Of a stretch of DNA of 64,000 nucleotides, positions 1 to 64,000 are shown one piece after another. The position numbers were made by a program, and so were the translations under genes. Positions within the stretch are counted from its first letter, which is position 1; every line of letters starts with the position of its first letter. Below the pieces are notes generated by a model. It did not search any database. It saw only the letters and a list, made by a program, of their open reading frames with translations, and was not told the DNA's origin. This DNA is from Pseudomonadota bacterium (lineage in GTDB: Bacteria; Bdellovibrionota_C; UBA2361; OMII01), in contig JBDLRS010000011.1 of NCBI GenBank assembly GCA_039799965.1, forward strand, positions 1,234 to 65,233, written 5' to 3'.

Positions 1-1
1 T

Positions 2-637
2 GGCGTTGAGCTTCCGACCGGGGACGCACACTACCTTGGTGAGGAGAGCGCCCCTGGACATCACGGTGAGGAAGATGATTCTCACGGTGGTGAGGAGGGA
101 GACTCTCACGGGGATTCCCACCAGGAGATGGGGCACCACTCCTTCACCCAGAAGCACAACGGAACGGTACACGGTCCTCAATCCGCGAACGCGATTCATG
201 GTCACGATATTACCCTTGGATCCGGTTCGTGGGACTTTCCCCTTGGAGCGGGTCTCTACACCCAATGGAAGGGCTTCATCTGGCAGACCGACGCTCAGTA
301 TACGATCCGCACCGAAGGAGCGTTTGATTATACCTTTGCCAATGACTGGGCGTGGGCAACCGCAGTTGGTCACTACCTCTACCTTGAGGATGACGCGCAG
401 GTATCGCTTCGAGCCCGTTTGTCGGGGCAGTACAAGGGATACGATACCGGAAGTGGAGGAGTTCGATACAACGATACCGCGTTCAACGGTACCTTTATTG
501 GCCCTGAGCTTACAGCGATCGCAACCAATACGTGGCTGGGCGTTCTTGGATACGACCTGCCGATCGAGGTGCACAACTCGGATACGCAGATTACCCCAAG
601 CTGGCGCATTCGAGCAGCTCTAACCTATCGGTTTTAG
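2..637 (+). CDS. outer-membrane beta-barrel protein, C-terminal fragment (5' end lies outside the window)
   Basis: The track lists 128..637, but the same frame is open back to the window edge (hand translation from position 2: GVELPTGDAHYLGEESAPGHHGEEDDSHGG...). The segment is rich in His/Asp/Glu. The C-terminus ...IRAALTYRF has alternating hydrophobics and a terminal Phe, typical of OMP beta-barrels. Confidence 0.4.
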   Translation, partial: GVELPTGDAHYLGEESAPGHHGEEDDSHGGEEGDSHGDSHQEMGHHSFTQKHNGTVHGPQSANAIHGHDITLGSGSWDFPLGAGLYTQWKGFIWQTDAQYTIRTEGAFDYTFANDWAWATAVGHYLYLEDDAQVSLRARLSGQYKGYDTGSGGVRYNDTAFNGTFIGPELTAIATNTWLGVLGYDLPIEVHNSDTQITPSWRIRAALTYRF

Positions 638-730
638 GGCAAAATCTTCCTCTCCCGGCTCTTGACGGAGCCGGGGGAAGCCGCAAGTATACGAAGGTAT
701 TCGTTTCAGCGGCGTACAGGGAGATAAGGA

Positions 731-2092
731 ATGTCAGAGCAGGTGCGAAAGCTGCCTCAGCAGGAAGCAGCTCAGGACGAGGCAACGGTGCGAGAGCTGC
801 CGATGAAAGATATTCGTTCCCTGATGGCGGAGATCCGTGAGCGGATCAAAGCTGACGTAGAGGGGAATCGCGACAAGAACCGCGAGCTCTGCCGCACCGC
901 TCCTAAGTTCGCAAAAGACGGCAACGTACGGGTAGGGGACCTTCAGCACTCGGAAGAGCTCCGGTACGTAAATCAGAACTACGCCTTTGATTCCCAACTT
1001 ACTCCAGCCGTCATCCCAAGCCACCGACGCGGCCCCCTCGGTAAGCTCGTCCCACTCTTCAAGCGAATCTCTCGCAAGGTTATTCGTAAACTCTTTCTCG
1101 CTGATTACCTGAACGCTGAGCGTTCGTTCTCTGAGCACCTCGTTCGACACCTGAATGAGATCGGTCGATATATCGACGCTCGAGACAACGACGTCATGCG
1201 AAAGATCGATCGCATCGACGATGAGAAGAGCGCCGCCATCCTGGCCTTGCAGCAGGATATGCAGTCTCTGATGAGGGATCGTATAGGCGCCCTCGATGGG
1301 ATGATTCGAGGCTTAGAGGGGATCGTAAACAACTTCCCTCGGTATACCGATCCAAATCCTCCACGGGTTCAAGAGAGCGCGGACTCCCTCGCGGTTCCCG
1401 ATCCATCATATCTTCTCCTTGAGAATCGGTATCGGGGAGGGGAGGCTGAGATCGAGCGAAGGCTTTCTATCTATCCTGAGCTATTCAAAACAGCTCCCGC
1501 TCCTGTGCTTGAGATGGGCTCCGGTCGGGGAGAACTTCAACGCCTCTTCAAGAAAGCTGGGGTTCCATCGTACGGTGTCGATCTCGATACGGTGATGGTC
1601 AACGTCGCGAACGCTGCCGGGTGCGACACGAAATTCGGAGATTGCATCGCGCATCTCCGCTCCCTTCCCGACGGGTCGCTCGGTGGGCTTATCGCGATTC
1701 AGGTCGTTGAGCATCTGACCCGCTCGCAGCTCATGGAGTTGTGTGAGCTCTCCAAGCGCAAGTTGAAGCCGGGGTCAAAGATCGTCTTCGAAACGATCAA
1801 TCCCCAATCGCTCCTCGCGCTCTCCTCCAATTACTTCCGAGATCCAACCCATATCTGGCCGATGCATCCGGACACCCTTGGATACACAGCGACGCTGGCT
1901 GGTTTGAAGATCATTGAGACCCGCTACCTCTCGCCGGTTGCCCCAAATCATCTCCTGAAAGAGATCCCGGTCGATCCGAATCATCCACCAACGGTGGTTG
2001 ATACGGTTAACCGCATTAACCAGAACATCGAGCAGTTGAATCGCTTGATCTACGGCTTCCAGGACTACGCCTTGATCCTTGAGGTAGTGTAA
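731..2092 (+). CDS. class I SAM-dependent methyltransferase with N-terminal coiled-coil region
   Basis: 453 aa. The C-terminal half carries a SAM-binding motif (LEMGSGRGEL...GVDLD...IAIQVVEHL). The N-terminal ~230 aa is charged and heptad-like. It sits directly upstream of two glycosyltransferase genes. Confidence 0.55.
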   Translation: MSEQVRKLPQQEAAQDEATVRELPMKDIRSLMAEIRERIKADVEGNRDKNRELCRTAPKFAKDGNVRVGDLQHSEELRYVNQNYAFDSQLTPAVIPSHRRGPLGKLVPLFKRISRKVIRKLFLADYLNAERSFSEHLVRHLNEIGRYIDARDNDVMRKIDRIDDEKSAAILALQQDMQSLMRDRIGALDGMIRGLEGIVNNFPRYTDPNPPRVQESADSLAVPDPSYLLLENRYRGGEAEIERRLSIYPELFKTAPAPVLEMGSGRGELQRLFKKAGVPSYGVDLDTVMVNVANAAGCDTKFGDCIAHLRSLPDGSLGGLIAIQVVEHLTRSQLMELCELSKRKLKPGSKIVFETINPQSLLALSSNYFRDPTHIWPMHPDTLGYTATLAGLKIIETRYLSPVAPNHLLKEIPVDPNHPPTVVDTVNRINQNIEQLNRLIYGFQDYALILEVV

Positions 2093-2094
2093 CG

Positions 2095-3195
2095 ATGGCG
2101 CGTATTCTCGTCCTTGGAGCTAAGGTTCCCTTTACGCACGGCGGGCAAGAGATCCTCGTCGCTACTTTGATTAAGCACCTCAAAGCGCGAGGGCACGAAG
2201 CGGATGTGATCGAACTTCCATTTAATCCACTTCCGAAGCAGAACCTGCTGATGCAGGCGGCGATCTGGCGCTCCTTGGATCTCGCTGAGTTCGCGGGTGG
2301 CAAGGTTGATCTCATTATCGCGACGAAGTTCCCCACCTACTTTGCGCGTCATCCGAAGAAGAGCGTGTGGCTCGTACACCAGCTCCGCTCATTCTACGAC
2401 CTTCACGGAGGGCAATACTCCGATATGGGTGATGATCCGCGAGACGAGGTGCTGCGCCGAATGATAACCGACGGTGACGCGATCACGCTCGGTGAGTGTT
2501 CGTACCGCTCCGCAATCTCCAAGAACGTAGCGGAACGATTGCAGTCCTATAACGGCTTATCCTCAACCGTACTCTACCCGCCACTTCCGCTTGGAGACCG
2601 ATATCAGAACCGCGGTGCGAAGCCGTACGTTCTCTCTGTGGGACGGCTCTGTCGTATTAAGCGGCTCGACCTGATGCTGAACGCAATGAAGCATATCTCT
2701 CCTGAGGTAACGCTGAAGGTGGTCGGAACCGCCGATGAGCCAGGGGTAATGGAGTATTTCAAAAACATCATCAAGGCGCACGATATCGGCCATCGCGTGC
2801 AGCTCTTAGGACGAGTAAGCGATGAGGCGCTCGTTGCTCTCTACGCCGAGGCGATGGGTGTGTTCTACGCGCCGTTCGATGAGGATTACGGATATGTCAC
2901 CCTTGAGGCGATGGCGAGCGGGCGACCCGTCGTGACCGCCACCGATAGCGGTGGAACGCTAGAGTTTGTGAAGGATCGTGAAAATGGGCGAGTGGCGACA
3001 CCCGATGCCATCGCTATGGCGGAGGCTTTCAACGAACTCGCCCGAGACCCGGAGGCCGCGAAGCGCATGGGAGCGAACGGGAGAGCGTTCATCGAGAGCT
3101 CAGGGATGTTGTCGCAGGGTTGGGACACCTTGATTAACGCGCTTCTCTCTCCACTCACGCACGGGGACGGTTCACAGGCGAGCAAGGCTGCGTGA
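2095..3195 (+). CDS. glycosyltransferase family 4 (GT-B, retaining type)
   Basis: 366 aa. Carries the GT4 C-terminal signature EDYGYVTLEAMASGRPVV (E-x7-E). It starts 3 nt after the upstream methyltransferase gene. Confidence 0.75.
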   Translation: MARILVLGAKVPFTHGGQEILVATLIKHLKARGHEADVIELPFNPLPKQNLLMQAAIWRSLDLAEFAGGKVDLIIATKFPTYFARHPKKSVWLVHQLRSFYDLHGGQYSDMGDDPRDEVLRRMITDGDAITLGECSYRSAISKNVAERLQSYNGLSSTVLYPPLPLGDRYQNRGAKPYVLSVGRLCRIKRLDLMLNAMKHISPEVTLKVVGTADEPGVMEYFKNIIKAHDIGHRVQLLGRVSDEALVALYAEAMGVFYAPFDEDYGYVTLEAMASGRPVVTATDSGGTLEFVKDRENGRVATPDAIAMAEAFNELARDPEAAKRMGANGRAFIESSGMLSQGWDTLINALLSPLTHGDGSQASKAA

Positions 3196-4514
3196 TGGCT
3201 GACACCAAGCTTCGCATCGCGTGGGTTACCCATCTCGCTCGGTCGAATGAGCCGGTTGCCTCGATATCGCAGTACTGCTCGGATCTGCTCCTTCCTCAGA
3301 TGAAGGATGAGTTCGAGATCGAGGTGTTCTCGGGGCTGCCGTTTGGAAGCCACCTCGGCCTGCCACGGTACAACACCCTAAACGTGTATCAACGTCACCG
3401 CGCGAAACCCTTCGATATCTTCTTCTATCAAGTCGAGGATGGACCTCTTGGAAGGATCGTTCGAACACAGGTCGGAATGATGCCGGGAATATCGTGGATG
3501 CACGACACATTTCTTTCAGACCCCGGCGCGGAGGGTATTCATACCAGTCCGTGGGAGCGGTCCGTTCAGCAGATGCTCGACCTCTCTCTGCCATTCCTTG
3601 AGCGAGGCGATCTTCCCCTTCAGCCACAGCCGCAAGGGTATCGAGAAACCTCGATCTCACCGATCGTACTCTATAACTCTACATGGGCTGAAGGTACCCT
3701 TCGCCGATTCCTCTCGGGGCGATACGAGTACGCGCCGTGTGGTCACCGTTCGGACACACTGCCGGTGCCGGTGACCGTGATCGAGGACGCCCGCTCTGCA
3801 GATACGATGAGGCCTTTTGAGATCGTCGCGGTGAGCTCAACCGGTCTGGAGGGCCGAGCCCATAAGTTCCTTCCCGCTCTCGCGGATTGTTCGCATTCCG
3901 TTCATCTCACCTGGGTCATCGAACCATCGGAGCGAGCAGATGCGGAGCGGATGATCGGTGAATTCGGTGTGCGCGATCGTGTGACCCTTAGTGAGGGCAA
4001 TGCGCCGGATCGATGGCGATCCCTCGTTGCGAAGAGCGATCTCGCGCTTCATCTCTCCTCGAATCCTCATACCCGTCTAAGCCCCTATCTGGAGCTCTCA
4101 ATGGCGGCCGGTGTCGCGACCGTTGTGATGCGTGTCGGGCGAGGGGAGACGATCTCAGACGATGTCGCGTTCGTAATTGAGCCAGGGCTCCACGAGACCT
4201 CGCAGCTTGTCGGACTTTTTGAGGCGGTGCGTCAGGGGGATAGTCGTCTGTTCGGACGCGCGGGGCAGGCTCTCGTTAAAGATAGCAACGATCCTGCGCG
4301 AATCGCTGCGCGACTCTCCTCGATGTTTCGGGAGAGCGCTCCGCTGCTTGCTGATGTTATGCGCGCATGGCAAAGGCTTTACTCACGCGCTGAGGAGGCG
4401 CTTCTTGAGGAGATTCGAGAGCTCGTGGACGCGCCGACGGGTGGAATGCCGGGGGCCTATGAGATGATTGTTAGGCCGTTCGTTGAGGAGATGCGGCGCG
4501 GGGTGAAAGGCTAG
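3192..4514 (+). CDS. divergent GT4-like glycosyltransferase (degenerate E-x7-E motif)
   Basis: 440 aa. Its start overlaps the stop of the upstream GT4 (ATGA). The N-terminus LRIAWVTHLARSNEP resembles a GT4 N-domain. The C-terminal SPYLELSMAAGVATVV retains only the second Glu of the motif. Confidence 0.4.
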   Translation: MMADTKLRIAWVTHLARSNEPVASISQYCSDLLLPQMKDEFEIEVFSGLPFGSHLGLPRYNTLNVYQRHRAKPFDIFFYQVEDGPLGRIVRTQVGMMPGISWMHDTFLSDPGAEGIHTSPWERSVQQMLDLSLPFLERGDLPLQPQPQGYRETSISPIVLYNSTWAEGTLRRFLSGRYEYAPCGHRSDTLPVPVTVIEDARSADTMRPFEIVAVSSTGLEGRAHKFLPALADCSHSVHLTWVIEPSERADAERMIGEFGVRDRVTLSEGNAPDRWRSLVAKSDLALHLSSNPHTRLSPYLELSMAAGVATVVMRVGRGETISDDVAFVIEPGLHETSQLVGLFEAVRQGDSRLFGRAGQALVKDSNDPARIAARLSSMFRESAPLLADVMRAWQRLYSRAEEALLEEIRELVDAPTGGMPGAYEMIVRPFVEEMRRGVKG

Positions 4515-4597
4515 AAAGCGCCATAGTTCTCTGTTAAAAGCGGAATCCACGGGGCCTTTTTGTTGCAAAACCCCGATCCATCAATTACATTCCTGAC

Positions 4598-5782
4598 ATG
4601 ATGAACCCCCGAATAGCCTCCATGCGCACCTACACCGCGGCGCGAAAAATGCAGCTATTCGCGTCGCTTGGACGCCCGATCGTCGCTGACCTCACCATCG
4701 GAGAACCACAACATGAGCCTGATCCGAAGGTTATTGAGATATTAAATTCATACGCGTATGAGTCAGTGAGTCGATACCCGAAAACCAAGCAAGAGGCGTA
4801 TCTGACCGAGGCGATCATCGCAGCTAATCTTCACTCTAAGAAGCTTAAGGGAACCATCCACGATACGCAGGTTTTGGCGGGGCTCGGAAGTGGTGAGTTG
4901 TTGTACTCCTTTGCCACCGCGGGCCTTGATCCGGCGAAACCCTACGTCCTGATTCCGAATCCAGCGTATCAGGTGTATTCCTCAGCGACCCAGCTCGCTG
5001 GTGGTATTCCGTACTACTTCAATCTGACCAAGGAGAATAATTTCCAACCCGACCTGGCTCGCATTCCCCGCGCGATCCTTGAGCGAACGAGTTTGTGCTA
5101 TCTGAACAGCCCCAACAATCCGTGCGCCGTCTCATACACCGAGGAAACTCTGCGGGGGATCGTGCTTCTCGCCCGTGAGCACGGATTCGCGGTCGCGTCC
5201 GATGAGTGCTACAGCGAGATTTATTTCGATCAAAAGCCTGTTAGTATGCTTGAGGTATGCGCAAACCTCGATGGCGACAACCTATTCAAGAATGTCGTCG
5301 CCTTCGACACCCTCTCGAAGCGAAGCAGTCTTCCAGGACTTCGCTCCGGCTCGATAGTCGGTGACGCTGAACTTGTTTCGAACTATCTTAAGATACGATT
5401 GAGTGAGCGCAAGGTGCTCCCGAATAACGTGCAACGAGCGTCGGCCTACGCATGGACGAACTACGAGGACGTCGCAAGAAGTCGAGAGCTCTATCGACAA
5501 AAATTCGAGATCGTTCGTAGCGCGTTTGAGAGCATCAATCGCCCCATCACCTTGCCTGATGGCTCCTTCTATTGTTGGCTCGACATCTCGTCGCTCAATC
5601 AAAACGATGAGACCTTCGCGCTCGAACTCGCCAAGGAGACAGGGATCCTCACGTTCCCAGGAAGTTACTTCTCGGTCGTTAGCGACGGTGTTAATCCCGG
5701 AGCCGGATTTATTCGCATCGCGCTCATCGATACCGTTGAAGCGACCAAGACAACCATTAAAACGTTAATGCAGTATATTTAA
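4598..5782 (+). CDS. dapC: class I/II aminotransferase, N-succinyldiaminopimelate aminotransferase (DapC)-like
   Basis: 394 aa PLP aminotransferase fold (LSKRSSLPGLRSG is the Lys-containing region). It lies immediately upstream of dapD and dapE on the same strand. Confidence 0.6.
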   Translation: MMNPRIASMRTYTAARKMQLFASLGRPIVADLTIGEPQHEPDPKVIEILNSYAYESVSRYPKTKQEAYLTEAIIAANLHSKKLKGTIHDTQVLAGLGSGELLYSFATAGLDPAKPYVLIPNPAYQVYSSATQLAGGIPYYFNLTKENNFQPDLARIPRAILERTSLCYLNSPNNPCAVSYTEETLRGIVLLAREHGFAVASDECYSEIYFDQKPVSMLEVCANLDGDNLFKNVVAFDTLSKRSSLPGLRSGSIVGDAELVSNYLKIRLSERKVLPNNVQRASAYAWTNYEDVARSRELYRQKFEIVRSAFESINRPITLPDGSFYCWLDISSLNQNDETFALELAKETGILTFPGSYFSVVSDGVNPGAGFIRIALIDTVEATKTTIKTLMQYI

Positions 5783-5799
5783 AACTACAGGTAGTAACT

Positions 5800-6984
5800 A
5801 TGTCAGAAGAGTGGGCGCGCGCCCAATTCGCGGAAAATATTCAACGGATTACAACTCCAATCCCTAACGTCGGGCTGGTAAAGCTCTCCCTTGATGGAAA
5901 ATTGATTCGGGTTGTCGCTAACATTCCAGGACAGTCTGGCTCTCTCCGGGTTCTCTCGCACTTTCAAAAGAATGGTGAGCTCACGACGGAAGGGGTCGCG
6001 GGGTGTCTTGAAGTTTTTGCGCCACTCGTCGAGGAGGCTAAGGCGTCTCCCGGTGCTCACCCGAATATCGACCTTCTGTTGGGTCTCCGATCCGATCAGG
6101 CGTTGCGAGTCGAGATGGTACAAACCTCCTCCGATCTCTTCGCCAAGCTCGCTGATAGCTCCGCGAATCAAATTGAGAAGCAGGGCGCAGTGGATCTTCT
6201 CGATAAAGGTCTCGTTCGGTGTGCGGAAAAGCTCAGCAACTACACGGTCGGCGCTAACGGGGTAGAGCTTACGGGCGAAGGAACATGGGTAACGCAGAGC
6301 TACGCAGTCGCCTGCATGAATGCCGGATTCTCAGCGTTTCCGATGGTGAAGATGGGAGAGCACTTCTACGACAAGGTTCCTCTCAAGACAGAAGGATGGA
6401 GCGCCGAAGATTTTGAGAAAGCGGGCGTGCGATTAATTCCGGGATGCTTTGCTAGACGTGGCGCATACATCGGCGCCGGAACGACGATTATGCCCGGTGG
6501 GATCGTCAACATTGGCGCGTACGTTGAGGGCAGTGGTGTGATGATCGATGGTGGCGCGCGTGTCGCGACCGGCGCTCAGGTTGGTAAAGGGGTGAAGCTC
6601 GGCGCCGGCTCCGGAATCGAGGGGATCCTTGAACCAGCGGGACGCCTCCCGTCTATCATTGAAGACAACGTGCGTATCGGCGCAAATTGCGAGGTGTGCG
6701 GTATTGTGGAGGAGGGCGCCGTTGTCGCAAGCGGTGTCGTCATGGCATCCGGTAAAAAGATCTTCGATCTCCGCACCAACGCTGAGGTTGAGCCTCGGTA
6801 TATGGCGATCGGCGAAAAGTTCTACGAGATACCCGTTATCCCACGCAATAGAGTCGCCGTTTCGGGCGTGTACGCTAAGACCGAGCATCTCGGGATCGAC
6901 TGCATCGTGCTGTTAGACAAGGACGCATCGGATACCAGTTTGGCTCAGATGCCAAAGAACGCTTCGCTCTATGTGAAGCTGTAA
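5800..6984 (+). CDS. dapD: 2,3,4,5-tetrahydropyridine-2,6-dicarboxylate N-succinyltransferase (long form)
   Basis: 394 aa. The C-terminal left-handed beta-helix has hexapeptide repeats (GAYIGAGTTIMPGGIVNIGAYVEGSGVMIDGGARVATGAQVGKGVKLGAGSGIEG). It sits between dapC-like and dapE. Confidence 0.7.
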   Translation: MSEEWARAQFAENIQRITTPIPNVGLVKLSLDGKLIRVVANIPGQSGSLRVLSHFQKNGELTTEGVAGCLEVFAPLVEEAKASPGAHPNIDLLLGLRSDQALRVEMVQTSSDLFAKLADSSANQIEKQGAVDLLDKGLVRCAEKLSNYTVGANGVELTGEGTWVTQSYAVACMNAGFSAFPMVKMGEHFYDKVPLKTEGWSAEDFEKAGVRLIPGCFARRGAYIGAGTTIMPGGIVNIGAYVEGSGVMIDGGARVATGAQVGKGVKLGAGSGIEGILEPAGRLPSIIEDNVRIGANCEVCGIVEEGAVVASGVVMASGKKIFDLRTNAEVEPRYMAIGEKFYEIPVIPRNRVAVSGVYAKTEHLGIDCIVLLDKDASDTSLAQMPKNASLYVKL

Positions 6985-6999
6985 TCGGGATTATTACTG

Positions 7000-8145
7000 A
7001 TGAAGATTGAGAGCTCGGTGCAACTTACTCGGATGCTGCTCCAGGAGAACACCTGCACAGGTTCGTTCGACTCCCAGCTGTCGCTCCAAATCGCCGGCTG
7101 GCTTGAGTCGATGGGATTCGATGTGGAGTTGGTTGAGGTCGATGGGATCGTTCATCTCTGTGGCTCAATCGGCCCCAAAGATGCGCCAACGCGACTTGCG
7201 TTTGTCGGACACTACGATACGGTGGGCGCTGGAGAGGGATGGACGCATCCTCCCTTTGGCGCGGCTGAGGACAACGGAATCCTCTATGGTCGTGGCGCCA
7301 GCGATATGAAGAGTGGCGACGCCGCTATGATATTCGCGGCGGTAAAGCTCGCTACGCTCGGCGTTCGCTCCACCGTATTCCTACCAGGCGATGAGGAGAC
7401 AACCTCCCGTGGTATGCCGGCGTTGCTCGGACGAGTGGGAAGCGAATTCGATTACTGTATCTGTGGTGAGCCAACCTCAAAGAAGAGGCTCGGTGACTGC
7501 GTGAAGGTTGGCCGTCGGGGCGCTATCGGCGCACAGGTATCGCTCAAAGGGCAACGGGGACACACGGCGTATGCTGATATCACGCCAAACGTGGCCCATG
7601 CGCTGCCAGCGGTGATAACGGAGCTTGCGAAGCCATGGAACGATGCGTGCTACGGTATCGCTACAACGCTCTCCATTACAACTCTTTCCACCGACAGCAC
7701 CGCGTTGAACGTGATACCCGGTGTTGTCTCGTTCAAGTTTGATATGCGGTTCGCTCCTAATCGCTCAATTGAGGAGATGCAACGTGCGATTCTCGCGCGT
7801 CTCGACGCGCTTGGTGTGGCCTATGAAGTGGAGTGGCGGCAGGGGACCCCTCCGTATGTCACCGGCGTTGGCGCTGAGCCGACCTCTCCTCAAGGTAAGC
7901 TCATATCCATAACTCAATCCGTCATCGAGGAGATGCTTGGCATGACCCCTGCGCTCACCTGTGACGGCGGTACCAGCGATGCCCGTTTCTTGGCGTGGCG
8001 AGGTGTTCCGACGATAGAGTTCGGAGTGCCGCACGGGAATATGCACGGCTCCGACGAGTTCGTTGAAGTGAGGAACATCGAGCTGCTTGAGCAGGTGTTG
8101 GTGGAAATAGGGAAGAGGTTGCTAAAGACAAAGTCACAGCTCTAA
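7000..8145 (+). CDS. dapE: succinyl-diaminopimelate desuccinylase (M20 peptidase)
   Basis: 381 aa with M20 metal-binding motifs: GHYDTVGAGEGWTHPPF, GRGASDMKSG, LPGDEE. Confidence 0.8.
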   Translation: MKIESSVQLTRMLLQENTCTGSFDSQLSLQIAGWLESMGFDVELVEVDGIVHLCGSIGPKDAPTRLAFVGHYDTVGAGEGWTHPPFGAAEDNGILYGRGASDMKSGDAAMIFAAVKLATLGVRSTVFLPGDEETTSRGMPALLGRVGSEFDYCICGEPTSKKRLGDCVKVGRRGAIGAQVSLKGQRGHTAYADITPNVAHALPAVITELAKPWNDACYGIATTLSITTLSTDSTALNVIPGVVSFKFDMRFAPNRSIEEMQRAILARLDALGVAYEVEWRQGTPPYVTGVGAEPTSPQGKLISITQSVIEEMLGMTPALTCDGGTSDARFLAWRGVPTIEFGVPHGNMHGSDEFVEVRNIELLEQVLVEIGKRLLKTKSQL

Positions 8146-8174
8146 CCGATGTGTGAGCCCAGCTAGGGAGGGAG

Positions 8175-8194
8175 GGCGACCGTCCTCGGTCGCC
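8175..8194. terminator. GC-rich hairpin (GGCGACCG-TCCT-CGGTCGCC), REP-like, 30 nt after dapE stop
   Basis: 8-bp perfect stem with a 4-nt loop, read directly. No T-tract follows. The same motif recurs at 40663 and, inverted, at 56607. Confidence 0.4.
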
Positions 8195-8349
8195 GTGATC
8201 GTAACGCGCAGCTGATGTCTTTGTTGCGATATTGTGGCGAGCGAGGACCCAACTTTGCCACGCTACGGCGTGCGACCTGGTAGCTCTCCGGATGTGCGAT
8301 CCCTGAGAGGGTAAACTGAAGATCTAAGTCTCATGTGTTGTTTTTTGCC

Positions 8350-9699
8350 CTATAACGACCGCAAAAACGTGATCAGTGCCCCCCGTTCTACCGCCGCACT
8401 CTCCTTGAACCTCGACTGCGCGCCACTCGCTTCTCCCCCATGCCACAGGATCGCCTCTTCCAAACTTCGCGCTCGTCCATCGTGAAGGTATGTTGCGGCT
8501 CTTCCGTTGAGCACTTGTTCGGTGAGACCGATTCCCCAGAGCGGCGTAGTTCTCCATTCCGACCCGGTCGCCGTAAAATCTGGTCGGTGATCGGCTAGTC
8601 CCTCTCCCATGTCGTGAAGGAGAAGGTCTGTGAAGGGATGGATGGTTTGTTGCGAGAGTGCGGGGTGGCTACCGCTGCCCGTTGTGAGCGTCGGCGTATG
8701 ACACGAGTGACACCCGAACTGTGAAAACAGTGTGCGACCACGCATGACCGTCGGGTCGTTTTGGTCGCGCGCCATCGGTACTCCGAGGGTCGCGGAGTAA
8801 AATGTGGTCGCGTCGAGGATTGCGGCGGATATATCGGGAGCTTTGGAGCCCCTCTTGAACAGGGGATTTGTAATTCCCATATCGGTCGCGTAGGCCGCGG
8901 CGACTTGTTGTCGCAGGGTGGGTGAGGAAGCTTTGAACCCGAAGCGTCCGATGGTCATTGATCTAGTTTGTAGGTTCCAAACCACATTCGCTCGTCCTGA
9001 GATCCCATCACCGTTCGTGTCTGCAGGGTCCGCTCTACTCAGGATCTCCGTGTCGGATACCGCGTCGAGGAGCCCGGAGCCAAAGACAGGTGGTGCTCGT
9101 CGAAGTGAGGTGAGTGTACCACGAGGGATAACGGGTTGAGGTTTTGTGAGCTTCACCGTTGGAGCGCGAAGGGTGTAAGGCGTGCCATCATTGTAGGCCT
9201 CGGCCTCGTTTCTCCATAGCAATCGAACGACCGCTTCTGGGTGATGTGGCGCTACTCCGTGATCCCGAATCTGGAGGCCGATGCCAGGGACCGGTATCGG
9301 ACCCCCATGTGGTGAGGCTTTCCCTCTTGGAAGGCTCACCTTCACCACGGTGTCGCTCCCGATGGCACGGCGAGTAACCCGTAACGCTCCTCGTCCGTTA
9401 CCTCCGTGACAGCTCACGCACGATGGCGCGTTGAAGGTTGGACCGAGGCGTAGCGCTCCGCGGATCTTTACGCGACCGAAGTTCCTTAAAAATCCGGTTT
9501 GTCCCACCTCGTGAAGGGCAACTGCGGCAGCGTCGTTGAGGTTGGGCGCAATACGATCATAAGCCCTCGGCGAAGAGTCACTGACGGTAGTGTCGCCTCC
9601 TTGCATCGTTACATCGTCATCGAGCGCGAAAGAAGCCGGAGCCGCATATGCCAAAAGCGCCACAATGAGCGCAGAGCGCGCGGGATGTATCGGCCTCAT
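8350..9699 (-). CDS. secreted di-heme cytochrome c peroxidase-like protein (two CXXCH; DUF1111-type)
   Basis: 449 aa. Has a signal peptide MRPIHPARSALIVALLAYAAPASFA. The two heme-binding motifs are CVSCH and CHSCH. Confidence 0.6.
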   Translation of the reverse strand: MRPIHPARSALIVALLAYAAPASFALDDDVTMQGGDTTVSDSSPRAYDRIAPNLNDAAAVALHEVGQTGFLRNFGRVKIRGALRLGPTFNAPSCVSCHGGNGRGALRVTRRAIGSDTVVKVSLPRGKASPHGGPIPVPGIGLQIRDHGVAPHHPEAVVRLLWRNEAEAYNDGTPYTLRAPTVKLTKPQPVIPRGTLTSLRRAPPVFGSGLLDAVSDTEILSRADPADTNGDGISGRANVVWNLQTRSMTIGRFGFKASSPTLRQQVAAAYATDMGITNPLFKRGSKAPDISAAILDATTFYSATLGVPMARDQNDPTVMRGRTLFSQFGCHSCHTPTLTTGSGSHPALSQQTIHPFTDLLLHDMGEGLADHRPDFTATGSEWRTTPLWGIGLTEQVLNGRAATYLHDGRARSLEEAILWHGGEASGAQSRFKESAAVERGALITFLRSL

Positions 9700-9712
9700 A
9701 GCATCCTCCGTC

Positions 9713-10075
9713 TTATCGAATCAGGTTTATATTGATACCGTCAGCGGCGATCCCTGCGGGCCCAGAGGTCTCAATTACACGGGCAGTGATCGGATTGATG
9801 ATAAAGAATCTTCCCTCGGCGCTTACCGCGATCTCTTCCCCGGCTCCAGGTCCGTAATTCCCCACGATGACCGTTCCAGAGATAGGTACGTCCGTTGAGT
9901 ACACCGTTTGTCCTCGTAGATTTTTCACAACGATGTTCGTGGTGTTGCCTGACACCGCCCAGAATAGGAGGTGATCGCTCCCGTCATCCTGCTGGAGGGG
10001 GATAGGGGGATGAGTGCCATCCGCGATGGAGCCAACTTCAATCGTTCGAGTCTCACGAGTAAATGGCTGTGTCAT
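9713..10075 (-). CDS. hypothetical protein, possibly the 3' part of a frameshifted gene (with ORF 10072..10329)
   Basis: 120-aa ORF ending 14 nt upstream of the di-heme gene. An adjacent 85-aa ORF in another frame overlaps it by 4 nt. Confidence 0.3.
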   Translation of the reverse strand: MTQPFTRETRTIEVGSIADGTHPPIPLQQDDGSDHLLFWAVSGNTTNIVVKNLRGQTVYSTDVPISGTVIVGNYGPGAGEEIAVSAEGRFFIINPITARVIETSGPAGIAADGININLIR

Positions 10076-10687
10076 GAGAATAGTGTAGGCACCTCCGGAT
10101 CTGCGGAGGACCGCGAACCAGTCACTTTTGCCAGTAGGGTTAAGATAGAAGGGGATATCCTTTCCGCGTACCCCGAAATCAAAGTAGGATCAAGGGCACC
10201 ACACTCAATGACGGACCCTCGGGCTATTGAGAAATAGCGCCGTTTATCGGCTTGTTTGAGCTTGCCTGTCTTTTCCCCATGCGAGGAGTATACCGGACTT
10301 GGAGAATGTGCGCGATCCTTTATCTTCAAAACTGTCCCATGTATGTACCTAACGGGCTATAAATATCGATCGCTGGGGCAGAAAGTTGCTAGATCGGGTA
10401 CGTTTACGCGGAAATACGCGATTCATCACTGAAACAATGGGTTATGCACCATCAGCAGTCATGTGGTGCCCACTCGATTCCAGGATGAGCCCTCTTCATT
10501 CACTCGTTCTGGCCGGAAGCGCTGCGCTCACCGGGTGCCTCTTTAAGCCTGACCTCGGAAGACCCTATACCCGCGAAAATTTCGTTCATTCCGGGCCTGT
10601 TGGGAAACGGGCACTATCAGATTGCGTGCGTATGTTCTGATCCCCCTCACACGCACACCCGTCTCGCCGCGCTATACTTTGAGATCT

Positions 10688-11251
10688 ATGCCATACTTCA
10701 CCGCCGTTCGCGCCCTCGCCGTTTCCCTCTCAGGAGCGATCTTCATGCTCGCAGCTCCGAGCGTCTATGCCGAATCCGCCCAAGAGCTTCAACGTTCCTC
10801 TCGGCAGGCGCTACAGGAGCTCTATCGCACGACTCCAGCAGCAGCCGCTCTCGGTGAAAAAGCCGCTGGTGTTCTCGTGTTCCCGGAGATTATTAAGGGT
10901 GGTTTCGTCGTCGCGGCGCAGTATGGAAACGGAGCGCTCTTCAAACGGGGCGAGGTCGCTGGATACTACAACACAACCTCAGCTTCGTTTGGTTTCCAGG
11001 CCGGAGTGCAGAAATTTGGTTATGCCCTCTTCTTCATGACCGAGAATGATCTGAGGTACCTTACTCGATCGGACGGGTGGGAGATCGGAGCTCTTCCGAG
11101 TCTCACTATCGTTGACACCGGTGTGGCGCGCTCCCTTTCAACGACAACCTTACAAAAGGGGATGTACGCGTTCTTCTTTGGTCAGAAGGGTTTGATGGGC
11201 GGGCTCTCTCTTCAGGGAACAAAGATCACCCGTATTCATCCTAATACGTAG
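10688..11251 (+). CDS. lipid-binding SYLF (Ysc84/DUF500) domain protein, secreted
   Basis: Internal ATG at 10688 gives signal peptide MPYFTAVRALAVSLSGAIFMLAAPSVYA. SYLF-like core: GGFVVAAQYGNGALF...GFQAGVQKFGYALFFM. Confidence 0.6.
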   Translation: MPYFTAVRALAVSLSGAIFMLAAPSVYAESAQELQRSSRQALQELYRTTPAAAALGEKAAGVLVFPEIIKGGFVVAAQYGNGALFKRGEVAGYYNTTSASFGFQAGVQKFGYALFFMTENDLRYLTRSDGWEIGALPSLTIVDTGVARSLSTTTLQKGMYAFFFGQKGLMGGLSLQGTKITRIHPNT

Positions 11252-11596
11252 GGATGCTTCTTAACCAAGATTCTCATCTCCCCTCATACATTTGCAATTC
11301 ACTGTGGTAACTATACAAAGAAGCTGACGGAGGATCGCCAAGTGCGTGTATCTCCACACCCTGAGAGCAAACTGAGGCGAGTGTCCTAACCACAACAGCG
11401 GGAATTACGACGCTGCCGTGGGGTTGGTAAGGATACCGGCTCATCCCATGAGGGTCGATAGGCTTGTGGTGCTCTGGAGACGGTGACAGTCTCAGTTCAT
11501 CGGGGATTTAGGCCTGACTTTCAAGGCCGGATTGGGTAAGGTGATTGGCGTGATATCAGAGATTGTGACGCCGAGATACCAGGGGAAGGTACGGTC

Positions 11597-13246
11597 GTGA
11601 GTGTAGATACGAGCGCCTTTCATTTTAAACGAAGCAGAGATTCCGTTTCGCGTTCGGAGGTCATCGATTCCCTCGGGAGCGATGGCGTCTTTGATATCGT
11701 TGTTGTGGGAGGAGGCATTCACGGCGCCTCCGTTGCTCGACTCGCCGCAGGTGTCGGATTTAAGACAGCCCTTCTTGAAAAATACGATTACGCCGCCGCG
11801 ACCTCAAGTCGTAGCTCTAAGATGGCGCACGGTGGACTCCGTTACCTTGAGCTGCTTGATTTTGAGCAGGTGTTCGAGGGGATTAAAGCGCGTGAGGAGA
11901 TGTTCGAACACGTCGGCAACCTTGTAAGACCCTGCGAATTCCTTATTCCGGTTCCGAAAGGGGCATGGTTCTTCAAATTGAAGCTTGGGATCGGTCTCTT
12001 CCTCTATGACCTGTTGGTTAAAAAGCGGGAGCGTCGCCATCGATGGATTCCGCGAGCCAAACTAACCTTTCCGGGATTTCACAGTGGTCGCGATGACCTG
12101 ATGGGATGCTTCGTCTATACCGACGGTATCATGAGCGACGCGCGGCTGGTGATCGATAACGTTATCGCGGCTCGTCGATACGGAGCGACCTGCCTTAACT
12201 ATTGCGAAGTAACTGGCAGGAAGGAGGTGGAGGCGGGCAACTATGAGATCTCAGCGCTCGACACAAAGGGGGGCGCAAACCTTACGCTCAAGACCCGTCT
12301 TGTCATCAATTGTGCGGGGCCGTGGGCCTCAACGGTAGCGGGCGAGTTAGGGGGAGAGCCGCGCCCTCTCAAGTTCAGTCGCGGCTCTCATATTGTCTTT
12401 ACTACACCGTGGAGGGGCCCGAGCCTCTTTCTGCCGATGCCGGGTAAGGCCCGATACTACTTCGTCTGGCCCCACCATGCGGGTGCGATGGTGGGTACCA
12501 CAGAGCGGGAGGTTTCAAGCGTTGAACTCGATCCTCTTCCTTCAAAGGATGAGATTGAGGAGATCATGAGCCGTTTAGAGCGGGATATTCCGGACGCAGG
12601 TCTCAATCGCTCCTCCGCGTGCTATGCATTCGCTGGTATTCGGACCCTTCCGATTCGGGGAGGGAACGCTCAGTCCACCGTTCTTTCACGGAAGCATATC
12701 TGGACCCATAGCAAGGGTGTGCTCACCCTATTAGGGGGAAAGTACACAACGGCTTCATGGACAGCGATGGAGGGGATTAAGGAGGCCGCGCGAATTCTCG
12801 GCGCACCGCTGAAGCCGGAGGTTATGAGAGATAGGGCGGACCTTAGGGATCTGCCCGGGAGCCTCTCGGTTGTGGAATATGAGGAATTGTCACGATCCCT
12901 GGCAGGCCACGGAGTAGGGCCAGAGGATCGGGCCCGACTTTTGAGTCGATACGGAAAGCGCCTGGGGGATGCCTATCTTGAATTCGTGGATGCCGCGCCG
13001 AAGAAGTTGATCGAACTAGAGACCATGATCGCTCTGGATACTGAGCAAGCGGAAAGCCTTGAGGATCTTATGCGTCGACGACTTGAACTTGAGTACACTT
13101 CGGGGCACGGAGAGGAGTACCTCGCCATGATTGGGGAGGTGTATACACGAATGCGGCCTAACGTTGATGTCGAGCTTGAGAAACAACGCTACCGTGAGCG
13201 GATGAGAGAGATTGACTCCCTTCTGGGTGCCGCTAGCGGCCTCTAA
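11597..13246 (+). CDS. glpD: FAD-dependent glycerol-3-phosphate dehydrogenase
   Basis: 549 aa. N-terminal FAD-binding motif DIVVVGGGIHGASVARLAA. DAO domain followed by the C-terminal alpha-helical GlpD domain. Confidence 0.75.
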   Translation: MSVDTSAFHFKRSRDSVSRSEVIDSLGSDGVFDIVVVGGGIHGASVARLAAGVGFKTALLEKYDYAAATSSRSSKMAHGGLRYLELLDFEQVFEGIKAREEMFEHVGNLVRPCEFLIPVPKGAWFFKLKLGIGLFLYDLLVKKRERRHRWIPRAKLTFPGFHSGRDDLMGCFVYTDGIMSDARLVIDNVIAARRYGATCLNYCEVTGRKEVEAGNYEISALDTKGGANLTLKTRLVINCAGPWASTVAGELGGEPRPLKFSRGSHIVFTTPWRGPSLFLPMPGKARYYFVWPHHAGAMVGTTEREVSSVELDPLPSKDEIEEIMSRLERDIPDAGLNRSSACYAFAGIRTLPIRGGNAQSTVLSRKHIWTHSKGVLTLLGGKYTTASWTAMEGIKEAARILGAPLKPEVMRDRADLRDLPGSLSVVEYEELSRSLAGHGVGPEDRARLLSRYGKRLGDAYLEFVDAAPKKLIELETMIALDTEQAESLEDLMRRRLELEYTSGHGEEYLAMIGEVYTRMRPNVDVELEKQRYRERMREIDSLLGAASGL

Positions 13247-13265
13247 TCCCGCTAAAAAAGAATGG

Positions 13266-13393
13266 CTATTCGTGAAATCGAGTGGGTAGGGCTCGGTGTG
13301 ATCCCAACGTGCACGTGGAAAGGCGCTATGTATAGGCCAAAGCAAGGGGTTACGTTACACCTATGCTCGTTGGCATCCAGTCGATTCCACGAA
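13266..13393. repeat. R2 MITE-like repeat, copy A (about 128 bp, imperfect TIR CTTCGTGRAATCGASTGG)
   Basis: Aligns by eye to 15021..15168. The shared core is TCGTGAAATCGAGTGGGTAGGGCTCGGTGT-ATCCC-ACGTGCACGTG...GCCAAAGCAAGGGTTTACGTTAC...GCTCGTTGGCA. Confidence 0.6.
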
Positions 13394-13629
13394 GAGCCAC
13401 AAAAAAATCAACAGGTGCTGCGAGCCTTTTGTCGTAAAACGAGTGTAGCATTATTTTCCTTACGGACTATGGAGTAGCTCGGGTACAGCGGTCTGACCAA
13501 AAGTAGCCCCGCTACGGAGTAAAGGGAAATACGGAGCAAAGGGAAAAGGATGTTGCGCCACAATAGCGATCGCAGCATGGTAAGGGTGCCGTACCGGATC
13601 AGAGGACGAACAGCGTAAGGGGCATATGC

Positions 13630-14892
13630 ATGGAACCTAGCGGGGTGATGAAACGAAACGTGTTGTGTAAATCTATCGAGGCTGTAGTTTCGATATCAGC
13701 TTCATTTATTCAATTAGCTATCATCGCTCGCTCATTTGATCCTGTTGTTGTTGGCCACTATCAGTTCGCGCTTGCGTGGCTCTTCTTAGTCTCTGCGCTT
13801 TCATGCTTCGGCGGGATAGCCATGGTAGCTACACGAGAGCTTTCACAGAGGGGGGAAACTTCGCGCGGCTCACTTTTCTCCAACGCTGTCGCTCTCCAAT
13901 CGTTGATCGCTGTTCCACTCTGCGTTGGCTGTCTCTCGATATTCTTCAACTCAGCTTATTTTAGGCCCCTTGCTCTACCACTCAGTATCGGTACCATCAC
14001 GCTTTGTTGCGCGATGATTCTTCAACTATCTCAGGCGTTGCTGGTGAGCGAGGAGAGGATACCGAACGTAGTAATCGCATCAATCATCGGACACGGTGTA
14101 GCCACCTGCGCCATTATAGGTGCTGCATCCTATGGACTTTCAGTCACCGCTCTTGTAGCGGGATGGGCCACGTATAACGCCATCAACGGCATCGTACTTG
14201 TATTCCAGGCGAGCGCGTGGCGGTTGCTTCCACTGCGGTATGTTGCAATGGCCGATTTGCGGGGCTTAACCCTCGAAATGCTGCCGGTTTTAGTCATGAT
14301 TCTGGCCACCCATTTGTATGTTCGCGTTGACGTCATTATGCTCGATCACTACACAAACAAAGGGGAAGTAGCGACGTATAGTGCGGGATATGTGTTCCTT
14401 GATCAGCTCATGATCCTTTCACAGGCGATGATGGGTGCCGTATTTCCTAATTTCGCTCGCGCCTGTGTGACCCGAGGCCCGGATTTTCAGGTTCTTTACC
14501 GCGGAACAGTGGTGTTGTTTTTGAAATACCTGGTTCCCCTCGCCCTCCTCATAGCTCTTTTCTCTCAATCCTTGCTCGGAGTACTATTTGGAGCGGAATA
14601 TTCGACCGCCTGGCTCTCGTTGTCGGTGCTCATGATCGCTGCTGTGTTCGCCTGGCTGAACGGCCCCTCAGGTACGATCTTTATCTCGCTCAAAAAGCAG
14701 CACATCTACATGTGCGCAACCCTCCTCAGCCTGGGCATCAATATCGTTGGGAACGTCCTCTTTATTCCCTATCTTGGTGGTGTTGGGGCGGCGGTCTCAA
14801 CTGTTTTAACTGAGATGACTATTTGTGGATTTTGCTTGTGGTGGATTTATCGAGAGACGGGATACCTCCCCTGGATGCGTCCACGATTGTGA
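13630..14892 (+). CDS. polysaccharide biosynthesis protein, MOP/Wzx-family flippase-like polytopic membrane protein
   Basis: 420 aa with about 12 hydrophobic segments. The overall pattern is that of oligosaccharide flippase/PST-family proteins. Confidence 0.55.
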   Translation: MEPSGVMKRNVLCKSIEAVVSISASFIQLAIIARSFDPVVVGHYQFALAWLFLVSALSCFGGIAMVATRELSQRGETSRGSLFSNAVALQSLIAVPLCVGCLSIFFNSAYFRPLALPLSIGTITLCCAMILQLSQALLVSEERIPNVVIASIIGHGVATCAIIGAASYGLSVTALVAGWATYNAINGIVLVFQASAWRLLPLRYVAMADLRGLTLEMLPVLVMILATHLYVRVDVIMLDHYTNKGEVATYSAGYVFLDQLMILSQAMMGAVFPNFARACVTRGPDFQVLYRGTVVLFLKYLVPLALLIALFSQSLLGVLFGAEYSTAWLSLSVLMIAAVFAWLNGPSGTIFISLKKQHIYMCATLLSLGINIVGNVLFIPYLGGVGAAVSTVLTEMTICGFCLWWIYRETGYLPWMRPRL

Positions 14893-15020
14893 TGGGATAT
14901 CGCTCCGGCACATCTCTCAATCGACCCAGAGTGCCTGCCCCGTCCTGTAATGGGGCCGCATCCAGCGCGGGGAAAACAGGGGGGCCTTTCCTGGAATCAC
15001 GTGGGTAAAATAAGTAGGGA

Positions 15021-15168
15021 CTTCGTGAAATCGAGTGGGTAGGGCTCGGTGTTATCCCGACGTGCACGTGCACGTTCACGTTCACGTGGAAAGGGAGCTA
15101 TGCCTGAGCCAAAGCAAGGGTTTACGTTACCTCTGTGCTCGTTGGCACCCACTCCATTCCTCGATAAG
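15021..15168. repeat. R2 MITE-like repeat, copy B, with expanded CACGTG/CACGTT hexamer tract
   Basis: Direct-orientation match to 13266..13393. Carries an internal (CACGTK)n expansion at 15071..15097. Confidence 0.6.
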
Positions 15169-15292
15169 CCAATAAGTAACTCATTGGAGCCTGGTCGCAG
15201 GTTTAAGTAAAAAGATAGGCCGTTGAATCTTTTGAAGTCACCATAACTCGTATGGCGACCCTGCAAGAAGCAGTTCATCGATACGAGAGCAA

Positions 15293-18200
15293 ATGACTAA
15301 GGCATCGTTTAAACATAGAAATGCCCAATCAGAGTCCCTGTATCCTCACGGAGTTTCTGACCTACGTGCGACATCCTTTACTCAACGGGATGCACAAGCG
15401 TTTGCGCGCGACCTTCCACAAGGGTTACGTCGTGTGCGGGCAACCCACAACAGCGCTCTACGGCGTCACGAGCAGGGGGATATCAGCCGTAAGGAGCTGG
15501 TGAGCATAGCGATGGAATTTCGGAACTATGCTGACGAGATCCGCCAAGGTGGACGCGGATCCTTTGTAAAGGTCAGCCGCAAAATTGAGAGTATGGCATC
15601 CGCCTTGGAGAGGCTCTCTCGGGCAGATCTCGGGCCAAGCTCCGTGCGACCGTTGTCTGAGATCCTGACCCCGGAGATAGACTTATTGCTACGCAAAGTG
15701 GCCGCGAGTGAAGCCGTTCAAAAGGCTTTGAATACCGGAAATGCTGGAATTGCCCACCAGCACCTGAGGCGCTCTTCTCGCTACGCAAAAACGCCTTCGG
15801 GGAGCACGGTTATCTTTTTAGCGAGTCTCGAAAGTGGAAGACGGGCGCTCGTTGATTACTCAAAAGAGACCAGATGCGAAGCGAAGGCGATGGTTGTGGC
15901 CATGACCCCACCGAATGGACCCACCCTCCTTACTCATTACTTGCCCCGACCGCCCGGGTTGCATATAGCCCTTGATGCCGGGGGGCTTAAAGTTCGTGTG
16001 GAGCAGGTCAAATCTCAGCTTGAGTTCCTTGCTGCTTATCATGAAGCTCGCGAGGGGTATGTTGCCCAAAATCGCGAACAGTTACAGACGATCGCTCGTA
16101 GGGAGGGGCGAGAGGACCTGGCATGCTCTCCAGAGTCGATTGATGCGATTATTCGATCTGCGTTTGGCCTCTCTGAAGGATACTTGAGCCTTTGGAGCTA
16201 TGCCAACATCGTGGGGTATTACCCCTTAGTTTCGGAGGAAGTTAAGGATCTGATAGAAGCCGTCTCACCTAGAGGCTTGGACTATCTCTCGAAACACACC
16301 ATTGCTGCATTAGCTCAAGGTAGGTCCCCCGATCTTGAGGATCCCGAATCACGACAAGCACTCACGAAGCAACTCCTGACTCAGCCTTGGAGCAGCATCT
16401 CAACCCCGTTGTCAACTTACCATCTTTGGAAACTAGAGGACCATATCGATACCAGCGTAGCTCCCGACTCGACATGGTCCGTGGCGACCGTGTGGGCACA
16501 TGTACATCCGTTTTTGAGCACAGTAGTCCCGCAGAGCTTTGAAGATGTTGTCCCCGATGGATACAACATCTTCAGCGCCACTGACGTTTTGAGAGCTATC
16601 GGTGCGCAAGGCCTACCTAGTTTCATTTCGAATGCCATCAGTGACGTGACAGGTTGGCTGAAGCGTTATGAACAAAAAAATAAAGCTCACTCGAAGAGTA
16701 TAGATATGGCGCGCACCCTGCTCGAGGAGGGGGAAAACCGCGAGGGATTTGCCACCCTCGATCGAGCCGTCCAAGATGTTCTCGAGTTTCGCTCGGCGAT
16801 ACAGACTAAACGCCAATTCGCTAGCTCTGAATCTGCGCGGTTGTCTTTTGAGATTGACAAACATGAACTGCTACTCTCCCGCACTCGCGATGAGATACAG
16901 CAAGGTAAGGTCGTACTGCGATTATTACAAGAAGCCAAGAATGCAGAGGATATTATCGGTGCACTTTTTCATGGGTTATGGCCAGGTGGAACTTTCGGAG
17001 AGAGCCAGCGCGACATGTTTAATCGCCGATGGTACCATGCTCAGTACCAAAGCGGCTCGCAGAAGCCATCGATCTCCATAATCGAGAACCCGTTTGGATC
17101 TTTTTATGCCCTCGGAGACGGCGATAGCGGCTTAACGAACCAACGCTACGAGGGACCGGGTGAAAGTCGCACGCCAACTGTGCGGGAAACTATGTGGCTC
17201 CATGGCGATCGATTGTCGGCCGTGGAGATAGTTATGTCGCATGACGCCAAGATGCAAAAGATTCCTCAATCTATCTGCGACATGGTGATCCTCGATCAGG
17301 TGTCCGGTAGTAGACGTTTCGCTGTTCGTCCCCCCAGCTCTTTGGAGTGGCTCATAACCAAGCGCACCTCAGCCGTAGAAGCGGCGCTGGGGCACCAGAT
17401 TCCAATCAGCACGCGAATGGTTGGAGATGTCCCGTACACCTTTGTGGAGTGGCCAAATTCCGGGACACTTCAACCTGAGAGCATCCGAAAGATACTAAAG
17501 CTCTCGGAGGAATTCGCCATCGATTCGTGGAAATTGCTTACGAAATTCGACCGCTTCTATCGGGCCGCCCCTCATTACGAGAAGATCAATCCTCTCCACG
17601 TACATATGCCGCGTGTCTGCATTAAAGACCCGAAACTTATGGAGGAGTATCTCGGTGCAGCGAGCGCCATCTCGGATCAAGCGCAGGATCTGCCCAAAGC
17701 GCTAGCTTCGCTGTTGAGGATAAGCGAGAACAGGGGTGAGACCTCGGTGGAAGTACGGTGTGCAGTCTGCTTCATTACACATGCACTCGCCCTCTTCTCG
17801 TCACATGCCGAAGAGGGTAATCGCACCGCAATCATCCTGCGTCTGATGCTCAACTCAGAGGAGTTTCTCTGTTCCTTGAAAGAGGCTATCGCGTCCGAAT
17901 CTTTTTATTTTCGGACTTTTGAAGCGTGGGAAAAAAAACTCACGTCCTTCTTCCTTGAGGAGTACGCAGGTTGCCTCGAAACAAAGCTGCACGAAGCAGG
18001 GGTATTCGACGGCATCCTGGTGGTCAAGGCTGCGGAGGTAGCATGTCAAGGCTCTGGTGAAGATGGCGCTACGTTCATCACAGCCGTGCAACAGGAGCCG
18101 CCTACACGGGTGACTGTTTCGGTCGATATAGACCGATTTTTGCGTGCTTTTAACGATGCATACCCCATATTCGCGGACGCATTGCGTCGTTTTAGCCCAG

Positions 18201-18484
18201 TTGTTGATAAGAGCGATACCTTTCCCCGTGCAAGGCAAGGTGACACTTCGTATCTTCAGATAAGAGAGGAGCTTTTTGCCACTCTTAATAACCACGACTT
18301 CGAGACCGAGCTGCCGAACCGGTTGACCACTCTGCGTCAGAGAGGTTTGAGCTTGCGATTTTGGGATCTGGCTATCGGCCCGGGGGATGACCATGCGGCA
18401 GTAGCCAAGTTCAATCAAGCACTTCTCAAGTCGCTTGGCCTCCTCTGTTACTCGACTGATGAGCGCCCCTTCCGCTGCCGATGA
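15293..18484 (+). CDS. large hypothetical protein (1063 aa) on AT-richer DNA, no recognisable domain
   Basis: Single long ORF with no strong antisense ORF. No signal peptide, Walker, HExxH or repeat motifs were found by eye. Composition is visibly AT-richer than the flanks. Confidence 0.5.
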   Translation: MTKASFKHRNAQSESLYPHGVSDLRATSFTQRDAQAFARDLPQGLRRVRATHNSALRRHEQGDISRKELVSIAMEFRNYADEIRQGGRGSFVKVSRKIESMASALERLSRADLGPSSVRPLSEILTPEIDLLLRKVAASEAVQKALNTGNAGIAHQHLRRSSRYAKTPSGSTVIFLASLESGRRALVDYSKETRCEAKAMVVAMTPPNGPTLLTHYLPRPPGLHIALDAGGLKVRVEQVKSQLEFLAAYHEAREGYVAQNREQLQTIARREGREDLACSPESIDAIIRSAFGLSEGYLSLWSYANIVGYYPLVSEEVKDLIEAVSPRGLDYLSKHTIAALAQGRSPDLEDPESRQALTKQLLTQPWSSISTPLSTYHLWKLEDHIDTSVAPDSTWSVATVWAHVHPFLSTVVPQSFEDVVPDGYNIFSATDVLRAIGAQGLPSFISNAISDVTGWLKRYEQKNKAHSKSIDMARTLLEEGENREGFATLDRAVQDVLEFRSAIQTKRQFASSESARLSFEIDKHELLLSRTRDEIQQGKVVLRLLQEAKNAEDIIGALFHGLWPGGTFGESQRDMFNRRWYHAQYQSGSQKPSISIIENPFGSFYALGDGDSGLTNQRYEGPGESRTPTVRETMWLHGDRLSAVEIVMSHDAKMQKIPQSICDMVILDQVSGSRRFAVRPPSSLEWLITKRTSAVEAALGHQIPISTRMVGDVPYTFVEWPNSGTLQPESIRKILKLSEEFAIDSWKLLTKFDRFYRAAPHYEKINPLHVHMPRVCIKDPKLMEEYLGAASAISDQAQDLPKALASLLRISENRGETSVEVRCAVCFITHALALFSSHAEEGNRTAIILRLMLNSEEFLCSLKEAIASESFYFRTFEAWEKKLTSFFLEEYAGCLETKLHEAGVFDGILVVKAAEVACQGSGEDGATFITAVQQEPPTRVTVSVDIDRFLRAFNDAYPIFADALRRFSPVVDKSDTFPRARQGDTSYLQIREELFATLNNHDFETELPNRLTTLRQRGLSLRFWDLAIGPGDDHAAVAKFNQALLKSLGLLCYSTDERPFRCR

Positions 18485-18614
18485 AGTGGCGTACCCCGCA
18501 AGATCTCATGTTTCTGTTTCTCAACCGCCAGAGATCCTCTGTAGGGCTGAGTAAGTTCCTCGTATAAGGGCGATCCTTATCTGCGGGTTGCAATTTCTCC
18601 GCCCTGCTAGGGTG

Positions 18615-19340
18615 TCACTCTATTGACTCTTTAAAATAATTGTCACAGGCACTAAAGCATTCTTTATGCCACTTGTTAGCGATTTGCTTCTCTTGTTCCG
18701 TAGATGCCTCAGCTGAAAACTCATTCGCATACTGAGTACAGAGAGCATAACAAAGTTCGTACTTGTTCATGCCAGTTGCAACTGTCACGAGTACTTCGTA
18801 AGCCAAGTTCATATCCCTAAATACCATTTGAGCCACCGTCCAGGGCCTGGATATACTTTTATGGACTGCCTCAACCGGCTCAAAGCTACATTCACACCCT
18901 GTAGTTCTTTCCTTACTGGTTGCTGTAGGTCCGCATCCTTCAGGTGGCATGGTTTTCTTGCCATCATCAAGTTCTGAACAAGGGAATGGGGGGCCAAACA
19001 CAAAGTCTTGCGTGCTCGTCGGATTCGCTACTATACACCGACCTCCATCTAATCGAACTACGACTACAGCATGACCAGCACCTTCACAATACATCTTGTA
19101 TATCTGACAATTGAGTCCCCATTCGCCGCACCTTCTCTTAAATCCATTGGCATAATCTCCACAAATATTATACGCATTGTATGGACCCAGCTCTCTATGA
19201 ACTTCATTCGTTAAGCTATAAATCAAGCAGTTGCTGGGTTCCGCCGCTGCAGTACCCGTATCTGCATGTGCCACGATAGGGGGGCAAAGTAATGCTATGC
19301 ACAGGAGCCTCAAGTTATTAAGCATTGTATGTTTAATCAT
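18615..19340 (-). CDS. secreted Cys-rich protein with transglutaminase-like cysteine peptidase motifs (BTLCP/LapG-like candidate)
   Basis: ATG at 19340 gives signal peptide MIKHTMLNNLRLLCIALLCPPIVAHA. Motifs NICGDYANG (C-x-D-Y-A) and GHAVVVVRLDGG match the Cys and His boxes of the TG-like fold. This is the most AT-rich stretch of the window. Confidence 0.4.
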   Translation of the reverse strand: MIKHTMLNNLRLLCIALLCPPIVAHADTGTAAAEPSNCLIYSLTNEVHRELGPYNAYNICGDYANGFKRRCGEWGLNCQIYKMYCEGAGHAVVVVRLDGGRCIVANPTSTQDFVFGPPFPCSELDDGKKTMPPEGCGPTATSKERTTGCECSFEPVEAVHKSISRPWTVAQMVFRDMNLAYEVLVTVATGMNKYELCYALCTQYANEFSAEASTEQEKQIANKWHKECFSACDNYFKESIE

Positions 19341-19529
19341 CGTAGCCTGACCTATTCTCTGACGTTGCTCCGGCAGGTGCATGTCTATTTGAAAACCTAG
19401 CCCTGAGTTACATGAACGTCATTTCGATCGCCGAGCTTTAGCCCTTTTATTCGAAAGGAAACTTTTTTGGTCCAGGATCTTAAGTTCACAAGCGCCAAGG
19501 CCGACTCTCCTTGTGAGGAGAAGAAAGGT

Positions 19530-20129
19530 ATGGTGCCACAAAACGTAGGACCGGCGGAGATGCTCACGTTCGGAATATTAGTCGGAGCCATGGGCCTCGG
19601 TCTCGTTGTTGGGATCGTGTACAAGCTTTTTGCGGGAGCTCGGAGCCCAGGTTTTGTGTCCGGGGAACGAGGTCGAGCTGAGGCTTTGTTGAACGATTTC
19701 TCCGGCAGGATATCACTGATCGAGCATAAGCAACGCGTCCTGAGTGTCTACACTAACGAATACTTTACAACCTTCCATGAAGCGGGGTGGGGAGAGCTCC
19801 AAGCGCTCATAGAAAATCTTAGGACGATTGAAACATCGCTTCGAGTTATGTGTGAGCAGCGTCGTTTCAGACAAGTGGTTCAGGTGTGTCAGTATCTGTT
19901 GGGTTCGTGCTCTCCGGAGTCAGCTCGTGCGATTGTTACCGCGTACGAGGGGCTCTCCTTGGTCGCGAATTGGCGCGAGGAATCGAGGGTTATTCTTCTT
20001 CGACTCATTCAGGCTACAACTACTTCGGCCGAGAAAACCGCGGAGTTTGGTGTCACACGAAAGCGCATGACTCGCAGGCCAACCCTGCTGTCCCTTGCAG
20101 AGCTTAGAGATTCGCTCGGTGATTTTTAA
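19530..20129 (+). CDS. hypothetical single-pass membrane protein
   Basis: One N-terminal TM segment (MLTFGILVGAMGLGLVVGIVYKLFAGA) followed by a soluble domain. The start is uncertain (19467 or 19530). Confidence 0.3.
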   Translation: MVPQNVGPAEMLTFGILVGAMGLGLVVGIVYKLFAGARSPGFVSGERGRAEALLNDFSGRISLIEHKQRVLSVYTNEYFTTFHEAGWGELQALIENLRTIETSLRVMCEQRRFRQVVQVCQYLLGSCSPESARAIVTAYEGLSLVANWREESRVILLRLIQATTTSAEKTAEFGVTRKRMTRRPTLLSLAELRDSLGDF

Positions 20130-20274
20130 AAAACCGAACGCTGGCCTTGAGCAGTGCTTGTACGCACAGGTGAGCTTAGCACGGATAGTAGAGCATCCGA
20201 GCCGGAGTTAAAGGGTTTCGCTCCGGTATAGGAGAGCGATCAAGAGCAGCGCCGTAGCGCGTCCACTGTTTGCA

Positions 20275-21723
20275 TTAGTCGCGCTCAAAAAGCATCTGCT
20301 GTCGCTTGGGCTTAATCTGCACAGGCGTGCCGGCTGGATAGTTTCCGGAGAAGCATGCGTCGCAGTATCTCCCTTGGTTCGACTCAACGGCGCGATAGAG
20401 CCCCTCGGTAGAGAGGTAGGCTAGGGAATCAACACCGATATACTCGGCTATCTCCTGAATCGAGTGTTTAGAGGCGATCAGCTCGTGTTTATCGGGGGTG
20501 TCGATACCGTAGTAACACGGACTAGTTGTTGGGGGGGACGAGATGCGGAGGTGAATCTCTCGTGCTCCAGCTTGCCTGAGCATAGCAACGAGCTTCCTGC
20601 TCGTGGTTCCTCGAACGATAGAGTCGTCGACCACTACGATCGACTTACCCGCAAGAACGTCACGATTCGGGTTAAGCTTAATCTTTACTCCGAAATCCCG
20701 GATAGATTGCTTCGGCTCGATAAAGGTTCTACCCACATAGTGGTTTCTGACGAGCCCCATCTCATAGGGGAGTTTCGCCGCTTCGGCGTAACCGATAGCT
20801 GCCGCCACGCCGGAGTCGGGAACAGCGGTTACAAGGTCTGCCACTACTGGTTTCTCAAGAGCGAGCTCTCGACCCATGTTCTTGCGGAGCTGGTACACGT
20901 TCTTGCCGAATACCTTCGAGTCTGGACGAGCAAAGTACACGAACTCAAAGATACACGGAGCAGGACGTGAAAAACCAAAGGGGAAATAGCTCTTCATCGA
21001 TCCATCGCGGAACACTTCAATGAGCTCACCCGGTTCTACCTCACGGAGGTAGGTCGCGCCGATAAGGTCAAATGCGCATGTTTCTGAAGCAAATACCTTC
21101 GCGCCGTTAAGCTCTCCGATCGCGAGGGGCCGGAGGCCGTGCATATCGCGACACACCATTAGGCGGTCCTCAAAGAGCATAAGCAGCGAAAACGCCCCCT
21201 TAATCTTTTGGAGCGCAGCGATGACGGACTCTACGAGGGGCTGATCTTTATCGCCGTGGGCGAGAAGATGCAGAATGGTCTCGGTGTCTGAGGTCGAGGC
21301 GAAGATAGAGCCCTGCTCAATCAGTTCACGGCGAAGATCGTCGGCGTTGGTGAGGTTGCCGTTGTGTGCGACCGCGGTGTGTCCAAGTGCAATATCGGCG
21401 ACGAACGGTTGAACGTTCGCGAGGCGATTTCCACCCGCGGTGGTGTATCGAACGTGCCCGATAGCTATGGCTCCCTGAAGTTTCGTGAAGTCAAAGCTGC
21501 CAAAGACATCAGCGACCAGGCCGAGACCCTTGTGAACATAGAAGTGGGGCAGGTCATCTCCATTTCGGTCAACGGAGACAACGCCGGCGCCTTCTTGGCC
21601 GCGATGTTGTTGCGCGTAGAGGCCAAGATAGGTCAGGTTCGCTGCCTCAGGGTGGTTCCATACCGCCATGAGACCACATTCGTCGTGAAACTTATCTTCG
21701 CTGAACATAACCCTATGCCTCAA
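20275..21723 (-). CDS. purF: amidophosphoribosyltransferase
   Basis: 482 aa. N-terminal Ntn Cys ([16 protein letters not shown]...). C-terminal PRTase motif ([12 protein letters not shown]) and FeS cysteines. Confidence 0.9.
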
Positions 21724-23956
21724 AGATCTGATCTAGCCCCGTAAACCACGTCTTGAACGCCTTCGCCGCGTCTATTTCCGCCAGTCCCTCTATCTTGATA
21801 GTGGCACCGCCTACCTTTCCTTCGCCGCTCACCGCAAGCCCGAGAGAGGCCAACTTGGTTTTAACCGTTAAGGTATGTTCAGGTGCGCAACTTAGGATGA
21901 ACCGCGCTCCCGTTTCCGCGAAGAGAAGCCCATCCGGCCGACCCGCGCTGCTCGCGAGGGAGAGGTGAGCGCCGAGAGGAGTCTCGTAGTCTTTGAAGCA
22001 ACACTCAGCTAGCGCGATACCGAGCCCACCCTCAGAGATATCGTGACATGAAGCGAGAAGCTTCGCGTCTATTAAGGCGCGGATCCCGTCACATGTCTTT
22101 CGCTCAAGGGTGTAATCGATCTTGGGGAGCGCACCACGCTCGATGCCGTGCACGGTTGCGAGGTAGGCGCTACCACCTACCTCATTTGGATCTGTCGTCC
22201 CCACGAGGAGGATTGTATCACCTGAACGCCTAAAGTGGGATGATACCGCCTTGTGAACGTCCTCGAGTAATCCAACGACCGCAAGGGTAGGGGTGGGTTG
22301 AATCCCTTGTCCCTGGGTCTGGTTGTAGAGGCTCACGTTACCACTCACGACCGGAACATCGAACGCGCGGGCTGCTTCGCCGAGGCCCTTAATACAGTGC
22401 GCGATCTGGTACATCGTCTTCGGATCTTCCGGACTCGGCATATTGAGGCAGTCAGAGATGCCGAGCGGTGTGGCACCGGTCGCGGCGAGATTGCGGCACG
22501 CCTCAGCCAGCGAGTGGGCGGTGCCGTTGTGCGCGTCGATCGAGCAGTAGCGAGAGTTACAGTCGAGGGTGATTGCGATACCTTTCTCTTTTCCGCTCGC
22601 CGAGCGAACGCGAACAACCCCGGCGTCACTTCCGGGATGCACGACGGTATCCGCGCGAACGGTTGAGTCGTATTGGCTATACAGAGGATGTCGTGAGCAC
22701 AGGTTCGGAGAACCCAAGAGTGATAGCCAGGTCGCTCCGAGATCCTTTGGAAGTGGAACTGAATCGAGATCTATCGGAGCTGTGATTGAGGTCTCAGCGG
22801 GGGGCGTCATCGGCCAGTTGTACTTCGGTACCGCGCTGGTAAGAAGTTTCGCTGGGATCGATGAGACGAGTTCCCCGTGCCAGAAGAGCTCGACGTCACC
22901 TCCGGCGATGACCTCGCCGATAGCGACCGCGTCGAGTTCCCATCGAGTGAAGATCTCGATGAGCTTGTCCTCTTGTCCCGCCTGGACGATGAACAGCATC
23001 CGCTCTTGGGATTCGGAGAGCATGATCTCATATGGATTCATGCCATCTTCTCGTTGTGGCACCCGGTCGAGGTGCATACGCACTCCGTTGTCTCCGCGGT
23101 CCGCCATCTCAAACGCTGAGCTCGTGAGACCGGCAGCTCCCATGTCCTGGACGCCGACAACACATCCACTCTTGAACGCCTCAAGGCACGCCTCAAGGAG
23201 AAGCTTCTCTTGGAACGGGTCGCCGACCTGAACCGTTGGCCGCTTTGCCTCGGAGTTATCATCGAACTCCTCCGAAGACATGCTCGCCCCGTGGATTCCA
23301 TCTCGTCCCGTCTTCGATCCAACGTAGAGAACGGTATTGCCGATACCCGCTGCTGTGCCTAGAAATACTTCGTCTTGCTTAACCACTCCGAGAGCAAACG
23401 CGTTCACAAGGCAGTTACCGTTGAAGGAGGAATGGAACGAGAGCTCGCCCCCTACGGTTGGGATCCCCATACAGTTGCCGTAGAACCCAATTCCGTTTAC
23501 CGCACGCCGAAGAAGGTAGCGGCTCTTTGGAAGGTCGGTGTCTCCGAAGCGGAGCGAGTTGAGCAACGCGATCGGACGAGCACCCATGGTGAATACGTCA
23601 CGGAGGATGCCGCCGACGCCTGTCGCCGCACCTTGGAATGGCTCGATGAACGATGGGTGGTTGTGACTCTCAACTTTGAAGACAATCGCCTCGTTGTCGC
23701 CGATGTCCACGACGCAGGCGTTCTCGCCTGGTCCGATGATTACGTTGGGCCCTGTCGTTGGAAGGGTAGCGAGGTGAACCTTGGTGCTCTTGTAGGAACA
23801 GTGTTCCGAAAAAAGGGCGGAGCAGATGCCTAGCTCCACCATATTTATTTCACGCCCGAGTGCGGATTTCACCGCGTTGTATTCTGAATCTCGAAGACCG
23901 TGTTCTGTAGCGTCCTGGATGGTAGCGGTTCGTCGCCAGGGGGGTGTGTTGGTCAT
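21713..23956 (-). CDS. purL: phosphoribosylformylglycinamidine synthase subunit PurL (large)
   Basis: AIR-synthase-related tandem domains. Probable ATG at 23956 (MTNTPPWRR...); the track ORF extends to 23/16 by an alternative start. Its 3' end overlaps purF by 11 nt. Confidence 0.9.
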
Positions 23957-24237
23957 AGGAATTTCCTTCTGAGCGCGTTTCGCCGGGAGTGTATACCGGA
24001 AAACGGGATTCCTCAATCTTTACCTACAAATAGAGGCGTATTTCGATAGGGAACCTGGCCCCTGACCGGCTGTTTAACGGGCTGGAATTGGAGCGAGAAG
24101 GAGTTCGGAGGCTTCGGCAATGGTCCCCCGCATGGTCGCTCTGGTCTTTGGAGGGTAGAAGGACTCATATCGCACAAACCGGACCGGTTACACGGTGCCC
24201 CACGCCCTGTTTCACGGCGTAGTACGATGTTCTCCTA

Positions 24238-24258
24238 GCAGGGTGGTGAAAAATATTC
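24238..24258. repeat. solo terminal-repeat fragment of the 181-bp MITE (TAGCAGGGTGGTGAAAAAT) in the purL/prkA divergent region
   Basis: Exact match to the left TIR of the MITE copies, but the sequence beyond diverges (ATTCAAAAAAGG...). Confidence 0.35.
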
Positions 24259-24624
24259 AAAAAAGGCGCGATGAAGCCAATCGATTTTGGGGGTGTGACA
24301 TCAAATAATTAACGGCTAAGTGCGCGAAGGGCAGGGACGCTCGACAGTAATGGGTTTTCGGTCTCTTCGGAGATTGTTTACCGTAAGAGAAACGAGATTC
24401 CTCATATAGTTTGCCGTACGAGCCGATTGAAGTTGTTGATGTCTTTAGTAGCGGGTCGTTTCCCGAGGTGGGTTTTTGAGCTGTGGCTTCACAGGTCAGA
24501 TGGCTCAATTTCCGGAGGCGATTAAGAGCAGACCCTGACCATCACGGCGGCGCGTGAGGAGGATCTCAAGCATGCTCTTTGCAATGTGTGGTTGGTGGTT
24601 CTGCGAACGTAAGGAGAAGGTTCC

Positions 24625-26559
24625 ATGTCGAAGGAAAATAAATTCCAAAAATTGATTCAAGAGGATCGTGAGACCCGTAAAAAATCTTCTTGGAAAGGTA
24701 CGATGCTTGAGTACCTTGAGAAAGTTCGCGAGAACCCTGGGGCGGTCAAACTTGCGCACAAGCGGCTCTACGACATGATCGCTGATAAGGGAACCGTCGA
24801 GGTGGACCTCGAACAGGATCCCCGCCTGAAGCGTATCTTCAAGGGCGAGAAGCTCAAAGTCTTTAACTTCTTCGCCGACGAGTTCTTCGGTATGGAGAAA
24901 ACGCTCAATCAGATCGTGCGATATTTCCACTCAGCGTCGCTGCGAGGAGAGGAGAGTCGGCAGGTTCTCTACCTCGTAGGTCCCGTAGGTTCCGGAAAGA
25001 GCTCTCTTGTGGAGCGCCTCAAGAAGGGACTTGAGGAGCTTCAGTTTTTCTACTCCATTGAGGGATGTCCGATGAATGAGGAGCCGCTGCACCTCGTTCC
25101 TCGACACCTTCGCAAGGAGTTCTCCAAGATGCTCGGCGTGGAGATCGAGGGAGATCTCTGTCCGGTTTGTCGATACCGCCTCAAAGAGGAGTTCAAGGGT
25201 AAGTGGGAGGACGTTCCCGTCAAGACCCAGGAGTTCTCCATTCGCGCCAAGCGTGGCGTGGGCGTTGTTCCCCCGGTAGATCCGAACAACCAAGATACCA
25301 GCGTTCTGATCGGTGGGGAGGATATCTCAAAACTCGACCTCTACTCAGAGGGCGATCCGCGAGTGCTTGACCTTACTGGCGCGCTGAATGTGGGTAACCG
25401 CGGAATGGTTGAGTTCATCGAGGTGTTCAAGAACGAGACCGAGTATCTTCACGCGATGATCACCGCGACTCAGGAGAAGTCGATTCCAGCTCCCGGGCGT
25501 CACGGAATGATTTACGTCGATACCTGCATCGTGGCGCATTCCAACGAAGCGGAGTGGAAGAAGTTCAAGAGCGACCACACCAACGAGGCGATCCTTGACC
25601 GTATCGTGACGGTAAAGGTCCCCTACAATTTGCGACTCTCTGAGGAGGTGAAGATCTACAAGAAGATCATTCGTCAATCGCAGTTCACGGCCGATATCGC
25701 TCCGCACACGATCGAGATCGCCTCGATGTTCGCGATCCTCTCCCGACTTGAGCCAACCAATAAGTGCGACCTGGTAACCAAACTCAAGCTCTATAACGGA
25801 GAAGAGGTTGTGGAGAAGGGCAAGACGAAGCGCATCGATGTGGTAGAGCTTCGTGAAGAGGCGAAGAGCGAGGGAATGAACGGTATTTCTACTCGTTTCA
25901 TCATGAAGGCGCTCGATAATGCGCTCTCTGATAACGTCGAGATGAACGCTATCAATCCTATCTCGGTACGAGAGGCGCTCGTGCAGATGGTTAAGGAGGC
26001 GGACTTCGCGGATGACGTGAAGAAGCGCTACCTTGAGTTCCTCCAGGATACCCTCCACAAGGAGTTTCTTGAGGTGCTTGAGAAAGAGATCACCAAGGCG
26101 TTCGTCTACTCCTACCAGGAGCAGGCGGAGTCACTCTTCCAAAACTACCTTGATCACGCTGAGTCATACGTGACGAAGAAGAAGTTCAAGGATCGTAGCA
26201 CCGGTGAGGTGCTCGAGCCGGACGAGGGATTCATGAAGTCTATTGAGGAACAGATCGCTATCATCGGCACCGCGTGTGATGGATTCCGTCAGGAGGTCAT
26301 CGCGTACCTCTGGTCAGCGGGACGCCGCGGCGAGAAGGTCACATACGAGAGCTACGAGCCGCTTAAAGAGGCGATCGAGAAGAAGCTGATGGCGAGCGTT
26401 CGCGATGTATCGCGAATTATTACCAAGGCGCGCACTCGAGATGACGACCAGCACAAAAAGTACAACAAGATGGTTGAGCAGCTTATTCGGAACGGATATC
26501 CGGCGAGTTGCGTGGATGTAATCCTGAAGTACGCCGCCAACAATCTTTGGAAGGACTAA
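24625..26559 (+). CDS. prkA: PrkA family serine protein kinase (AAA+ ATPase N-domain)
   Basis: 644 aa. Walker A motif LVGPVGSGKSSLVERLK. It is colinear with the yeaH-like and spoVR genes. Confidence 0.9.
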   Translation: MSKENKFQKLIQEDRETRKKSSWKGTMLEYLEKVRENPGAVKLAHKRLYDMIADKGTVEVDLEQDPRLKRIFKGEKLKVFNFFADEFFGMEKTLNQIVRYFHSASLRGEESRQVLYLVGPVGSGKSSLVERLKKGLEELQFFYSIEGCPMNEEPLHLVPRHLRKEFSKMLGVEIEGDLCPVCRYRLKEEFKGKWEDVPVKTQEFSIRAKRGVGVVPPVDPNNQDTSVLIGGEDISKLDLYSEGDPRVLDLTGALNVGNRGMVEFIEVFKNETEYLHAMITATQEKSIPAPGRHGMIYVDTCIVAHSNEAEWKKFKSDHTNEAILDRIVTVKVPYNLRLSEEVKIYKKIIRQSQFTADIAPHTIEIASMFAILSRLEPTNKCDLVTKLKLYNGEEVVEKGKTKRIDVVELREEAKSEGMNGISTRFIMKALDNALSDNVEMNAINPISVREALVQMVKEADFADDVKKRYLEFLQDTLHKEFLEVLEKEITKAFVYSYQEQAESLFQNYLDHAESYVTKKKFKDRSTGEVLEPDEGFMKSIEEQIAIIGTACDGFRQEVIAYLWSAGRRGEKVTYESYEPLKEAIEKKLMASVRDVSRIITKARTRDDDQHKKYNKMVEQLIRNGYPASCVDVILKYAANNLWKD

Positions 26560-26584
26560 ACGTTCCCCGCTTCGGTGAGGTGTA

Positions 26585-27820
26585 ATGTCGACCATATTTC
26601 GTCCCTACACTCCTAGCTCGCAGCGCTCTGACCGGAGCGCGCGAGATAGGATGCGACATCGCCAAAAGATCAAAGACTCTATTCGCGATAACATCGGTGA
26701 TATCCTTGCAGAGGAATCTATCATCGGTCGGGATCGGGATAAGATCATCAAGGTGCCAATCCGCTCCGTCAAGGAGTATCGCTTCATCTACGGCGAAAAC
26801 TCGCCGGGCGTGGCTCAGGGCGACGGCCAGCAGAAGCCAGGAGATGTAGTTCAACAGGGCGATCAAGAGGGTAAGGGACAGGGCGGTAAGGGTGGAGACC
26901 AACCTGGTGTCGATGCTTTTGAGACCGACATCACCCTAGAGGAGCTCATCGCGATTATGTTTGATGACCTCGAGCTTCCGGAGCTTGAGAAGAAGGCCCT
27001 GAAGGAGGTCGTGTCAGAGGATGCCCGCAAACGCAAAGGTCATCGCCGAGCCGGTATTCGGCCCCGACTCGATAAGCGAGCAACCGCGCGTAATCGAGCC
27101 CGAAGGTGGATGTCGGTACGTCGAAGTCGAGAGGTTGGTCCAGATGGCGAGAAGCCGCGCTTCCCATTCCACGAGGATGATATGCGGTACTACCACATCG
27201 TCCCTACAACGAAAGAGGCTTCGAACGCCGTGATCTTCTGTATCATGGATACCTCAGGATCTATGGGTACGGTGAAGAAGTACCTCGCGCGGAGCTTTTA
27301 CTTCCTATTGTATCAATTCGTTCGCCAAAAATACGCTAACGTTGAGGTGGTCTTTATCGCTCACCATACCGAAGCGAAGGAGGTGAGTGAGGAGGATTTC
27401 TTCCACAAGGTGGAATCGGGAGGTACCTACATCTCCTCAGGCTATAAGAAGGCGCTCGAGATTATCGAGGACCGGTATCATCCATCGCTATGGAACGTGT
27501 ACGCGTTTCATTGTTCCGATGGTGATAACTTCTACTCAGATAATGAGCGCGCCCTGCAGGCGGCTGAGGATCTGTGTAAGGTGTGCAATCTCTTTGGCTA
27601 TGGTGAGATTAAGCCATCGGGGAGCGCCTACTACAGCGGTACTATGTTAGAGGTGTTCGGCGCAATTAAAGCCGACAACTTCCACATGATTACGATCGAG
27701 AAGAAAGAGGATCTCTGGGAAGGCTTCAGAAGCTTCCTACTGAAGGATAAGGGGAGCGGCGTTTCGGCTCACGGAAAAGTGTTTGGTGGGAGCGAGGGGG
27801 CGGCTTCGGCCGCACCGTAG
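26585..27820 (+). CDS. YeaH/YhbH family protein (DUF444, vWA-like)
   Basis: 411 aa. Carries the DUF444 hallmark FCIMDTSGSMG. It follows prkA by 25 nt. Confidence 0.85.
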   Translation: MSTIFRPYTPSSQRSDRSARDRMRHRQKIKDSIRDNIGDILAEESIIGRDRDKIIKVPIRSVKEYRFIYGENSPGVAQGDGQQKPGDVVQQGDQEGKGQGGKGGDQPGVDAFETDITLEELIAIMFDDLELPELEKKALKEVVSEDARKRKGHRRAGIRPRLDKRATARNRARRWMSVRRSREVGPDGEKPRFPFHEDDMRYYHIVPTTKEASNAVIFCIMDTSGSMGTVKKYLARSFYFLLYQFVRQKYANVEVVFIAHHTEAKEVSEEDFFHKVESGGTYISSGYKKALEIIEDRYHPSLWNVYAFHCSDGDNFYSDNERALQAAEDLCKVCNLFGYGEIKPSGSAYYSGTMLEVFGAIKADNFHMITIEKKEDLWEGFRSFLLKDKGSGVSAHGKVFGGSEGAASAAP

Positions 27821-27826
27821 AAAGCT

Positions 27827-29284
27827 ATGTCACATAACATCGACGAACTTGCTGATTGGGATAAACGGATACTGGAGCTCGTTCACACGTACGGGCTCAA
27901 CTGCTATCCCCAAGAGTTTGAGATCTGCGATCACAACGAGATGTTGGGATATATGGCGTACACCGGCATGCCATCGCACTATCCACACTGGTCATACGGT
28001 AAATCGTTCGAACGTCAAAAGACCATGTATGACTACGGTGTGTCGGGTCTTCCGTACGAGATGGTGATCAATTCAAATCCCTGTCTTGCGTACTTAATGC
28101 GTGATAATTCACTCCTGTTACAGGTGCTCACTATAGCCCACGTATACGGCCATAACGACTTTTTCGCAAACAACTTCACCTTTACCTCGGGAACCAAAGC
28201 GGAGCACGTTCTTCAGTCCTTTAAGAGCCACGGACAGAGAATTAGCTCGTACCAAGAGGATCCCTCGATCGGTGTCGAGGCTGTCGAGAACATGATCGAT
28301 CACGCGCACGCGATCTGTTACCAACGGTCTCGAAATCTCGCTATTACACAACTCTCTCAGGATGAGCAGGTTCTTCGGGCGTGGGAGCGATCGCAGCCAG
28401 CGGCGGACCCGTGGCGAGAAATTCATCCGGCGAAGGAGTATAAGCCACCTAATCTTACACGGGTTCCAGCGGAGCCGCAGGAGAATATCCTGCAGTTTAT
28501 CGCCAAGTATAATCCGTACCTCCCTGAGTGGAAGAGGGACATCCTGTTGATCGTTGACGCGCAGACGCAGTACTTCATGCCGCAGATGGACACCAAGATC
28601 ATGAACGAGGGATGGGCGAGCTACTGGCATCATAAGATCCTTAACGAGCTTAAGCTCCCGCAAGGGATGCACCTTGAGTTCCTCGTACGGCACAACCAGG
28701 TGTTGCGCCCCCACCCAGGTGGGCTCAATCCATATCACCTCGGATTCGTTCTGTGGCACGATATCGAGCGTCGCTGGAATCAGGGAGACATTGGTAGAGA
28801 GTGGTCGGACGATGAGCCGCCAACCGCTGAAGGGATCAAAGACGAGAACGAAACCCCGGGTCGTAAAAAGATCTTTGAGGTACGCGAAGCGGACCGTGAC
28901 CAGTCCTTCCTTCGCCGATTTCTTACACGCGAGATAATGGAGGAGCTGCACCTCTTCCAGCACGAGCGCCGGGGAAAAGATCGCGTTATCACCAAGGTCG
29001 CCAGCGAAGAGGGGTGGCGCGAGGTCAAAGAGAACCTTATCAGGAACGTTGGTACCGGCTCTATTCCGGTTATAAAGATCGAGGATGCGGATTTTGGGAA
29101 GAGCCGCATACTCTATATGAAGCACTACCATGACGGTCGAGATCTTCAGCTTGAGTACGCGGAGCACACGCTTAAGCACGTGGCGGCTCTGTGGGAGCGT
29201 GAGGTAGTGCTCGAGACCTCGATTAACGGCAAGGAGTCGCTTCTTAAGTTGGTTGGCGATTCCCTCAAAATTGAGCGACTCTAG
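27827..29284 (+). CDS. spoVR: SpoVR family protein
   Basis: 485 aa third member of the prkA-yeaH-spoVR triad. Its TAG stop lies inside the CTAG end of the MITE. Confidence 0.85.
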   Translation: MSHNIDELADWDKRILELVHTYGLNCYPQEFEICDHNEMLGYMAYTGMPSHYPHWSYGKSFERQKTMYDYGVSGLPYEMVINSNPCLAYLMRDNSLLLQVLTIAHVYGHNDFFANNFTFTSGTKAEHVLQSFKSHGQRISSYQEDPSIGVEAVENMIDHAHAICYQRSRNLAITQLSQDEQVLRAWERSQPAADPWREIHPAKEYKPPNLTRVPAEPQENILQFIAKYNPYLPEWKRDILLIVDAQTQYFMPQMDTKIMNEGWASYWHHKILNELKLPQGMHLEFLVRHNQVLRPHPGGLNPYHLGFVLWHDIERRWNQGDIGREWSDDEPPTAEGIKDENETPGRKKIFEVREADRDQSFLRRFLTREIMEELHLFQHERRGKDRVITKVASEEGWREVKENLIRNVGTGSIPVIKIEDADFGKSRILYMKHYHDGRDLQLEYAEHTLKHVAALWEREVVLETSINGKESLLKLVGDSLKIERL

Positions 29285-29469
29285 CAGGGTGGTGAAAAAT
29301 GGTTCCGTCGTGAGCATTTTGAAAGTTTTGACGAAACAAGGCGGAGATGACGAAAAAACCGGAGGCGTATCCACCGAGATACGTTGAGGATTTTTTCGGC
29401 AGCTCCAACGAAGTTGCAGTCACACTATCGAAATGCGCAACAGGAAATCATTTTTCACCACCCTGCTAG
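29281..29469. mobile_element. 181-bp MITE-like element, copy 1 (core 29285..29465) with CTAG on both flanks
   Basis: Perfect TIR CAGGGTGGTGAAAAATG / CATTTTTCACCACCCTG. Nested internal stems (ACGTATC-CACTGA-GATACGT; CGAAAAAA/TTTTTTCG). Sits between convergent spoVR and pntB. Confidence 0.8.
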
Positions 29470-30851
29470 TTGGCTTTGAGGCAGTTTACCAGCCCCTCGC
29501 ACACCTTCTTCGCGTCTCCGAAGATCAGCGAGCAGTTATCGAGGTAGAACAGGTCGTTTTCGACACCTGAATAGCCTGGGTTCATGGAGCGTTTGATGAC
29601 ATAGACCATCTTCGATTTGTACGCCTCAAGGATGGGCATGCCGTAGAGTGGGCTCGACGTATTGGTACGTGCCGCTGGATTAACCACGTCATTGGCTCCG
29701 ATGACGAGAACCGCATCGGCGCGAGCGAAGTCAGGGTTAATCTCCTCAAGTTCGAGAACTGAATCGTAGGGGATCTCCGATTCAGCCAGGAGCACGTTCA
29801 TGTGTCCAGGCATACGGCCAGCAACCGGGTGAATCGCGAATTTAACCTCAACTCCTCGCGATTGAAGTTGCTCAAAGAGCTCTTTGACTGCGTGCTGCGC
29901 TTGCGCGACCGCCATACCGTACCCAGGCACGACGATGACGCTCGAGGCGTTTTCGAACATGAACGCGGCATCCTCAGTGCTTGCCGACCGACATGATCTC
30001 TTCGACGCGTCTGCGGCGGCTGCCTCTGCTGTTGTTCCAAATCCACCGAGAATAACATTCATGAGAGAACGGTTCATCGCCTTACACATGATGTAGGAGA
30101 GGATAGCTCCGCTGGAACCAACGAGAGCGCCCGTAGCGATGAGCAGTTGATTGTTGAGTGTGAATCCGGTGGCTGACGCAGCCCAGCCCGAGTAGGAGTT
30201 AAGCATCGATACAACCACCGGCATATCCGAGCCTCCAATCGGGAGTACAAGAAGGAATCCAAGTAGGAGGGCAATAGCCGTTACCGCCACGAAGAGTGTG
30301 ATAGTGTGGTCGTACGCGAAGAGCGCCGATAGCACCACGACAGCCCCGATCAGGAGCGCGTTGAGCGCATGCTGTCCCTTGAAAATGAGCGGGGCCGACC
30401 CGAGCAGTGCTTGGAGTTTTCCAAACGCGATGAGCGACCCGGTAAAGGTTATAGCGCCGATTGCGCTTCCGACCACAAGCTCAGTGAGAAGCACAGCGTT
30501 GGTGTGTCCATCATGAACGTGCATGAGGTAGGTTCCGGAGGCGACTAACACGGCGGCGAGGCCTACGAAGCTATGCAGAGCTGCGACGAGTTGTGGCATA
30601 GCGGTCATCTTGATCCGCATCGCGAGTGGAACTCCGATTACCGCGCCTGCTGCGAGGCCGCCGAAGATGATGCCGTAGTTTGAGACGTTGGGGTGAAAGA
30701 GGGTAACGACGATGGCGAAAGCCATGCCGAGCATCGAGAAGAGATTTCCTCGAAGGGCGGTCTTGGGATGACTGAGTCCTTTGAGCCCGAAGATAAACAT
30801 GATCGATGCGACAAGGTACGCGAAGGCGAAGAAGTCGTGAGGTAGATTCAT
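29466..30851 (-). CDS. pntB: NAD(P) transhydrogenase subunit beta
   Basis: 461 aa with multi-TM N-terminal half and soluble dIII NADP(H) domain (GYGMAVAQAQ...). Its stop codon (CTA on +) is the CTAG flank of the MITE. Confidence 0.9.
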   Translation of the reverse strand: MNLPHDFFAFAYLVASIMFIFGLKGLSHPKTALRGNLFSMLGMAFAIVVTLFHPNVSNYGIIFGGLAAGAVIGVPLAMRIKMTAMPQLVAALHSFVGLAAVLVASGTYLMHVHDGHTNAVLLTELVVGSAIGAITFTGSLIAFGKLQALLGSAPLIFKGQHALNALLIGAVVVLSALFAYDHTITLFVAVTAIALLLGFLLVLPIGGSDMPVVVSMLNSYSGWAASATGFTLNNQLLIATGALVGSSGAILSYIMCKAMNRSLMNVILGGFGTTAEAAAADASKRSCRSASTEDAAFMFENASSVIVVPGYGMAVAQAQHAVKELFEQLQSRGVEVKFAIHPVAGRMPGHMNVLLAESEIPYDSVLELEEINPDFARADAVLVIGANDVVNPAARTNTSSPLYGMPILEAYKSKMVYVIKRSMNPGYSGVENDLFYLDNCSLIFGDAKKVCEGLVNCLKAN

Positions 30852-30865
30852 ATAGGGGCTCTCAG

Positions 30866-31153
30866 CTATTTCTTTTTGAACATCGCTAAAATGCGATTAG
30901 TCACCACAAAACCACCGAAGATATTGATTGCGGCCAACATGACCGCGAAGAATCCTAAAACCTGAATCCATACCGATTGATTCGCTTGAGGCGAGCCCGC
31001 GACGAGCATCGCGCCGATCACCAGGATGGCGCTGATGGCGTTGGTTACCGCCATCAGCGGGGTGTGGAGCGCCGGTGTGACTCCCCAGATAACGTGGTAT
31101 CCCACGAAACAGGCGAGGGTAAATACGTATATGGCGGTCATCGTTGGTGACAT
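30866..31153 (-). CDS. pntA: NAD(P) transhydrogenase subunit alpha part 2 (membrane dII segment)
   Basis: 95-aa protein of about 3 TM helices between pntA part 1 and pntB. Confidence 0.8.
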
Positions 31154-31160
31154 AGCGCTC

Positions 31161-32306
31161 CTATTTTCCTTTCAAGCGTAAGATGCCTTGGTGAACGAGC
31201 AACGACGCTTCGATGATGTCGTCCTCAAGGTTCACAATAAACGTTGATTCTCCGCTATCGCGGGGTTTAACGAAGAGATCGAAGAGGGAGACGAGGTTCC
31301 GAGCGAAGAAGCTGCTTGAGTCGGTCGCCATCATCGCTGGGTAGTTCGTGTGCCCCACGATCTTTACCCCCTTGTAGTCAACGATCTCATCAGGCTTGCT
31401 GAGCGGGCAGTTTCCTCCGCTTGGCGTCGCCATATCAACGACCACTGAGCCGCACCGCATAGAGGCAACAACCGACTCAGAAACGAGGAGTGGAGCTTTG
31501 CGACCTGGCACGTTCGCGGTGGAGATGATGATGTCGCTTTTTGAGAGCTTCTCATCGAGGGCATCTTGGATCCTCTTTTTTGATTCCTCAGAGAGCTCTT
31601 TCGCGTAGCCCCCCTCACCGGAGCCCGATTCCTCAAGCTTTATCTCTATCGGTTTCGCTCCAAGGGAGAGGATCTGTTCGCGCGTCTCCGGACGGACGTC
31701 GTACGCTTCGACCGTAGCACCGAGTTTTCTGGCTGTCGCGATCGCTTGAAGTCCCGCAACTCCGGCGCCGAGAACGGTAACCTTCGTGGCCTTCGCGGAT
31801 CCCGCGGAGGTCATCATCATCGGAAAGAATCGTCCGTAGTGGTGTGCCGCCTCAAGCACCGCGCGATACCCAGCGATACCCGCCTGCGAGGAGAGAACGT
31901 CCATCGCCTGAGCGCGAGAGGTTCGTGGAATCGCCTCAAGCGCGAGCGCGTCTACCTTTTCCCTCGCGAACCGTTCCAGGAGATGCGCGTTGCGGTGCGG
32001 CTCAAGAAGCGACACGATCATCGCGCCCGATTGAATACGAGAGCTTTCGTGCTCAGTGGGAGGTGCAATCTTGGTTACGAGGTGAGTCGCCCATACCTCT
32101 CGCGGAGAGACGATCGTAGCGCCAACGGCGTCGTAGTCCTCATCTCGGAAACCGGCCGAGAGTCCCGCGCCCTCCTCAATGTGAATGTCGAAGCCATATT
32201 TGGCGAGGCGTTTAACGGAGTCGGGGGTTGCCGCTACACGGGTCTCTCCCTTGCCGGTTTCCTTCGGTACGCCAATCGAGATGCGTCTATCCATAGTGGT
32301 GCCCAC
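31161..32306 (-). CDS. pntA: NAD(P) transhydrogenase subunit alpha part 1 (dI, alanine-dehydrogenase-like)
   Basis: 381 aa. NAD-binding motif [22 protein letters not shown]. Confidence 0.85.
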
Positions 32307-32514
32307 CGTTTGCGGTATGTGTAGCCATACAAGATCGTCCCGCTCGACGGCAGGGCAACCTCGTATAGGGTAAGTCGGTTGCGGGGGAAGGGAACTTGAG
32401 TGCTGGTAGTTCGTAGGGAGTGATCGTACGTGGGCTTATGGTAAGTTGCTTAAAACACTTCGTTCGCTGCTAGGCGAAGGGGGACCGGGTCGCCCAAATG
32501 TCCCTATCGCGCAC

Positions 32515-33906
32515 CTACTGCCGTTTAATCCACAACTCTTTGTCCCGCATGAGGGTGGACAGGGAGACACCCTCTTCGACCTGGATGGTTATCTCAACCG
32601 TATCCCCCGCAACTTTCGGTGTAGCAGCCAATATCCCCTTGAACTCCGCTGGGGGGTACTGCGGAAGGGCGAGGCCTAGGTTAGCGAGACCGCACTTAGA
32701 GATGACTACCTTGTAGGTTGTTGGATCTACCTTGCTCATCTGAGCTTGGGCGTTTCCTTGGGTCAACGAGAGCCTGAACGCTTCTTTATGGTCAGGCTCA
32801 AGGAATGAGAACTCCGCCCGTTGCACCGTAAAGTCGGTAACGGGGGCCGCCGGAACTGTGTTAGCGCGAAGTCCTGATAACGAGTTCGGTTTAATTGCAG
32901 ATGAATTCGTCGTGCTGGTCTGCATATCCTTCGTTACGAGCCCGGGTGATTGTGCGGTAGGAGCGGCTGGCGGTGCCTTCGGCACCTTCTCCTCAGAGAG
33001 GTCCGACTGTTCGAGATCCTCCAAGGGAACGTCGACGAGATCTTCGCCCTCAAACTCGGTAATGTCCGGAAGCTCCTCTCCCCGTTCTAGTGCTTGTGAT
33101 GCTTTCGCTACCTCTTTGTCGAGGGCATCCTCAAGTTCCTTGTCGGTCATGTCTGGAAGTTTTGGTGCGGTAGTAGTCGGGTGTTGTTCCACCGTTGGCA
33201 GCGTGGTCGGGGCGGGGGGTGGCGCGAGCGTTGGCGCTTTCGTTGGCAGTGGGGTTGGCAGTTGGGTTGGCAGTGGGGTTGATGTCAGGGTCGGCTTGAG
33301 CGTCGGTGCTTGTGATGGAACCGCTGTAGGAGGGCTCGTTGGAGCTGCTGCCTCGACCACTCGAGTGGCAACCACCGGCGCCTTGGTCACCGGCGGCTTG
33401 GTAGGCTCGACTGGAGGAACGACAGGAGGCACAGGTGCCGTTCCTGATTCAACGATACGCAACGTGGCCTGTCGAGGGCTTTCACGCCATTCATACTGAG
33501 GCGCTGCGGTTGTGGCGAGATCGATTACGATTCTCAATTTGTCGGCGTGCGCTCCAAGGCGAATCATCTTTATGGCAGAGTTCTTGGGTGGTACCAAATT
33601 TTCGCTCGTCTTGATCACGACCCCCTGAAAGTCGACAACGATGCGGGATGGATTTTGGAGCGCGAAGGACTCGACCTTCGCGTCTTGCGGGACCATAATT
33701 TTGAGAAGAAGGATGGTTCGCTCGGGTGTGCGCTCACGATCGATGATGATCGTGACCTTTTGTTTCGAAGAGAGGGTCGATGCCACCACGGCCTCCTGGC
33801 CCGTCTGAGCAGAGGCAGATTCAATCGGATACACCCCGGTAGCGAGAAGCGAGGCTGTGATAGTGAGGAGGGGGCCGAGGGATAATGAGTGTCGAGAGCG
33901 ATTCAT
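32515..33906 (-). CDS. secreted AMIN-domain protein with long Pro/Thr-rich linker
   Basis: Signal peptide present. AMIN-like N-domain (RIVVDFQGVVI...LRIVIDL). About 110-aa P/T/A/V low-complexity region encoded by imperfect GGTTGGCAGTGG tandem repeats (33229..33290). Followed by a C-terminal globular domain. Confidence 0.5.
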   Translation of the reverse strand: MNRSRHSLSLGPLLTITASLLATGVYPIESASAQTGQEAVVASTLSSKQKVTIIIDRERTPERTILLLKIMVPQDAKVESFALQNPSRIVVDFQGVVIKTSENLVPPKNSAIKMIRLGAHADKLRIVIDLATTAAPQYEWRESPRQATLRIVESGTAPVPPVVPPVEPTKPPVTKAPVVATRVVEAAAPTSPPTAVPSQAPTLKPTLTSTPLPTQLPTPLPTKAPTLAPPPAPTTLPTVEQHPTTTAPKLPDMTDKELEDALDKEVAKASQALERGEELPDITEFEGEDLVDVPLEDLEQSDLSEEKVPKAPPAAPTAQSPGLVTKDMQTSTTNSSAIKPNSLSGLRANTVPAAPVTDFTVQRAEFSFLEPDHKEAFRLSLTQGNAQAQMSKVDPTTYKVVISKCGLANLGLALPQYPPAEFKGILAATPKVAGDTVEITIQVEEGVSLSTLMRDKELWIKRQ

Positions 33907-34146
33907 ATGGTCGTTGACTGAATGGGCTAAGGGAACTCAAACGCTCCTCTCACCTACCTTTATGGCCATCTTGTGGACGGGCTAGTCGGGGCAGAGGGGC
34001 GTGTGTAGTTCGCACTCCAGAATACACGCTAGCCCTAATCATCTCTCGCAACCGCTGGAGTCGCAAGTTACGAAACGAGGGTGGAGGTCCCTTTAGCGGC
34101 TCGTTTATGGCGCTCGCCGGGCTCGAAAGGAGGGGATGACCGCGGG

Positions 34147-34926
34147 TTACGCCCCAATGGCCGCTTGAATCTCCTGCTTGATGGCGTTTTGTTTCTCCAG
34201 CGCGGTCTGTTCGGCCATCGCCCGGCGTCTCTCCATCGCACTAATGAGTTTTCGCTGACAGGCCGTAAGTTGAGCGGTATGCTTGCTTGAGAGACTCCAA
34301 AGTTGCTCCTCTCCGCTTGCATCACGCACCGATATCATGAGGGGGCGTTGACCACCGAAGTCCTCATCCAACTCCTCGGTGCTGATCGAGATCTCTTCGG
34401 ACAAGTGGTGCGCAAACTCTCGTTGCGAGCCGAACGGAGTCTCAGAGAACATCACAATAGAGTCTGGAAAGAGGACGATCCAAACCGGCATGGGCCCACG
34501 AGGCCCTTCTAGGCCGTCCGGTGAGAGATTCTCCTCTGTTGGCTGGCTCTCAGACCCCACCCGCTCCAGAAACCCCTTAAACTGAGCGTGTGGAACGAGG
34601 TATTCCCCGTTGGCTTGCTGCGCATAGAAACAGGCGGCCGCTCGGGCCGCGGTATACTCCACGATAAGCTTAGGCTTGAGTGAGTGCCATGCTTTGGAGG
34701 TCGCCACTTGGAAGGCGAATGGGACGATCAGAAAGGTGCCCCAAAAAAACCACTGCTCCCGCATGCCGACCGCCATAGCCCATCCAAACAGTAACACTAT
34801 GAGGATGGTTGAAATGGCAGTTGATTGAGCTTGCGAGACGACCGCCGCGCGCTCCTCTGACGGTATCTTTTGCCAGATGTCGTGCAGCAGTGCTTCGTTT
34901 ACTGAATTTGTTTCCATCGACCCCAA
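34147..34926 (-). CDS. hypothetical membrane protein (2 TM)
   Basis: 259 aa. Two adjacent hydrophobic helices (ISTILIVLLFGWAMAVG; WFFWGTFLIVPFAFQVA), then a soluble domain. Confidence 0.35.
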   Translation of the reverse strand: MGSMETNSVNEALLHDIWQKIPSEERAAVVSQAQSTAISTILIVLLFGWAMAVGMREQWFFWGTFLIVPFAFQVATSKAWHSLKPKLIVEYTAARAAACFYAQQANGEYLVPHAQFKGFLERVGSESQPTEENLSPDGLEGPRGPMPVWIVLFPDSIVMFSETPFGSQREFAHHLSEEISISTEELDEDFGGQRPLMISVRDASGEEQLWSLSSKHTAQLTACQRKLISAMERRRAMAEQTALEKQNAIKQEIQAAIGA

Positions 34927-35083
34927 GGAAATAATTACCTGCCCTCGTCCCGCGCAGCTACTAACCTATTAATCCGGCAAGACTACTAAAGCCTTTCCGT
35001 TCGGGTGTCTCATGGTTAGCACAAGTCGTACCGTGCGATCGGGGGCGAGGCAACTTTTAGGTAAAGTTCCCGAACAGAGCGAT

Positions 35084-36616
35084 ATGTTTGCTACCGTTCA
35101 TTCAAGTTGTGTGGTTGGCCTCGACGCCCTCCCGGTACAGGTCGAGTTATCCGTTCGGGGAGGTCAAAAGCGGTTCACCGTTTTGGGCCTTGGGGGGACC
35201 GCTGTCCGCGAGTCGCGGGACCGTATCGTGTCAGCGTTGGAGCATAGCGGCTTTGACGCCGGTCAGGAGATCCTCGTCAACCTAGCGCCCGCTGAGGTGA
35301 AGAAGGAGAGCGCCGCGTTCGACCTTCCAATCGCTGTCGCTCTCGCGTGCGCCCTCGGAGGGGTGCCGCAGCAGTCGCTGCATGATCTGGCGTTCTGTGG
35401 GGAGCTCTCTCTGACCGGCGAGGTAAAAGAGACCCCGGGAATCACCGCGCACGCGGTTGCGGCCGCTCAACAGAGGCGAAAGGTCATCGTGGTGCCGGAT
35501 GCTAACGGAGCCGAGGCCGCGGTGGTTCAAGGTGTGCGGGTGCTGGGAGTTCAAACCCTTTCACAGGTAATTCGAATACTCAACGGCAGGGAGGAGGCCC
35601 GATATCACACCTGCGCTCCTCTCGCCTCTCGGTATGAACCCAAGAGTTTCGACGATGTGGTCGGACAACACGCCGCGAAGCGAGCGCTCACCATAGCGGC
35701 AGCCGGAGCTCATAATCTTTTGATGATAGGTCCGCCCGGTTGCGGCAAGAGTATGCTCGCCGAGCGTCTCGCCTCGCTCCTTCCACCACTTTCATCCGCG
35801 GAGATGTTGGAGGTGTTGCGAATTCATAGCATCGCTGGGCAGCCGACTGAGCCCGTTCTCTCCGGGGTGCGCCCATTTAGGACCCCGCATTATGTGATTA
35901 GCGACGTAGGGCTGATCGGTGGAGGATTGGGCCCTCGCCCGGGTGAGATCAGCCTTGCGCACCGTGGCGTTCTCTTCCTTGATGAGTTTCCGGAGTTTCG
36001 GCGAACTACGGTCGAGTCTCTTCGTTCCCCACTTGAAGTGGGTTGGGTGCAGGTCGCTCGCGCGCGCGCCTCCGTTAACTTTCCAGCCCGTTTCCAATTA
36101 ATCGCAGCGATGAATCCCTGTCCATGTGGTCGTTTCGGTTCAAAGGGTGGCGGATGTCGATGTCCTCATCACGCTATCCGCGACTACATCGCTAAATTAT
36201 CTCAACCGATCCTTGACCGGATCGATATGCACGTCGAGCTCGAATCCGTTGAGGTAGAGGACCTTGTCTCCCCGCCTATCATAAAGACGAATCAACACGC
36301 CTCGCTCGCTGAGGCGGTGCGTAGGGCGAGGGCGCGGCAGCTAGAGCGATACGGGACCCTCAACAATGAGGTTTCTGATGGGGTCATTCGTGAGAGCGCG
36401 GAGGTTACGCCAGGCGCTCGTGAACTCCTCACCCAGGCGATTAAACGGCTTGGAATGAGCGCGCGCGGTTACGTTCGTGTGCTTCGAGTCGCACGCACCA
36501 TCGCCGATCTCGCTGAGAGCGACCAGATAGACGAGGAGACGATCGCCGAGGCTATCTCGTATCGGTCATTGGATCGATTGTCGAATGTGGTGCATGGGGT
36601 GCGAAGGGGAGGGTAG
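35084..36616 (+). CDS. comM: YifB/ComM family Mg-chelatase-like AAA+ ATPase
   Basis: Lon-like N-domain, Walker A LMIGPPGCGKSMLA, Walker B VLFLDEFPEF, Cys-rich segment CPCGRFGSKGGGCRCP. Start chosen at ATG 35084 (MFATVHSS...). Confidence 0.85.
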   Translation: MFATVHSSCVVGLDALPVQVELSVRGGQKRFTVLGLGGTAVRESRDRIVSALEHSGFDAGQEILVNLAPAEVKKESAAFDLPIAVALACALGGVPQQSLHDLAFCGELSLTGEVKETPGITAHAVAAAQQRRKVIVVPDANGAEAAVVQGVRVLGVQTLSQVIRILNGREEARYHTCAPLASRYEPKSFDDVVGQHAAKRALTIAAAGAHNLLMIGPPGCGKSMLAERLASLLPPLSSAEMLEVLRIHSIAGQPTEPVLSGVRPFRTPHYVISDVGLIGGGLGPRPGEISLAHRGVLFLDEFPEFRRTTVESLRSPLEVGWVQVARARASVNFPARFQLIAAMNPCPCGRFGSKGGGCRCPHHAIRDYIAKLSQPILDRIDMHVELESVEVEDLVSPPIIKTNQHASLAEAVRRARARQLERYGTLNNEVSDGVIRESAEVTPGARELLTQAIKRLGMSARGYVRVLRVARTIADLAESDQIDEETIAEAISYRSLDRLSNVVHGVRRGG

Positions 36617-36774
36617 GTCCGATAGGGGCTGTGTCCCCACGGGCCGGAATTGCGACTACATTTTCGATTTGGGTCGTTCGTCGCCATTCAATTCGGAAGC
36701 GCCGCACATATCCGGCCCGTGAGGGGCATGGGTGCTCCTGTTTAGTTTTGGCGGATCTCTCCGATTCCCCTCTC

Positions 36775-37185
36775 TCATCCCTCCACCCTCAACAAGATCT
36801 CTCGATTCCTCACTCCATCCGCCCCTGATTCCGCCCCTGATTCCGCCCCTGATTCCTCCACGACGATACCCTTATTGGAGATCTCGACAACGCGCGCTCC
36901 TCTGTCTCCAATAATCGTCCCTCGCTCGACCTTGTATCCGACCCCTTCAGGGTTCTCGACGCTCGCAAAACGCTCGCCTTGGGCGTTCGTGATAATGGCG
37001 GTGAGGGTGAGCGCATTCAGAGGGTATCGCTGAAGGGGAGGTATGGCGGTCAGTGGTCGAGGGGTAGGTGTCGTATCTATCGGTTGAAAGAGGTTGCGTC
37101 GGGTTAGGGGCGACTCTCCATGGGCGTACGGGCACCCGATGCACAGCAGGAAAGCAAAGGTTACAGTGGGGGCGAATCTGTTCAT
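36775..37185 (-). CDS. small secreted (lipo)protein with C-terminal (ESGA)3 repeat
   Basis: ATG at 37185 gives MNRFAPTVTFAFLLCIGCPYAHG. The track ORF extends upstream only through repeat-derived sequence. The C-terminal ESGAESGAESGA comes from CCGCCCCTGATT x3 at 36819..36855. Confidence 0.35.
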   Translation of the reverse strand: MNRFAPTVTFAFLLCIGCPYAHGESPLTRRNLFQPIDTTPTPRPLTAIPPLQRYPLNALTLTAIITNAQGERFASVENPEGVGYKVERGTIIGDRGARVVEISNKGIVVEESGAESGAESGADGVRNREILLRVEG

Positions 37186-37275
37186 GCGCGCTCTCCAGAA
37201 GAGATGAATCGAGAATGGTGCGGCTGAGGAGGGGGTATCGAGAGTGCGGTTAAAAAGGTGCGTCTCTGCGCCTCG

Positions 37276-37362
37276 GAGCGGATTTCCGATGAAGAAGAAA
37301 TGGAGCGGATTTTCGATGAAGAAGAAATGGAGCGGATTTTCCGATGAAGAGATGGAGCGGAG
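37276..37362. repeat. tandem direct repeat, about 3.3 x 27 bp (GAGCGGATTTTCGATGAAGAAGAAATG)
   Basis: Read directly. It lies immediately next to the tRNA-Pro 3' end. Confidence 0.6.
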
Positions 37363-37405
37363 CGTTGTGAGATTGAGGGTTGTTACCTGAAAATGGACGA
37401 AAAAA

Positions 37406-37480
37406 TCGGGGTGAGAGGATTTGAACCTCCGACCCCTAGTTCCCAAAACTAGTGCTCTAGCCGGGCTGAGCTACACCCCG
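37406..37480 (-). tRNA. tRNA-Pro (anticodon TGG)
   Basis: Minus-strand read: CGGGGTG-TA-GCTCAGCCCGGCTAGAGC-A-CTAGT-TTTGGGA-ACTAG-GGGTC-GGAGG-TTCAAAT-CCTCT-CACCCCG-A. It has a 7-bp acceptor stem, anticodon loop UUUGGGA with G37, and GTTCAAAT T-loop. CCA is not encoded. Confidence 0.85.
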
Positions 37481-37603
37481 ATACGTCCGTAACGTGCTGG
37501 GGAGACTAGCCTCTCTGGCGGATAGAATCAAGCGGGAAGGGAGCCTTTTCGTCGTTGGGGCGGACAAACTCGGCGGTGGACTGAGATTCGGTGTGAGCGC
37601 GGG

Positions 37604-37636
37604 TACGTTCACGTTTACGTGCACGAGCACGTTCAT
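37604..37636. repeat. ACGTKC-type hexamer repeat block (GGGTACGTTCACGTTTACGTGCACGAGCACGTTCA)
   Basis: Near-identical (2 mismatches) to 59538..59574. Related tracts occur at 15071..15097 and, inverted, at 59447..59486. Confidence 0.5.
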
Positions 37637-37727
37637 GGGGGCAGAGGTGCGTGATTCGTTGGAGGATTTTGGGGTGGGTGGCATAGCCTGGGTAAAGTCT
37701 GATATACCAAAACATCTTGGAGGAGTT

Positions 37728-39125
37728 ATGCCCAACTACGTTTCGATTCACGATATTTCCAACGATAAGGTGCCTGTGGGTACGCTCCAGCTCGCTGGCT
37801 GGATCCGAACTCATCGGCAGTCGAAGCGAGTGTCCTTCATCGAGTTGTCGGACGGAACCTCGGTCACGAATCTCCAACTTGTGGTCGACCCGCAGTTGCC
37901 GGCCTATGCGGAGAACGCTTCAAAGCTCTCAACGGGCGCTTCCATTAAGGTTTCAGGAGAGTTGGTCGTGTCTCCGGCAAAGGGGCAGAAGTATGAGTTC
38001 CAGGTTAAGGAGCTTGAGCTCCTGGGAGAGGCTGACCCTGAGATCTACCCACTTCAAAAGAAAGGGCACTCCCTTGAGTTTCTCCGTGAGCAACTTCACC
38101 TTCGACCTCGAACCGCTACGATGGGCGCGGTGCTGCGCATTCGTTCCGCGGCGGCGTTCGCCGTTCATAAGTTCTTTACTGAACGTGGATTCTTCTACAT
38201 CCACACCCCTATTATCAGCACCTCTGATTGTGAGGGAGCTGGCGAGATGTTTCACGTCTCGACGTTCGATCCGGAGAACCCTCCGCGTTTGAACGGCAAG
38301 GTGGACTTTTCTCAGGACTTCTTCAAGGAACCGGCGAGTCTCACCGTTTCAGGGCAACTTGAGGGAGAGATCTGCGCGATGGGTCTCTCAAAGATCTACA
38401 CCTTCGGTCCAACATTCAGGGCCGAGAATTCGAACACGACACGACATCTCGCCGAATTCTGGATGATCGAGCCAGAGATGGCTTTCTACGAGTTGCAAGA
38501 CAATATGCTTCTTGCGCAGGAGTTCGTTCAGGATGTTTTGAAGCAGGTGCTCGCCTCCTCCCGTTCTGAGCTTGAGTTCCTCGCCTCACAGGAGTGGGCG
38601 CAGGAGGGACACCTCGATAACCTTCGTCGCGTTGCGGAGACCCCGTTTACGACGATGGATTACACCGACGCCATTCGCATCCTTGAACAGAGTGGCAAGG
38701 CTTTCGAGTATCACGTGAAGTGGGGGATCGATCTTCAATCTGAGCATGAGCGATTCCTGACGGATGAGTACGTGAAAGGTCCAGTTACCGTTGTGAACTA
38801 CCCGAAGGACATTAAAGCGTTCTATATGCGCCTCAATGAGGACGGTAAGACGGTACGAGCGATGGATGTGCTCGTTCCTCGGTTGGGGGAGATCGTAGGT
38901 GGGTCGCAACGTGAGGAACGCCACGATGTTCTCCTTGAGAAGATCCGCGCCATGGGGCTCGATGAGCGTTCCTACTGGTGGTATCTTGAGCTTCGCAAGT
39001 TCGGTACCGTGCCTCATTCCGGTTTCGGGCTCGGCTTTGAGCGGTTGCTTATGTACCTCACGGGGATGACAAATATCCGAGATGTTATCGGATTCCCTCG
39101 ATTCCCAGGGTTCGCCAAGTTCTAG
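37728..39125 (+). CDS. asnS: asparagine--tRNA ligase
   Basis: Class IIb aaRS with OB-fold N-domain. Motif 3 region GFGLGFERLLMYLTGMTNIRDVIGFPRFPG. ATG (MPNYVSIHDI) is preferred over the track GTG at 37494. Its TAG stop lies in the MITE CTAG. Confidence 0.8.
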   Translation: MPNYVSIHDISNDKVPVGTLQLAGWIRTHRQSKRVSFIELSDGTSVTNLQLVVDPQLPAYAENASKLSTGASIKVSGELVVSPAKGQKYEFQVKELELLGEADPEIYPLQKKGHSLEFLREQLHLRPRTATMGAVLRIRSAAAFAVHKFFTERGFFYIHTPIISTSDCEGAGEMFHVSTFDPENPPRLNGKVDFSQDFFKEPASLTVSGQLEGEICAMGLSKIYTFGPTFRAENSNTTRHLAEFWMIEPEMAFYELQDNMLLAQEFVQDVLKQVLASSRSELEFLASQEWAQEGHLDNLRRVAETPFTTMDYTDAIRILEQSGKAFEYHVKWGIDLQSEHERFLTDEYVKGPVTVVNYPKDIKAFYMRLNEDGKTVRAMDVLVPRLGEIVGGSQREERHDVLLEKIRAMGLDERSYWWYLELRKFGTVPHSGFGLGFERLLMYLTGMTNIRDVIGFPRFPGFAKF

Positions 39126-39310
39126 CAGGGTGGTGAAAAATGGTTCCGTCGTGAGCATTTTGCGAGTTTTGACGAAACGAGGCGGAGACGACGAAAAAAC
39201 CGGAGGCGTATCCAATGAGATACGTTGAGGATCTTTTCGGCGGCTCCAACGAAGTTGCAGTCAAACTATCGAAATGCGCAACAGGAAATCATTTTTCACC
39301 ACCCTGCTAG
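39122..39310. mobile_element. 181-bp MITE-like element, copy 2 (core 39126..39306), CTAG flanks
   Basis: Same perfect TIRs as copy 1, with a few internal substitutions (for example TTGCGAG vs TTGAAAG). Sits between asnS and the ornithine aminotransferase gene. Confidence 0.8.
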
Positions 39311-39410
39311 GGGTAGTATTATCACCTATGCGCTTTGCGGAGCGGCAGGGTATACTAGTGGATATACCCGACACAGCGATGGCGTGTGTCTCCCACGGTA
39401 GTGCATCCCC

Positions 39411-40628
39411 ATGGCTCTCGACGAAAAAACAAAGGGACTGATTGAGAAGACGGAAGCTCACGCGGCGCACAACTACGCGCCCCTTCCGATCGTTATTGAG
39501 TCCGCGAAAGGGGTCTGGGTCACCGATGTAGATGGGCACCGCTACCTTGATTTCCTCAGCGCCTATAGCGCGCTTAACTTCGGCCACTGCAACGAACGGA
39601 TTGCAAGGGTAGCGCACTCGCAGCTTGATAAGCTTACGTTGACCTCTCGAGCTTTTTATTCAGAGCAGTTCGCGCTTCTCGCTGAGGAGCTCGCGAAGTT
39701 CTGTCGTAAAGACAAGGTGCTCGTGATGAACTCAGGGGCTGAGGCGGTTGAGACCTCTATCAAGGCCGCTCGTCGGTGGGCGTATGACGTTAAAAAGATC
39801 CCTGAAGATAAGGCCGAGATAATAACCTGTGACGGAAACTTCCACGGCCGCACAACGACGATTGTGAGCTTCAGCACCTCAGAGGATAGTCGGCGAGCCT
39901 TTGGTCCCTACACCCCAGGATTCAAGAGCGTACCGTTCGGAGATGCCGATGCCGTTGAAGCGGCGATTACTCCTCACACCGCCGCGGTTATGGTCGAGCC
40001 TATTCAAGGAGAGGGGGGAGTCATCATCCCTCCCGATGGATATTTGGGAAAGGTGCGTGAGATCTGCACCCGCCACAACGTGCTCCTCATCGCGGATGAG
40101 ATACAGACCGGTATGTGCCGTACCGGAAAGATCTTCGCGTGCGATCACGAGAACGTCGATCCAGATATCGTCATCCTCGCTAAGTCCCTTGGAGGCGGTA
40201 TCGCTCCAATCTCCTGTATCGCCGCCAATGACTCCGTGATGCACGTGTTTAGTGCCGGTTCGCATGGCTCGACGATGGGTGGTAATCCGTTCGCGTGCGC
40301 TATCGCGAGAGAGGTGATTGCGATTGTCAACGAAGAGAAGCCGCACGAGCACGCCGCGGAGCTTGGAGAGTACGCGGTAAAACGATTGCAAGAAATTCGT
40401 TCGCCGATCGTCAAAGAGGTTCGAGGTCGTGGGCTCCTGATCGGTATCGACATCGACCCCTCGGCCGGTACGGCTAAAGATTTTTGTAAGAAGCTCAAGT
40501 ATGAGGGGCTCTTGTGTAAAGATACTCGTATGCAGACCCTTCGTGTCGCGCCACCACTCATTATCACCAAAGAGGAGCTTGATCTCGGATTGCAGAGATT
40601 TGAGAGGGTGTTGGGAGGAGGCGCATAG
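39411..40628 (+). CDS. rocD: ornithine--oxo-acid aminotransferase (class III PLP aminotransferase)
   Basis: 405 aa. Motifs include LLIADEIQTGMCRTGKIFA and LAKSLGGGIAPIS (Lys region). Confidence 0.75.
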   Translation: MALDEKTKGLIEKTEAHAAHNYAPLPIVIESAKGVWVTDVDGHRYLDFLSAYSALNFGHCNERIARVAHSQLDKLTLTSRAFYSEQFALLAEELAKFCRKDKVLVMNSGAEAVETSIKAARRWAYDVKKIPEDKAEIITCDGNFHGRTTTIVSFSTSEDSRRAFGPYTPGFKSVPFGDADAVEAAITPHTAAVMVEPIQGEGGVIIPPDGYLGKVREICTRHNVLLIADEIQTGMCRTGKIFACDHENVDPDIVILAKSLGGGIAPISCIAANDSVMHVFSAGSHGSTMGGNPFACAIAREVIAIVNEEKPHEHAAELGEYAVKRLQEIRSPIVKEVRGRGLLIGIDIDPSAGTAKDFCKKLKYEGLLCKDTRMQTLRVAPPLIITKEELDLGLQRFERVLGGGA

Positions 40629-40662
40629 TAGGATGATACCTTGCTCGATCCAGTGTACGGGA

Positions 40663-40711
40663 GGGCGACCGTCCTCGATCGCCGGAATTCATACCCGGAG
40701 GACGGTCGCCC
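40663..40711. terminator. long GC-rich hairpin (GGGCGACCGTCCTC...GAGGACGGTCGCCC), REP-like, 35 nt after rocD stop
   Basis: 14-bp stem with about 21-nt loop. Shares the GAGGGCGACCGTCCTC motif with 8172..8196. Confidence 0.4.
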
Positions 40712-40781
40712 CGTGATGTCGCGGCTACAATCAGGTTGCGCAGTAGCCCGTTGCGCATTAGCCCGTTGCGCAGTGGCCCCC

Positions 40782-41921
40782 CTACAAAATCCCCCGCAAC
40801 GCGCGATCATCTCGACACAACTTCCCGAACTCGTTCGCCAGGAAATCGGTGAGTGAGATATCTTCCGCGCGAATGAACCCGGACCTCTTGCCGATCGCCC
40901 CTGAGAGGAGGAGATCGATAGGGGCGCAAATTCCCGCGGCTGTCGTAATCTGAATGGCACTATAATGCTTGCCGGCCACGGTCTGGTTATACACACAACT
41001 CGCGTAGGTTTTCTGTGTCCTCACACCCTTCAGGATTCCCGATGCCTCAACAAAGATGATGCATTTATCCTGTCCCGTTGTGGGGATGCTCCTCTCGAAT
41101 ACCTGCTTCAGTCCGGCGCGATCGTTAATGAACTTAAGGTCGTGCAGAAGAAATGAAACGAGGTCTCTATGGCCGGGATACCGAATCGTTTTGTAGTTAA
41201 GGTCGCTCACCTTGCCGTGTAGAGCGTCCGCAAGGGTGCCGAGGCCTCCTGAGGTGTTAAACGCCTCGTACTCATCTCCGTCGAAGGAAAACTGCTCAAG
41301 ACCTTCGAGCGCGGGGACGGTAAGCTTAACCCCACTCTGAATTACTTCGCAGGGATTGCAGTACTCGTTGATTAACCCGTCGGTGGACCAGGTGAGATTG
41401 TACATCAACCGGTTAGTCGGATATATCGGAAGCGCTCCCACGCGAAGCTTGAGGGAGTCTACCGAATCTAACAATCCGACGAGGTGCGCGGCCGCGATAC
41501 TAATGAATCCAGGAGCGAGACCGCACTGCGGCATAAAGCACGAACGAGAATTCTGCGAGAGGTGCGCGATAAATTTTGAGGTCTCTACGTCCTCGGTAAG
41601 GTCAGCGTAGTGGATTCCCACGTCGTGAGCCGCTTGCGCCACGGCTCGGTTGCAAAAGAAGGGAAGGGCACTGACAACGATCTCGCAGTCCGCAAGGAGC
41701 TTGCGAAGAGCGCCCGAGTCGTTGAGGTTCACCAGGTGAGCCTCGCAACAACTCTTATCCAGAGCGGCAACCTCGGCCCGTTTCAGGTCGACGTCACATA
41801 CCTTGATCTTGTACCGTCCGGAGGCAGCGAACAGGGCAGTGATGGTCTCTCCAATTTTTCCTGCTCCGATCAGTGCAACAGTTCTCATAGCATTACCTCT
41901 GGTGGTGGCAGATATCTCCAA
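40782..41921 (-). CDS. saccharopine dehydrogenase family NAD(P)-dependent oxidoreductase
   Basis: Rossmann N-terminus MRTVALIGAGKIGETITALFAASG. The overall pattern is Sacchrp_dh_NADP/C. ATG at 41888 is more likely than the start at 41921. Confidence 0.6.
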   Translation of the reverse strand: MEISATTRGNAMRTVALIGAGKIGETITALFAASGRYKIKVCDVDLKRAEVAALDKSCCEAHLVNLNDSGALRKLLADCEIVVSALPFFCNRAVAQAAHDVGIHYADLTEDVETSKFIAHLSQNSRSCFMPQCGLAPGFISIAAAHLVGLLDSVDSLKLRVGALPIYPTNRLMYNLTWSTDGLINEYCNPCEVIQSGVKLTVPALEGLEQFSFDGDEYEAFNTSGGLGTLADALHGKVSDLNYKTIRYPGHRDLVSFLLHDLKFINDRAGLKQVFERSIPTTGQDKCIIFVEASGILKGVRTQKTYASCVYNQTVAGKHYSAIQITTAAGICAPIDLLLSGAIGKRSGFIRAEDISLTDFLANEFGKLCRDDRALRGIL

Positions 41922-41922
41922 G

Positions 41923-44202
41923 CTACGATCGGCTCATCGCGCGAGGTGACATGATCTCTGAGAGCGCGAGCTGCTCCTGCGCCACAGACAGAGGCAGCGC
42001 GTATTTTGAACGGGAGTGCTCGACGCATGCCTTCGCCGAATTCTCAGTGGTGGCAGCGTTCTGAACGTCGAGGGTATATCCCGAGAATGCCTCTAGCACC
42101 TCTCCGTCGATACTCATCTTCACATAAAACTCCCGAAGGGCAAGGTTGAGGAGATCTTCGGATCCGAATCGTGGTTTAAATTCCTGGGCTACGGTGGCGG
42201 CGTCATCAGCCCCTACTCGGAAGCACACCAGGTTCGCCACATTTCCAAAGATGGTCTCCTTGACGGTTTGCGGTAGTTGACCGAGGAACTGATTGGCGAA
42301 GGTGAGGCAGAGGCGGTACTTGCGCGACTCGCTGAGAATCTCTCCGAATGACGGAGTAGCGAAATTCTGGAACTCATCGACGTACACGTAAAAGTCCTGA
42401 CGAGACTCTACCGGAATATCAGCTCGTGACATCGCTGCTTCGTAGAGCTTCCAGATGATGAGGGACCCAAGCAGCGAGGCGTTCTCGGCACCAAGTACAC
42501 CCTTCGATATCTTGAAGATTACGATCTTGCGGGAGTCGATGAAGTCACGGAAGTCAAAGGTGTTTGTCGGCTGTCCGAGAATGTTTCGAATCATGTCCGT
42601 AGCGAGCAACTCATCTAAGCGATTGAGAAGTTGCGACACAGGCCCCTCCTCAAACTCTTGGCGCCGAGATGGAAACTCAACCTCCCAGAATCTTCGCACC
42701 GATTCATCGGTGCTTCGGGATACGACCTCTCTGCGGAACTCGTCGTCTGAGAGAAGTCGACGGAGCGAGACGATACTAGCGCCCGGGATGTTCAGGAGCG
42801 CGTTGATGGCGTAGCGCAGGATATGGTCCATCTTTTCCGACCACCCATCGCCGAAAACCCGCTTAAAGGTATCGAGGAAGCTGAGCATGACTCGAACTTT
42901 GAGGTCCGGTCTGATAGGAATCATCGGGTTGAAGCTCGGCGGGTGCTCCAGATCGCTCGGATCGAAGATGACGACATCCTTGAGTCGGTGTTTAGGGATC
43001 GTCTTTAATATCTCGTCAGAGAGGTCCCCGTGAGGATCGAGCACCGCGCAGCCGAAGCCGTTATCGATATCAGCCTTGATGAGAAGTTGAAGGAAACACG
43101 ACTTCCCGTTTCCGGATTTTCCGAGAGCGTAGAGATGGCGGCGTCGATCGAATCGGCGAAAGCCAAACGGGGTCGTCTGATCGCGATAGTTAGTGACGCC
43201 AAAAAAACTTATCTGAGGATCGTTTGGAGTGGATGGCAGGGTTCGCGGTGGCGGCGCTTTGCGGGAGAGCACGAGAGCTGTATTGGGAAGCGTCCCGGCG
43301 GACGGAGGGTGCCACAGGGTTGAGAGTTCAATCGCCGATACCATGAAGGGGCTATTGAATCTTCGTTGCTGCATGAGCTTAATCACGGAGGGCCCATACC
43401 GAAGCGGTCGGGTTCGAAGCCGATTCTCATCCGCCGTATTGAGATACTTCACCGCGTGGGTGGCCGCTCGTACATGGAGGGCGAGGCGGGATTGGAGTGA
43501 AGCTGCGTCTTTCTTTGATGCGTTCTTAGGAAGGTCGGCGAACGCCGTAACGCGATAGTTGATCTTGAAGAGGCGAGAGAGGCACTTCTCTTTGACAAGT
43601 TTTATGCTCTGGTTGGCGATATCCTTCTTAAGCCACGTTCGCGTCCTGAAGAGGCGGCAGAACTGCTCGATCTTTCGGAGCGCGCCTAACTTCGCATGAA
43701 GTAACGGGGTGTCGCGAAGTGGTCGAACAACAACCTGGACCAGGACGTTCTCGAACTCGGAGATTCGCGACAGGGTAGTAACGACAGGAGCCATACTATC
43801 CCACGCGAACGCCCGGAAGTTCTGAAGCGGATAAATGTCCGGCCACTCCAGGTCGAGATCCGCGCCAACCGCGACGGTTTGGTCATTTATCTCTGTGGTG
43901 TAGTCGTCAATGTACTCAATTTCAACGTCAGCCCACCAACCGTATATCGCTTTGGTAATAAGTTGCAGCGTTTCCTCTTCAGCGGCGATACAGATGTAGA
44001 CGATCGTTCCCTTTGCGTACAACTCAAGGGAGAAAGGTTCGGTCGTTTGCTCAGCGATATCGTTGAGCTGAGTAAAAAAGAAGTTGGACGTAACCAATGC
44101 CCACTTGGTCATCCTCATAGCATCGCCAATCGTCATCATGGCTCTCGGGACGTGGATCAGGGCTACGCGCATGGTGGGAGGTATCTCAAGGGATATAAAC
44201 AA
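41923..44202 (-). CDS. soluble P-loop NTPase of the TrwB/TraD/VirD4 coupling-protein-like (AAA_10/DUF87) family
   Basis: 759 aa with no TM segment. Walker A LYALGKSGNGKSCFL is followed by VLDPHGDL. Walker B DFYVYVDEFQNF. Distal LTFANQFLGQL. The unknown N-terminal ~330-aa domain is not conserved with any family I can name. Confidence 0.5.
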   Translation of the reverse strand: MFISLEIPPTMRVALIHVPRAMMTIGDAMRMTKWALVTSNFFFTQLNDIAEQTTEPFSLELYAKGTIVYICIAAEEETLQLITKAIYGWWADVEIEYIDDYTTEINDQTVAVGADLDLEWPDIYPLQNFRAFAWDSMAPVVTTLSRISEFENVLVQVVVRPLRDTPLLHAKLGALRKIEQFCRLFRTRTWLKKDIANQSIKLVKEKCLSRLFKINYRVTAFADLPKNASKKDAASLQSRLALHVRAATHAVKYLNTADENRLRTRPLRYGPSVIKLMQQRRFNSPFMVSAIELSTLWHPPSAGTLPNTALVLSRKAPPPRTLPSTPNDPQISFFGVTNYRDQTTPFGFRRFDRRRHLYALGKSGNGKSCFLQLLIKADIDNGFGCAVLDPHGDLSDEILKTIPKHRLKDVVIFDPSDLEHPPSFNPMIPIRPDLKVRVMLSFLDTFKRVFGDGWSEKMDHILRYAINALLNIPGASIVSLRRLLSDDEFRREVVSRSTDESVRRFWEVEFPSRRQEFEEGPVSQLLNRLDELLATDMIRNILGQPTNTFDFRDFIDSRKIVIFKISKGVLGAENASLLGSLIIWKLYEAAMSRADIPVESRQDFYVYVDEFQNFATPSFGEILSESRKYRLCLTFANQFLGQLPQTVKETIFGNVANLVCFRVGADDAATVAQEFKPRFGSEDLLNLALREFYVKMSIDGEVLEAFSGYTLDVQNAATTENSAKACVEHSRSKYALPLSVAQEQLALSEIMSPRAMSRS

Positions 44203-44262
44203 CTAGCATTAGTCTACCCCCAATTGAGAGGCTATTGAAGAGGTCTCTTTGAACCACGGGCT

Positions 44263-44451
44263 TGAGCAGGGTGGTGAAAAATGGTTCCGTCGTGAGCATT
44301 TTGAGAGTTTTGACGAAACGAGGCGGAGACGACGAAAAAACCGGAGGCGTATCCACTGAGATACGTTGAGGATTTTTTCGGCGGCTCCAACAAAGTTGCA
44401 GTCAAACTATCGAAATGCGCAACAGGAAATCATTTTTCACCACCCTGTTAG
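44263..44451. mobile_element. 181-bp MITE-like element, copy 3 (core 44267..44447), flanks TGAG/TTAG
   Basis: Same TIRs (right end CACCACCCTG). Lies in the divergent upstream region of the T4CP-like ATPase and the coiled-coil gene. Confidence 0.75.
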
Positions 44452-44499
44452 TAAATACCTCTCTACCCCGCCTCGAGCGACCAGTGCTACTATCTCCCC

Positions 44500-45159
44500 A
44501 TGGACGACCTTTTCCTCATTCCGGCCCTCCTTGTCTCGGTGACCGTGCCGTTGGCAGGACTACTGGTAGGCAAGCGGCTAAGCGGGGGAGACTCTGATCA
44601 AGAGATCTCAAGAATCCGAGAGGAAGCGAGGGTGCTTGAAACAAAGATCATAGATCTTCTCGCCGGCGAGGAGCAGATGATCTCAAAGAAGCAACTCGCG
44701 GCCATTCAGAGAAAGGCCACCGAGTATCGGTCGACGGTAGAGTCGCAACGGAAGGCCCGGGTCGAGCTTGAGCAAAAGCTTACGAGCGCGCACGCCGATG
44801 TGATAGCAAGAGAGGCGGCTCACCAGGAGATGAAGGCGGAGAAGCAGGACGATGAGGTCGCACTCCAGTCAGTCATGTCTAATTACAGTGATATATCCAC
44901 CGAATCCGTGTCACTTGAGCGCAGGCTCGCGGAATCACTCAAAACTATCGACAAGATGTCGACCGAGATCTCGATGACTGAGGATCAACGGGCTGTATTC
45001 GAGGCGCTCTCAAACGCGCTAACGAACGCGAGTGCCCAACTCCGTGACGTAATAGTCGCCCATCAAAACGTCTACGAACGACTTGAGGGGTTGCGCTCTC
45101 AGTATACCGATCTCGAAGCTGAATACATCAAGCTTGTAGAGCTCCAGTTAGAGTCCTAA
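44500..45159 (+). CDS. membrane-anchored coiled-coil protein
   Basis: N-terminal TM helix (LFLIPALLVSVTVPLAGLLVG), then about 190 aa of heptad-rich charged sequence. Confidence 0.4.
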   Translation: MDDLFLIPALLVSVTVPLAGLLVGKRLSGGDSDQEISRIREEARVLETKIIDLLAGEEQMISKKQLAAIQRKATEYRSTVESQRKARVELEQKLTSAHADVIAREAAHQEMKAEKQDDEVALQSVMSNYSDISTESVSLERRLAESLKTIDKMSTEISMTEDQRAVFEALSNALTNASAQLRDVIVAHQNVYERLEGLRSQYTDLEAEYIKLVELQLES

Positions 45160-45161
45160 CA

Positions 45162-45962
45162 TCACAACATATCGTCGAGAACCTTTCCGAGGTGCTCCAA
45201 GGAAGCTGTTCGGACCGACTCATCCACTAAGGTGAACACCTCCTGAATGATGAAGGGGTCCCTGCAGTGCCATACAAGTCCAGATCGACTAACCGTCATA
45301 GTATACGAGGTGCTAATGTCCTTCTTCATGCAGGCGACAGTAACGGTGAGGTTGTTAATCTCGGTGCGATATCCTTTAACTCCGACATCCCCCTCAACGA
45401 TCTGCCAATCGCCCGCGGTGGTTTCTCCGATAGCCTCTTTGATATTTGCGGTGAGACGAGCCACCGAATCGTTGAAATCTCGACGGAGGCTCTCACGGTA
45501 CTGCTTCACAATCAGCTCAATCTCAAGATAGAGCTGCTCCGCGACATCTCCCTCAGCGAGCACCTGCGGGGTCTTTTCGATTCCCCCTGCGCCACGAAAC
45601 GCCGGGTCGAGAAGCGCCTTTGGAGACCAGCCCCGACCTCGCAGCTCAATTAAGAACCGGGAGGGACCCGCTACGCTTAAACTGTATCCCCCGCCGAAGA
45701 AATTATTGGAGACGGGGGTGGACGACCTCAACACGAGCGTTCCGCTTTTTGTGTCTGTGAAGAATACCTGTTCCCAAGTCTCATGAGAGCGCGGAAACCG
45801 CCGATTCGGATCAAGCGGCTCGCCACCCTGCTCCCACCGTTCAGGGGCGGTATTCGCAAGTGTATTGCGAATCTTATCAAGGAGCGACGCAGGCCCCTTC
45901 ACTGGATGAGCAGTTACGCCCTCGGTCTGGCCTGCTCCCGGATATCTTTTCTCATCGTTCAT
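45162..45962 (-). CDS. hypothetical protein
   Basis: 266-aa ORF convergent with the coiled-coil gene (3-nt gap). No recognisable motif. Confidence 0.35.
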   Translation of the reverse strand: MNDEKRYPGAGQTEGVTAHPVKGPASLLDKIRNTLANTAPERWEQGGEPLDPNRRFPRSHETWEQVFFTDTKSGTLVLRSSTPVSNNFFGGGYSLSVAGPSRFLIELRGRGWSPKALLDPAFRGAGGIEKTPQVLAEGDVAEQLYLEIELIVKQYRESLRRDFNDSVARLTANIKEAIGETTAGDWQIVEGDVGVKGYRTEINNLTVTVACMKKDISTSYTMTVSRSGLVWHCRDPFIIQEVFTLVDESVRTASLEHLGKVLDDML

Positions 45963-46099
45963 GGGAAATCCTACTCCTCATTGTAATGCTCGTTACGACT
46001 AAGTTCAACGAATACCCCACCAAGGCGCTGTCGCAACGCTAGGTTATGACCTCTCGGGCGCTGCAGTAGCGTCTCCCCCGTTTGCTAGCTCCGACCCCC

Positions 46100-48742
46100 C
46101 TACACAGCGTCCCGCTCCGGGTGTGGCGCCAGAACCTCGCGAGGCTTAACACCATCCATCTTTCCAACAACCCCCTCCCGCTCCATCATCTCAATAATTC
46201 GAGCGGCCCGGTTATAACCGATGCGAAAGGTTCGTTGGATCATCGAAGTTGATGCCTGTCCCTTTTCTAGAACAAGTTCAACGGCTTTGTCATAAAAAGG
46301 ATCGAACTCCTCGCCCTCTCCTCCCTCGCCGTTACCATCTTGACCGCCAGAGCTACTCTCCTCAGCGAGAGCCTTCTCACAGGCAGCGATAATCGCCTCG
46401 TCGTACTGAGGCTGACACTGAGACTTTAGCGAGGTCACAACCTTCTGAACTTCGTGGTCCGACACAAACGCTCCGTGCACACGCTTCAATGGCACTGCGC
46501 CTGGTAACATAAAGAGCATATCTCCCTTGCCGAGAAGCTTCTCCGCTCCCATCGAATCAAGGATCGTTCGAGAGTCGATACGGCTCGTTACCCGGAATGA
46601 GAGACGAGCCGGAAAGTTCGCCTTAATGAGGCCGGTGATAACATCTACCGAGGGACGCTGGGTAGCAACAATAAGGTGAATACCAGCGGCTCGGGCCTTT
46701 TGCGCAAGCCTCGTTATGAGCTCCTCGATCTCCCGTCCCACCGTCAACATCAGGTCCGCGAGCTCGTCGATGACAATTATCAATTTGGGCATCGGGCGAA
46801 GCTGCTCCGGAGCTGTCGGTTCAACGGTGGGATGCCTCTCGCCCTCCCCTAAAGCGCTACCCTCCTTCGCCTCGACAGGTTGCTGCGCGAAGAGCTCCGT
46901 TTGAGCCATCGAGGGGTGGTCCCCGGACACGATCTGGTTATATCCATCGATATTGCGAACGCCGAACTTCTGCATATATCGGTAGCGGCGCTCCATCTCC
47001 TTGACGGCCCATCCCAGGACGGCCTTCGCCTGACGAGCGTCGGTTACCACCGGCACCCGTAGATGCGGAATGCCATCGTAGATACTGAGCTCAAGCACCT
47101 TCGGATCGATCAGGATCAATCCCAGCTCTGCCGGATGCGCTCGATAGAGCAGACTCAAGAGGATCGCGTTAATAGAAACCGACTTACCAGTACCGGTAGC
47201 TCCCGCCATGAGAAGATGCGGCATCGACGCGACATCAACAACCACCGCCTCGCCGTAGGTGTCCTTCCCAAGGGGCACACTCAGGATAGATTCGCTCTGT
47301 CTCAACAATTCACTCTCCAGACAGTCGCGAAGCCGCACAACCGCGCGATGCTTATTCGGAACCTCTATGCCCACCGTTCCCCGCTTAGGAATTGGAGCAA
47401 TGATACGGATGCTGCTGGCACGGAGACTCATGGCGAGGTCATCCTGCAAAGCGGCGATCCTTCCCACCTTGACACCCGCCGCCGGCTCAAATTCGAAGAG
47501 GGTAATAACGGGACCTGGATGCACCTGAGTTACTCGACCGGCGATATTGAAATCACGCAACTTGGACTCGATCTGCTCCGCTTTCTCACGAAGCTCTTCA
47601 TCGTCATCTCCCAGCTCCTGCTCCTCCTCTTGCGTGAGTAGCTTAAGGTCTGGGGCAACATAATCATCGAAGGCTGGCGGCGGTGTCTCTCCCTCTCGCT
47701 CAACAACCTTCCTCTTTTTTTCAGGAGCAACACGCAGCGGTTTAGGGTGCGGCGAAGGCTCAGCAGCCTTAGGTTTCACGATAATAGGATCGGCTCGTTC
47801 ATGCACGGGTTCACTTGGCGCGCTCTTCTCGACCACCAACGGCCGCCCATCATCCTCCCCTTCAGCGACCACCTCGGCACCATCATTACCGAGCGTCCAG
47901 CCCTCATCCTCTGCGACCTCCTCCTCGTCCTCAACAACCTCATCGGAGGGAGTTTGATTCTTTCGGAGCTTAGGCTTTGGAGTTGGAGCGTCCCCCTCGT
48001 CCTCCCCCTCGTAAGGACCGGACGCAAAGAACAACTTACCGACCACGGGCACCATCAGCTTAAGGAGCGCCGCAAGCAGCCCGACGACAATCAAACCTCC
48101 CCTTGCGATTATGATCGGAAACTCCACGCACAGCAGGGTCAGCCCCGCGCGAACGAGCCACCGAACCCCCGAAGCGATATCGCCAAGGGATCGTTGTAAA
48201 ACAACCGCACAACAGATTGCGCACATAAGCGCCGTGGCAACGAACGTTCCACCGACACCAAGGTGACCTTGACCGAAGGTGGCGATCGTCGCCCCTATCG
48301 AGCCTGCCCACGAAGGGGTAAGAACCGCCGCGACCAAAGCTGATACACAGAAAACGAGGGCGATTCCGGCGCCGACAACCACGGCGGGAGAATAGAGACG
48401 TGGTCGATCATCCTCCGACTTCATCGTTCGGAAGAACGCGAGCCACATCAAGCCGGCAACCGGTAACAGCGCAACGGCCCCCAAACTCCCCACCAGCAAG
48501 GTCGCTATAATGTGCCCCGCAGGCCCCATGATGTTGCGAGATGGAGTGGGTTGCTGCCCCTGATATACGTAGGAGAGGATGCTTGATAGAAGAAAAAGCC
48601 CACTTGCCAGAAGCAGGAGGGAGACAAAGTCACGAACCCAGCCGCGCGGCCTCAGAGGAGCCTTCGCTGCGGCGGCTCCCACCTTGGCTGACTTTTGAGT
48701 TTTGGCACGGCCCGTGGTCCGTCGCTTCTGTGGTGCTGTCAT
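46100..48742 (-). CDS. ftsK: DNA translocase FtsK
   Basis: N-terminal polytopic domain, acidic linker, motor domain with Walker A GATGTGKS and Walker B IIVIDELAD, and C-terminal gamma (wHTH) domain. ATG at 48742 preferred. Confidence 0.9.
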   Translation of the reverse strand: MTAPQKRRTTGRAKTQKSAKVGAAAAKAPLRPRGWVRDFVSLLLLASGLFLLSSILSYVYQGQQPTPSRNIMGPAGHIIATLLVGSLGAVALLPVAGLMWLAFFRTMKSEDDRPRLYSPAVVVGAGIALVFCVSALVAAVLTPSWAGSIGATIATFGQGHLGVGGTFVATALMCAICCAVVLQRSLGDIASGVRWLVRAGLTLLCVEFPIIIARGGLIVVGLLAALLKLMVPVVGKLFFASGPYEGEDEGDAPTPKPKLRKNQTPSDEVVEDEEEVAEDEGWTLGNDGAEVVAEGEDDGRPLVVEKSAPSEPVHERADPIIVKPKAAEPSPHPKPLRVAPEKKRKVVEREGETPPPAFDDYVAPDLKLLTQEEEQELGDDDEELREKAEQIESKLRDFNIAGRVTQVHPGPVITLFEFEPAAGVKVGRIAALQDDLAMSLRASSIRIIAPIPKRGTVGIEVPNKHRAVVRLRDCLESELLRQSESILSVPLGKDTYGEAVVVDVASMPHLLMAGATGTGKSVSINAILLSLLYRAHPAELGLILIDPKVLELSIYDGIPHLRVPVVTDARQAKAVLGWAVKEMERRYRYMQKFGVRNIDGYNQIVSGDHPSMAQTELFAQQPVEAKEGSALGEGERHPTVEPTAPEQLRPMPKLIIVIDELADLMLTVGREIEELITRLAQKARAAGIHLIVATQRPSVDVITGLIKANFPARLSFRVTSRIDSRTILDSMGAEKLLGKGDMLFMLPGAVPLKRVHGAFVSDHEVQKVVTSLKSQCQPQYDEAIIAACEKALAEESSSGGQDGNGEGGEGEEFDPFYDKAVELVLEKGQASTSMIQRTFRIGYNRAARIIEMMEREGVVGKMDGVKPREVLAPHPERDAV

Positions 48743-48862
48743 GGTAACTGCTCTAGCATGAGGAATAAGCAAACACGGCTTAATCGTACCACTAAGATGC
48801 AGCTCTACCCAGAGGGAATCTGCGACAAACAGAACATCTTTTTAGGCATGCTGGTGCGGTTA

Positions 48863-49519
48863 CTACTTGCCAAATCGCTCGGTTTGAAACTGAAGGTCAC
48901 GCCGACTATTCAGGTCCTGCAGTGATTGTGTGACCCCCCGCCGAAAGATCTCCTGTGCGGTTATCCAGCCAGCCCCACTCCCATCACGTCCGAGACGATC
49001 CCGAAGCTTGAGCCAGTTCTCGGCCATCCCCTCCTGCTGATACGCGTACTGCGCCTGCCACACTGGCTGCGAACTATTGCCTGTGTAGACCGCCATCCTC
49101 AAGGCCACTCGCGCCGGAGTTCCTCCCACCGCGGACCCTCGTAATTCATCCATTGTGAGGATCTCGGTCTTCAAGACACTATCGGCCGCGCCGCCCCCCT
49201 TGGTTCCATCAACTATTTTCATCGAGAGGGTCTCATCAGCGACCTCTCGAACTATCGAGAACAACCCATCCTCCGAGGTGACCGATTGGGTGATACCGAC
49301 AAACACCGGCTTTTCAATCCTCAGGGAGTTGACAGAGAGAAGTCGCTTAGGGTCTCCCACCTGAGCTGCAAGAGGAGAAACAACGATGCCTCTGTCGGGA
49401 GAGGAAGAGCCCGCCGTTTGCCGACGGCCCTTTGAGACGCATCCGGAGAGCACCAAAACGAGAGCACTTAGCAGGGTGCAACCCATCCGCAAAGAACCAC
49501 TCACTCGCCCCGATCTCAT
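48863..49519 (-). CDS. hypothetical lipoprotein
   Basis: Internal ATG gives MRSGRVSGSLRMGCTLLSALVLVLSGC with lipobox LSGC. The upstream part of the track ORF is judged spurious. Confidence 0.4.
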   Translation of the reverse strand: MRSGRVSGSLRMGCTLLSALVLVLSGCVSKGRRQTAGSSSPDRGIVVSPLAAQVGDPKRLLSVNSLRIEKPVFVGITQSVTSEDGLFSIVREVADETLSMKIVDGTKGGGAADSVLKTEILTMDELRGSAVGGTPARVALRMAVYTGNSSQPVWQAQYAYQQEGMAENWLKLRDRLGRDGSGAGWITAQEIFRRGVTQSLQDLNSRRDLQFQTERFGK

Positions 49520-49893
49520 AACCACACCGCTCCTTATCAGCCCTAATCCCCGCACAATATCCACCCAACGCCGAAGCGTCCAGTTACGAGGACGATACCC
49601 CACATTACCGAGCTTCGACACCTCAAAACACGCGCGGAAAGTCAAGCAATCAAACTCAAAAATCATCGAATCGTTTGCGCAGGGGAAACAATCATAAGGC
49701 GCAGAGATTGCGTGTGAATCGAGTGGTATATGCGCATCCTCATACCCACCCGACGGTGCGTAGAGGCGATATACTTCACCCGAGGTTCCCTCTTGATCTC
49801 ACAAGGGAAACTGCTTTACCCTTCCCCACAAATACGAAACAGAACACGGGCTTGCTCTCGCAAAACGCAGCTCTTTACTTGGAAAGATGTACT

Positions 49894-50364
49894 ATGACCA
49901 CCAAAGCTACAGAAAAAATCATCGAAGCTCTCACGCAACTCGTAGAGGGATTCGCGGAGCTTCAAGAGAAGCTTGAGGAGGACTACGATCCCGATATGGA
50001 GACCGAGTCTGACGATGACGATACTGATAGCGACGATGAAGAGGGCGCGACAGGTATAGAGGAGGCCATCGTTACCGAGATCAAGGCGGCCGTTGAGTCG
50101 GTCATCGAAAACGAGGACTGCGCCCCTGAGGATCTCGCATCCATAGTGTCAGCCCTTACTGGCGCCCTCGAGGAGATCGCTCCAGAGGTATTCAGCCACG
50201 GCGAGGCTGAGGAGGAAGAGGAAGAAGAGGAGGAGGAGTACGAAGAGGTCGACGACGAAGACTTCGAGGAGGACTACGACGAGGACGAAGACGAGGACGA
50301 AGACGAAGACGAGGACGAGGACGAGGACGAAGACGAGGATGAGGACGAAGACGATGATGACTAG
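49894..50364 (+). CDS. highly acidic protein with C-terminal poly-Asp/Glu tail
   Basis: ATG at 49894 (MTTKATEKIIEAL...). The last ~60 residues are almost pure D/E (EEEEEEEEEEYEEVDDEDFEEDYDEDEDEDEDED...DDDD), encoded by a GAGGACGAAGAC-type microsatellite. Confidence 0.5.
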   Translation: MTTKATEKIIEALTQLVEGFAELQEKLEEDYDPDMETESDDDDTDSDDEEGATGIEEAIVTEIKAAVESVIENEDCAPEDLASIVSALTGALEEIAPEVFSHGEAEEEEEEEEEEYEEVDDEDFEEDYDEDEDEDEDEDEDEDEDEDEDEDEDDDD

Positions 50365-50542
50365 GTCTTAAAGGTCCCCTCTGATTCAGTTGCTAATCTT
50401 TCACTTGAGTACCAGACAAAGGCCCAAGTGGAAGATTAGGAACAGCCCGCGGGGGCGGGCTAAAAACAAGAATACTAACTTGTCAGTGTCCGGCATGCCG
50501 GTGAAGAATTATTTACCTAACGGGCTATTTACCTAACGGGCT

Positions 50543-50731
50543 ATAGCAGGGCGGTGAAAAATGGTTCCGTCGTGAGCATTTTGAGAGTTTTGACGAAACG
50601 AGGCGGAGACGACGAAAAAACCGGAGGCGTATCCACTGAGATACGTTGAGGTTTTTTTCGGGGGCTCCAACGAAGTTGCAGTCAAACTATCGAAATGCGC
50701 AACAGGAAATCATTCTTCACCACCGTGATAG
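50543..50731. mobile_element. 181-bp MITE-like element, copy 4 (core 50547..50727; degenerate TIRs), ATAG flanks
   Basis: Left end CAGGGCGGTG and right end CACCACCGTG each carry one substitution. Sits between the convergent acidic-protein gene and the M16 peptidase gene. Directly preceded by two tandem TTTACCTAACGGGCTA units. Confidence 0.7.
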
Positions 50732-50766
50732 AGCAGACGCAGCGCTTGTCTACTGCCTGAGAACCA

Positions 50767-52002
50767 CTACTCCGGCAAAAGCCGATACTCAGACCAATCG
50801 GTCATTGGGAACTTTTCCAAAGCGCGCTCAATATCGTTTCGAGAGATTGAACGAACCTTCGCGATCGTTTCCGAGAGGGGCGTCGTCGTTCTACGATAGT
50901 TCCACTCGAGGCCCAGCGACATTAGCCGCCCCATCGGCAATTCGCCATCCAGAACGATACGCGAAACTATCTTTGCCTTCGCTCGCTCCAGATCCGCGTC
51001 ACTGAAATCCAAGGGACGATTGACAATTGCTTTGGCGATCTTCACGACCTCATCAAGCTTAGACGGGGAGGTGCTCACATACACCATCAAACATCCGGTG
51101 CCATCCCGCTCATCGCTATCAAAACTCGCGGAATCAGCTAATCCCTTATCAACCAGATCCCAATACATCTTTGAACCCGATGAATCGCCTAAGATATTTG
51201 AGAGGATAGAGAGCGAGTATCGCTCCTCATCCTGCGCGCTTGCACCTTTGGCGAGGAGCACCGCGTGTGAGTGACTCAAGTTTTTGCGACGAAACTCCCT
51301 GTAGACCTCCTTGCTCTCATGTCGGGAGACATCGCGGCCGACCTCGAAATCGGTCCATGTGCCACACAATGCTCGAGCGTCTCTCAAAAAATCATCAATG
51401 GAGAAGTTACCCGAAGCAGCCAGCACGATGTTCGATGGAGAGTATCTCCGGTCGAAGTACGCCTTCATCTCATCACGTGTTACAGCGGAGACCGACTCAT
51501 CACTTCCGAGAACCGAATTGCCCGCTGGATGACCTCCGAAGTAATCCTTGAACGCGTTCTCGAAAAGATAGAAGTGAGGGCGATCCCGGTACAACGCGAT
51601 CTCCTCAAGGATTACCTTCTTCTCCATTGAGAACTCCTCGGGAACGAGGGCTGGACGCATCATATCGGAGAGGAGCTCCTGCATCGCCTTAAACTTCTCA
51701 GGGATGACGGTGGCGTAGTACACCGTGTTCTCCTCCGAGGTAAAGGCGTTTGCCTGCGCGCCAAGATTACCTAATTGAAGATTGATATCGAGGGCCGAGC
51801 GGGTCGGCGTTCCCTTGAACAACATATGTTCAAGGAAGTGCGAGACCCCAGACTCTCGTGCGGTCTCATCTCGAGCGCCCGTGCGAACAAAGAACCCGAT
51901 ACCTGCACTTACGTTGGCGGGATTACTCTCAGCCAGAATCGTTAACCCGTTCGTAAGAACCTCTTTGTAAACTTTGATAGCCATCTTATCTTCCCTCTCC
52001 AA
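50767..52002 (-). CDS. M16 family zinc peptidase (active subunit, HxxEH)
   Basis: 411 aa with the inverted zinc-binding motif HFLEHMLFKG. Confidence 0.75.
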   Translation of the reverse strand: MEREDKMAIKVYKEVLTNGLTILAESNPANVSAGIGFFVRTGARDETARESGVSHFLEHMLFKGTPTRSALDINLQLGNLGAQANAFTSEENTVYYATVIPEKFKAMQELLSDMMRPALVPEEFSMEKKVILEEIALYRDRPHFYLFENAFKDYFGGHPAGNSVLGSDESVSAVTRDEMKAYFDRRYSPSNIVLAASGNFSIDDFLRDARALCGTWTDFEVGRDVSRHESKEVYREFRRKNLSHSHAVLLAKGASAQDEERYSLSILSNILGDSSGSKMYWDLVDKGLADSASFDSDERDGTGCLMVYVSTSPSKLDEVVKIAKAIVNRPLDFSDADLERAKAKIVSRIVLDGELPMGRLMSLGLEWNYRRTTTPLSETIAKVRSISRNDIERALEKFPMTDWSEYRLLPE

Positions 52003-53236
52003 TGAGTCCTGTTGGAACGCTCAACGTGTGTTTACCAAGCGTCAGAATGCTGCACGGTTTGAAGGGGTACGACGCGAGGAACGTATCCACACTCGAAACT
52101 GTCACCTTATCGATCGCGGCGTTTATCTCGGACAAGGGTCTCACCCTCTGGAGGAGCCACCAATCCTGCGCGTTTGATCCAGCTCGAGCGCCCGGCGACT
52201 CCTCGCCCATGATGAGTGAGGCCTTCAGATTTGTCCTTGCCCGTTCAAGCTCGTCCTCCGTAACCGTTCCCCGCAGTCCATGGAGCTCCTTCAAGAGCAC
52301 ATCGATACTCTCTTGCGCTCGCTCAGGTGTGGTTCCTACATAGGCCGTGACGGTGCCGTAATCGTTCGTGGAGCCGTGTCGGGCGTACACCGAGTAGCAC
52401 AGCCCCCTCTTCTCCCGAACCTCAACGAAAAGTCGCCCAAACATGGAGGCTCCTAACACGCTTACCGCGAGCTTTCCATCATAGTAGCCCTCCTGATTAA
52501 ATCGTACGGACGGAGAAGCGAATACGATCTGCATCTGTGAAGAGTCTGAATCGATGTGAAAGTAATCGTTCCTCGGCATCGCGCCGAATTGAGGGATCTG
52601 AACATCCCCTCCGCTCCAATCTCCAAAGAATTTTTCGACGGTAGTAAGCACCTCGGCTGTTTTTACCTTACCGGCGATGGAGAGGATCGCCCTCCGCGGA
52701 CTGAACAGCTTCTGCCACAAGCCGTGGACGGTAGCGCGATTTGTTCCCTTGATGCCTTCGGCGTCCCCCAACGATGGGCGATTGTAGGGCGCTGGATAAT
52801 AGCGCTTGGAAAGCTCCACCATCGAACGACGAGCGGGATTGTCGCTCAGGGAATCGATATCCTGCAACAGCACGCTCTGAATGTTCGGAATCTCATCCTC
52901 CGCAAGATGCGGTTCACGCACCATATAGGATACCAGCTCCAACGCGCGCGGTAGGGAGTCGCTGACGAGGGAGCCACTGAAAGCGTATCGATCACTCCCG
53001 ACCCCTTCCCCGTGCCGAATACCGAGGTCGTCAAAGGCCTCAGAGAGTTGTCTCGATGAAAGTGGGCCCGCGCCCCGCCCGATCATCTCCCCAAGAATTA
53101 ACCCCGCCCCAACCTTGTCCTCGGGGTCGCAGACGAGTCCACCAGGTATAAGAAGGTCATAGGACGCCGACTCAACGTGAGGCATCTCCTCGACTATCAC
53201 CGAGAGTCCATTTGCTAATGTATGCGTTGTAATCAT
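51986..53236 (-). CDS. M16 family peptidase-like protein (no HxxEH; probable non-catalytic partner)
   Basis: 416 aa with M16 fold pattern but LILGEMIGRG in place of the zinc motif. Overlaps the downstream M16 gene by 17 nt. Confidence 0.7.
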   Translation of the reverse strand: MITTHTLANGLSVIVEEMPHVESASYDLLIPGGLVCDPEDKVGAGLILGEMIGRGAGPLSSRQLSEAFDDLGIRHGEGVGSDRYAFSGSLVSDSLPRALELVSYMVREPHLAEDEIPNIQSVLLQDIDSLSDNPARRSMVELSKRYYPAPYNRPSLGDAEGIKGTNRATVHGLWQKLFSPRRAILSIAGKVKTAEVLTTVEKFFGDWSGGDVQIPQFGAMPRNDYFHIDSDSSQMQIVFASPSVRFNQEGYYDGKLAVSVLGASMFGRLFVEVREKRGLCYSVYARHGSTNDYGTVTAYVGTTPERAQESIDVLLKELHGLRGTVTEDELERARTNLKASLIMGEESPGARAGSNAQDWWLLQRVRPLSEINAAIDKVTVSSVDTFLASYPFKPCSILTLGKHTLSVPTGLIGEGR

Positions 53237-54531
53237 CTTTTCTTCGTATCCCCTACAATATCAATGAGAGTCGTCTTCTTTGGCTCTGTCGAACCCGAAA
53301 AGCTTTGATACATCCTCTCCAGTTCCTCCCCCAGGAACATCCCAGTCCGCTTCTTGAATACCGCTTCCTTGATGTCCGCCATGGTGATCGTTTCGGGGGC
53401 TCGCATGAGAAGAAGAGGCATATCGCGTCCCTCTCCACGCATGATCATACCGGATTGCTCAAGCCCGTCGAGGCTCGCCTTAAGAACCACCGAACTACAC
53501 CCAAGCTTCTCAGCGATCTCAAGCTCGTTCGGCGCATCTTCACCCCGTTGAAACGCCCTGACGATGAGAACGAGGGATTGCACGGCGAGGATCATAGCAC
53601 CATCACCCACCGCCATAAGCGAACGCTTCCACAGGCTTCCCGATCGGGGAAGATGTTGCGCTTGATATGAGACCTCTGCTCCAAAGAGAACTATAGTCCA
53701 GGAGATGTACAGCCAGAAAAGGAAGATCGGAACGAAGGCGAAAGCGACGTAGACACGCTCGTAGCTGGCAAACCGCACCAGATACACAGCAAACCAGTGC
53801 TTAGCCGCGCCAAAGAGCAACGCCGCCATCAACGCTCCGAAACAGGCGGGCACTACCTTCACGGGCGCTTTGGGCACCAAGTAGTAGAGCGCCAAGAAGG
53901 CGAGAAAATCGATGAAAATCGGGAGCATCTCCTCGTACGCGCGGTTAATCGCGCCGAGCCCTGCAAAGAAGATATCTACCTTCGATGAGGTGTAGTACCC
54001 GGATATGGCGAAGAACGGGATCAAAACGATAATGGCACAGAATATCGCCAGACGGTCAGTGAACGGTCGAGGTTGATAGACCTGCCACACCTGATTCAAC
54101 GCATATTCAATGGAGTTAAGAAGCAATACCGAGGTTACCACTAAGGTAAGCAGCACAAGAAAGTTCAAGGTCCTCATGTTCTCGCTGAACTGCTGCACGT
54201 ACGGAAGGAGCTCCTGTAACGCCGATGTGCCCGGAACGAACTGCTTAAAAAGAAAACGTTGTACCTCGGCCATGCGGTCGGAATCCTGAAGAAATACCGC
54301 AAGCACTCCAAAGCAAAGCGCCGTAAGGGGAACCAGGGAAAGCAGGGATGAGTACGCGAGCGAGGCTGCCCGAGAGAACCCGTTATCCCAATAAAAGCGA
54401 TCACACGAGGAGATAATAACCCTCGTCAACCAACGGGTCTCTCCGAATAGGGCCTCCATCCGCGCGCGGATCGAGGCCATAACCGATGTTGATTGATTAG
54501 AGAGGGGCGGATTCATTGAAATATCTACCAT
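53233..54531 (-). CDS. YihY/BrkB family inner-membrane protein with C-terminal soluble extension
   Basis: 432 aa with about 6 TM segments in YihY pattern, plus about 110 extra C-terminal residues. 4-nt overlap with the M16 gene. Confidence 0.7.
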   Translation of the reverse strand: MVDISMNPPLSNQSTSVMASIRARMEALFGETRWLTRVIISSCDRFYWDNGFSRAASLAYSSLLSLVPLTALCFGVLAVFLQDSDRMAEVQRFLFKQFVPGTSALQELLPYVQQFSENMRTLNFLVLLTLVVTSVLLLNSIEYALNQVWQVYQPRPFTDRLAIFCAIIVLIPFFAISGYYTSSKVDIFFAGLGAINRAYEEMLPIFIDFLAFLALYYLVPKAPVKVVPACFGALMAALLFGAAKHWFAVYLVRFASYERVYVAFAFVPIFLFWLYISWTIVLFGAEVSYQAQHLPRSGSLWKRSLMAVGDGAMILAVQSLVLIVRAFQRGEDAPNELEIAEKLGCSSVVLKASLDGLEQSGMIMRGEGRDMPLLLMRAPETITMADIKEAVFKKRTGMFLGEELERMYQSFSGSTEPKKTTLIDIVGDTKKR

Positions 54532-54820
54532 GGGCCTTACTATCCTAGACTACCCTAGTAAAGCTCAATACACTCACTTACGATGCTGACCTCCGAGCGT
54601 TTTTCCCGATATTCCCTCATAGTAATCGAAGATATCACCAAACGCCGTTCCCTTTTTATGGTTTTGGAGTTGTGAGCTCGCCGTTAGCATGAGAAAACCG
54701 GCAGCTATGTACCGCTTTGGAGGTTATCACACTCATGGATATCCGATGCTCTCACTGTAATAAATCCTCCCCAATAGAGCTCGTCAGCGGACGGGCCGTG
54801 GTGTCGTTTCGAGCTACCTG

Positions 54821-56242
54821 TCAGCTATCGTGAGAAGATGGCTCCGAAAGCACCTCGCCGCGCTCATTAATCTTGAGCTTATCCATCTTGTACTTCAGGA
54901 TCCTGCGGCTGATACCGAGCATCTCCGCGGCCCGTACCTGAACGAAGTTAGCTCGACGGAGCGCCTTCACGATCATCTCTGTTTCGAACATCCGCTCGGC
55001 CTCCTCAAAAGCCAATCCGGAAACGAAGCTGTGTGACGCCGAAGCGGGGCTGCTCCCCCGTTCACGTACCTTCTTTGGAAGATCTGTTTCGCTCACTACC
55101 TCGTTCGGACACAACGCAAGGATACTTTCGACGACGTTGCCGAGCTCACGAACGTTTCCTGGCCAGTCGTATGAGATCAATCGCTCCTTAGCCTCTGGGC
55201 TGAACAACAACCCTCGACCGCCGTATTGGCGCGAAAGTCGCGCCACGAAATTGTTGATGAGTGGCTCCACATCCTCGTGCCGATCTCGTAGTGGCGCTAA
55301 GGAGAGATGTATCACATGAATTCGATAAAAGAGATCCTGCCGAAAGGTACCCTCACGTACAAGCTGCTCAAGATCCTTATTAGTCGCGGTTACAATCCGC
55401 ACATCAACCCGAATCGGCTTAGAGCGGCCGACTCGGTAGAACTCCTGCTCCTGAAGAAAGCGCAACAATTTCACCTGCACCGCGGGGCTCAATTCCCCGA
55501 TCTCATCCAGAAAGAGAGTGCCACCGTTCGCCAACTCAAACTGCCCAAGTCTCCGTTCGACGGCGTGGGTAAAGGCACCCTTCTCATGCCCGAAGAGCTC
55601 TGACTCAATCAGCGACTCAGGGATAGAGGCGCAGTTGAGCGCGATAAAAGGTCCGTTCTTCCGGGAGCTTCGCGCGTGAATCTGACGAGCGACGAGCTCC
55701 TTGCCGGTACCAGACTCGCCGGTGATCAGCACCGTGCTGTCACGGGCAGCGATCGTATCGACCTGATTAAAAAGGTTTATCATGGCGGCTGACTTACCCA
55801 CCATCGGCCCGAAGTCACCATCGACGCTCACAACACGGGTAGTGGAGGAGATCGAATCCTTCGATTCGCCTTGCGTCGCGACCGCTACGGCCAACACCTC
55901 TTTAAGCTCCTTTATGTCAAAAGGCTTGTTGAGGTAGTTCATCGCCCCGTACTGCATAGCCTGAACCGCCCCGCGTACACTTGCGGCGCCGGTCAACATT
56001 ATCACGAAGATCTTCGGATCGAGCTCTTTAATCTGTTTCAAAAGGGAGAAGCCGTCCCCACCTGGAAGAAGCACATCGAGAAGCACGCCGTCCGGGTGCG
56101 GTTCCCGATGCGCGAGCGCGAGCGCCTCCTCGGCGTTGGTCGCGGTATCTACGTGGTACATATCTTTGAGAAGCAACGCGAGCGATGTACGCACAGACTC
56201 TTCATCATCGATGATCAGGATCCGTTTCAGACGACCTTCCAT
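54821..56242 (-). CDS. sigma-54-dependent response regulator (NtrC family: REC-AAA+-Fis HTH)
   Basis: Receiver domain (ILIIDDEESVRTSL...DVLLPGGDGF), Walker A GESGTGKE, GAFTGA-like GAFTHA, C-terminal HTH. ATG at 56242. Confidence 0.85.
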   Translation of the reverse strand: MEGRLKRILIIDDEESVRTSLALLLKDMYHVDTATNAEEALALAHREPHPDGVLLDVLLPGGDGFSLLKQIKELDPKIFVIMLTGAASVRGAVQAMQYGAMNYLNKPFDIKELKEVLAVAVATQGESKDSISSTTRVVSVDGDFGPMVGKSAAMINLFNQVDTIAARDSTVLITGESGTGKELVARQIHARSSRKNGPFIALNCASIPESLIESELFGHEKGAFTHAVERRLGQFELANGGTLFLDEIGELSPAVQVKLLRFLQEQEFYRVGRSKPIRVDVRIVTATNKDLEQLVREGTFRQDLFYRIHVIHLSLAPLRDRHEDVEPLINNFVARLSRQYGGRGLLFSPEAKERLISYDWPGNVRELGNVVESILALCPNEVVSETDLPKKVRERGSSPASASHSFVSGLAFEEAERMFETEMIVKALRRANFVQVRAAEMLGISRRILKYKMDKLKINERGEVLSEPSSHDS

Positions 56243-56606
56243 GCGCTCCCGTTGTGGTGATAAGGGATAAACCTCTTTGTGGCGTTGACCCATCCTGCGC
56301 GGACCGGGTTCCTTGATAGGATGCCAAGGCAACTGCGCGAGAATCGCGGTTGGAGCGACAGAGCCAGAAGAGACCATATATAAACCTACATTCGGCAGTT
56401 GCGGGTCTGAAAATGGCGCATCTGACTACAATCACTTTGTCTTTTGAATGTTCGGTGCTCACCCTGACGGTCCAGGGTTGCGCCTTTCGAAAAGTTCAAA
56501 ATACTTCGTGCTTTTAGCCATCTGCACCATTTTCATCCTGCGTAACTGCCGAATGTAGGATCAAGTAGTTCCGGAGAGTTACACAGAGCCCCCAAGGCGC
56601 ATCACG

Positions 56607-56625
56607 GCGGTCGAGGACGACCGCC
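56607..56625. terminator. GC hairpin GGCGGTCG-AGGA-CGACCGCC downstream of ppc (inverted relative of the 8175 motif)
   Basis: 8-bp stem with 4-nt loop, about 50 nt past the ppc stop on the minus strand. Confidence 0.35.
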
Positions 56626-56671
56626 CTCTCGGAACGCGGAGCGTACTATGCAGTTTAAGAGCGAGACGCCC

Positions 56672-59377
56672 CTATCCCGTCGTCCGAAGCCCGCCAGCGA
56701 TCGCGTTAGTGACGAGAAGCAGCACCTCAAGCGTCCCCTGCGCCCCACCACTACGCCACTCCTTGAGAAGCTCAACTTGGCGCCGATGAAGATCAGCGAG
56801 TGGGGGCTCTCGAAGGGATAGGGTCTTAAACATTCGAGGACGTCGCTCCGAGAACGCACCGCCTAGCAACATCGCGATGAGCTCACGACTTCGACGAAAC
56901 TCAGACAGTATATCGCTCATAAACGACTCTCGAAGGGTCTCATCGGGGCACAACGATGCGTAGAGGGTCATAATATCCTCGTGTGCGCTGTGGAGCGATG
57001 TTTCGATATTCAAGAAGAGATAGGCAATAGCCCCCCGTGCCTCGACCTCTCCCTGCAACGTGTTCCATCCCTCTGGATCGTTTAAGCAGAGATGGTCGAG
57101 CGCCTTTCCAACCCCATACCACCCCGAAAGGAGGAATCGAGATTGATTCCATGCGAACACCCACGGAATCGCTCGCAGGTCATCAAGGGATGCAGCGCCC
57201 GAACGTCGAGTTGGGCGAGAGCCGATCTTACTCTGCTCAATGACATCGACCGGCGTGACGAAACGGAAGAAGGAAACGAAGTCCTTTCTCGTAATCAGAT
57301 TTCGGTAGGCGTTAAAGGAGATATCCGAGATCGTCTGCAGCACACGGCGGGCTCCCTCGGAGATCTCCTTCTCCTCATGAAGAGCGCCATGCTTCAAGGT
57401 TCCAGCTACCAGCACCTCAAGATTATACGAAGCGGTCAGAAGGTTGGCGTACTTTTGAGAGATCGTCTCCCCTTGCTCCGTTAACTTCATTCCATTCTCA
57501 AGAGCTCCGTGGGGCAACGAAGCCAAGAACCGATCTGTAGGGCCAGCGCCGCGGCTAATAGTTCCTCCCCGACCGTGGAAGAATCGAATCGGTTGAGACA
57601 ACTCAGTTGAGAGTGAGAGGAGTCGCTCCTGCGCGCCTTGGAGCGCCCAGAAGCTCGCGAGGATCCCGCCATCCTTATTGCTGTCACTGTACCCAATCAT
57701 CACGTCCTGAACGCCCCGCTTCGCGTTCAGCGAGCGGGCGACAACCGGATGTCGCAAGAACGCTCCGAGCACTTCATGGCTTCGCTCAAGGTCGTCAATC
57801 GTTTCAAAGAGGGGCACGATCTGCAGCGGAGTAAGTACCTCGCCATCTAAAAATTCGATCAGCTCACCCTCTCTCGCCAAAAGACATACCGTGAAGAGAT
57901 CCTCCGGCGAGCGGGTCATACTGACAATAAAGGAACCGATACCGTTCGCGCCGTAGCTCCGTACGTGATCAGCAAGAACCGCGAAAAGTTTGCGTATCTC
58001 ATCGCCCTCTGGCCCAACCGATTGAGAGTGAGGAACGAAGGGGCGTGGACCAGACAACTCCGCAGAGATAAACGCCGCGCGCTCCTCCGTTGAGATCTCA
58101 CTCCATGGGCGATCAAAGATCTTTGCGTGCGTAACGAATTGATCAAGCGCCTTTTCAAGCACCGCGCTGTTCTGTCGAATATCGAGCCGCGCAAGGTGAA
58201 AGCCGAAGGTATGCGCGATCTGAATCGCGGGAAGGACATCCTCATACGCCAGGCGACTAGCCCCGATATCCCGCAACGAACGAGCGAGCAGCGCGAGATC
58301 GTCCACTAACTCCTGAGATTGAGCGTAGCTATGTACCTCCATGCCCGACGCAGAGACCGGAATTCTAAGTCCGACCAGGTTGAGAAACTGGCGAAACGGT
58401 TCTCCAGGGTTTCGGTTGACCGCCGCGTCAGCCAAAGACCCACACACCCTCTTTAACGCCTCAAGACGCTCAACAAACTCAGATGGTAACGCGAGCGAAG
58501 CCCCCGAGACACTTAATCCCGCAGCAAGTCGGCGAACCTCACTCCGTTGAAGATCGAGAGCGTTCTGTCTTAGGGAAAGTAGAGTGGCGCGAGTCACATC
58601 CGCGGTCACGAACGGATGTCCGTCGCGATCGCCACCAACCCAGTTGCCGAAAGAGAGTCCTGGAAAAACAGGCTTATCCAGGAAGCTCTCTCCATCAAAC
58701 CCCTCCCGTCTCCAGGCGATCACGAAGCGCTTCACCATCAGGGTAATAACGCGGGGGAATACCTCCGAGAGGTAGTGAATCACGTTCTGCAACTCAGAGA
58801 ACACATCGGGGCGATGGATGAAGACCTCACCAGTACGGTAGATCCGCTCAAGGTGAGCCTTCACCTCCTCTCGCATGAGGTCCCGTTCCGATGAGGAGTA
58901 CATCTGGTTCTCAAGTCGTACCTGCAACACGTAGAGATTTCGATAGTGCTCAAGCACCGTCGAACGCTTCGCCTCAGTAGGATGGGCGGTCAAGGTTGGA
59001 CACACACGAACCCGCTCAAAGAGCTTGCGAATCTCATCGCTCGAGAGGCGCCCCTTGAGGGCCGGTAGGACCTCGCGCCACCTCCCTCGCTCAACGCGCC
59101 GCCCCCCTCCCGCATCATCACGTCGCCGCGCTTGATTGGCGGTATTCTCCTCAACGGTGTTGAGAATCTGAAACGCAAGCGAATAGACACGAACGCCATG
59201 CTCCGTCAGGCGCTCAGCCCCTATATTGCTGGAAGACCCCCCTATCCTGCCGGAAGACCACGGCACAATACGAGCAAGGTCAGGCTGCCCAAGCTCATTA
59301 AGGGTCTCCGTGAGACACTCTATCAGGAATGACAGATCCTTATCCCACTTAACGAACTCAAATCCGTAATCAGTCAT
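56672..59377 (-). CDS. ppc: phosphoenolpyruvate carboxylase
   Basis: 901 aa. Motifs VFTAHPTE-like (VCPTLTAHPTEAKR), GYSDSNKDGG, and C-terminal ...RTTG. Confidence 0.9.
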   Translation of the reverse strand: MTDYGFEFVKWDKDLSFLIECLTETLNELGQPDLARIVPWSSGRIGGSSSNIGAERLTEHGVRVYSLAFQILNTVEENTANQARRRDDAGGGRRVERGRWREVLPALKGRLSSDEIRKLFERVRVCPTLTAHPTEAKRSTVLEHYRNLYVLQVRLENQMYSSSERDLMREEVKAHLERIYRTGEVFIHRPDVFSELQNVIHYLSEVFPRVITLMVKRFVIAWRREGFDGESFLDKPVFPGLSFGNWVGGDRDGHPFVTADVTRATLLSLRQNALDLQRSEVRRLAAGLSVSGASLALPSEFVERLEALKRVCGSLADAAVNRNPGEPFRQFLNLVGLRIPVSASGMEVHSYAQSQELVDDLALLARSLRDIGASRLAYEDVLPAIQIAHTFGFHLARLDIRQNSAVLEKALDQFVTHAKIFDRPWSEISTEERAAFISAELSGPRPFVPHSQSVGPEGDEIRKLFAVLADHVRSYGANGIGSFIVSMTRSPEDLFTVCLLAREGELIEFLDGEVLTPLQIVPLFETIDDLERSHEVLGAFLRHPVVARSLNAKRGVQDVMIGYSDSNKDGGILASFWALQGAQERLLSLSTELSQPIRFFHGRGGTISRGAGPTDRFLASLPHGALENGMKLTEQGETISQKYANLLTASYNLEVLVAGTLKHGALHEEKEISEGARRVLQTISDISFNAYRNLITRKDFVSFFRFVTPVDVIEQSKIGSRPTRRSGAASLDDLRAIPWVFAWNQSRFLLSGWYGVGKALDHLCLNDPEGWNTLQGEVEARGAIAYLFLNIETSLHSAHEDIMTLYASLCPDETLRESFMSDILSEFRRSRELIAMLLGGAFSERRPRMFKTLSLREPPLADLHRRQVELLKEWRSGGAQGTLEVLLLVTNAIAGGLRTTG

Positions 59378-59446
59378 ATGCTACCTAAACCTAGCAGGTT
59401 GCCATACGTTGCGGGTTGGAGAAACGGAAAAGAGCTATTCTACTCC

Positions 59447-59574
59447 GTAAACGTTCTCGTAAACGTGAACGTGAACGTACACGAACGAAGGTGCCGACCT
59501 TCTAACCATTAGGACCAGATATACGCTTATCTCCCGGGTACGTTCACGTTTACGCGCACGAGCACGTTCACGTG
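59447..59574. repeat. inverted pair of ACGTKC hexamer-repeat arms (59447..59486 and 59538..59574) in the ppc upstream region
   Basis: Left arm CGTAAACGTGAACGTGAACGTACACG is the reverse complement of the right-arm core GTACGTTCACGTTTACG. The spacer is about 50 bp. Confidence 0.5.
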
Positions 59575-59585
59575 CCCCCTGGTAG

Positions 59586-60521
59586 CTACGCACCCGCCAG
59601 CGAATCAAACCAATACCGGTACGTATCCTCAAGCGAGCGCCTGAGCGGGATATCCGGGGTCCACCCACACACCTCTTTCGCGAGATCTATGGAGCCATAG
59701 AGCTCATGCACCTCAGGCCCCCGCATCCGTTGCGGATCCTGACGGATCTCAACCTTGCACCCTGAGATATCGATCAGGGTGTTGAGCAATTCTTGAATGG
59801 AGACGGCGCGGCCCGAACCGAGATTAAAGAACCCCTGGTGCGCTGTGGCTATCTGCCGATACCCCCTAACGATATCCCGAACGTCGGAGAAATCACGTCG
59901 CGCTTCCAAGTTTCCTACCTCAAGAACGGGCGGGGTCACCCCACGGGCGACACGAGCCAACTGCAGCGCGAAATTCGATGCGACGAATCGAGGATCCTGC
60001 CTCGGACCGATATGATTAAAGGGACGAACGATGGCATACCGAACTCCCCCTTGGCGACCGTATCGCTCGACTACGAGCTCCGCCATCCGCTTGCTAAGGC
60101 TGTAGTTGTTGGCCGGTCGCAGGGGATTCCCCTCCCGAATCGGAAGCTCGCTTAGTTGGACGTGTCCGTAAACCTCGGCGGAGCTCACAAAGAGAAGCGC
60201 GGGGATTGACTCAAGGAGCGAACAATAGCGCGCGACATTCGCCGTTCCCGCGACATTTACCTGTAGTGTCTTTTCGAAGTTACTCTCCGCCTCGGGCACA
60301 AAGGCGATACCGGCCAGGTGATATACAACGTCTGGCTTTACCCGCTGAATGAGCGCTCCGACCTCAGGGCCATTTGTGATATCCAAAGGCTGGAACGCTT
60401 CGCCTTCCTCGCTACGAGAAGCGAGGTTCGTTGTACCTACGACGTCATCACCGCATTGACGCAGGTGGTCGACCAGGTAGCGCCCAACAAATCCACCAGC
60501 GCCAATAACAAGAGCTCGCAT
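59586..60521 (-). CDS. NAD-dependent GDP-4-keto-6-deoxymannose epimerase/reductase (Fcl- or Rmd-like)
   Basis: 311-aa extended SDR (MRALVIGAGGFVGRYL). Sits immediately downstream of gmd. Confidence 0.6.
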   Translation of the reverse strand: MRALVIGAGGFVGRYLVDHLRQCGDDVVGTTNLASRSEEGEAFQPLDITNGPEVGALIQRVKPDVVYHLAGIAFVPEAESNFEKTLQVNVAGTANVARYCSLLESIPALLFVSSAEVYGHVQLSELPIREGNPLRPANNYSLSKRMAELVVERYGRQGGVRYAIVRPFNHIGPRQDPRFVASNFALQLARVARGVTPPVLEVGNLEARRDFSDVRDIVRGYRQIATAHQGFFNLGSGRAVSIQELLNTLIDISGCKVEIRQDPQRMRGPEVHELYGSIDLAKEVCGWTPDIPLRRSLEDTYRYWFDSLAGA

Positions 60522-60547
60522 CGTGTCCGTACTCAGAATGGAGCAAT

Positions 60548-61519
<972 letters not shown>

Positions 61520-61544
61520 TCACCCATCCGGTTACTAGAAACGA

Positions 61545-62627
61545 TCACATTAAATCCTTGCGGTCGCGGCGCTTCAACTCCTCAACGACCTTGCGCACCT
61601 CTTGCACGCTATCGCGAGCCACAACCAAGAGTGCGTCTCCAGCGTCGATAACCACGACATCCTTCAATCCCACCGCGGCGATGAGACGGCCCTCGGACCT
61701 TATAACACAGCTCGTACTATCTATGACAACGGCGTCCCCGCGAATTAAATTGCCATCGGCGTCCGTGGAGAAATTCTCCGCCCATTGGTCCCATGATCCG
61801 ACGTCGTTCCACCCGAACTCCTCGGCTTCAATGACGACACAGTTTCGAGCATGCTCAAGGACTCCAAAGTCGATAGAGGTCGATTCAAAGGTCGAGAATA
61901 TCTCGGCGATTTGCGCGTCAACATCCCCCTTACCGGTCTCAAGGAGGGTCTTAATCTTCATCAATCCGACGTACATCTCCGGAAGGTACTCCTCAAACGC
62001 TTTGAGGATGACCCCCGCCCGCCATACGAACATTCCGGAATTCCAGGAAAAGCCCCCCTCCTCAAGATACTTCTCTGCCCGTTCAAGGCTCGGCTTCTCG
62101 AAGAACCGCTCTACCCGATAGGCGTTACCTGAGATAAGCGCCCCGCGCTTAATATATCCGTATCCGGTGTGAGGAGTGGTCGGTGGGATCCCAATCGTCA
62201 CGAGCACATCCTGCGAAGCGGCGTTTCGCTCCGCCTCACTCAGTGCGTCACGCAAACGAGACTCATCTTTGACGGCGTGATCGGCCGGCAGCACCACCAT
62301 GACGGGATCAATTCCAGGAGACTCGACGAGCGCGTGCACAGCGGCGAGACCGATGCACGCCGCGGTATTACGAGCGGAAGGCTCTCGAATAATTTTGACG
62401 GATGGAACGTGCTCTTGAATGAGCGCGTGCAACCCACTGTGAGCGATCACGCGAACATCATCGCTCCCAACGAGCGGCTGAATACGTCGAACCGTCGATT
62501 GAATTAGGCTCTCGCCGTTCTCACTAATAGAGAGAAACTGCTTCGGTTTCGCGCTCCGGCTCAACGGCCAAAAGCGGCTACCCTGTCCACCGGCGAGAAT
62601 CACCACCAACGTCTTTGCGCCACTCAT
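61545..62627 (-). CDS. manC: mannose-1-phosphate guanylyltransferase (no PMI domain)
   Basis: N-terminus LVVILAGGQGSRFWPLSR. 360 aa. Confidence 0.85.
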   Translation of the reverse strand: MSGAKTLVVILAGGQGSRFWPLSRSAKPKQFLSISENGESLIQSTVRRIQPLVGSDDVRVIAHSGLHALIQEHVPSVKIIREPSARNTAACIGLAAVHALVESPGIDPVMVVLPADHAVKDESRLRDALSEAERNAASQDVLVTIGIPPTTPHTGYGYIKRGALISGNAYRVERFFEKPSLERAEKYLEEGGFSWNSGMFVWRAGVILKAFEEYLPEMYVGLMKIKTLLETGKGDVDAQIAEIFSTFESTSIDFGVLEHARNCVVIEAEEFGWNDVGSWDQWAENFSTDADGNLIRGDAVVIDSTSCVIRSEGRLIAAVGLKDVVVIDAGDALLVVARDSVQEVRKVVEELKRRDRKDLM

Positions 62628-62628
62628 C

Positions 62629-63507
62629 TTATCGGGTCCCCACTACATGAATCTCAGTCAAAAACGCCTCAAGGGCGTCGTTCCATCGCATCGGCGGACG
62701 ACCGAGCAAGGTAGTCACCCGAGTCGTATCAAACGCTGAAAAGGTTGGACGAGGAGCGGGACGCTGGAGCGCAGCGGCTGTTGTCCGCTCCACCGCGGCG
62801 ACCTTTCCACCCTCGAAATGGGGAAGAGCGAGGCGACGAATCTCGGAGGCGAACTCGTACCACGATACGGTCCCCGCGCACGACGCATGAAGCGTTCCAC
62901 CAAACGTGGCGCGCGCGCAATCAAGCAATACCTCACCGAGCCACCCAGCCCATGTCGGCGAAACCCATTGATCGTCAACAACCTTGACGACATCGCGCTC
63001 GGCGAAGAGCTTGAGCACGGTGTAGACGAAATTAACCCCTTTCTGACCGTAGAGGGCTTGCGTTCTAACTATGAGGGCACCGTCACCGAGGACCTCACGA
63101 ACTCGCTCCTCTCCCTCCCACTTTGAACGCCCGTAAACGCTCAACGGGTTCACGGGATCTTCCTCTTTAAGGGGGCGCCCCAACGATCCATCGAATACAT
63201 AATCGGTGGAAACATGGATACAACGAGCCTTAGCGATGGCGCAGGCGTCCGCGACGTTAAAAGCACCATCACGGTTGATTCGGAAGGCTTGCTCTACCTC
63301 TTCCTCAGCCTTATCGACGGCGGTATAGGCAGCGCAGTTGATCACGACATCCGGATGAGCGGAGCAGGTGACCTTTACCACCTGATCGTGGTCCGTAATG
63401 TCCACCTCTGTTGCGACCGGGGATACAACCTCAAACTCAAGATCGGCAGCGCGCGTACGAAGCTCATATCCAAGTTGTCCCGCGCCACCGAAAAGAAGGA
63501 TCCTCAC
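62629..63507 (-). CDS. rfbD: dTDP-4-dehydrorhamnose reductase
   Basis: 292 aa. MRILLFGGAGQLGYEL. RmlD pattern. 1-nt gap to manC. Confidence 0.85.
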   Translation of the reverse strand: MRILLFGGAGQLGYELRTRAADLEFEVVSPVATEVDITDHDQVVKVTCSAHPDVVINCAAYTAVDKAEEEVEQAFRINRDGAFNVADACAIAKARCIHVSTDYVFDGSLGRPLKEEDPVNPLSVYGRSKWEGEERVREVLGDGALIVRTQALYGQKGVNFVYTVLKLFAERDVVKVVDDQWVSPTWAGWLGEVLLDCARATFGGTLHASCAGTVSWYEFASEIRRLALPHFEGGKVAAVERTTAAALQRPAPRPTFSAFDTTRVTTLLGRPPMRWNDALEAFLTEIHVVGTR

Positions 63508-63516
63508 GCCTGCCCC

Positions 63517-64000
63517 TTATCCACGATTCGAGTAATTGCTCTCGTAGAACGAGCGATACGCCCCACTCTTGATCTCTTCCCACCATGGACGATTAGCTCT
63601 ATACCAATCGACGGTCTTTGCGAGGCCGTCACGGAAGGTTGTTTTCGCCTCCCACCCCAGCTCGGTTCTAATCTTTGTGGTGTCGACCGCGTAACGCCGA
63701 TCGTGCGCTGGCCTATCTCCAACGGGCTGGATAAGGTCCCGTGACTTCCCAAGCATCTCAAGAATCATGTACGTTACGTCTCGGTTCGGAAGCTCGCAAT
63801 CAGGAGTTCCGCCGATATTGTACACCTCTCCAGCGCGACCCTTTTCGGCGACTCGCAGAAGCCCATCGCAGTGGTCCTCAACAAAGAGCCAGCTTCGTAC
63901 GTTCATCCCGTCCCCGTAGAGCGGAACCCTTTTGTCCTCTAACGCGTTTGTGATGAAGAGCGGGATAAGCTTCTCAGGGAAGTGATAGAAACCGTAGTTG
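63517..64000 (-). CDS. rfbB: dTDP-glucose 4,6-dehydratase (N-terminal part lies beyond the window edge)
   Basis: The frame stays open upstream of the track Met to the window edge (hand translation: ...NYGFYHFPEKLIPLFITNALEDKRVPLYGDGMNVRSWLFVEDHC...). This is the RmlB mid-protein motif. Confidence 0.85.
   Translation of the reverse strand, partial: NYGFYHFPEKLIPLFITNALEDKRVPLYGDGMNVRSWLFVEDHCDGLLRVAEKGRAGEVYNIGGTPDCELPNRDVTYMILEMLGKSRDLIQPVGDRPAHDRRYAVDTTKIRTELGWEAKTTFRDGLAKTVDWYRANRPWWEEIKSGAYRSFYESNYSNRG

Follow-up and report, generated by a model that had tools for sequence, protein, structure and literature searches.

The window, which is the whole 64-kb stretch of DNA (64,000 nucleotides) that was analysed, contains two places where a short palindromic element adjoins the stop codons of protein-coding genes (Table 1). 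At the first, the convergent genes spoVR and pntB both end at the element. At the second, the element follows asnS. A preliminary description had placed the stop codons of these three genes within the CTAG tetranucleotides that flank the element, and their positions were confirmed from the sequence and its open reading frames (ORFs). The spoVR gene belongs to a conserved trio consisting of prkA, DUF444 (yeaH-like), and spoVR, found at 24625-29284 of the window. Synteny is kept up to the spoVR stop and is lost immediately after it in every relative examined. The asnS ORF was assigned by Pfam to the class II tRNA synthetases of the Asp/Lys/Asn type, and it was identified as AsnS because its homologues are annotated as asparaginyl-tRNA synthetase. 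An ORF of 543 aa that starts with GTG (37494-39125) over-extends the 5' end of asnS by 78 codons. A tRNA gene is located just upstream of asnS (37406-37480, minus strand).

Table 1. Features of the window at and around the copies of the palindromic element (positions count from the first base of the window).
Feature	Position	Strand	Remarks
Solo terminal repeat (CTAG + CAGGGTGGTGAAAAATA)	24235-24255	+	No partner; likely remnant
spoVR, 485 aa	27827-29284	+	Last of the prkA / DUF444 / spoVR cluster; Pfam SpoVR and SpoVR_C; TAG at 29282-29284
Left TSD of copy 1 (CTAG)	29281-29284	+	29282-29284 is the spoVR TAG stop
MITE copy 1, core	29285-29465		181 bp, CAGGGTGGTGAAAAATG...CATTTTTCACCACCCTG; near-perfect long palindrome
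Central A6-hairpin-T6 module of copy 1	29353-29396		Shaped like a bidirectional intrinsic terminator
Right TSD of copy 1 (CTAG)	29466-29469	-	29466-29468 (plus-strand CTA) is the pntB TAG stop
pntB, 461 aa	29466-30851	-	Pfam PNTB; plus-strand CTA at 29466-29468
asnS, 465 aa	37728-39125	+	Starts MPNYVSI; Pfam tRNA-synt_2 and anticodon OB fold; TAG at 39123-39125
Left TSD of copy 2 (CTAG)	39122-39125	+	39123-39125 is the asnS TAG stop
MITE copy 2, core	39126-39306		181 bp
Right TSD of copy 2 (CTAG)	39307-39310		Intergenic; ~100 nt upstream of a class III aminotransferase gene (39411-40628)
MITE copy 3	44263-44451		Flanks TGAG/TTAG, a decayed TSD; between divergent genes; no stop touched
MITE copy 4	50543-50731		ATAG/ATAG TSD; intergenic, between convergent genes; 36 nt from the stop of an M16 peptidase gene

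Anatomy and distribution of the element

The element has a non-coding, palindromic core of 181 bp. Four full copies are present in the window, and these have 93-95% identity to the reference copy. In copy 1, the sequence at 29281-29301 is CTAGCAGGGTGGTGAAAAATG, and that at 29449-29469 is its reverse complement without a mismatch. Copy 2 has this pair as well, at 39122-39142 and 39290-39310. The outer 21 bases of both copies, which are made up of CTAG and the first 17 bases of the repeat, are perfectly complementary. This terminal 21-mer has nine matches in the window with three or fewer mismatches, compared with none in 100 shuffles. The first 24 columns of the element are 98% conserved (n = 34 copies). 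When copy 1 was folded as RNA with both of its CTAGs (29281-29469), one long hairpin of -92.5 kcal/mol was predicted (z = -11.9). Copies 3 and 4 and the solo repeat are additional to the two copies that had been reported before.

Judged by its anatomy, the element is a MITE, as had been proposed. Terminal inverted repeats, a TSD, small size, a lack of coding sequence, multiple copies, and presence or absence at a given locus were all found. When positions 20000-55000 were searched against Rfam at the gathering score, a tRNA was the sole match and no family was found for the MITE. The family appears to be undescribed, and it comes from an uncultured freshwater lineage.

Species-representative genomes were scanned with the terminal repeat, and at least 75 loci in related MAGs were found to carry it. 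Among the loci listed, nearly all are from freshwater MAGs labelled delta proteobacterium, Proteobacteria, or Bdellovibrionota. Many of the matches are located at contig ends. Among the matches listed there are 39 full copies, 31 of them with a length of exactly 181 bp. Very many MAG contigs among L009-L083 start or stop within the repeat (for example, L012, L021, L035, L048, L066, and L078), and much of the fragmentation of these assemblies is due to the MITE. Several of the broken contig ends, again among L009-L083, directly abut the stops of long ORFs. Length variants are present as well. L067:5521-5570 and L029:3454-3578 are internal-deletion derivatives (~50 nt and 123 nt, respectively), and L028:2829-3083 is a longer version (~250 nt). 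These variants show that copies are still decaying and rearranging.

A second, shorter palindromic element of ~80 nt, with ends CACCTTTCAGTGCGTG..., was identified in two of the related genomes (L060:6470-6565 and L072:2570-2643). It possesses the same central hairpin as the MITE, with an A-tract, GTATCC...GAGATAC, and a T-tract, and has different termini. In L060, it begins directly after the CTAG that closes a frame ending in ...GYRFKG, possibly a response-regulator gene. In L072, it is found ~70 nt past the asnS stop, at the contig end. It could represent a sister family of MITEs, or the core module could have come from it.

Target site and the adjoining stop codons

The four bases outside CAGGG were recorded at 122 unique element ends among the matches listed. 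CTAG was found at 66 of these (54%), TTAG at 17, CTAA at 8, GTAG at 5, and ATAG at 4, and a YTAR flank is present at 92 of the 122 ends (75%). An identical 4-mer stands on both sides in 24 of the 39 full copies. Eight of the 24 matched pairs are not CTAG. These are TTAG/TTAG in five cases, and ATAG/ATAG (copy 4 of the window), CAAG/CAAG, and CTAA/CTAA. Since the first and fourth flanking bases are also repeated, CTAG is a 4-bp TSD of host DNA and not an end of the MITE. As read from these flanks, the target is the palindromic YTAR, mostly CTAG, and all four bases are duplicated on insertion. The suggestion that the ends of the MITE supply the stop codons was thus not upheld, because the CTAG is a host target that has been duplicated.

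A different account of the flanks would be that the element is a MITE of the IS630/Tc1-mariner type, or a Correia-like one, that inserts at the TA within CTAG, duplicates TA only, and has G...C as its own terminal bases. Where CTAG stands on both sides, models of a 2-bp and a 4-bp duplication predict the same sequence. IS630 prefers CTAG and duplicates TA. IS711, similarly, duplicates only TA in YTAR (PMC2266754). The MITE resembles both in its preference for CTAG or YTAR, but it differs from them in that four bases rather than two are duplicated in its paired flanks. In the non-CTAG copies, the first and fourth bases are repeated too. If TA alone were duplicated, each of these flanks would have to be matched by a parallel mutation in the terminal base of the element. 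This makes the account very unlikely, and duplication of TA only, by the IS630 or the Correia model, was rejected on the basis of the paired TTAG/TTAG (five cases), ATAG/ATAG, and CTAA/CTAA flanks.

Two families with 4-bp duplications were also considered. IS5 makes 4-bp (C/T)TA(A/G) duplications (PMC5009759). The MITE shares the 4-bp YTAR TSD, with CTAG, TTAG, and CTAA all being used. Unlike IS5, it is a non-coding palindrome along its entire 181 bp, and no transposase was found for it. The likeness of the MITE, whose terminal repeat is CAGGGTGGTGAAAAATG, to IS5 is one of target and duplication behaviour, and its membership of the IS5 family is putative. Members of the IS701 family have a highly conserved, exact 4-bp duplication and the end consensus ---YACT-Y--YR (PMC2266710). 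The length of this duplication fits the MITE. The MITE end CAGGGTGGTGAA does not fit the consensus, and the family was rejected.

Among the loci listed, the solo repeats were searched for an autonomous element or a transposase bounded by the same terminal repeats, and none was found. In L046 and L070, the ORFs beside the solo repeats encode, rather than a transposase, a Der-like GTPase and a secretin. The remaining solo ends are internal-deletion derivatives or contig-end truncations. A BLAST search of plasmids for a parent element returned chance-level matches only.

The lengths and ends of the three proteins were compared with those of their homologues, and both were found to agree at 70-96% identity. 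SpoVR has 485 aa in 85 of 120 homologues, and the close ones end in ...LKIERL like that of the window. PntB has 461 aa in 112 of 120 homologues and ends in ...LVNCLK(S/A)(A/N/D). AsnS has 465 aa in 64 of 120 homologues, and its end RFPGFAKF, exactly as in the window, is present in 60 of the 120. Orthologous loci can be compared as well. The terminal repeat of the MITE is absent from the compared spoVR, pntB, and asnS loci. At asnS, AAG TTC TAG was found in L072 (MAG C4_MAG_00039) and L091 (GCA_032111275.1), both of which have a native CTAG. At pntB, there is GCT AAC TAG in L021, again a native CTAG, and AAC TAA in L086-L090, where CTAA is a YTAR site. At spoVR (L001-8 and L084-88), the gene ends in TTG TAG, CTG TAG, or CTA TAG, with the same residue followed by TAG. 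The tetranucleotide at the spoVR stop is thus GTAG or ATAG in the relatives, and CTC TAG is found in the window only. As CTAG at this stop is absent from all relatives examined, the spoVR half of the pre-insertion site is not directly seen.

The preliminary description left two possibilities: that the element lands on existing TAG stops, or that its insertion truncated or extended the C-termini. The first is borne out by the element-free orthologues, which stop at the same residue. It could be argued that insertion cut off or extended SpoVR, PntB, or AsnS and gave each a new stop, since the present stops fall in the four bases directly adjoining the element and MITE-like repeats that overlap the 3' ends of genes are known. 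In pneumococci, for example, 36 genes take their stop codon from a BOX repeat, and there is no good evidence that they were truncated by it (PMC3049150). For the three genes here, such an alteration is refuted by the lengths of the homologues, by their end motifs, and by the element-free loci, in which the stop is at the same codon position; it is extremely unlikely. By these comparisons, spoVR, pntB, and asnS are shown to retain their native C-termini, and docking at the stop is neutral. The preliminary description also held that targeting would be neutral if orthologues without the element ended at the same residue, followed by TAG within a native CTAG. This is the case for asnS and pntB. 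For spoVR it is the case in part, as the residue and the TAG are the same but the tetranucleotide is not CTAG.

The frequency of docking at stops was examined in the related genomes. For 70 ends, an inward-reading ORF of 120 codons or more lies no further than 300 nt away, and 20 of these ends are at a distance of exactly 0 from the stop. No other single distance was seen more than three times. Eleven of the 39 full copies adjoin one or more stops of ORFs that have 100 codons or more. These counts could mean that the transposition machinery senses stops or gene ends beyond CTAG, for example, through the termination of transcription or translation or through the structure of DNA at 3' ends. Relative to all CTAG sites pooled, full copies are found at stops 2.5-3.8 times as often (Fisher p = 0.02-0.003, with thresholds of at least 100 codons). 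However, a null based on crude gene calls (longest ORFs of at least 100 codons) places 320 of the 554 CTAG sites that are not associated with the MITE inside genes, from which selection would remove insertions, 197 between genes, and 37 at stops. Among the CTAG sites outside genes, at which insertions are tolerable, stops account for 16% (37 of 234, with greedy gene calls). The share of MITE ends at stops is equal (16%, or 20 of 126, with 106 elsewhere). About one third of the crude gene calls end in a YTAR-type stop, and no orientation bias of the MITE relative to the abutting gene was seen (14 vs 9). Because the two shares match, target preference and the purging of intragenic insertions are enough to account for the stops, a stop-sensing mechanism is unneeded, and its existence is improbable. 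The frequency at stops is roughly that predicted by the CTAG sites outside gene interiors, with some room left by the crude gene calls. The coincidence with stop codons is an ordinary consequence of target preference.

The use of stop codons was also counted in crude calls from the window (1-64000) and L009-L083, where G+C is ~55%. TAG closes 192 of 401 ORFs, TAA closes 128, and TGA closes 81. TAG as the commonest stop is unusual for bacteria, and it increases the number of stop codons available as targets. The tetranucleotide CTAG is rarer in the window than expected (57 observed vs 99 expected).

The interval between spoVR and pntB

The closest element-free relatives (L086-L089, with a PntB that is 96% identical) possess pntA, pntAB, pntB, and a gene for a protein of 334 aa, and, on the opposite strand, an arsC-like gene and spoVR. 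In a BLAST comparison, positions 933-3885 of L086 correspond to 32418-29467 of the window, and positions 5492-6386 correspond to 29285-28391. The 1,606 bp between the two stops of L086 are replaced in the window by the 181-bp MITE. The arsC-like gene and the gene for the 334-aa protein have no BLAST match anywhere in the window. In L001-4 and L084, too, spoVR is followed by an arsC-like gene, and in L021 such a gene faces pntB. Since the gene recurs in these relatives, its place between spoVR and pntB is taken to be ancestral. Each breakpoint coincides exactly with a stop codon, and in some relatives at least these codons form YTAR-type targets. The comparison suggests that copy 1 marks a MITE-associated deletion of ~1.6 kb, in which the arsC-like gene and the gene for the 334-aa protein were removed from between the convergent spoVR and pntB. 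Recombination between two stop-docked copies would be the most probable cause. A transposase-mediated adjacent deletion that ended at a second YTAR site could have had the same result.

It is also conceivable that the deletion came first, with an unrelated event fusing the spoVR and pntB stops into one CTAG that then received a single MITE insertion. When the core and one CTAG are removed, the sequence reads GACT-CTAG-TTGGC, which is a legitimate target in which both stops overlap. The CTAG on both flanks is what one insertion would give. However, this order of events requires that a 1.6-kb deletion ran precisely from one stop codon to the other, a precision that recombination between two stop-docked copies, or an adjacent deletion to a YTAR site, would give automatically. 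Copy 2 likewise takes the place of host sequence between two YTAR sites. A prior, unrelated deletion is considered unlikely, and a deletion associated with the MITE is preferred.

At copy 2, the comparison is with L091. About 150 nt, including a native hairpin, are replaced from the CTAG of asnS to a downstream TTAG, and homology resumes 7 nt past the duplication. This suggests a replacement pattern similar to that of copy 1, and it is taken as suggestive because intergenic DNA diverges quickly.

A look-up of exact proteins returned three independent metagenome contigs of the same species, each with an identical copy 1 at the identical site. From these contigs, the insertion of copy 1 appears to be fixed in the species. 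The same look-up with the AsnS of the window returned no record. No empty allele and no two-copy intermediate allele of the window's species was found in the three contigs or in two metagenome pattern scans. The pattern AACTGCCTCAAAGCCAACTAG is present in two JGI metagenome contigs (L092 and L093), yet the metagenome pattern scan was null. Since these contigs were missed, the collections overlap incompletely, and negative metagenome scans weigh little.

Proposed mechanism, possible termination, and comparison with other repeats

Taken together, the findings are best described by a 181-bp MITE with IS5-like YTAR targeting and a 4-bp TSD, harmless docking at stops, an inferred deletion at copy 1, and a possible terminator. 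This joint reading is given a probability of about 0.85. The MITE would presumably be mobilised in trans by a DDE transposase with IS5-like target choice. Insertion would occur at YTAR, most often CTAG, and the four bases would be duplicated. As CTAG holds TAG on both strands, a gene that ends in C-TAG offers a target at which insertion is harmless. The copy of the TSD on the side of the gene is the gene's own stop, so that the protein is unchanged. Insertions inside genes would be removed by selection, and the survivors would be those at intergenic YTAR sites or exactly on stops. The A6-hairpin-T6 centre may now serve the abutting genes as a two-way terminator.

The centre consists of A6, an 8-bp hairpin with a 2-bp extension, and T6. 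Both strands are predicted to fold (-19.8 and -17.5 kcal/mol, with z of about -2.5 to -3.7). A terminator scan returned one consensus match on the plus strand, compared with 1.6 sites expected by chance in the region. In the folded centre, an internal loop separates the U-tract from the strong stem. No extra conservation of the central hairpin was found when it was compared with the arms. For these two reasons, the offset U-tract and the lack of extra conservation, the case for a terminator is an argument from shape. On predicted folding, a two-way terminator for spoVR and pntB, which are otherwise without a spacer, is plausible.

These observations show why some mobile elements accumulate exactly at the ends of genes. 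With a palindromic target that has a stop on both strands and that is duplicated in full, insertion is invisible to the protein. This is relevant to the annotation and assembly of these uncultured freshwater bacteria, many of whose MAG contigs break in the repeat. It also suggests how MITEs might bring about clean deletions of the genes between two stops and deliver terminators. Stop-docked copies might act as portable deletion endpoints that spare ORFs, excise the genes between two neighbours, and leave a two-way terminator behind, and this could provide for the clean loss of gene cassettes in a streamlining freshwater lineage. Such a role is tentative and somewhat doubtful. Of all the observations, the replacement of two genes precisely from one stop to the other is the one of greatest interest.

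The preliminary description compared the element with Correia and ERIC repeats, and this comparison is a loose one. Correia elements, from Neisseria, duplicate TA, and ERIC is not known to have a defined duplication. The part that stands is that all are short, palindromic, high-copy elements with terminal inverted repeats that are found beside genes and are probably co-transcribed. The MITE differs in that it duplicates four bases, has no sequence similarity to them, and resides in freshwater Bdellovibrionota-like MAGs; its 4-bp YTAR duplication is like that of IS5 (PMC5009759). Small repeats on stop codons without truncation have already been documented (PMC3049150), and nothing here overturns current understanding. 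Along with BOX, the pneumococcal SPRITE repeat is enriched at 3' ends and is a proposed terminator (PMC3049150). Like the MITE, these are small interspersed repeats on the 3' ends of genes. They are unrelated to it in sequence and host, and the stop at the MITE is a host target kept by the 4-bp TSD rather than a part of the repeat.

Other repeats and possible mobile functions are present in the window. Copy 3 is adjoined by an ORF of 759 aa (41923-44202, minus strand) with matches to T4SS coupling-protein (TraG/VirD4-like) and HerA-like domains. The encoded protein may be a marker of an integrated conjugative element. About 180 nt upstream of copy 4, there is an ORF of 229 aa (49675-50364) with an extremely acidic C-terminal repeat that is rich in Glu/Asp; this ORF has no Pfam match. 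Its region contains 12 overlapping copies of a 48-nt repeat, 11 of which are in tandem at 50203-50370. In addition, a segment of ~130 nt that is unrelated to the MITE is duplicated at 13269-13399 and 15022-15171, ~1.75 kb apart, with 96% and 80% identity in its two parts.

Follow-up and report, generated by a model that had tools for sequence, protein, structure and literature searches.

Type IV coupling proteins (T4CPs), among them VirD4, TrwB, TraG/TraD and DotL, combine a P-loop motor of the FtsK-HerA kind with an all-alpha insertion, a TraG-D_C-type C-terminal part and, canonically, an N-terminal hydrophobic anchor. Homologues of VirD4 are strikingly common in one phylum: in the passages of Quinonero-Coronel et al. 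(2025; PMC12102498) drawn upon here, they are reported from 2,918 of 3,035 Patescibacteria genomes (96%), yet almost never beside a type IV secretion system (T4SS)--just 148 of 5,713 have virB4 nearby, and relaxases number only 109. As those passages note, T4CP genes often are distant from virB4, and exaptation is considered possible; the role of these proteins is left open there. For Patescibacteria homologues so located, a genuine T4CP role is the usual assumption.

Here an ATPase of this general kind is described from a 64,000-nucleotide stretch of DNA (termed here the window) whose host is not a patescibacterium: the window has 55% G+C and carries genes for PurL, PEP carboxylase, PntAB and a sigma-54 regulator, and its nearest GTDB match is to Bdellovibrionota. 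The protein shares with T4CPs the motor, the all-alpha insertion and the C-terminal part, but differs from them in lacking the hydrophobic anchor--which many of its own relatives do possess--and in placing a domain of about 290 residues, of the DUF8128 type, and a proline-rich linker ahead of the motor. It differs also in its genomic setting, which is chromosomal and vertically syntenic, with neither relaxase nor T4SS linkage nearby; like the Patescibacteria homologues discussed in the passages cited above, it lies far from any virB4. On balance, this protein is best explained, with fair though far from complete assurance, as an orphan coupling-protein-like nucleic-acid motor that operates independently of a T4SS and that consists of a DUF8128 domain, a proline-rich linker and a VirD4/TrwB-type motor.

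The gene occupies positions 41923-44172 of the window (minus strand). A preliminary description of this DNA had listed an open reading frame (ORF) at 41923-44202, and this frame of 759 residues, which begins at a TTG, is indeed present; the probable start, however, is the ATG at 44172, ten codons further in, which yields a protein of 749 residues beginning MRVALIHVPR and which is common to the homologues and to an identical NCBI protein (P0001). Translation confirms all four of the sequence motifs quoted in that description, each of which is invariant or nearly so among 61 homologues (all coordinates on the minus strand): the Walker A motif GKSGNGKS (residues 351-358; 43099-43122), within which G351, K352, S353, G354, G356, K357 and S358 are invariant; VLDPHGDL (43021-43044); the Walker B motif YVYVDEF (42370-42390), with D599 and E600 invariant; and TFANQFLGQL (residues 624-633; 42274-42303), located downstream of an RKY motif, where T624, Q628 and Q632 as well as R617-K618-Y619 are invariant. 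The reported lack of membrane helices holds as well: none is predicted, the Kyte-Doolittle maximum over 19 residues being 1.19. In comparison with a 90%-identical relative, dN/dS is 0.041 for the ATPase gene and 0.061 for its N-terminal domain, alongside 0.025 for a neighboring saccharopine-dehydrogenase-like (SDH-like) gene and 0.029 for an aminotransferase gene. Purifying selection acts strongly on both domains of the ATPase (dN/dS 0.04), and the gene evolves like its housekeeping neighbors.

Residues 321-735 (41968-43212, minus strand) constitute the motor domain, whose earlier assignment to the TrwB/VirD4-type P-loop ATPases is supported by Pfam, by hhalign and by Foldseek. Three Pfam models score above their cut-offs: PF02534 (T4SS-DNA_transf; 28.4 bits versus 20.1), PF12696 (TraG-D_C; 27.5 versus 22) and PF01935 (DUF87; 27.6 versus 23.2). 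In profile comparisons with hhalign, the family matches TrwB of R388 (sequence taken from NC_028464) with a probability of 90.9% and an E-value of 1.1e-6 over 254 columns, corresponding to TrwB residues 122-393, as against 50% for a VirB4 profile and 4% for TrwK alone. Foldseek matches of the AlphaFold (AF2) model (pLDDT 87.4 for the full protein) include TrwB, DotL, Cag-beta, HerA, VirB4 and DndH-C, with TMt about 0.6 to TrwB and DotL and 0.71 to the C-domain of DndH. Similarity in sequence to solved T4CPs is marginal, PDB searches giving E 0.5 with phmmer and E 0.003 with a profile, in both cases over the P-loop alone; the Pfam families CagE_TrbE_VirB and P-loop_TraG find no match in the ATPase. 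Between strands at residues 400-403 and 550-554 the model contains helices only (residues ~422-546; 42535-42909, minus strand). The hhalign alignment to TrwB passes through this insertion, relatives match PF10412 (TrwB_AAD_bind) at 27-29 bits against a cut-off of 20.5, and, judging from the predicted structure, the insertion is the counterpart of the all-alpha domain of T4CPs.

By sequence, the ATPase is assigned to a family of proteins that join a DUF8128 domain to a T4CP-like motor, and within it to the Patescibacteria type. Nearly all of the ultrasmall Patescibacteria have a member of this family, and large Bacillus phages encode members as well. At least 598 GTDB species, of which most belong to Patescibacteria, encode relatives with a colinear N-terminal domain; at E<=1e-30, matches extend to 8,452 clusters formed at 50% identity. 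At 80 GTDB loci, tblastn alignments span residues ~1-749 or ~45-735 with 31-54% identity; the proteins of Peregrinibacteria, Gracilibacteria, Abawacabacteria and Saccharibacteria align end to end with the window ATPase (31-44% identity). A 13-sequence alignment is colinear, with more than 100 invariant columns spread across both domains, and the same architecture recurs in colinear form in the Bdellovibrionota-like lineage, Peregrinibacteria, Gracilibacteria, Saccharibacteria and Bacillus phage G. Forms of the Saccharibacteria type, ~830-1,070 residues long, bear a C-terminal basic tail and mostly an N-terminal anchor, both of which are missing from the window ATPase. A hydrophobic N-terminus (a segment with hydropathy of at least 1.6) is present in 45 of 73 Patescibacteria-type homologues but not in the window's clade. 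That clade (bootstrap 100) is nested, in a neighbor-joining tree of one domain, inside a further clade with bootstrap 100 that also contains Peregrinibacteria, Gracilibacteria, Abawacabacteria and Daviesbacteria; support for the deep nodes of this tree is 32-50%, and it was rooted on an assumed outgroup.

Given a motor of T4CP type by profile, an obvious alternative is that the protein is a genuine T4CP, serving a T4SS (together with relaxase or effectors) that is encoded elsewhere in the genome, outside the 64 kb covered here. The distance that often separates T4CP genes from virB4, as reported in the passages cited above, would allow for this; moreover, the anchor found in 45 of the 73 homologues resembles that of canonical T4CPs, and some Patescibacteria members are named 'type IV secretory system conjugative DNA transfer family protein' by NCBI. 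This reading is nonetheless unlikely. The window ATPase has no membrane helix, and its scores fall far under the cut-offs of the NCBIfam T4CP equivalogs (conju_CD1115, 48 versus 250 bits; SXT_TraD, 25 versus 366; TOL TraD, 15 versus 648). MPF and relaxase genes are absent from the surroundings of the gene in five relatives and from the ORFs scanned in the window (between 21.7 and 62.6 kb), which carry housekeeping-type Pfam domains or none; nor is there a T4SS, relaxase or defense gene within about 20 kb of the ATPase, and, in agreement with the earlier statement, no T4SS, conjugation, NurA or Sir2 partner was found in the ORFs scanned. Instead, the gene keeps its place among housekeeping genes by vertical descent and is subject to strong purifying selection. 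The small numbers of virB4-proximal homologues and of relaxases in Patescibacteria likewise argue against a T4CP role. In Southlakia, according to PMC12102498, a t4cp homologue (not necessarily of the DUF8128 family) is dispensable while the T4SS is essential, and Wang et al. (2023) found that the Southlakia T4SS has no recognizable coupling protein.

Ahead of the motor, residues 1 to ~290 (43303-44172, minus strand) form an alpha/beta domain of the DUF8128 type, as indicated by PF26449, the AF2 model and Foldseek. Precomputed Pfam annotation of the identical protein P0001 lists PF26449 (marked weak) together with PF01935, PF02534 and PF12696; many relatives carry PF26449 too, and for one of them, P0026, it is listed without the weak mark. 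A local Pfam search, which used a copy of the database without the PF26449 model, found no match to the domain even at E<=10. Modeled alone, the domain has a pLDDT of 83.8, and all 13 of its PDB matches at E<=1e-3 are to TrwK/VirB4, the best being to TrwK (E 1.1e-5, probability 1.0, TMq 0.48). Over these matches TMq is 0.43-0.48 and sequence identity 7-8%. Stronger structural matches are found among phage proteins in BFVD, namely to gp156 of Bacillus phage G (E 3.6e-15, TMq 0.60) and to proteins of phages JL and Slash, which likewise exceed the PDB entries. The domain is thus predicted to have a fold resembling that of the VirB4/TrwK N-terminal domain; because a comparison of its profile with that of VirB4 gave nothing (hhalign probability 0.5%), only resemblance of fold, and not homology, is claimed. 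Nor can the domain be called novel in the sense of unseen, as it was in the preliminary description, since it is already catalogued in Pfam and is colinear in hundreds of Patescibacteria.

The domain is joined to the motor by the proline-rich linker (ELSTLWHPP...LPNT...KAPPP..LP; residues 282-318; 43219-43329, minus strand). Between the window's clade and Saccharibacteria there is no variation at E282, H288, P290, P309, L312 or P313, and when the domain is modeled alone the linker has a low pLDDT.

These structural matches raise another possibility, that the protein is a peripheral ATPase in the manner of VirB4, powering the assembly of an envelope machine (such as a pilus or secretion apparatus) or the extraction of its subunits rather than the movement of nucleic acid. 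The window ATPase and VirB4/TrwK are alike in their two-domain layout, in length and in the predicted fold of the N-terminal domain, whose PDB matches are to the VirB4 N-terminal domain alone; the best PDB matches of the full-length model also are to TrwK/VirB4 (E 9e-15). In phage G, moreover, the gene adjoining gp156--a homologue of the window ATPase--encodes a protein, gp155, that is annotated as 'VirB-like'. Against this, the TM-scores, at 0.3 with the full model and 0.43-0.48 with the N-terminal domain, are low, the N-terminal domain has no profile similarity to VirB4, the motor is nearer to TrwB (91%) than to VirB4 (50%), no genes for VirB3, VirB6 or VirB8 were found nearby, and gp155 is a large terminase subunit by PHROGs. 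A VirB4-like role for the window ATPase is quite improbable.

The phage relatives belong to phrog_5156, which matches the ATPase at E 4e-58 over residues 247-735. Its members gp156 of phage G, gp91 of CP-51 and gp201 of 0305phi8-36 are 800-910 residues long (versus 749) and are 21-27% identical to the window ATPase; gp156 aligns by tblastn with residues 32-696, that is, over both domains (E 2e-35). Because the window is cellular and not phage DNA, this match signifies homology rather than membership of a phage module. In CP-51 and 0305phi8-36 the homologues overlap the start of a gene annotated 'replication initiation by nicking'; beside the window ATPase there is no such gene. In Saccharibacteria the homologue sits downstream of dprA, topA and a gene for an HTH protein. 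The nickase linkage in phages and the dprA-topA linkage in Saccharibacteria speak for a connection of the family with DNA, but each may be a lineage-local synteny, as is the link to the SDH-like gene considered below.

The preliminary description had also suggested that the ATPase marks a defense or DNA-processing module; a DNA-processing role is still plausible, whereas the suggestion of defense finds no support. A part in some uncharacterized anti-phage system, of the MADS mad8, DndH or HerA kind, is very improbable. The evidence that could be read in its favor is a PADLOC match to mad8 (E 6e-11) on the motor alone, weak PADLOC matches to HerA (E 1e-3 to 1e-4), the Foldseek match to the DndH C-domain, and the occurrence of ATPase-only relatives next to genes for a resolvase, a PD-(D/E)XK nuclease and an SNF2-PLD protein in contigs predicted to be viral or mobile. 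The PADLOC and Foldseek matches, however, are confined to the shared ATPase fold: the ATPase resembles HerA-type ATPases (HerA-NurA, Sir2-HerA) and mad8 at the level of the superfamily only (DUF87; Foldseek matches 4d2i and 9x1m; PADLOC), and it matches no HerA-specific family besides DUF87. Unlike those systems, it has no nuclease, Sir2 or methylase partner, nor was any other defense gene found in the window. The relatives in mobile contexts lack the DUF8128 domain; those from IMG/VR all consist of the ATPase part alone. Defense genes typically are patchy in distribution and borne on islands. The ATPase gene, which is single, syntenic and near-universal across a whole phylum, and which evolves as a housekeeping gene does, shows the opposite pattern.

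The gene on the downstream side of the ATPase (40782-41888, minus strand), which lies outside the feature itself, encodes the SDH-like protein (Pfam Sacchrp_dh_NADP and Sacchrp_dh_C). It most likely starts at ATG 41888 rather than at TTG 41921, giving 368 residues, the length found in all relatives. With this start the two genes are 34 nt apart and do not abut, so that the abutment described earlier is refuted as a product of the TTG extension of the SDH-like ORF; and because the spacer, 34 nt here, is 259-438 nt in relatives, the genes are not translationally coupled. Adjacency is kept in relatives with 90%, 76% and 66% identity, but there the entire block is syntenic, and at identities of 66% or more adjacency therefore adds no information. 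At 61%, 57% and 54% identity it is gone, thiamine pyrophosphokinase and NadA flanking the ATPase instead, and within 10 kb of the ATPase homologue an SDH-like sequence occurs at none of 80 GTDB loci. That the ATPase and the oxidoreductase constitute a functional two-gene module, as their common strand, close spacing and adjacency in nearer relatives might suggest and as the preliminary description had proposed, is in consequence scarcely credible: as a conserved module the pairing is refuted, strain-specific co-transcription is possible, and the adjacency is a lineage-local synteny, an accident of gene order.

Other features of the locus concern gene order as well. A MITE-like element of ~189 nt with ~48-nt inverted ends is present in four copies that are 95-97% identical. 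The copies noted earlier around the ATPase are real, two of the four (39122-39310 and 44265-44451) bracketing the aminotransferase-SDH-ATPase block. At the second of these, directly upstream of the ATPase and with no strand assigned, the gene order departs from that of 90%-identical relatives, in which PMI and UDPGP genes are upstream instead. The longer ATPase-SDH spacer of relatives does not consist of a copy of this element, and when the junction of the window and that of L081 were scanned by simple means for promoters and terminators, matches did not exceed chance expectation and were uninformative. The FtsK gene nearby (46100-48772) is not considered linked to the ATPase, because relatives carry other genes at that position. 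Even inside the window's own clade, two distinct synteny blocks surround the ATPase, and its neighbors in other phyla are ClpB, FtsH, cytochrome oxidase, or TopA-DprA. In short, the ATPase gene stands alone among changing housekeeping neighbors.

As an orphan, T4SS-independent motor, the protein would assemble into a ring, like TrwB, HerA and VirB4, and would move or remodel nucleic acid, most probably DNA, at the expense of ATP and without a T4SS. Its DUF8128 domain resembles in predicted fold the VirB4 domain responsible for docking to membrane partners and, through binding to a partner or substrate, may make up for the missing anchor. The anchor-less forms of 747-749 residues (in the window's clade, Peregrinibacteria, Gracilibacteria and Abawacabacteria) presumably descend from anchored forms, and the gene probably has been exchanged between Patescibacteria and the Bdellovibrionota-like lineage by horizontal movement. 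A considerably bolder proposal may be entertained as a speculation with little probability: that the union of DUF8128 with a T4CP motor serves the uptake or processing of nucleic acid without a T4SS, that its VirB4-like N-terminal domain would make it an evolutionary intermediate between VirB4 and VirD4, that it is shared laterally among organisms and viruses living at the expense of other bacteria--episymbiotic Patescibacteria, the Bdellovibrionota-like and possibly predatory lineage, and large Bacillus phages--and that it is a core, as yet unrecognized part of their handling of foreign or host DNA or RNA.

In practical terms the outcome for the window is negative, in that the ATPase-SDH pairing is not worth pursuing as a module or as a defense system. 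The ATPase itself is a member of a large uncharacterized family. Among the papers indexed under DUF8128, none describes the domain, its VirB4-like fold, the anchor-less forms, an occurrence outside Patescibacteria or the nickase-coupled phage homologues, and the passages of PMC12102498 used here make no mention of the domain. The family bears on the open question with which this account began, namely the role of VirD4-type homologues that nearly every Patescibacteria genome encodes. If its members are T4SS-independent nucleic-acid motors, this would have consequences for understanding how DNA is acquired or processed by ultrasmall episymbionts and, perhaps, by predators, and also for the relationship between VirB4 and VirD4.

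The longest form of the ATPase open reading frame (41923-44202, minus strand) encodes 759 residues from a TTG and ends at a TAG stop (41925-41923). The homologues and the identical NCBI protein (P0001, 'hypothetical protein RIS36_249', from a metagenome-assembled genome) share an N-terminus, MRVALIHVPR, that lies 10 codons inside this frame; hence the ATG at 44172, yielding 749 residues, is the likely start. The frame and motifs cited in the preliminary description are indeed present: translation of the minus strand places GKSGNGKS at 43099-43122, VLDPHGDL at 43021-43044, YVYVDEF at 42370-42390 and TFANQFLGQL at 42274-42303, each being invariant or nearly so among 61 homologues. No membrane helix is predicted, as was originally proposed, and Kyte-Doolittle hydropathy never exceeds 1.19 over any 19 residues.

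The C-terminal 430 residues score above the Pfam cut-offs for T4SS-DNA_transf, TraG-D_C and DUF87, and relatives additionally score above that for TrwB_AAD_bind. A family profile built from 61 members matches R388 TrwB at a probability of 90.9% (E = 1.1e-6; 254 columns), in an alignment extending from the P-loop across the all-alpha region to past Walker B; the same profile reaches 4% against TrwK/VirB4 on its own and 50% when VirB4 is represented by a profile of 36 sequences. Judged by sequence, therefore, the motor is of the VirD4/TrwB type, in agreement with the preliminary assignment. Within that type it is remote: the protein scores far below the cut-offs of the NCBIfam equivalogs for type IV coupling proteins (T4CPs), and direct sequence searches against the PDB yield only marginal matches.

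At least 598 stretches within GTDB encode relatives. Among the listed matches, the closest come from the window's own clade (two species, at 54% and 53% identity), followed by Peregrinibacteria, Abawacabacteria, Gracilibacteria, Saccharibacteria and other Patescibacteria (31-42%), most of which span both domains. Two short contigs, titled Chlamydiae and Bulleidia, are probable binning errors: in the tree described below the former clusters with Saccharibacteria-type sequences, and the latter has a Saccharibacteria-type helix-turn-helix (HTH) gene immediately upstream. Searched with a profile, 1.84 billion cluster representatives yielded 8,452 matches at E ≤ 1e-30, many of them motor-only. An alignment of 13 sequences, from the window to Saccharibacteria, retains more than 100 invariant columns, several within the N-domain, and a conserved proline-rich linker (ELxTLxHxP...PN...PP..LP). 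A strongly hydrophobic N-terminus occurs in 45 of 73 homologues, mainly of Saccharibacteria type, and is missing both from the window clade and from the 746-763-residue Peregrinibacteria and Abawacabacteria forms. A neighbour-joining tree of motor domains that takes motor-only relatives as its root--a simple method whose deeper nodes are weak--nests the window clade (bootstrap 100) within a bootstrap-100 clade containing Peregrinibacteria, Gracilibacteria, Abawacabacteria and Daviesbacteria, and leaves Saccharibacteria-type sequences outside. This nesting suggests horizontal exchange of the gene with Patescibacteria; at 55% G+C and with genes for PurL, PEP carboxylase and PntAB, the window's host itself clearly lies outside the Patescibacteria.

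Given this motor type, the protein might be a true T4CP serving a distant type IV secretion system (T4SS). The ORFs between 21.7 and 62.6 kb of the window match, in Pfam, PurL, PrkA-DUF444-SpoVR, PntAB, an AMIN-domain protein, YifB, a PilP-like protein, ornithine aminotransferase, the saccharopine-dehydrogenase-like (SDH-like) protein, the ATPase, a coiled-coil protein, FtsK, two M16 peptidases, BrkB, an NtrC-type regulator, PEP carboxylase and GDP-mannose proteins; three other ORFs lack a match, and an asparaginyl-tRNA synthetase was identified through annotated relatives. No T4SS, relaxase, nuclease or Sir2 gene occurs among these ORFs, which bears out the earlier remark that no T4SS, conjugation or NurA/Sir2-type partner is close by. 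For Patescibacteria, Quinonero-Coronel et al. (PMC12102498) report 5,713 VirD4-type homologues in 2,918 of 3,035 genomes; a mere 148 of these homologues lie near virB4, and relaxases number only 109 in all. There the Southlakia homologue is described as dispensable and the T4SS as essential, and exaptation 'cannot be ruled out'. The Southlakia T4SS, as characterized by Wang et al. 2023 (PMC10633639), has no recognisable coupling protein or relaxase. Service to a distant T4SS is unlikely.

The N-domain, initially considered novel, is already catalogued: precomputed Pfam annotation assigns PF26449 (DUF8128) to P0001 and to many relatives, and no mention of DUF8128 was found in the literature searched. 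AlphaFold2, given a 61-sequence alignment, modelled the full protein confidently, with pLDDT 87.4 and pTM 0.78, and residues 1-322 alone with pLDDT 83.8 and pTM 0.82. Within the PDB the full model best matches TrwK/VirB4, then HerA, TrwB, DotL, Cag-beta and the DndH C-domain; the N-domain alone yields 13 matches at E ≤ 1e-3, all of them TrwK/VirB4 (best E = 1.1e-5, probability 1.0, TMq 0.48), with every other PDB match at TM < 0.3. Among predicted viral structures the N-domain finds matches in Bacillus phage G, namely gp156 (E = 3.6e-15, TMq 0.60) and gp155, and in phages JL and Slash. (The record for gp155, at L097 5234-6883 within the phage G locus, reads 'type IV secretory pathway protein; VirB-like'; its match to the large terminase subunit family of PHROGs, however, has E = 5e-272, and its structural match to the DUF8128 domain E = 7e-8.) Because profile-profile comparison of the N-domain with VirB4 found nothing, the predicted resemblance to the VirB4 N-terminal domain is taken as one of fold, and homology is not claimed. 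That the ATPase energises an envelope machine in the manner of VirB4 would suit these structural matches; set against the TrwB-type motor sequence, it appears improbable.

No partner gene is conserved across the family; neighbours elsewhere include ClpB, FtsH, cytochrome oxidase and arrays of Cys-rich paralogues. In 50 loci among L014-L078, mostly titled Saccharibacteria, a gene for a Sigma70_r4 plus HARE-HTH protein of about 350 residues (with a DUF3320 fragment) immediately precedes the homologue on the same strand (e.g., L024 8539-9642) and itself often follows topA and dprA; its product is possibly a partner or regulator of the ATPase within Saccharibacteria. In locus L060 the two form a single 1,340-residue ORF. 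In four Peregrinibacteria and Abawacabacteria loci (L003, L005, L006, L008) the homologue sits within arrays of Cys-rich paralogues, as many as eight to an array and each of about 560 residues, which lack Pfam matches apart from one treble-clef zinc finger (L009).

Among phage genomes, tblastn found homologues in 38 records, nearly all of large Bacillus phages; the gp156 alignment covers residues 32-696, and phrog_5156, annotated as of unknown function, matches at E = 4e-58. In CP-51 (gp91/gp90; L098 4750-8311) and 0305phi8-36 (gp201/gp200; L100 2370-5613), two large Bacillus phages unrelated to each other, the homologue shares 17-26 nt with the beginning of a gene that carries the annotation 'replication initiation by nicking' (phrog_9381); in phage G such a gene lies on the opposite strand at a distance of about 5 kb, and in SP-10 none is annotated near the homologue. 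This pairing recalls that of T4CP and relaxase and offers the best contextual hint of a DNA substrate. IMG/VR contains only motor-only relatives (432-456 residues), beside resolvase, PD-(D/E)XK nuclease and SNF2-PLD helicase genes; two of them (L087 7956-9254 and L088 7917-9287), 41-42% identical to the window motor and lacking both N-domain and anchor, are in what look like mobile-element or defence-island contexts. The notion that the stand-alone ATPase marks a defence module is not supported for the window, where a defence role is very improbable.

The preliminary description also had the ATPase gene abutting the SDH-like gene in an unusual pairing. Their contact requires extending the latter to a TTG at 41921; its product has 368 residues in every relative, corresponding to the ATG at 41888, which AGAGG precedes, and this leaves 34 nt (41889-41922; likewise in the identical contig L085). 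The spacer is 263 nt (L081 10251-10513), 259 nt and 438 nt in relatives of 90%, 76% and 66% identity. By eye, rather than by alignment, the window spacer appears to join both ends of the L081 spacer, and would be a strain-specific internal deletion of about 230 nt; comparison with the MITE-like repeat excluded a MITE copy as the source of the longer spacers. All three relatives keep the gene order along with the ornithine aminotransferase and asparaginyl-tRNA synthetase genes, and those of 90% and 66% also keep the PilP-like and YifB genes, so the adjacency conveys no more than common descent. In relatives of 61% and 57% identity, and likewise in L001 (54%; titled Bdellovibrionota, the nearest GTDB species), the ATPase gene has BatD/NadA on one side and a convergent thiamine pyrophosphokinase gene on the other, with flagellar export genes nearby; the SDH-like gene is absent beside all three, and tblastn with its product found no match in 80 GTDB loci with up to 10 kb of flank each. 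TIGR01885 (516 bits) identifies the adjacent aminotransferase as an ornithine--oxo-acid transaminase, and both its gene and the SDH-like gene appear to belong to ordinary amino-acid metabolism; a functional module of ATPase and SDH-like protein is scarcely credible.

The MITE-like repeat is real: four intergenic copies (29281-29469, 39122-39310, 44265-44451 and 50544-50731) of about 189 nt are 95-97% identical and end in imperfect inverted repeats of about 48 nt; the second and third enclose the SDH-like and ATPase genes, as had been noted, together with the aminotransferase gene. The third sits where gene order departs from the 90%- and 76%-identical relatives, which have PMI and UDPGP genes upstream of the ATPase instead of the window's coiled-coil gene, hypothetical gene and FtsK, and it may mark a rearrangement breakpoint. 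The PrkA-DUF444-SpoVR triad is intact (24625-29284, plus strand), followed by a MITE copy and then PntB on the opposite strand. A 229-residue ORF (49675-50364, plus strand) ends in a long Glu/Asp run (EEEEEEEE...DEDEDEDEDEDEDEDDDD) and has no NCBIfam match at E ≤ 1e-5. Two tandem copies of a 27-nt unit (37275-37328; 96% identical), which if translated would repeat the peptide ENPLHFFFI, fall inside an upstream extension of the PilP-like ORF (36775-37446, minus strand), whose real start is probably downstream. The asparaginyl-tRNA synthetase ORF (37494-39125, plus strand) has 543 residues from a GTG; relatives have 465, alignments start near residue 60-76, and the true start is probably near MPNYVSIHD.

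Compared with the 90%-identical relative, at a near-saturated dS of about 1.4, the ATPase gene has a dN/dS of 0.041 overall (N-domain 0.061, motor 0.025), the SDH-like gene one of 0.025 and the aminotransferase gene one of 0.029; by this measure both ATPase domains are functional and constrained like housekeeping genes. The protein is an intact, constrained P-loop motor of T4CP type with a conserved N-domain and linker and no anchor, encoded by a chromosomal, vertically syntenic gene without a conserved partner; this identity and family assignment is made with high confidence. By analogy with TrwB, FtsK and HerA, it would form a ring in which ATP drives movement or remodelling of nucleic acid. 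The VirB4 N-terminal domain contacts VirB3 and VirB8 in R388 structures, and the DUF8128 domain may similarly be a docking or substrate-selecting module; the ATPase would work independently of a T4SS. This DNA-motor mechanism is tentative, somewhat short of an even chance, and identity and mechanism taken together are modestly favoured. The gene thus encodes, outside the Patescibacteria, a coupling-protein-like ATPase with a VirB4-like DUF8128 N-domain and no anchor. The family to which it belongs is large and conserved; the window, while providing no further mechanistic handle, shows that the gene stands alone.
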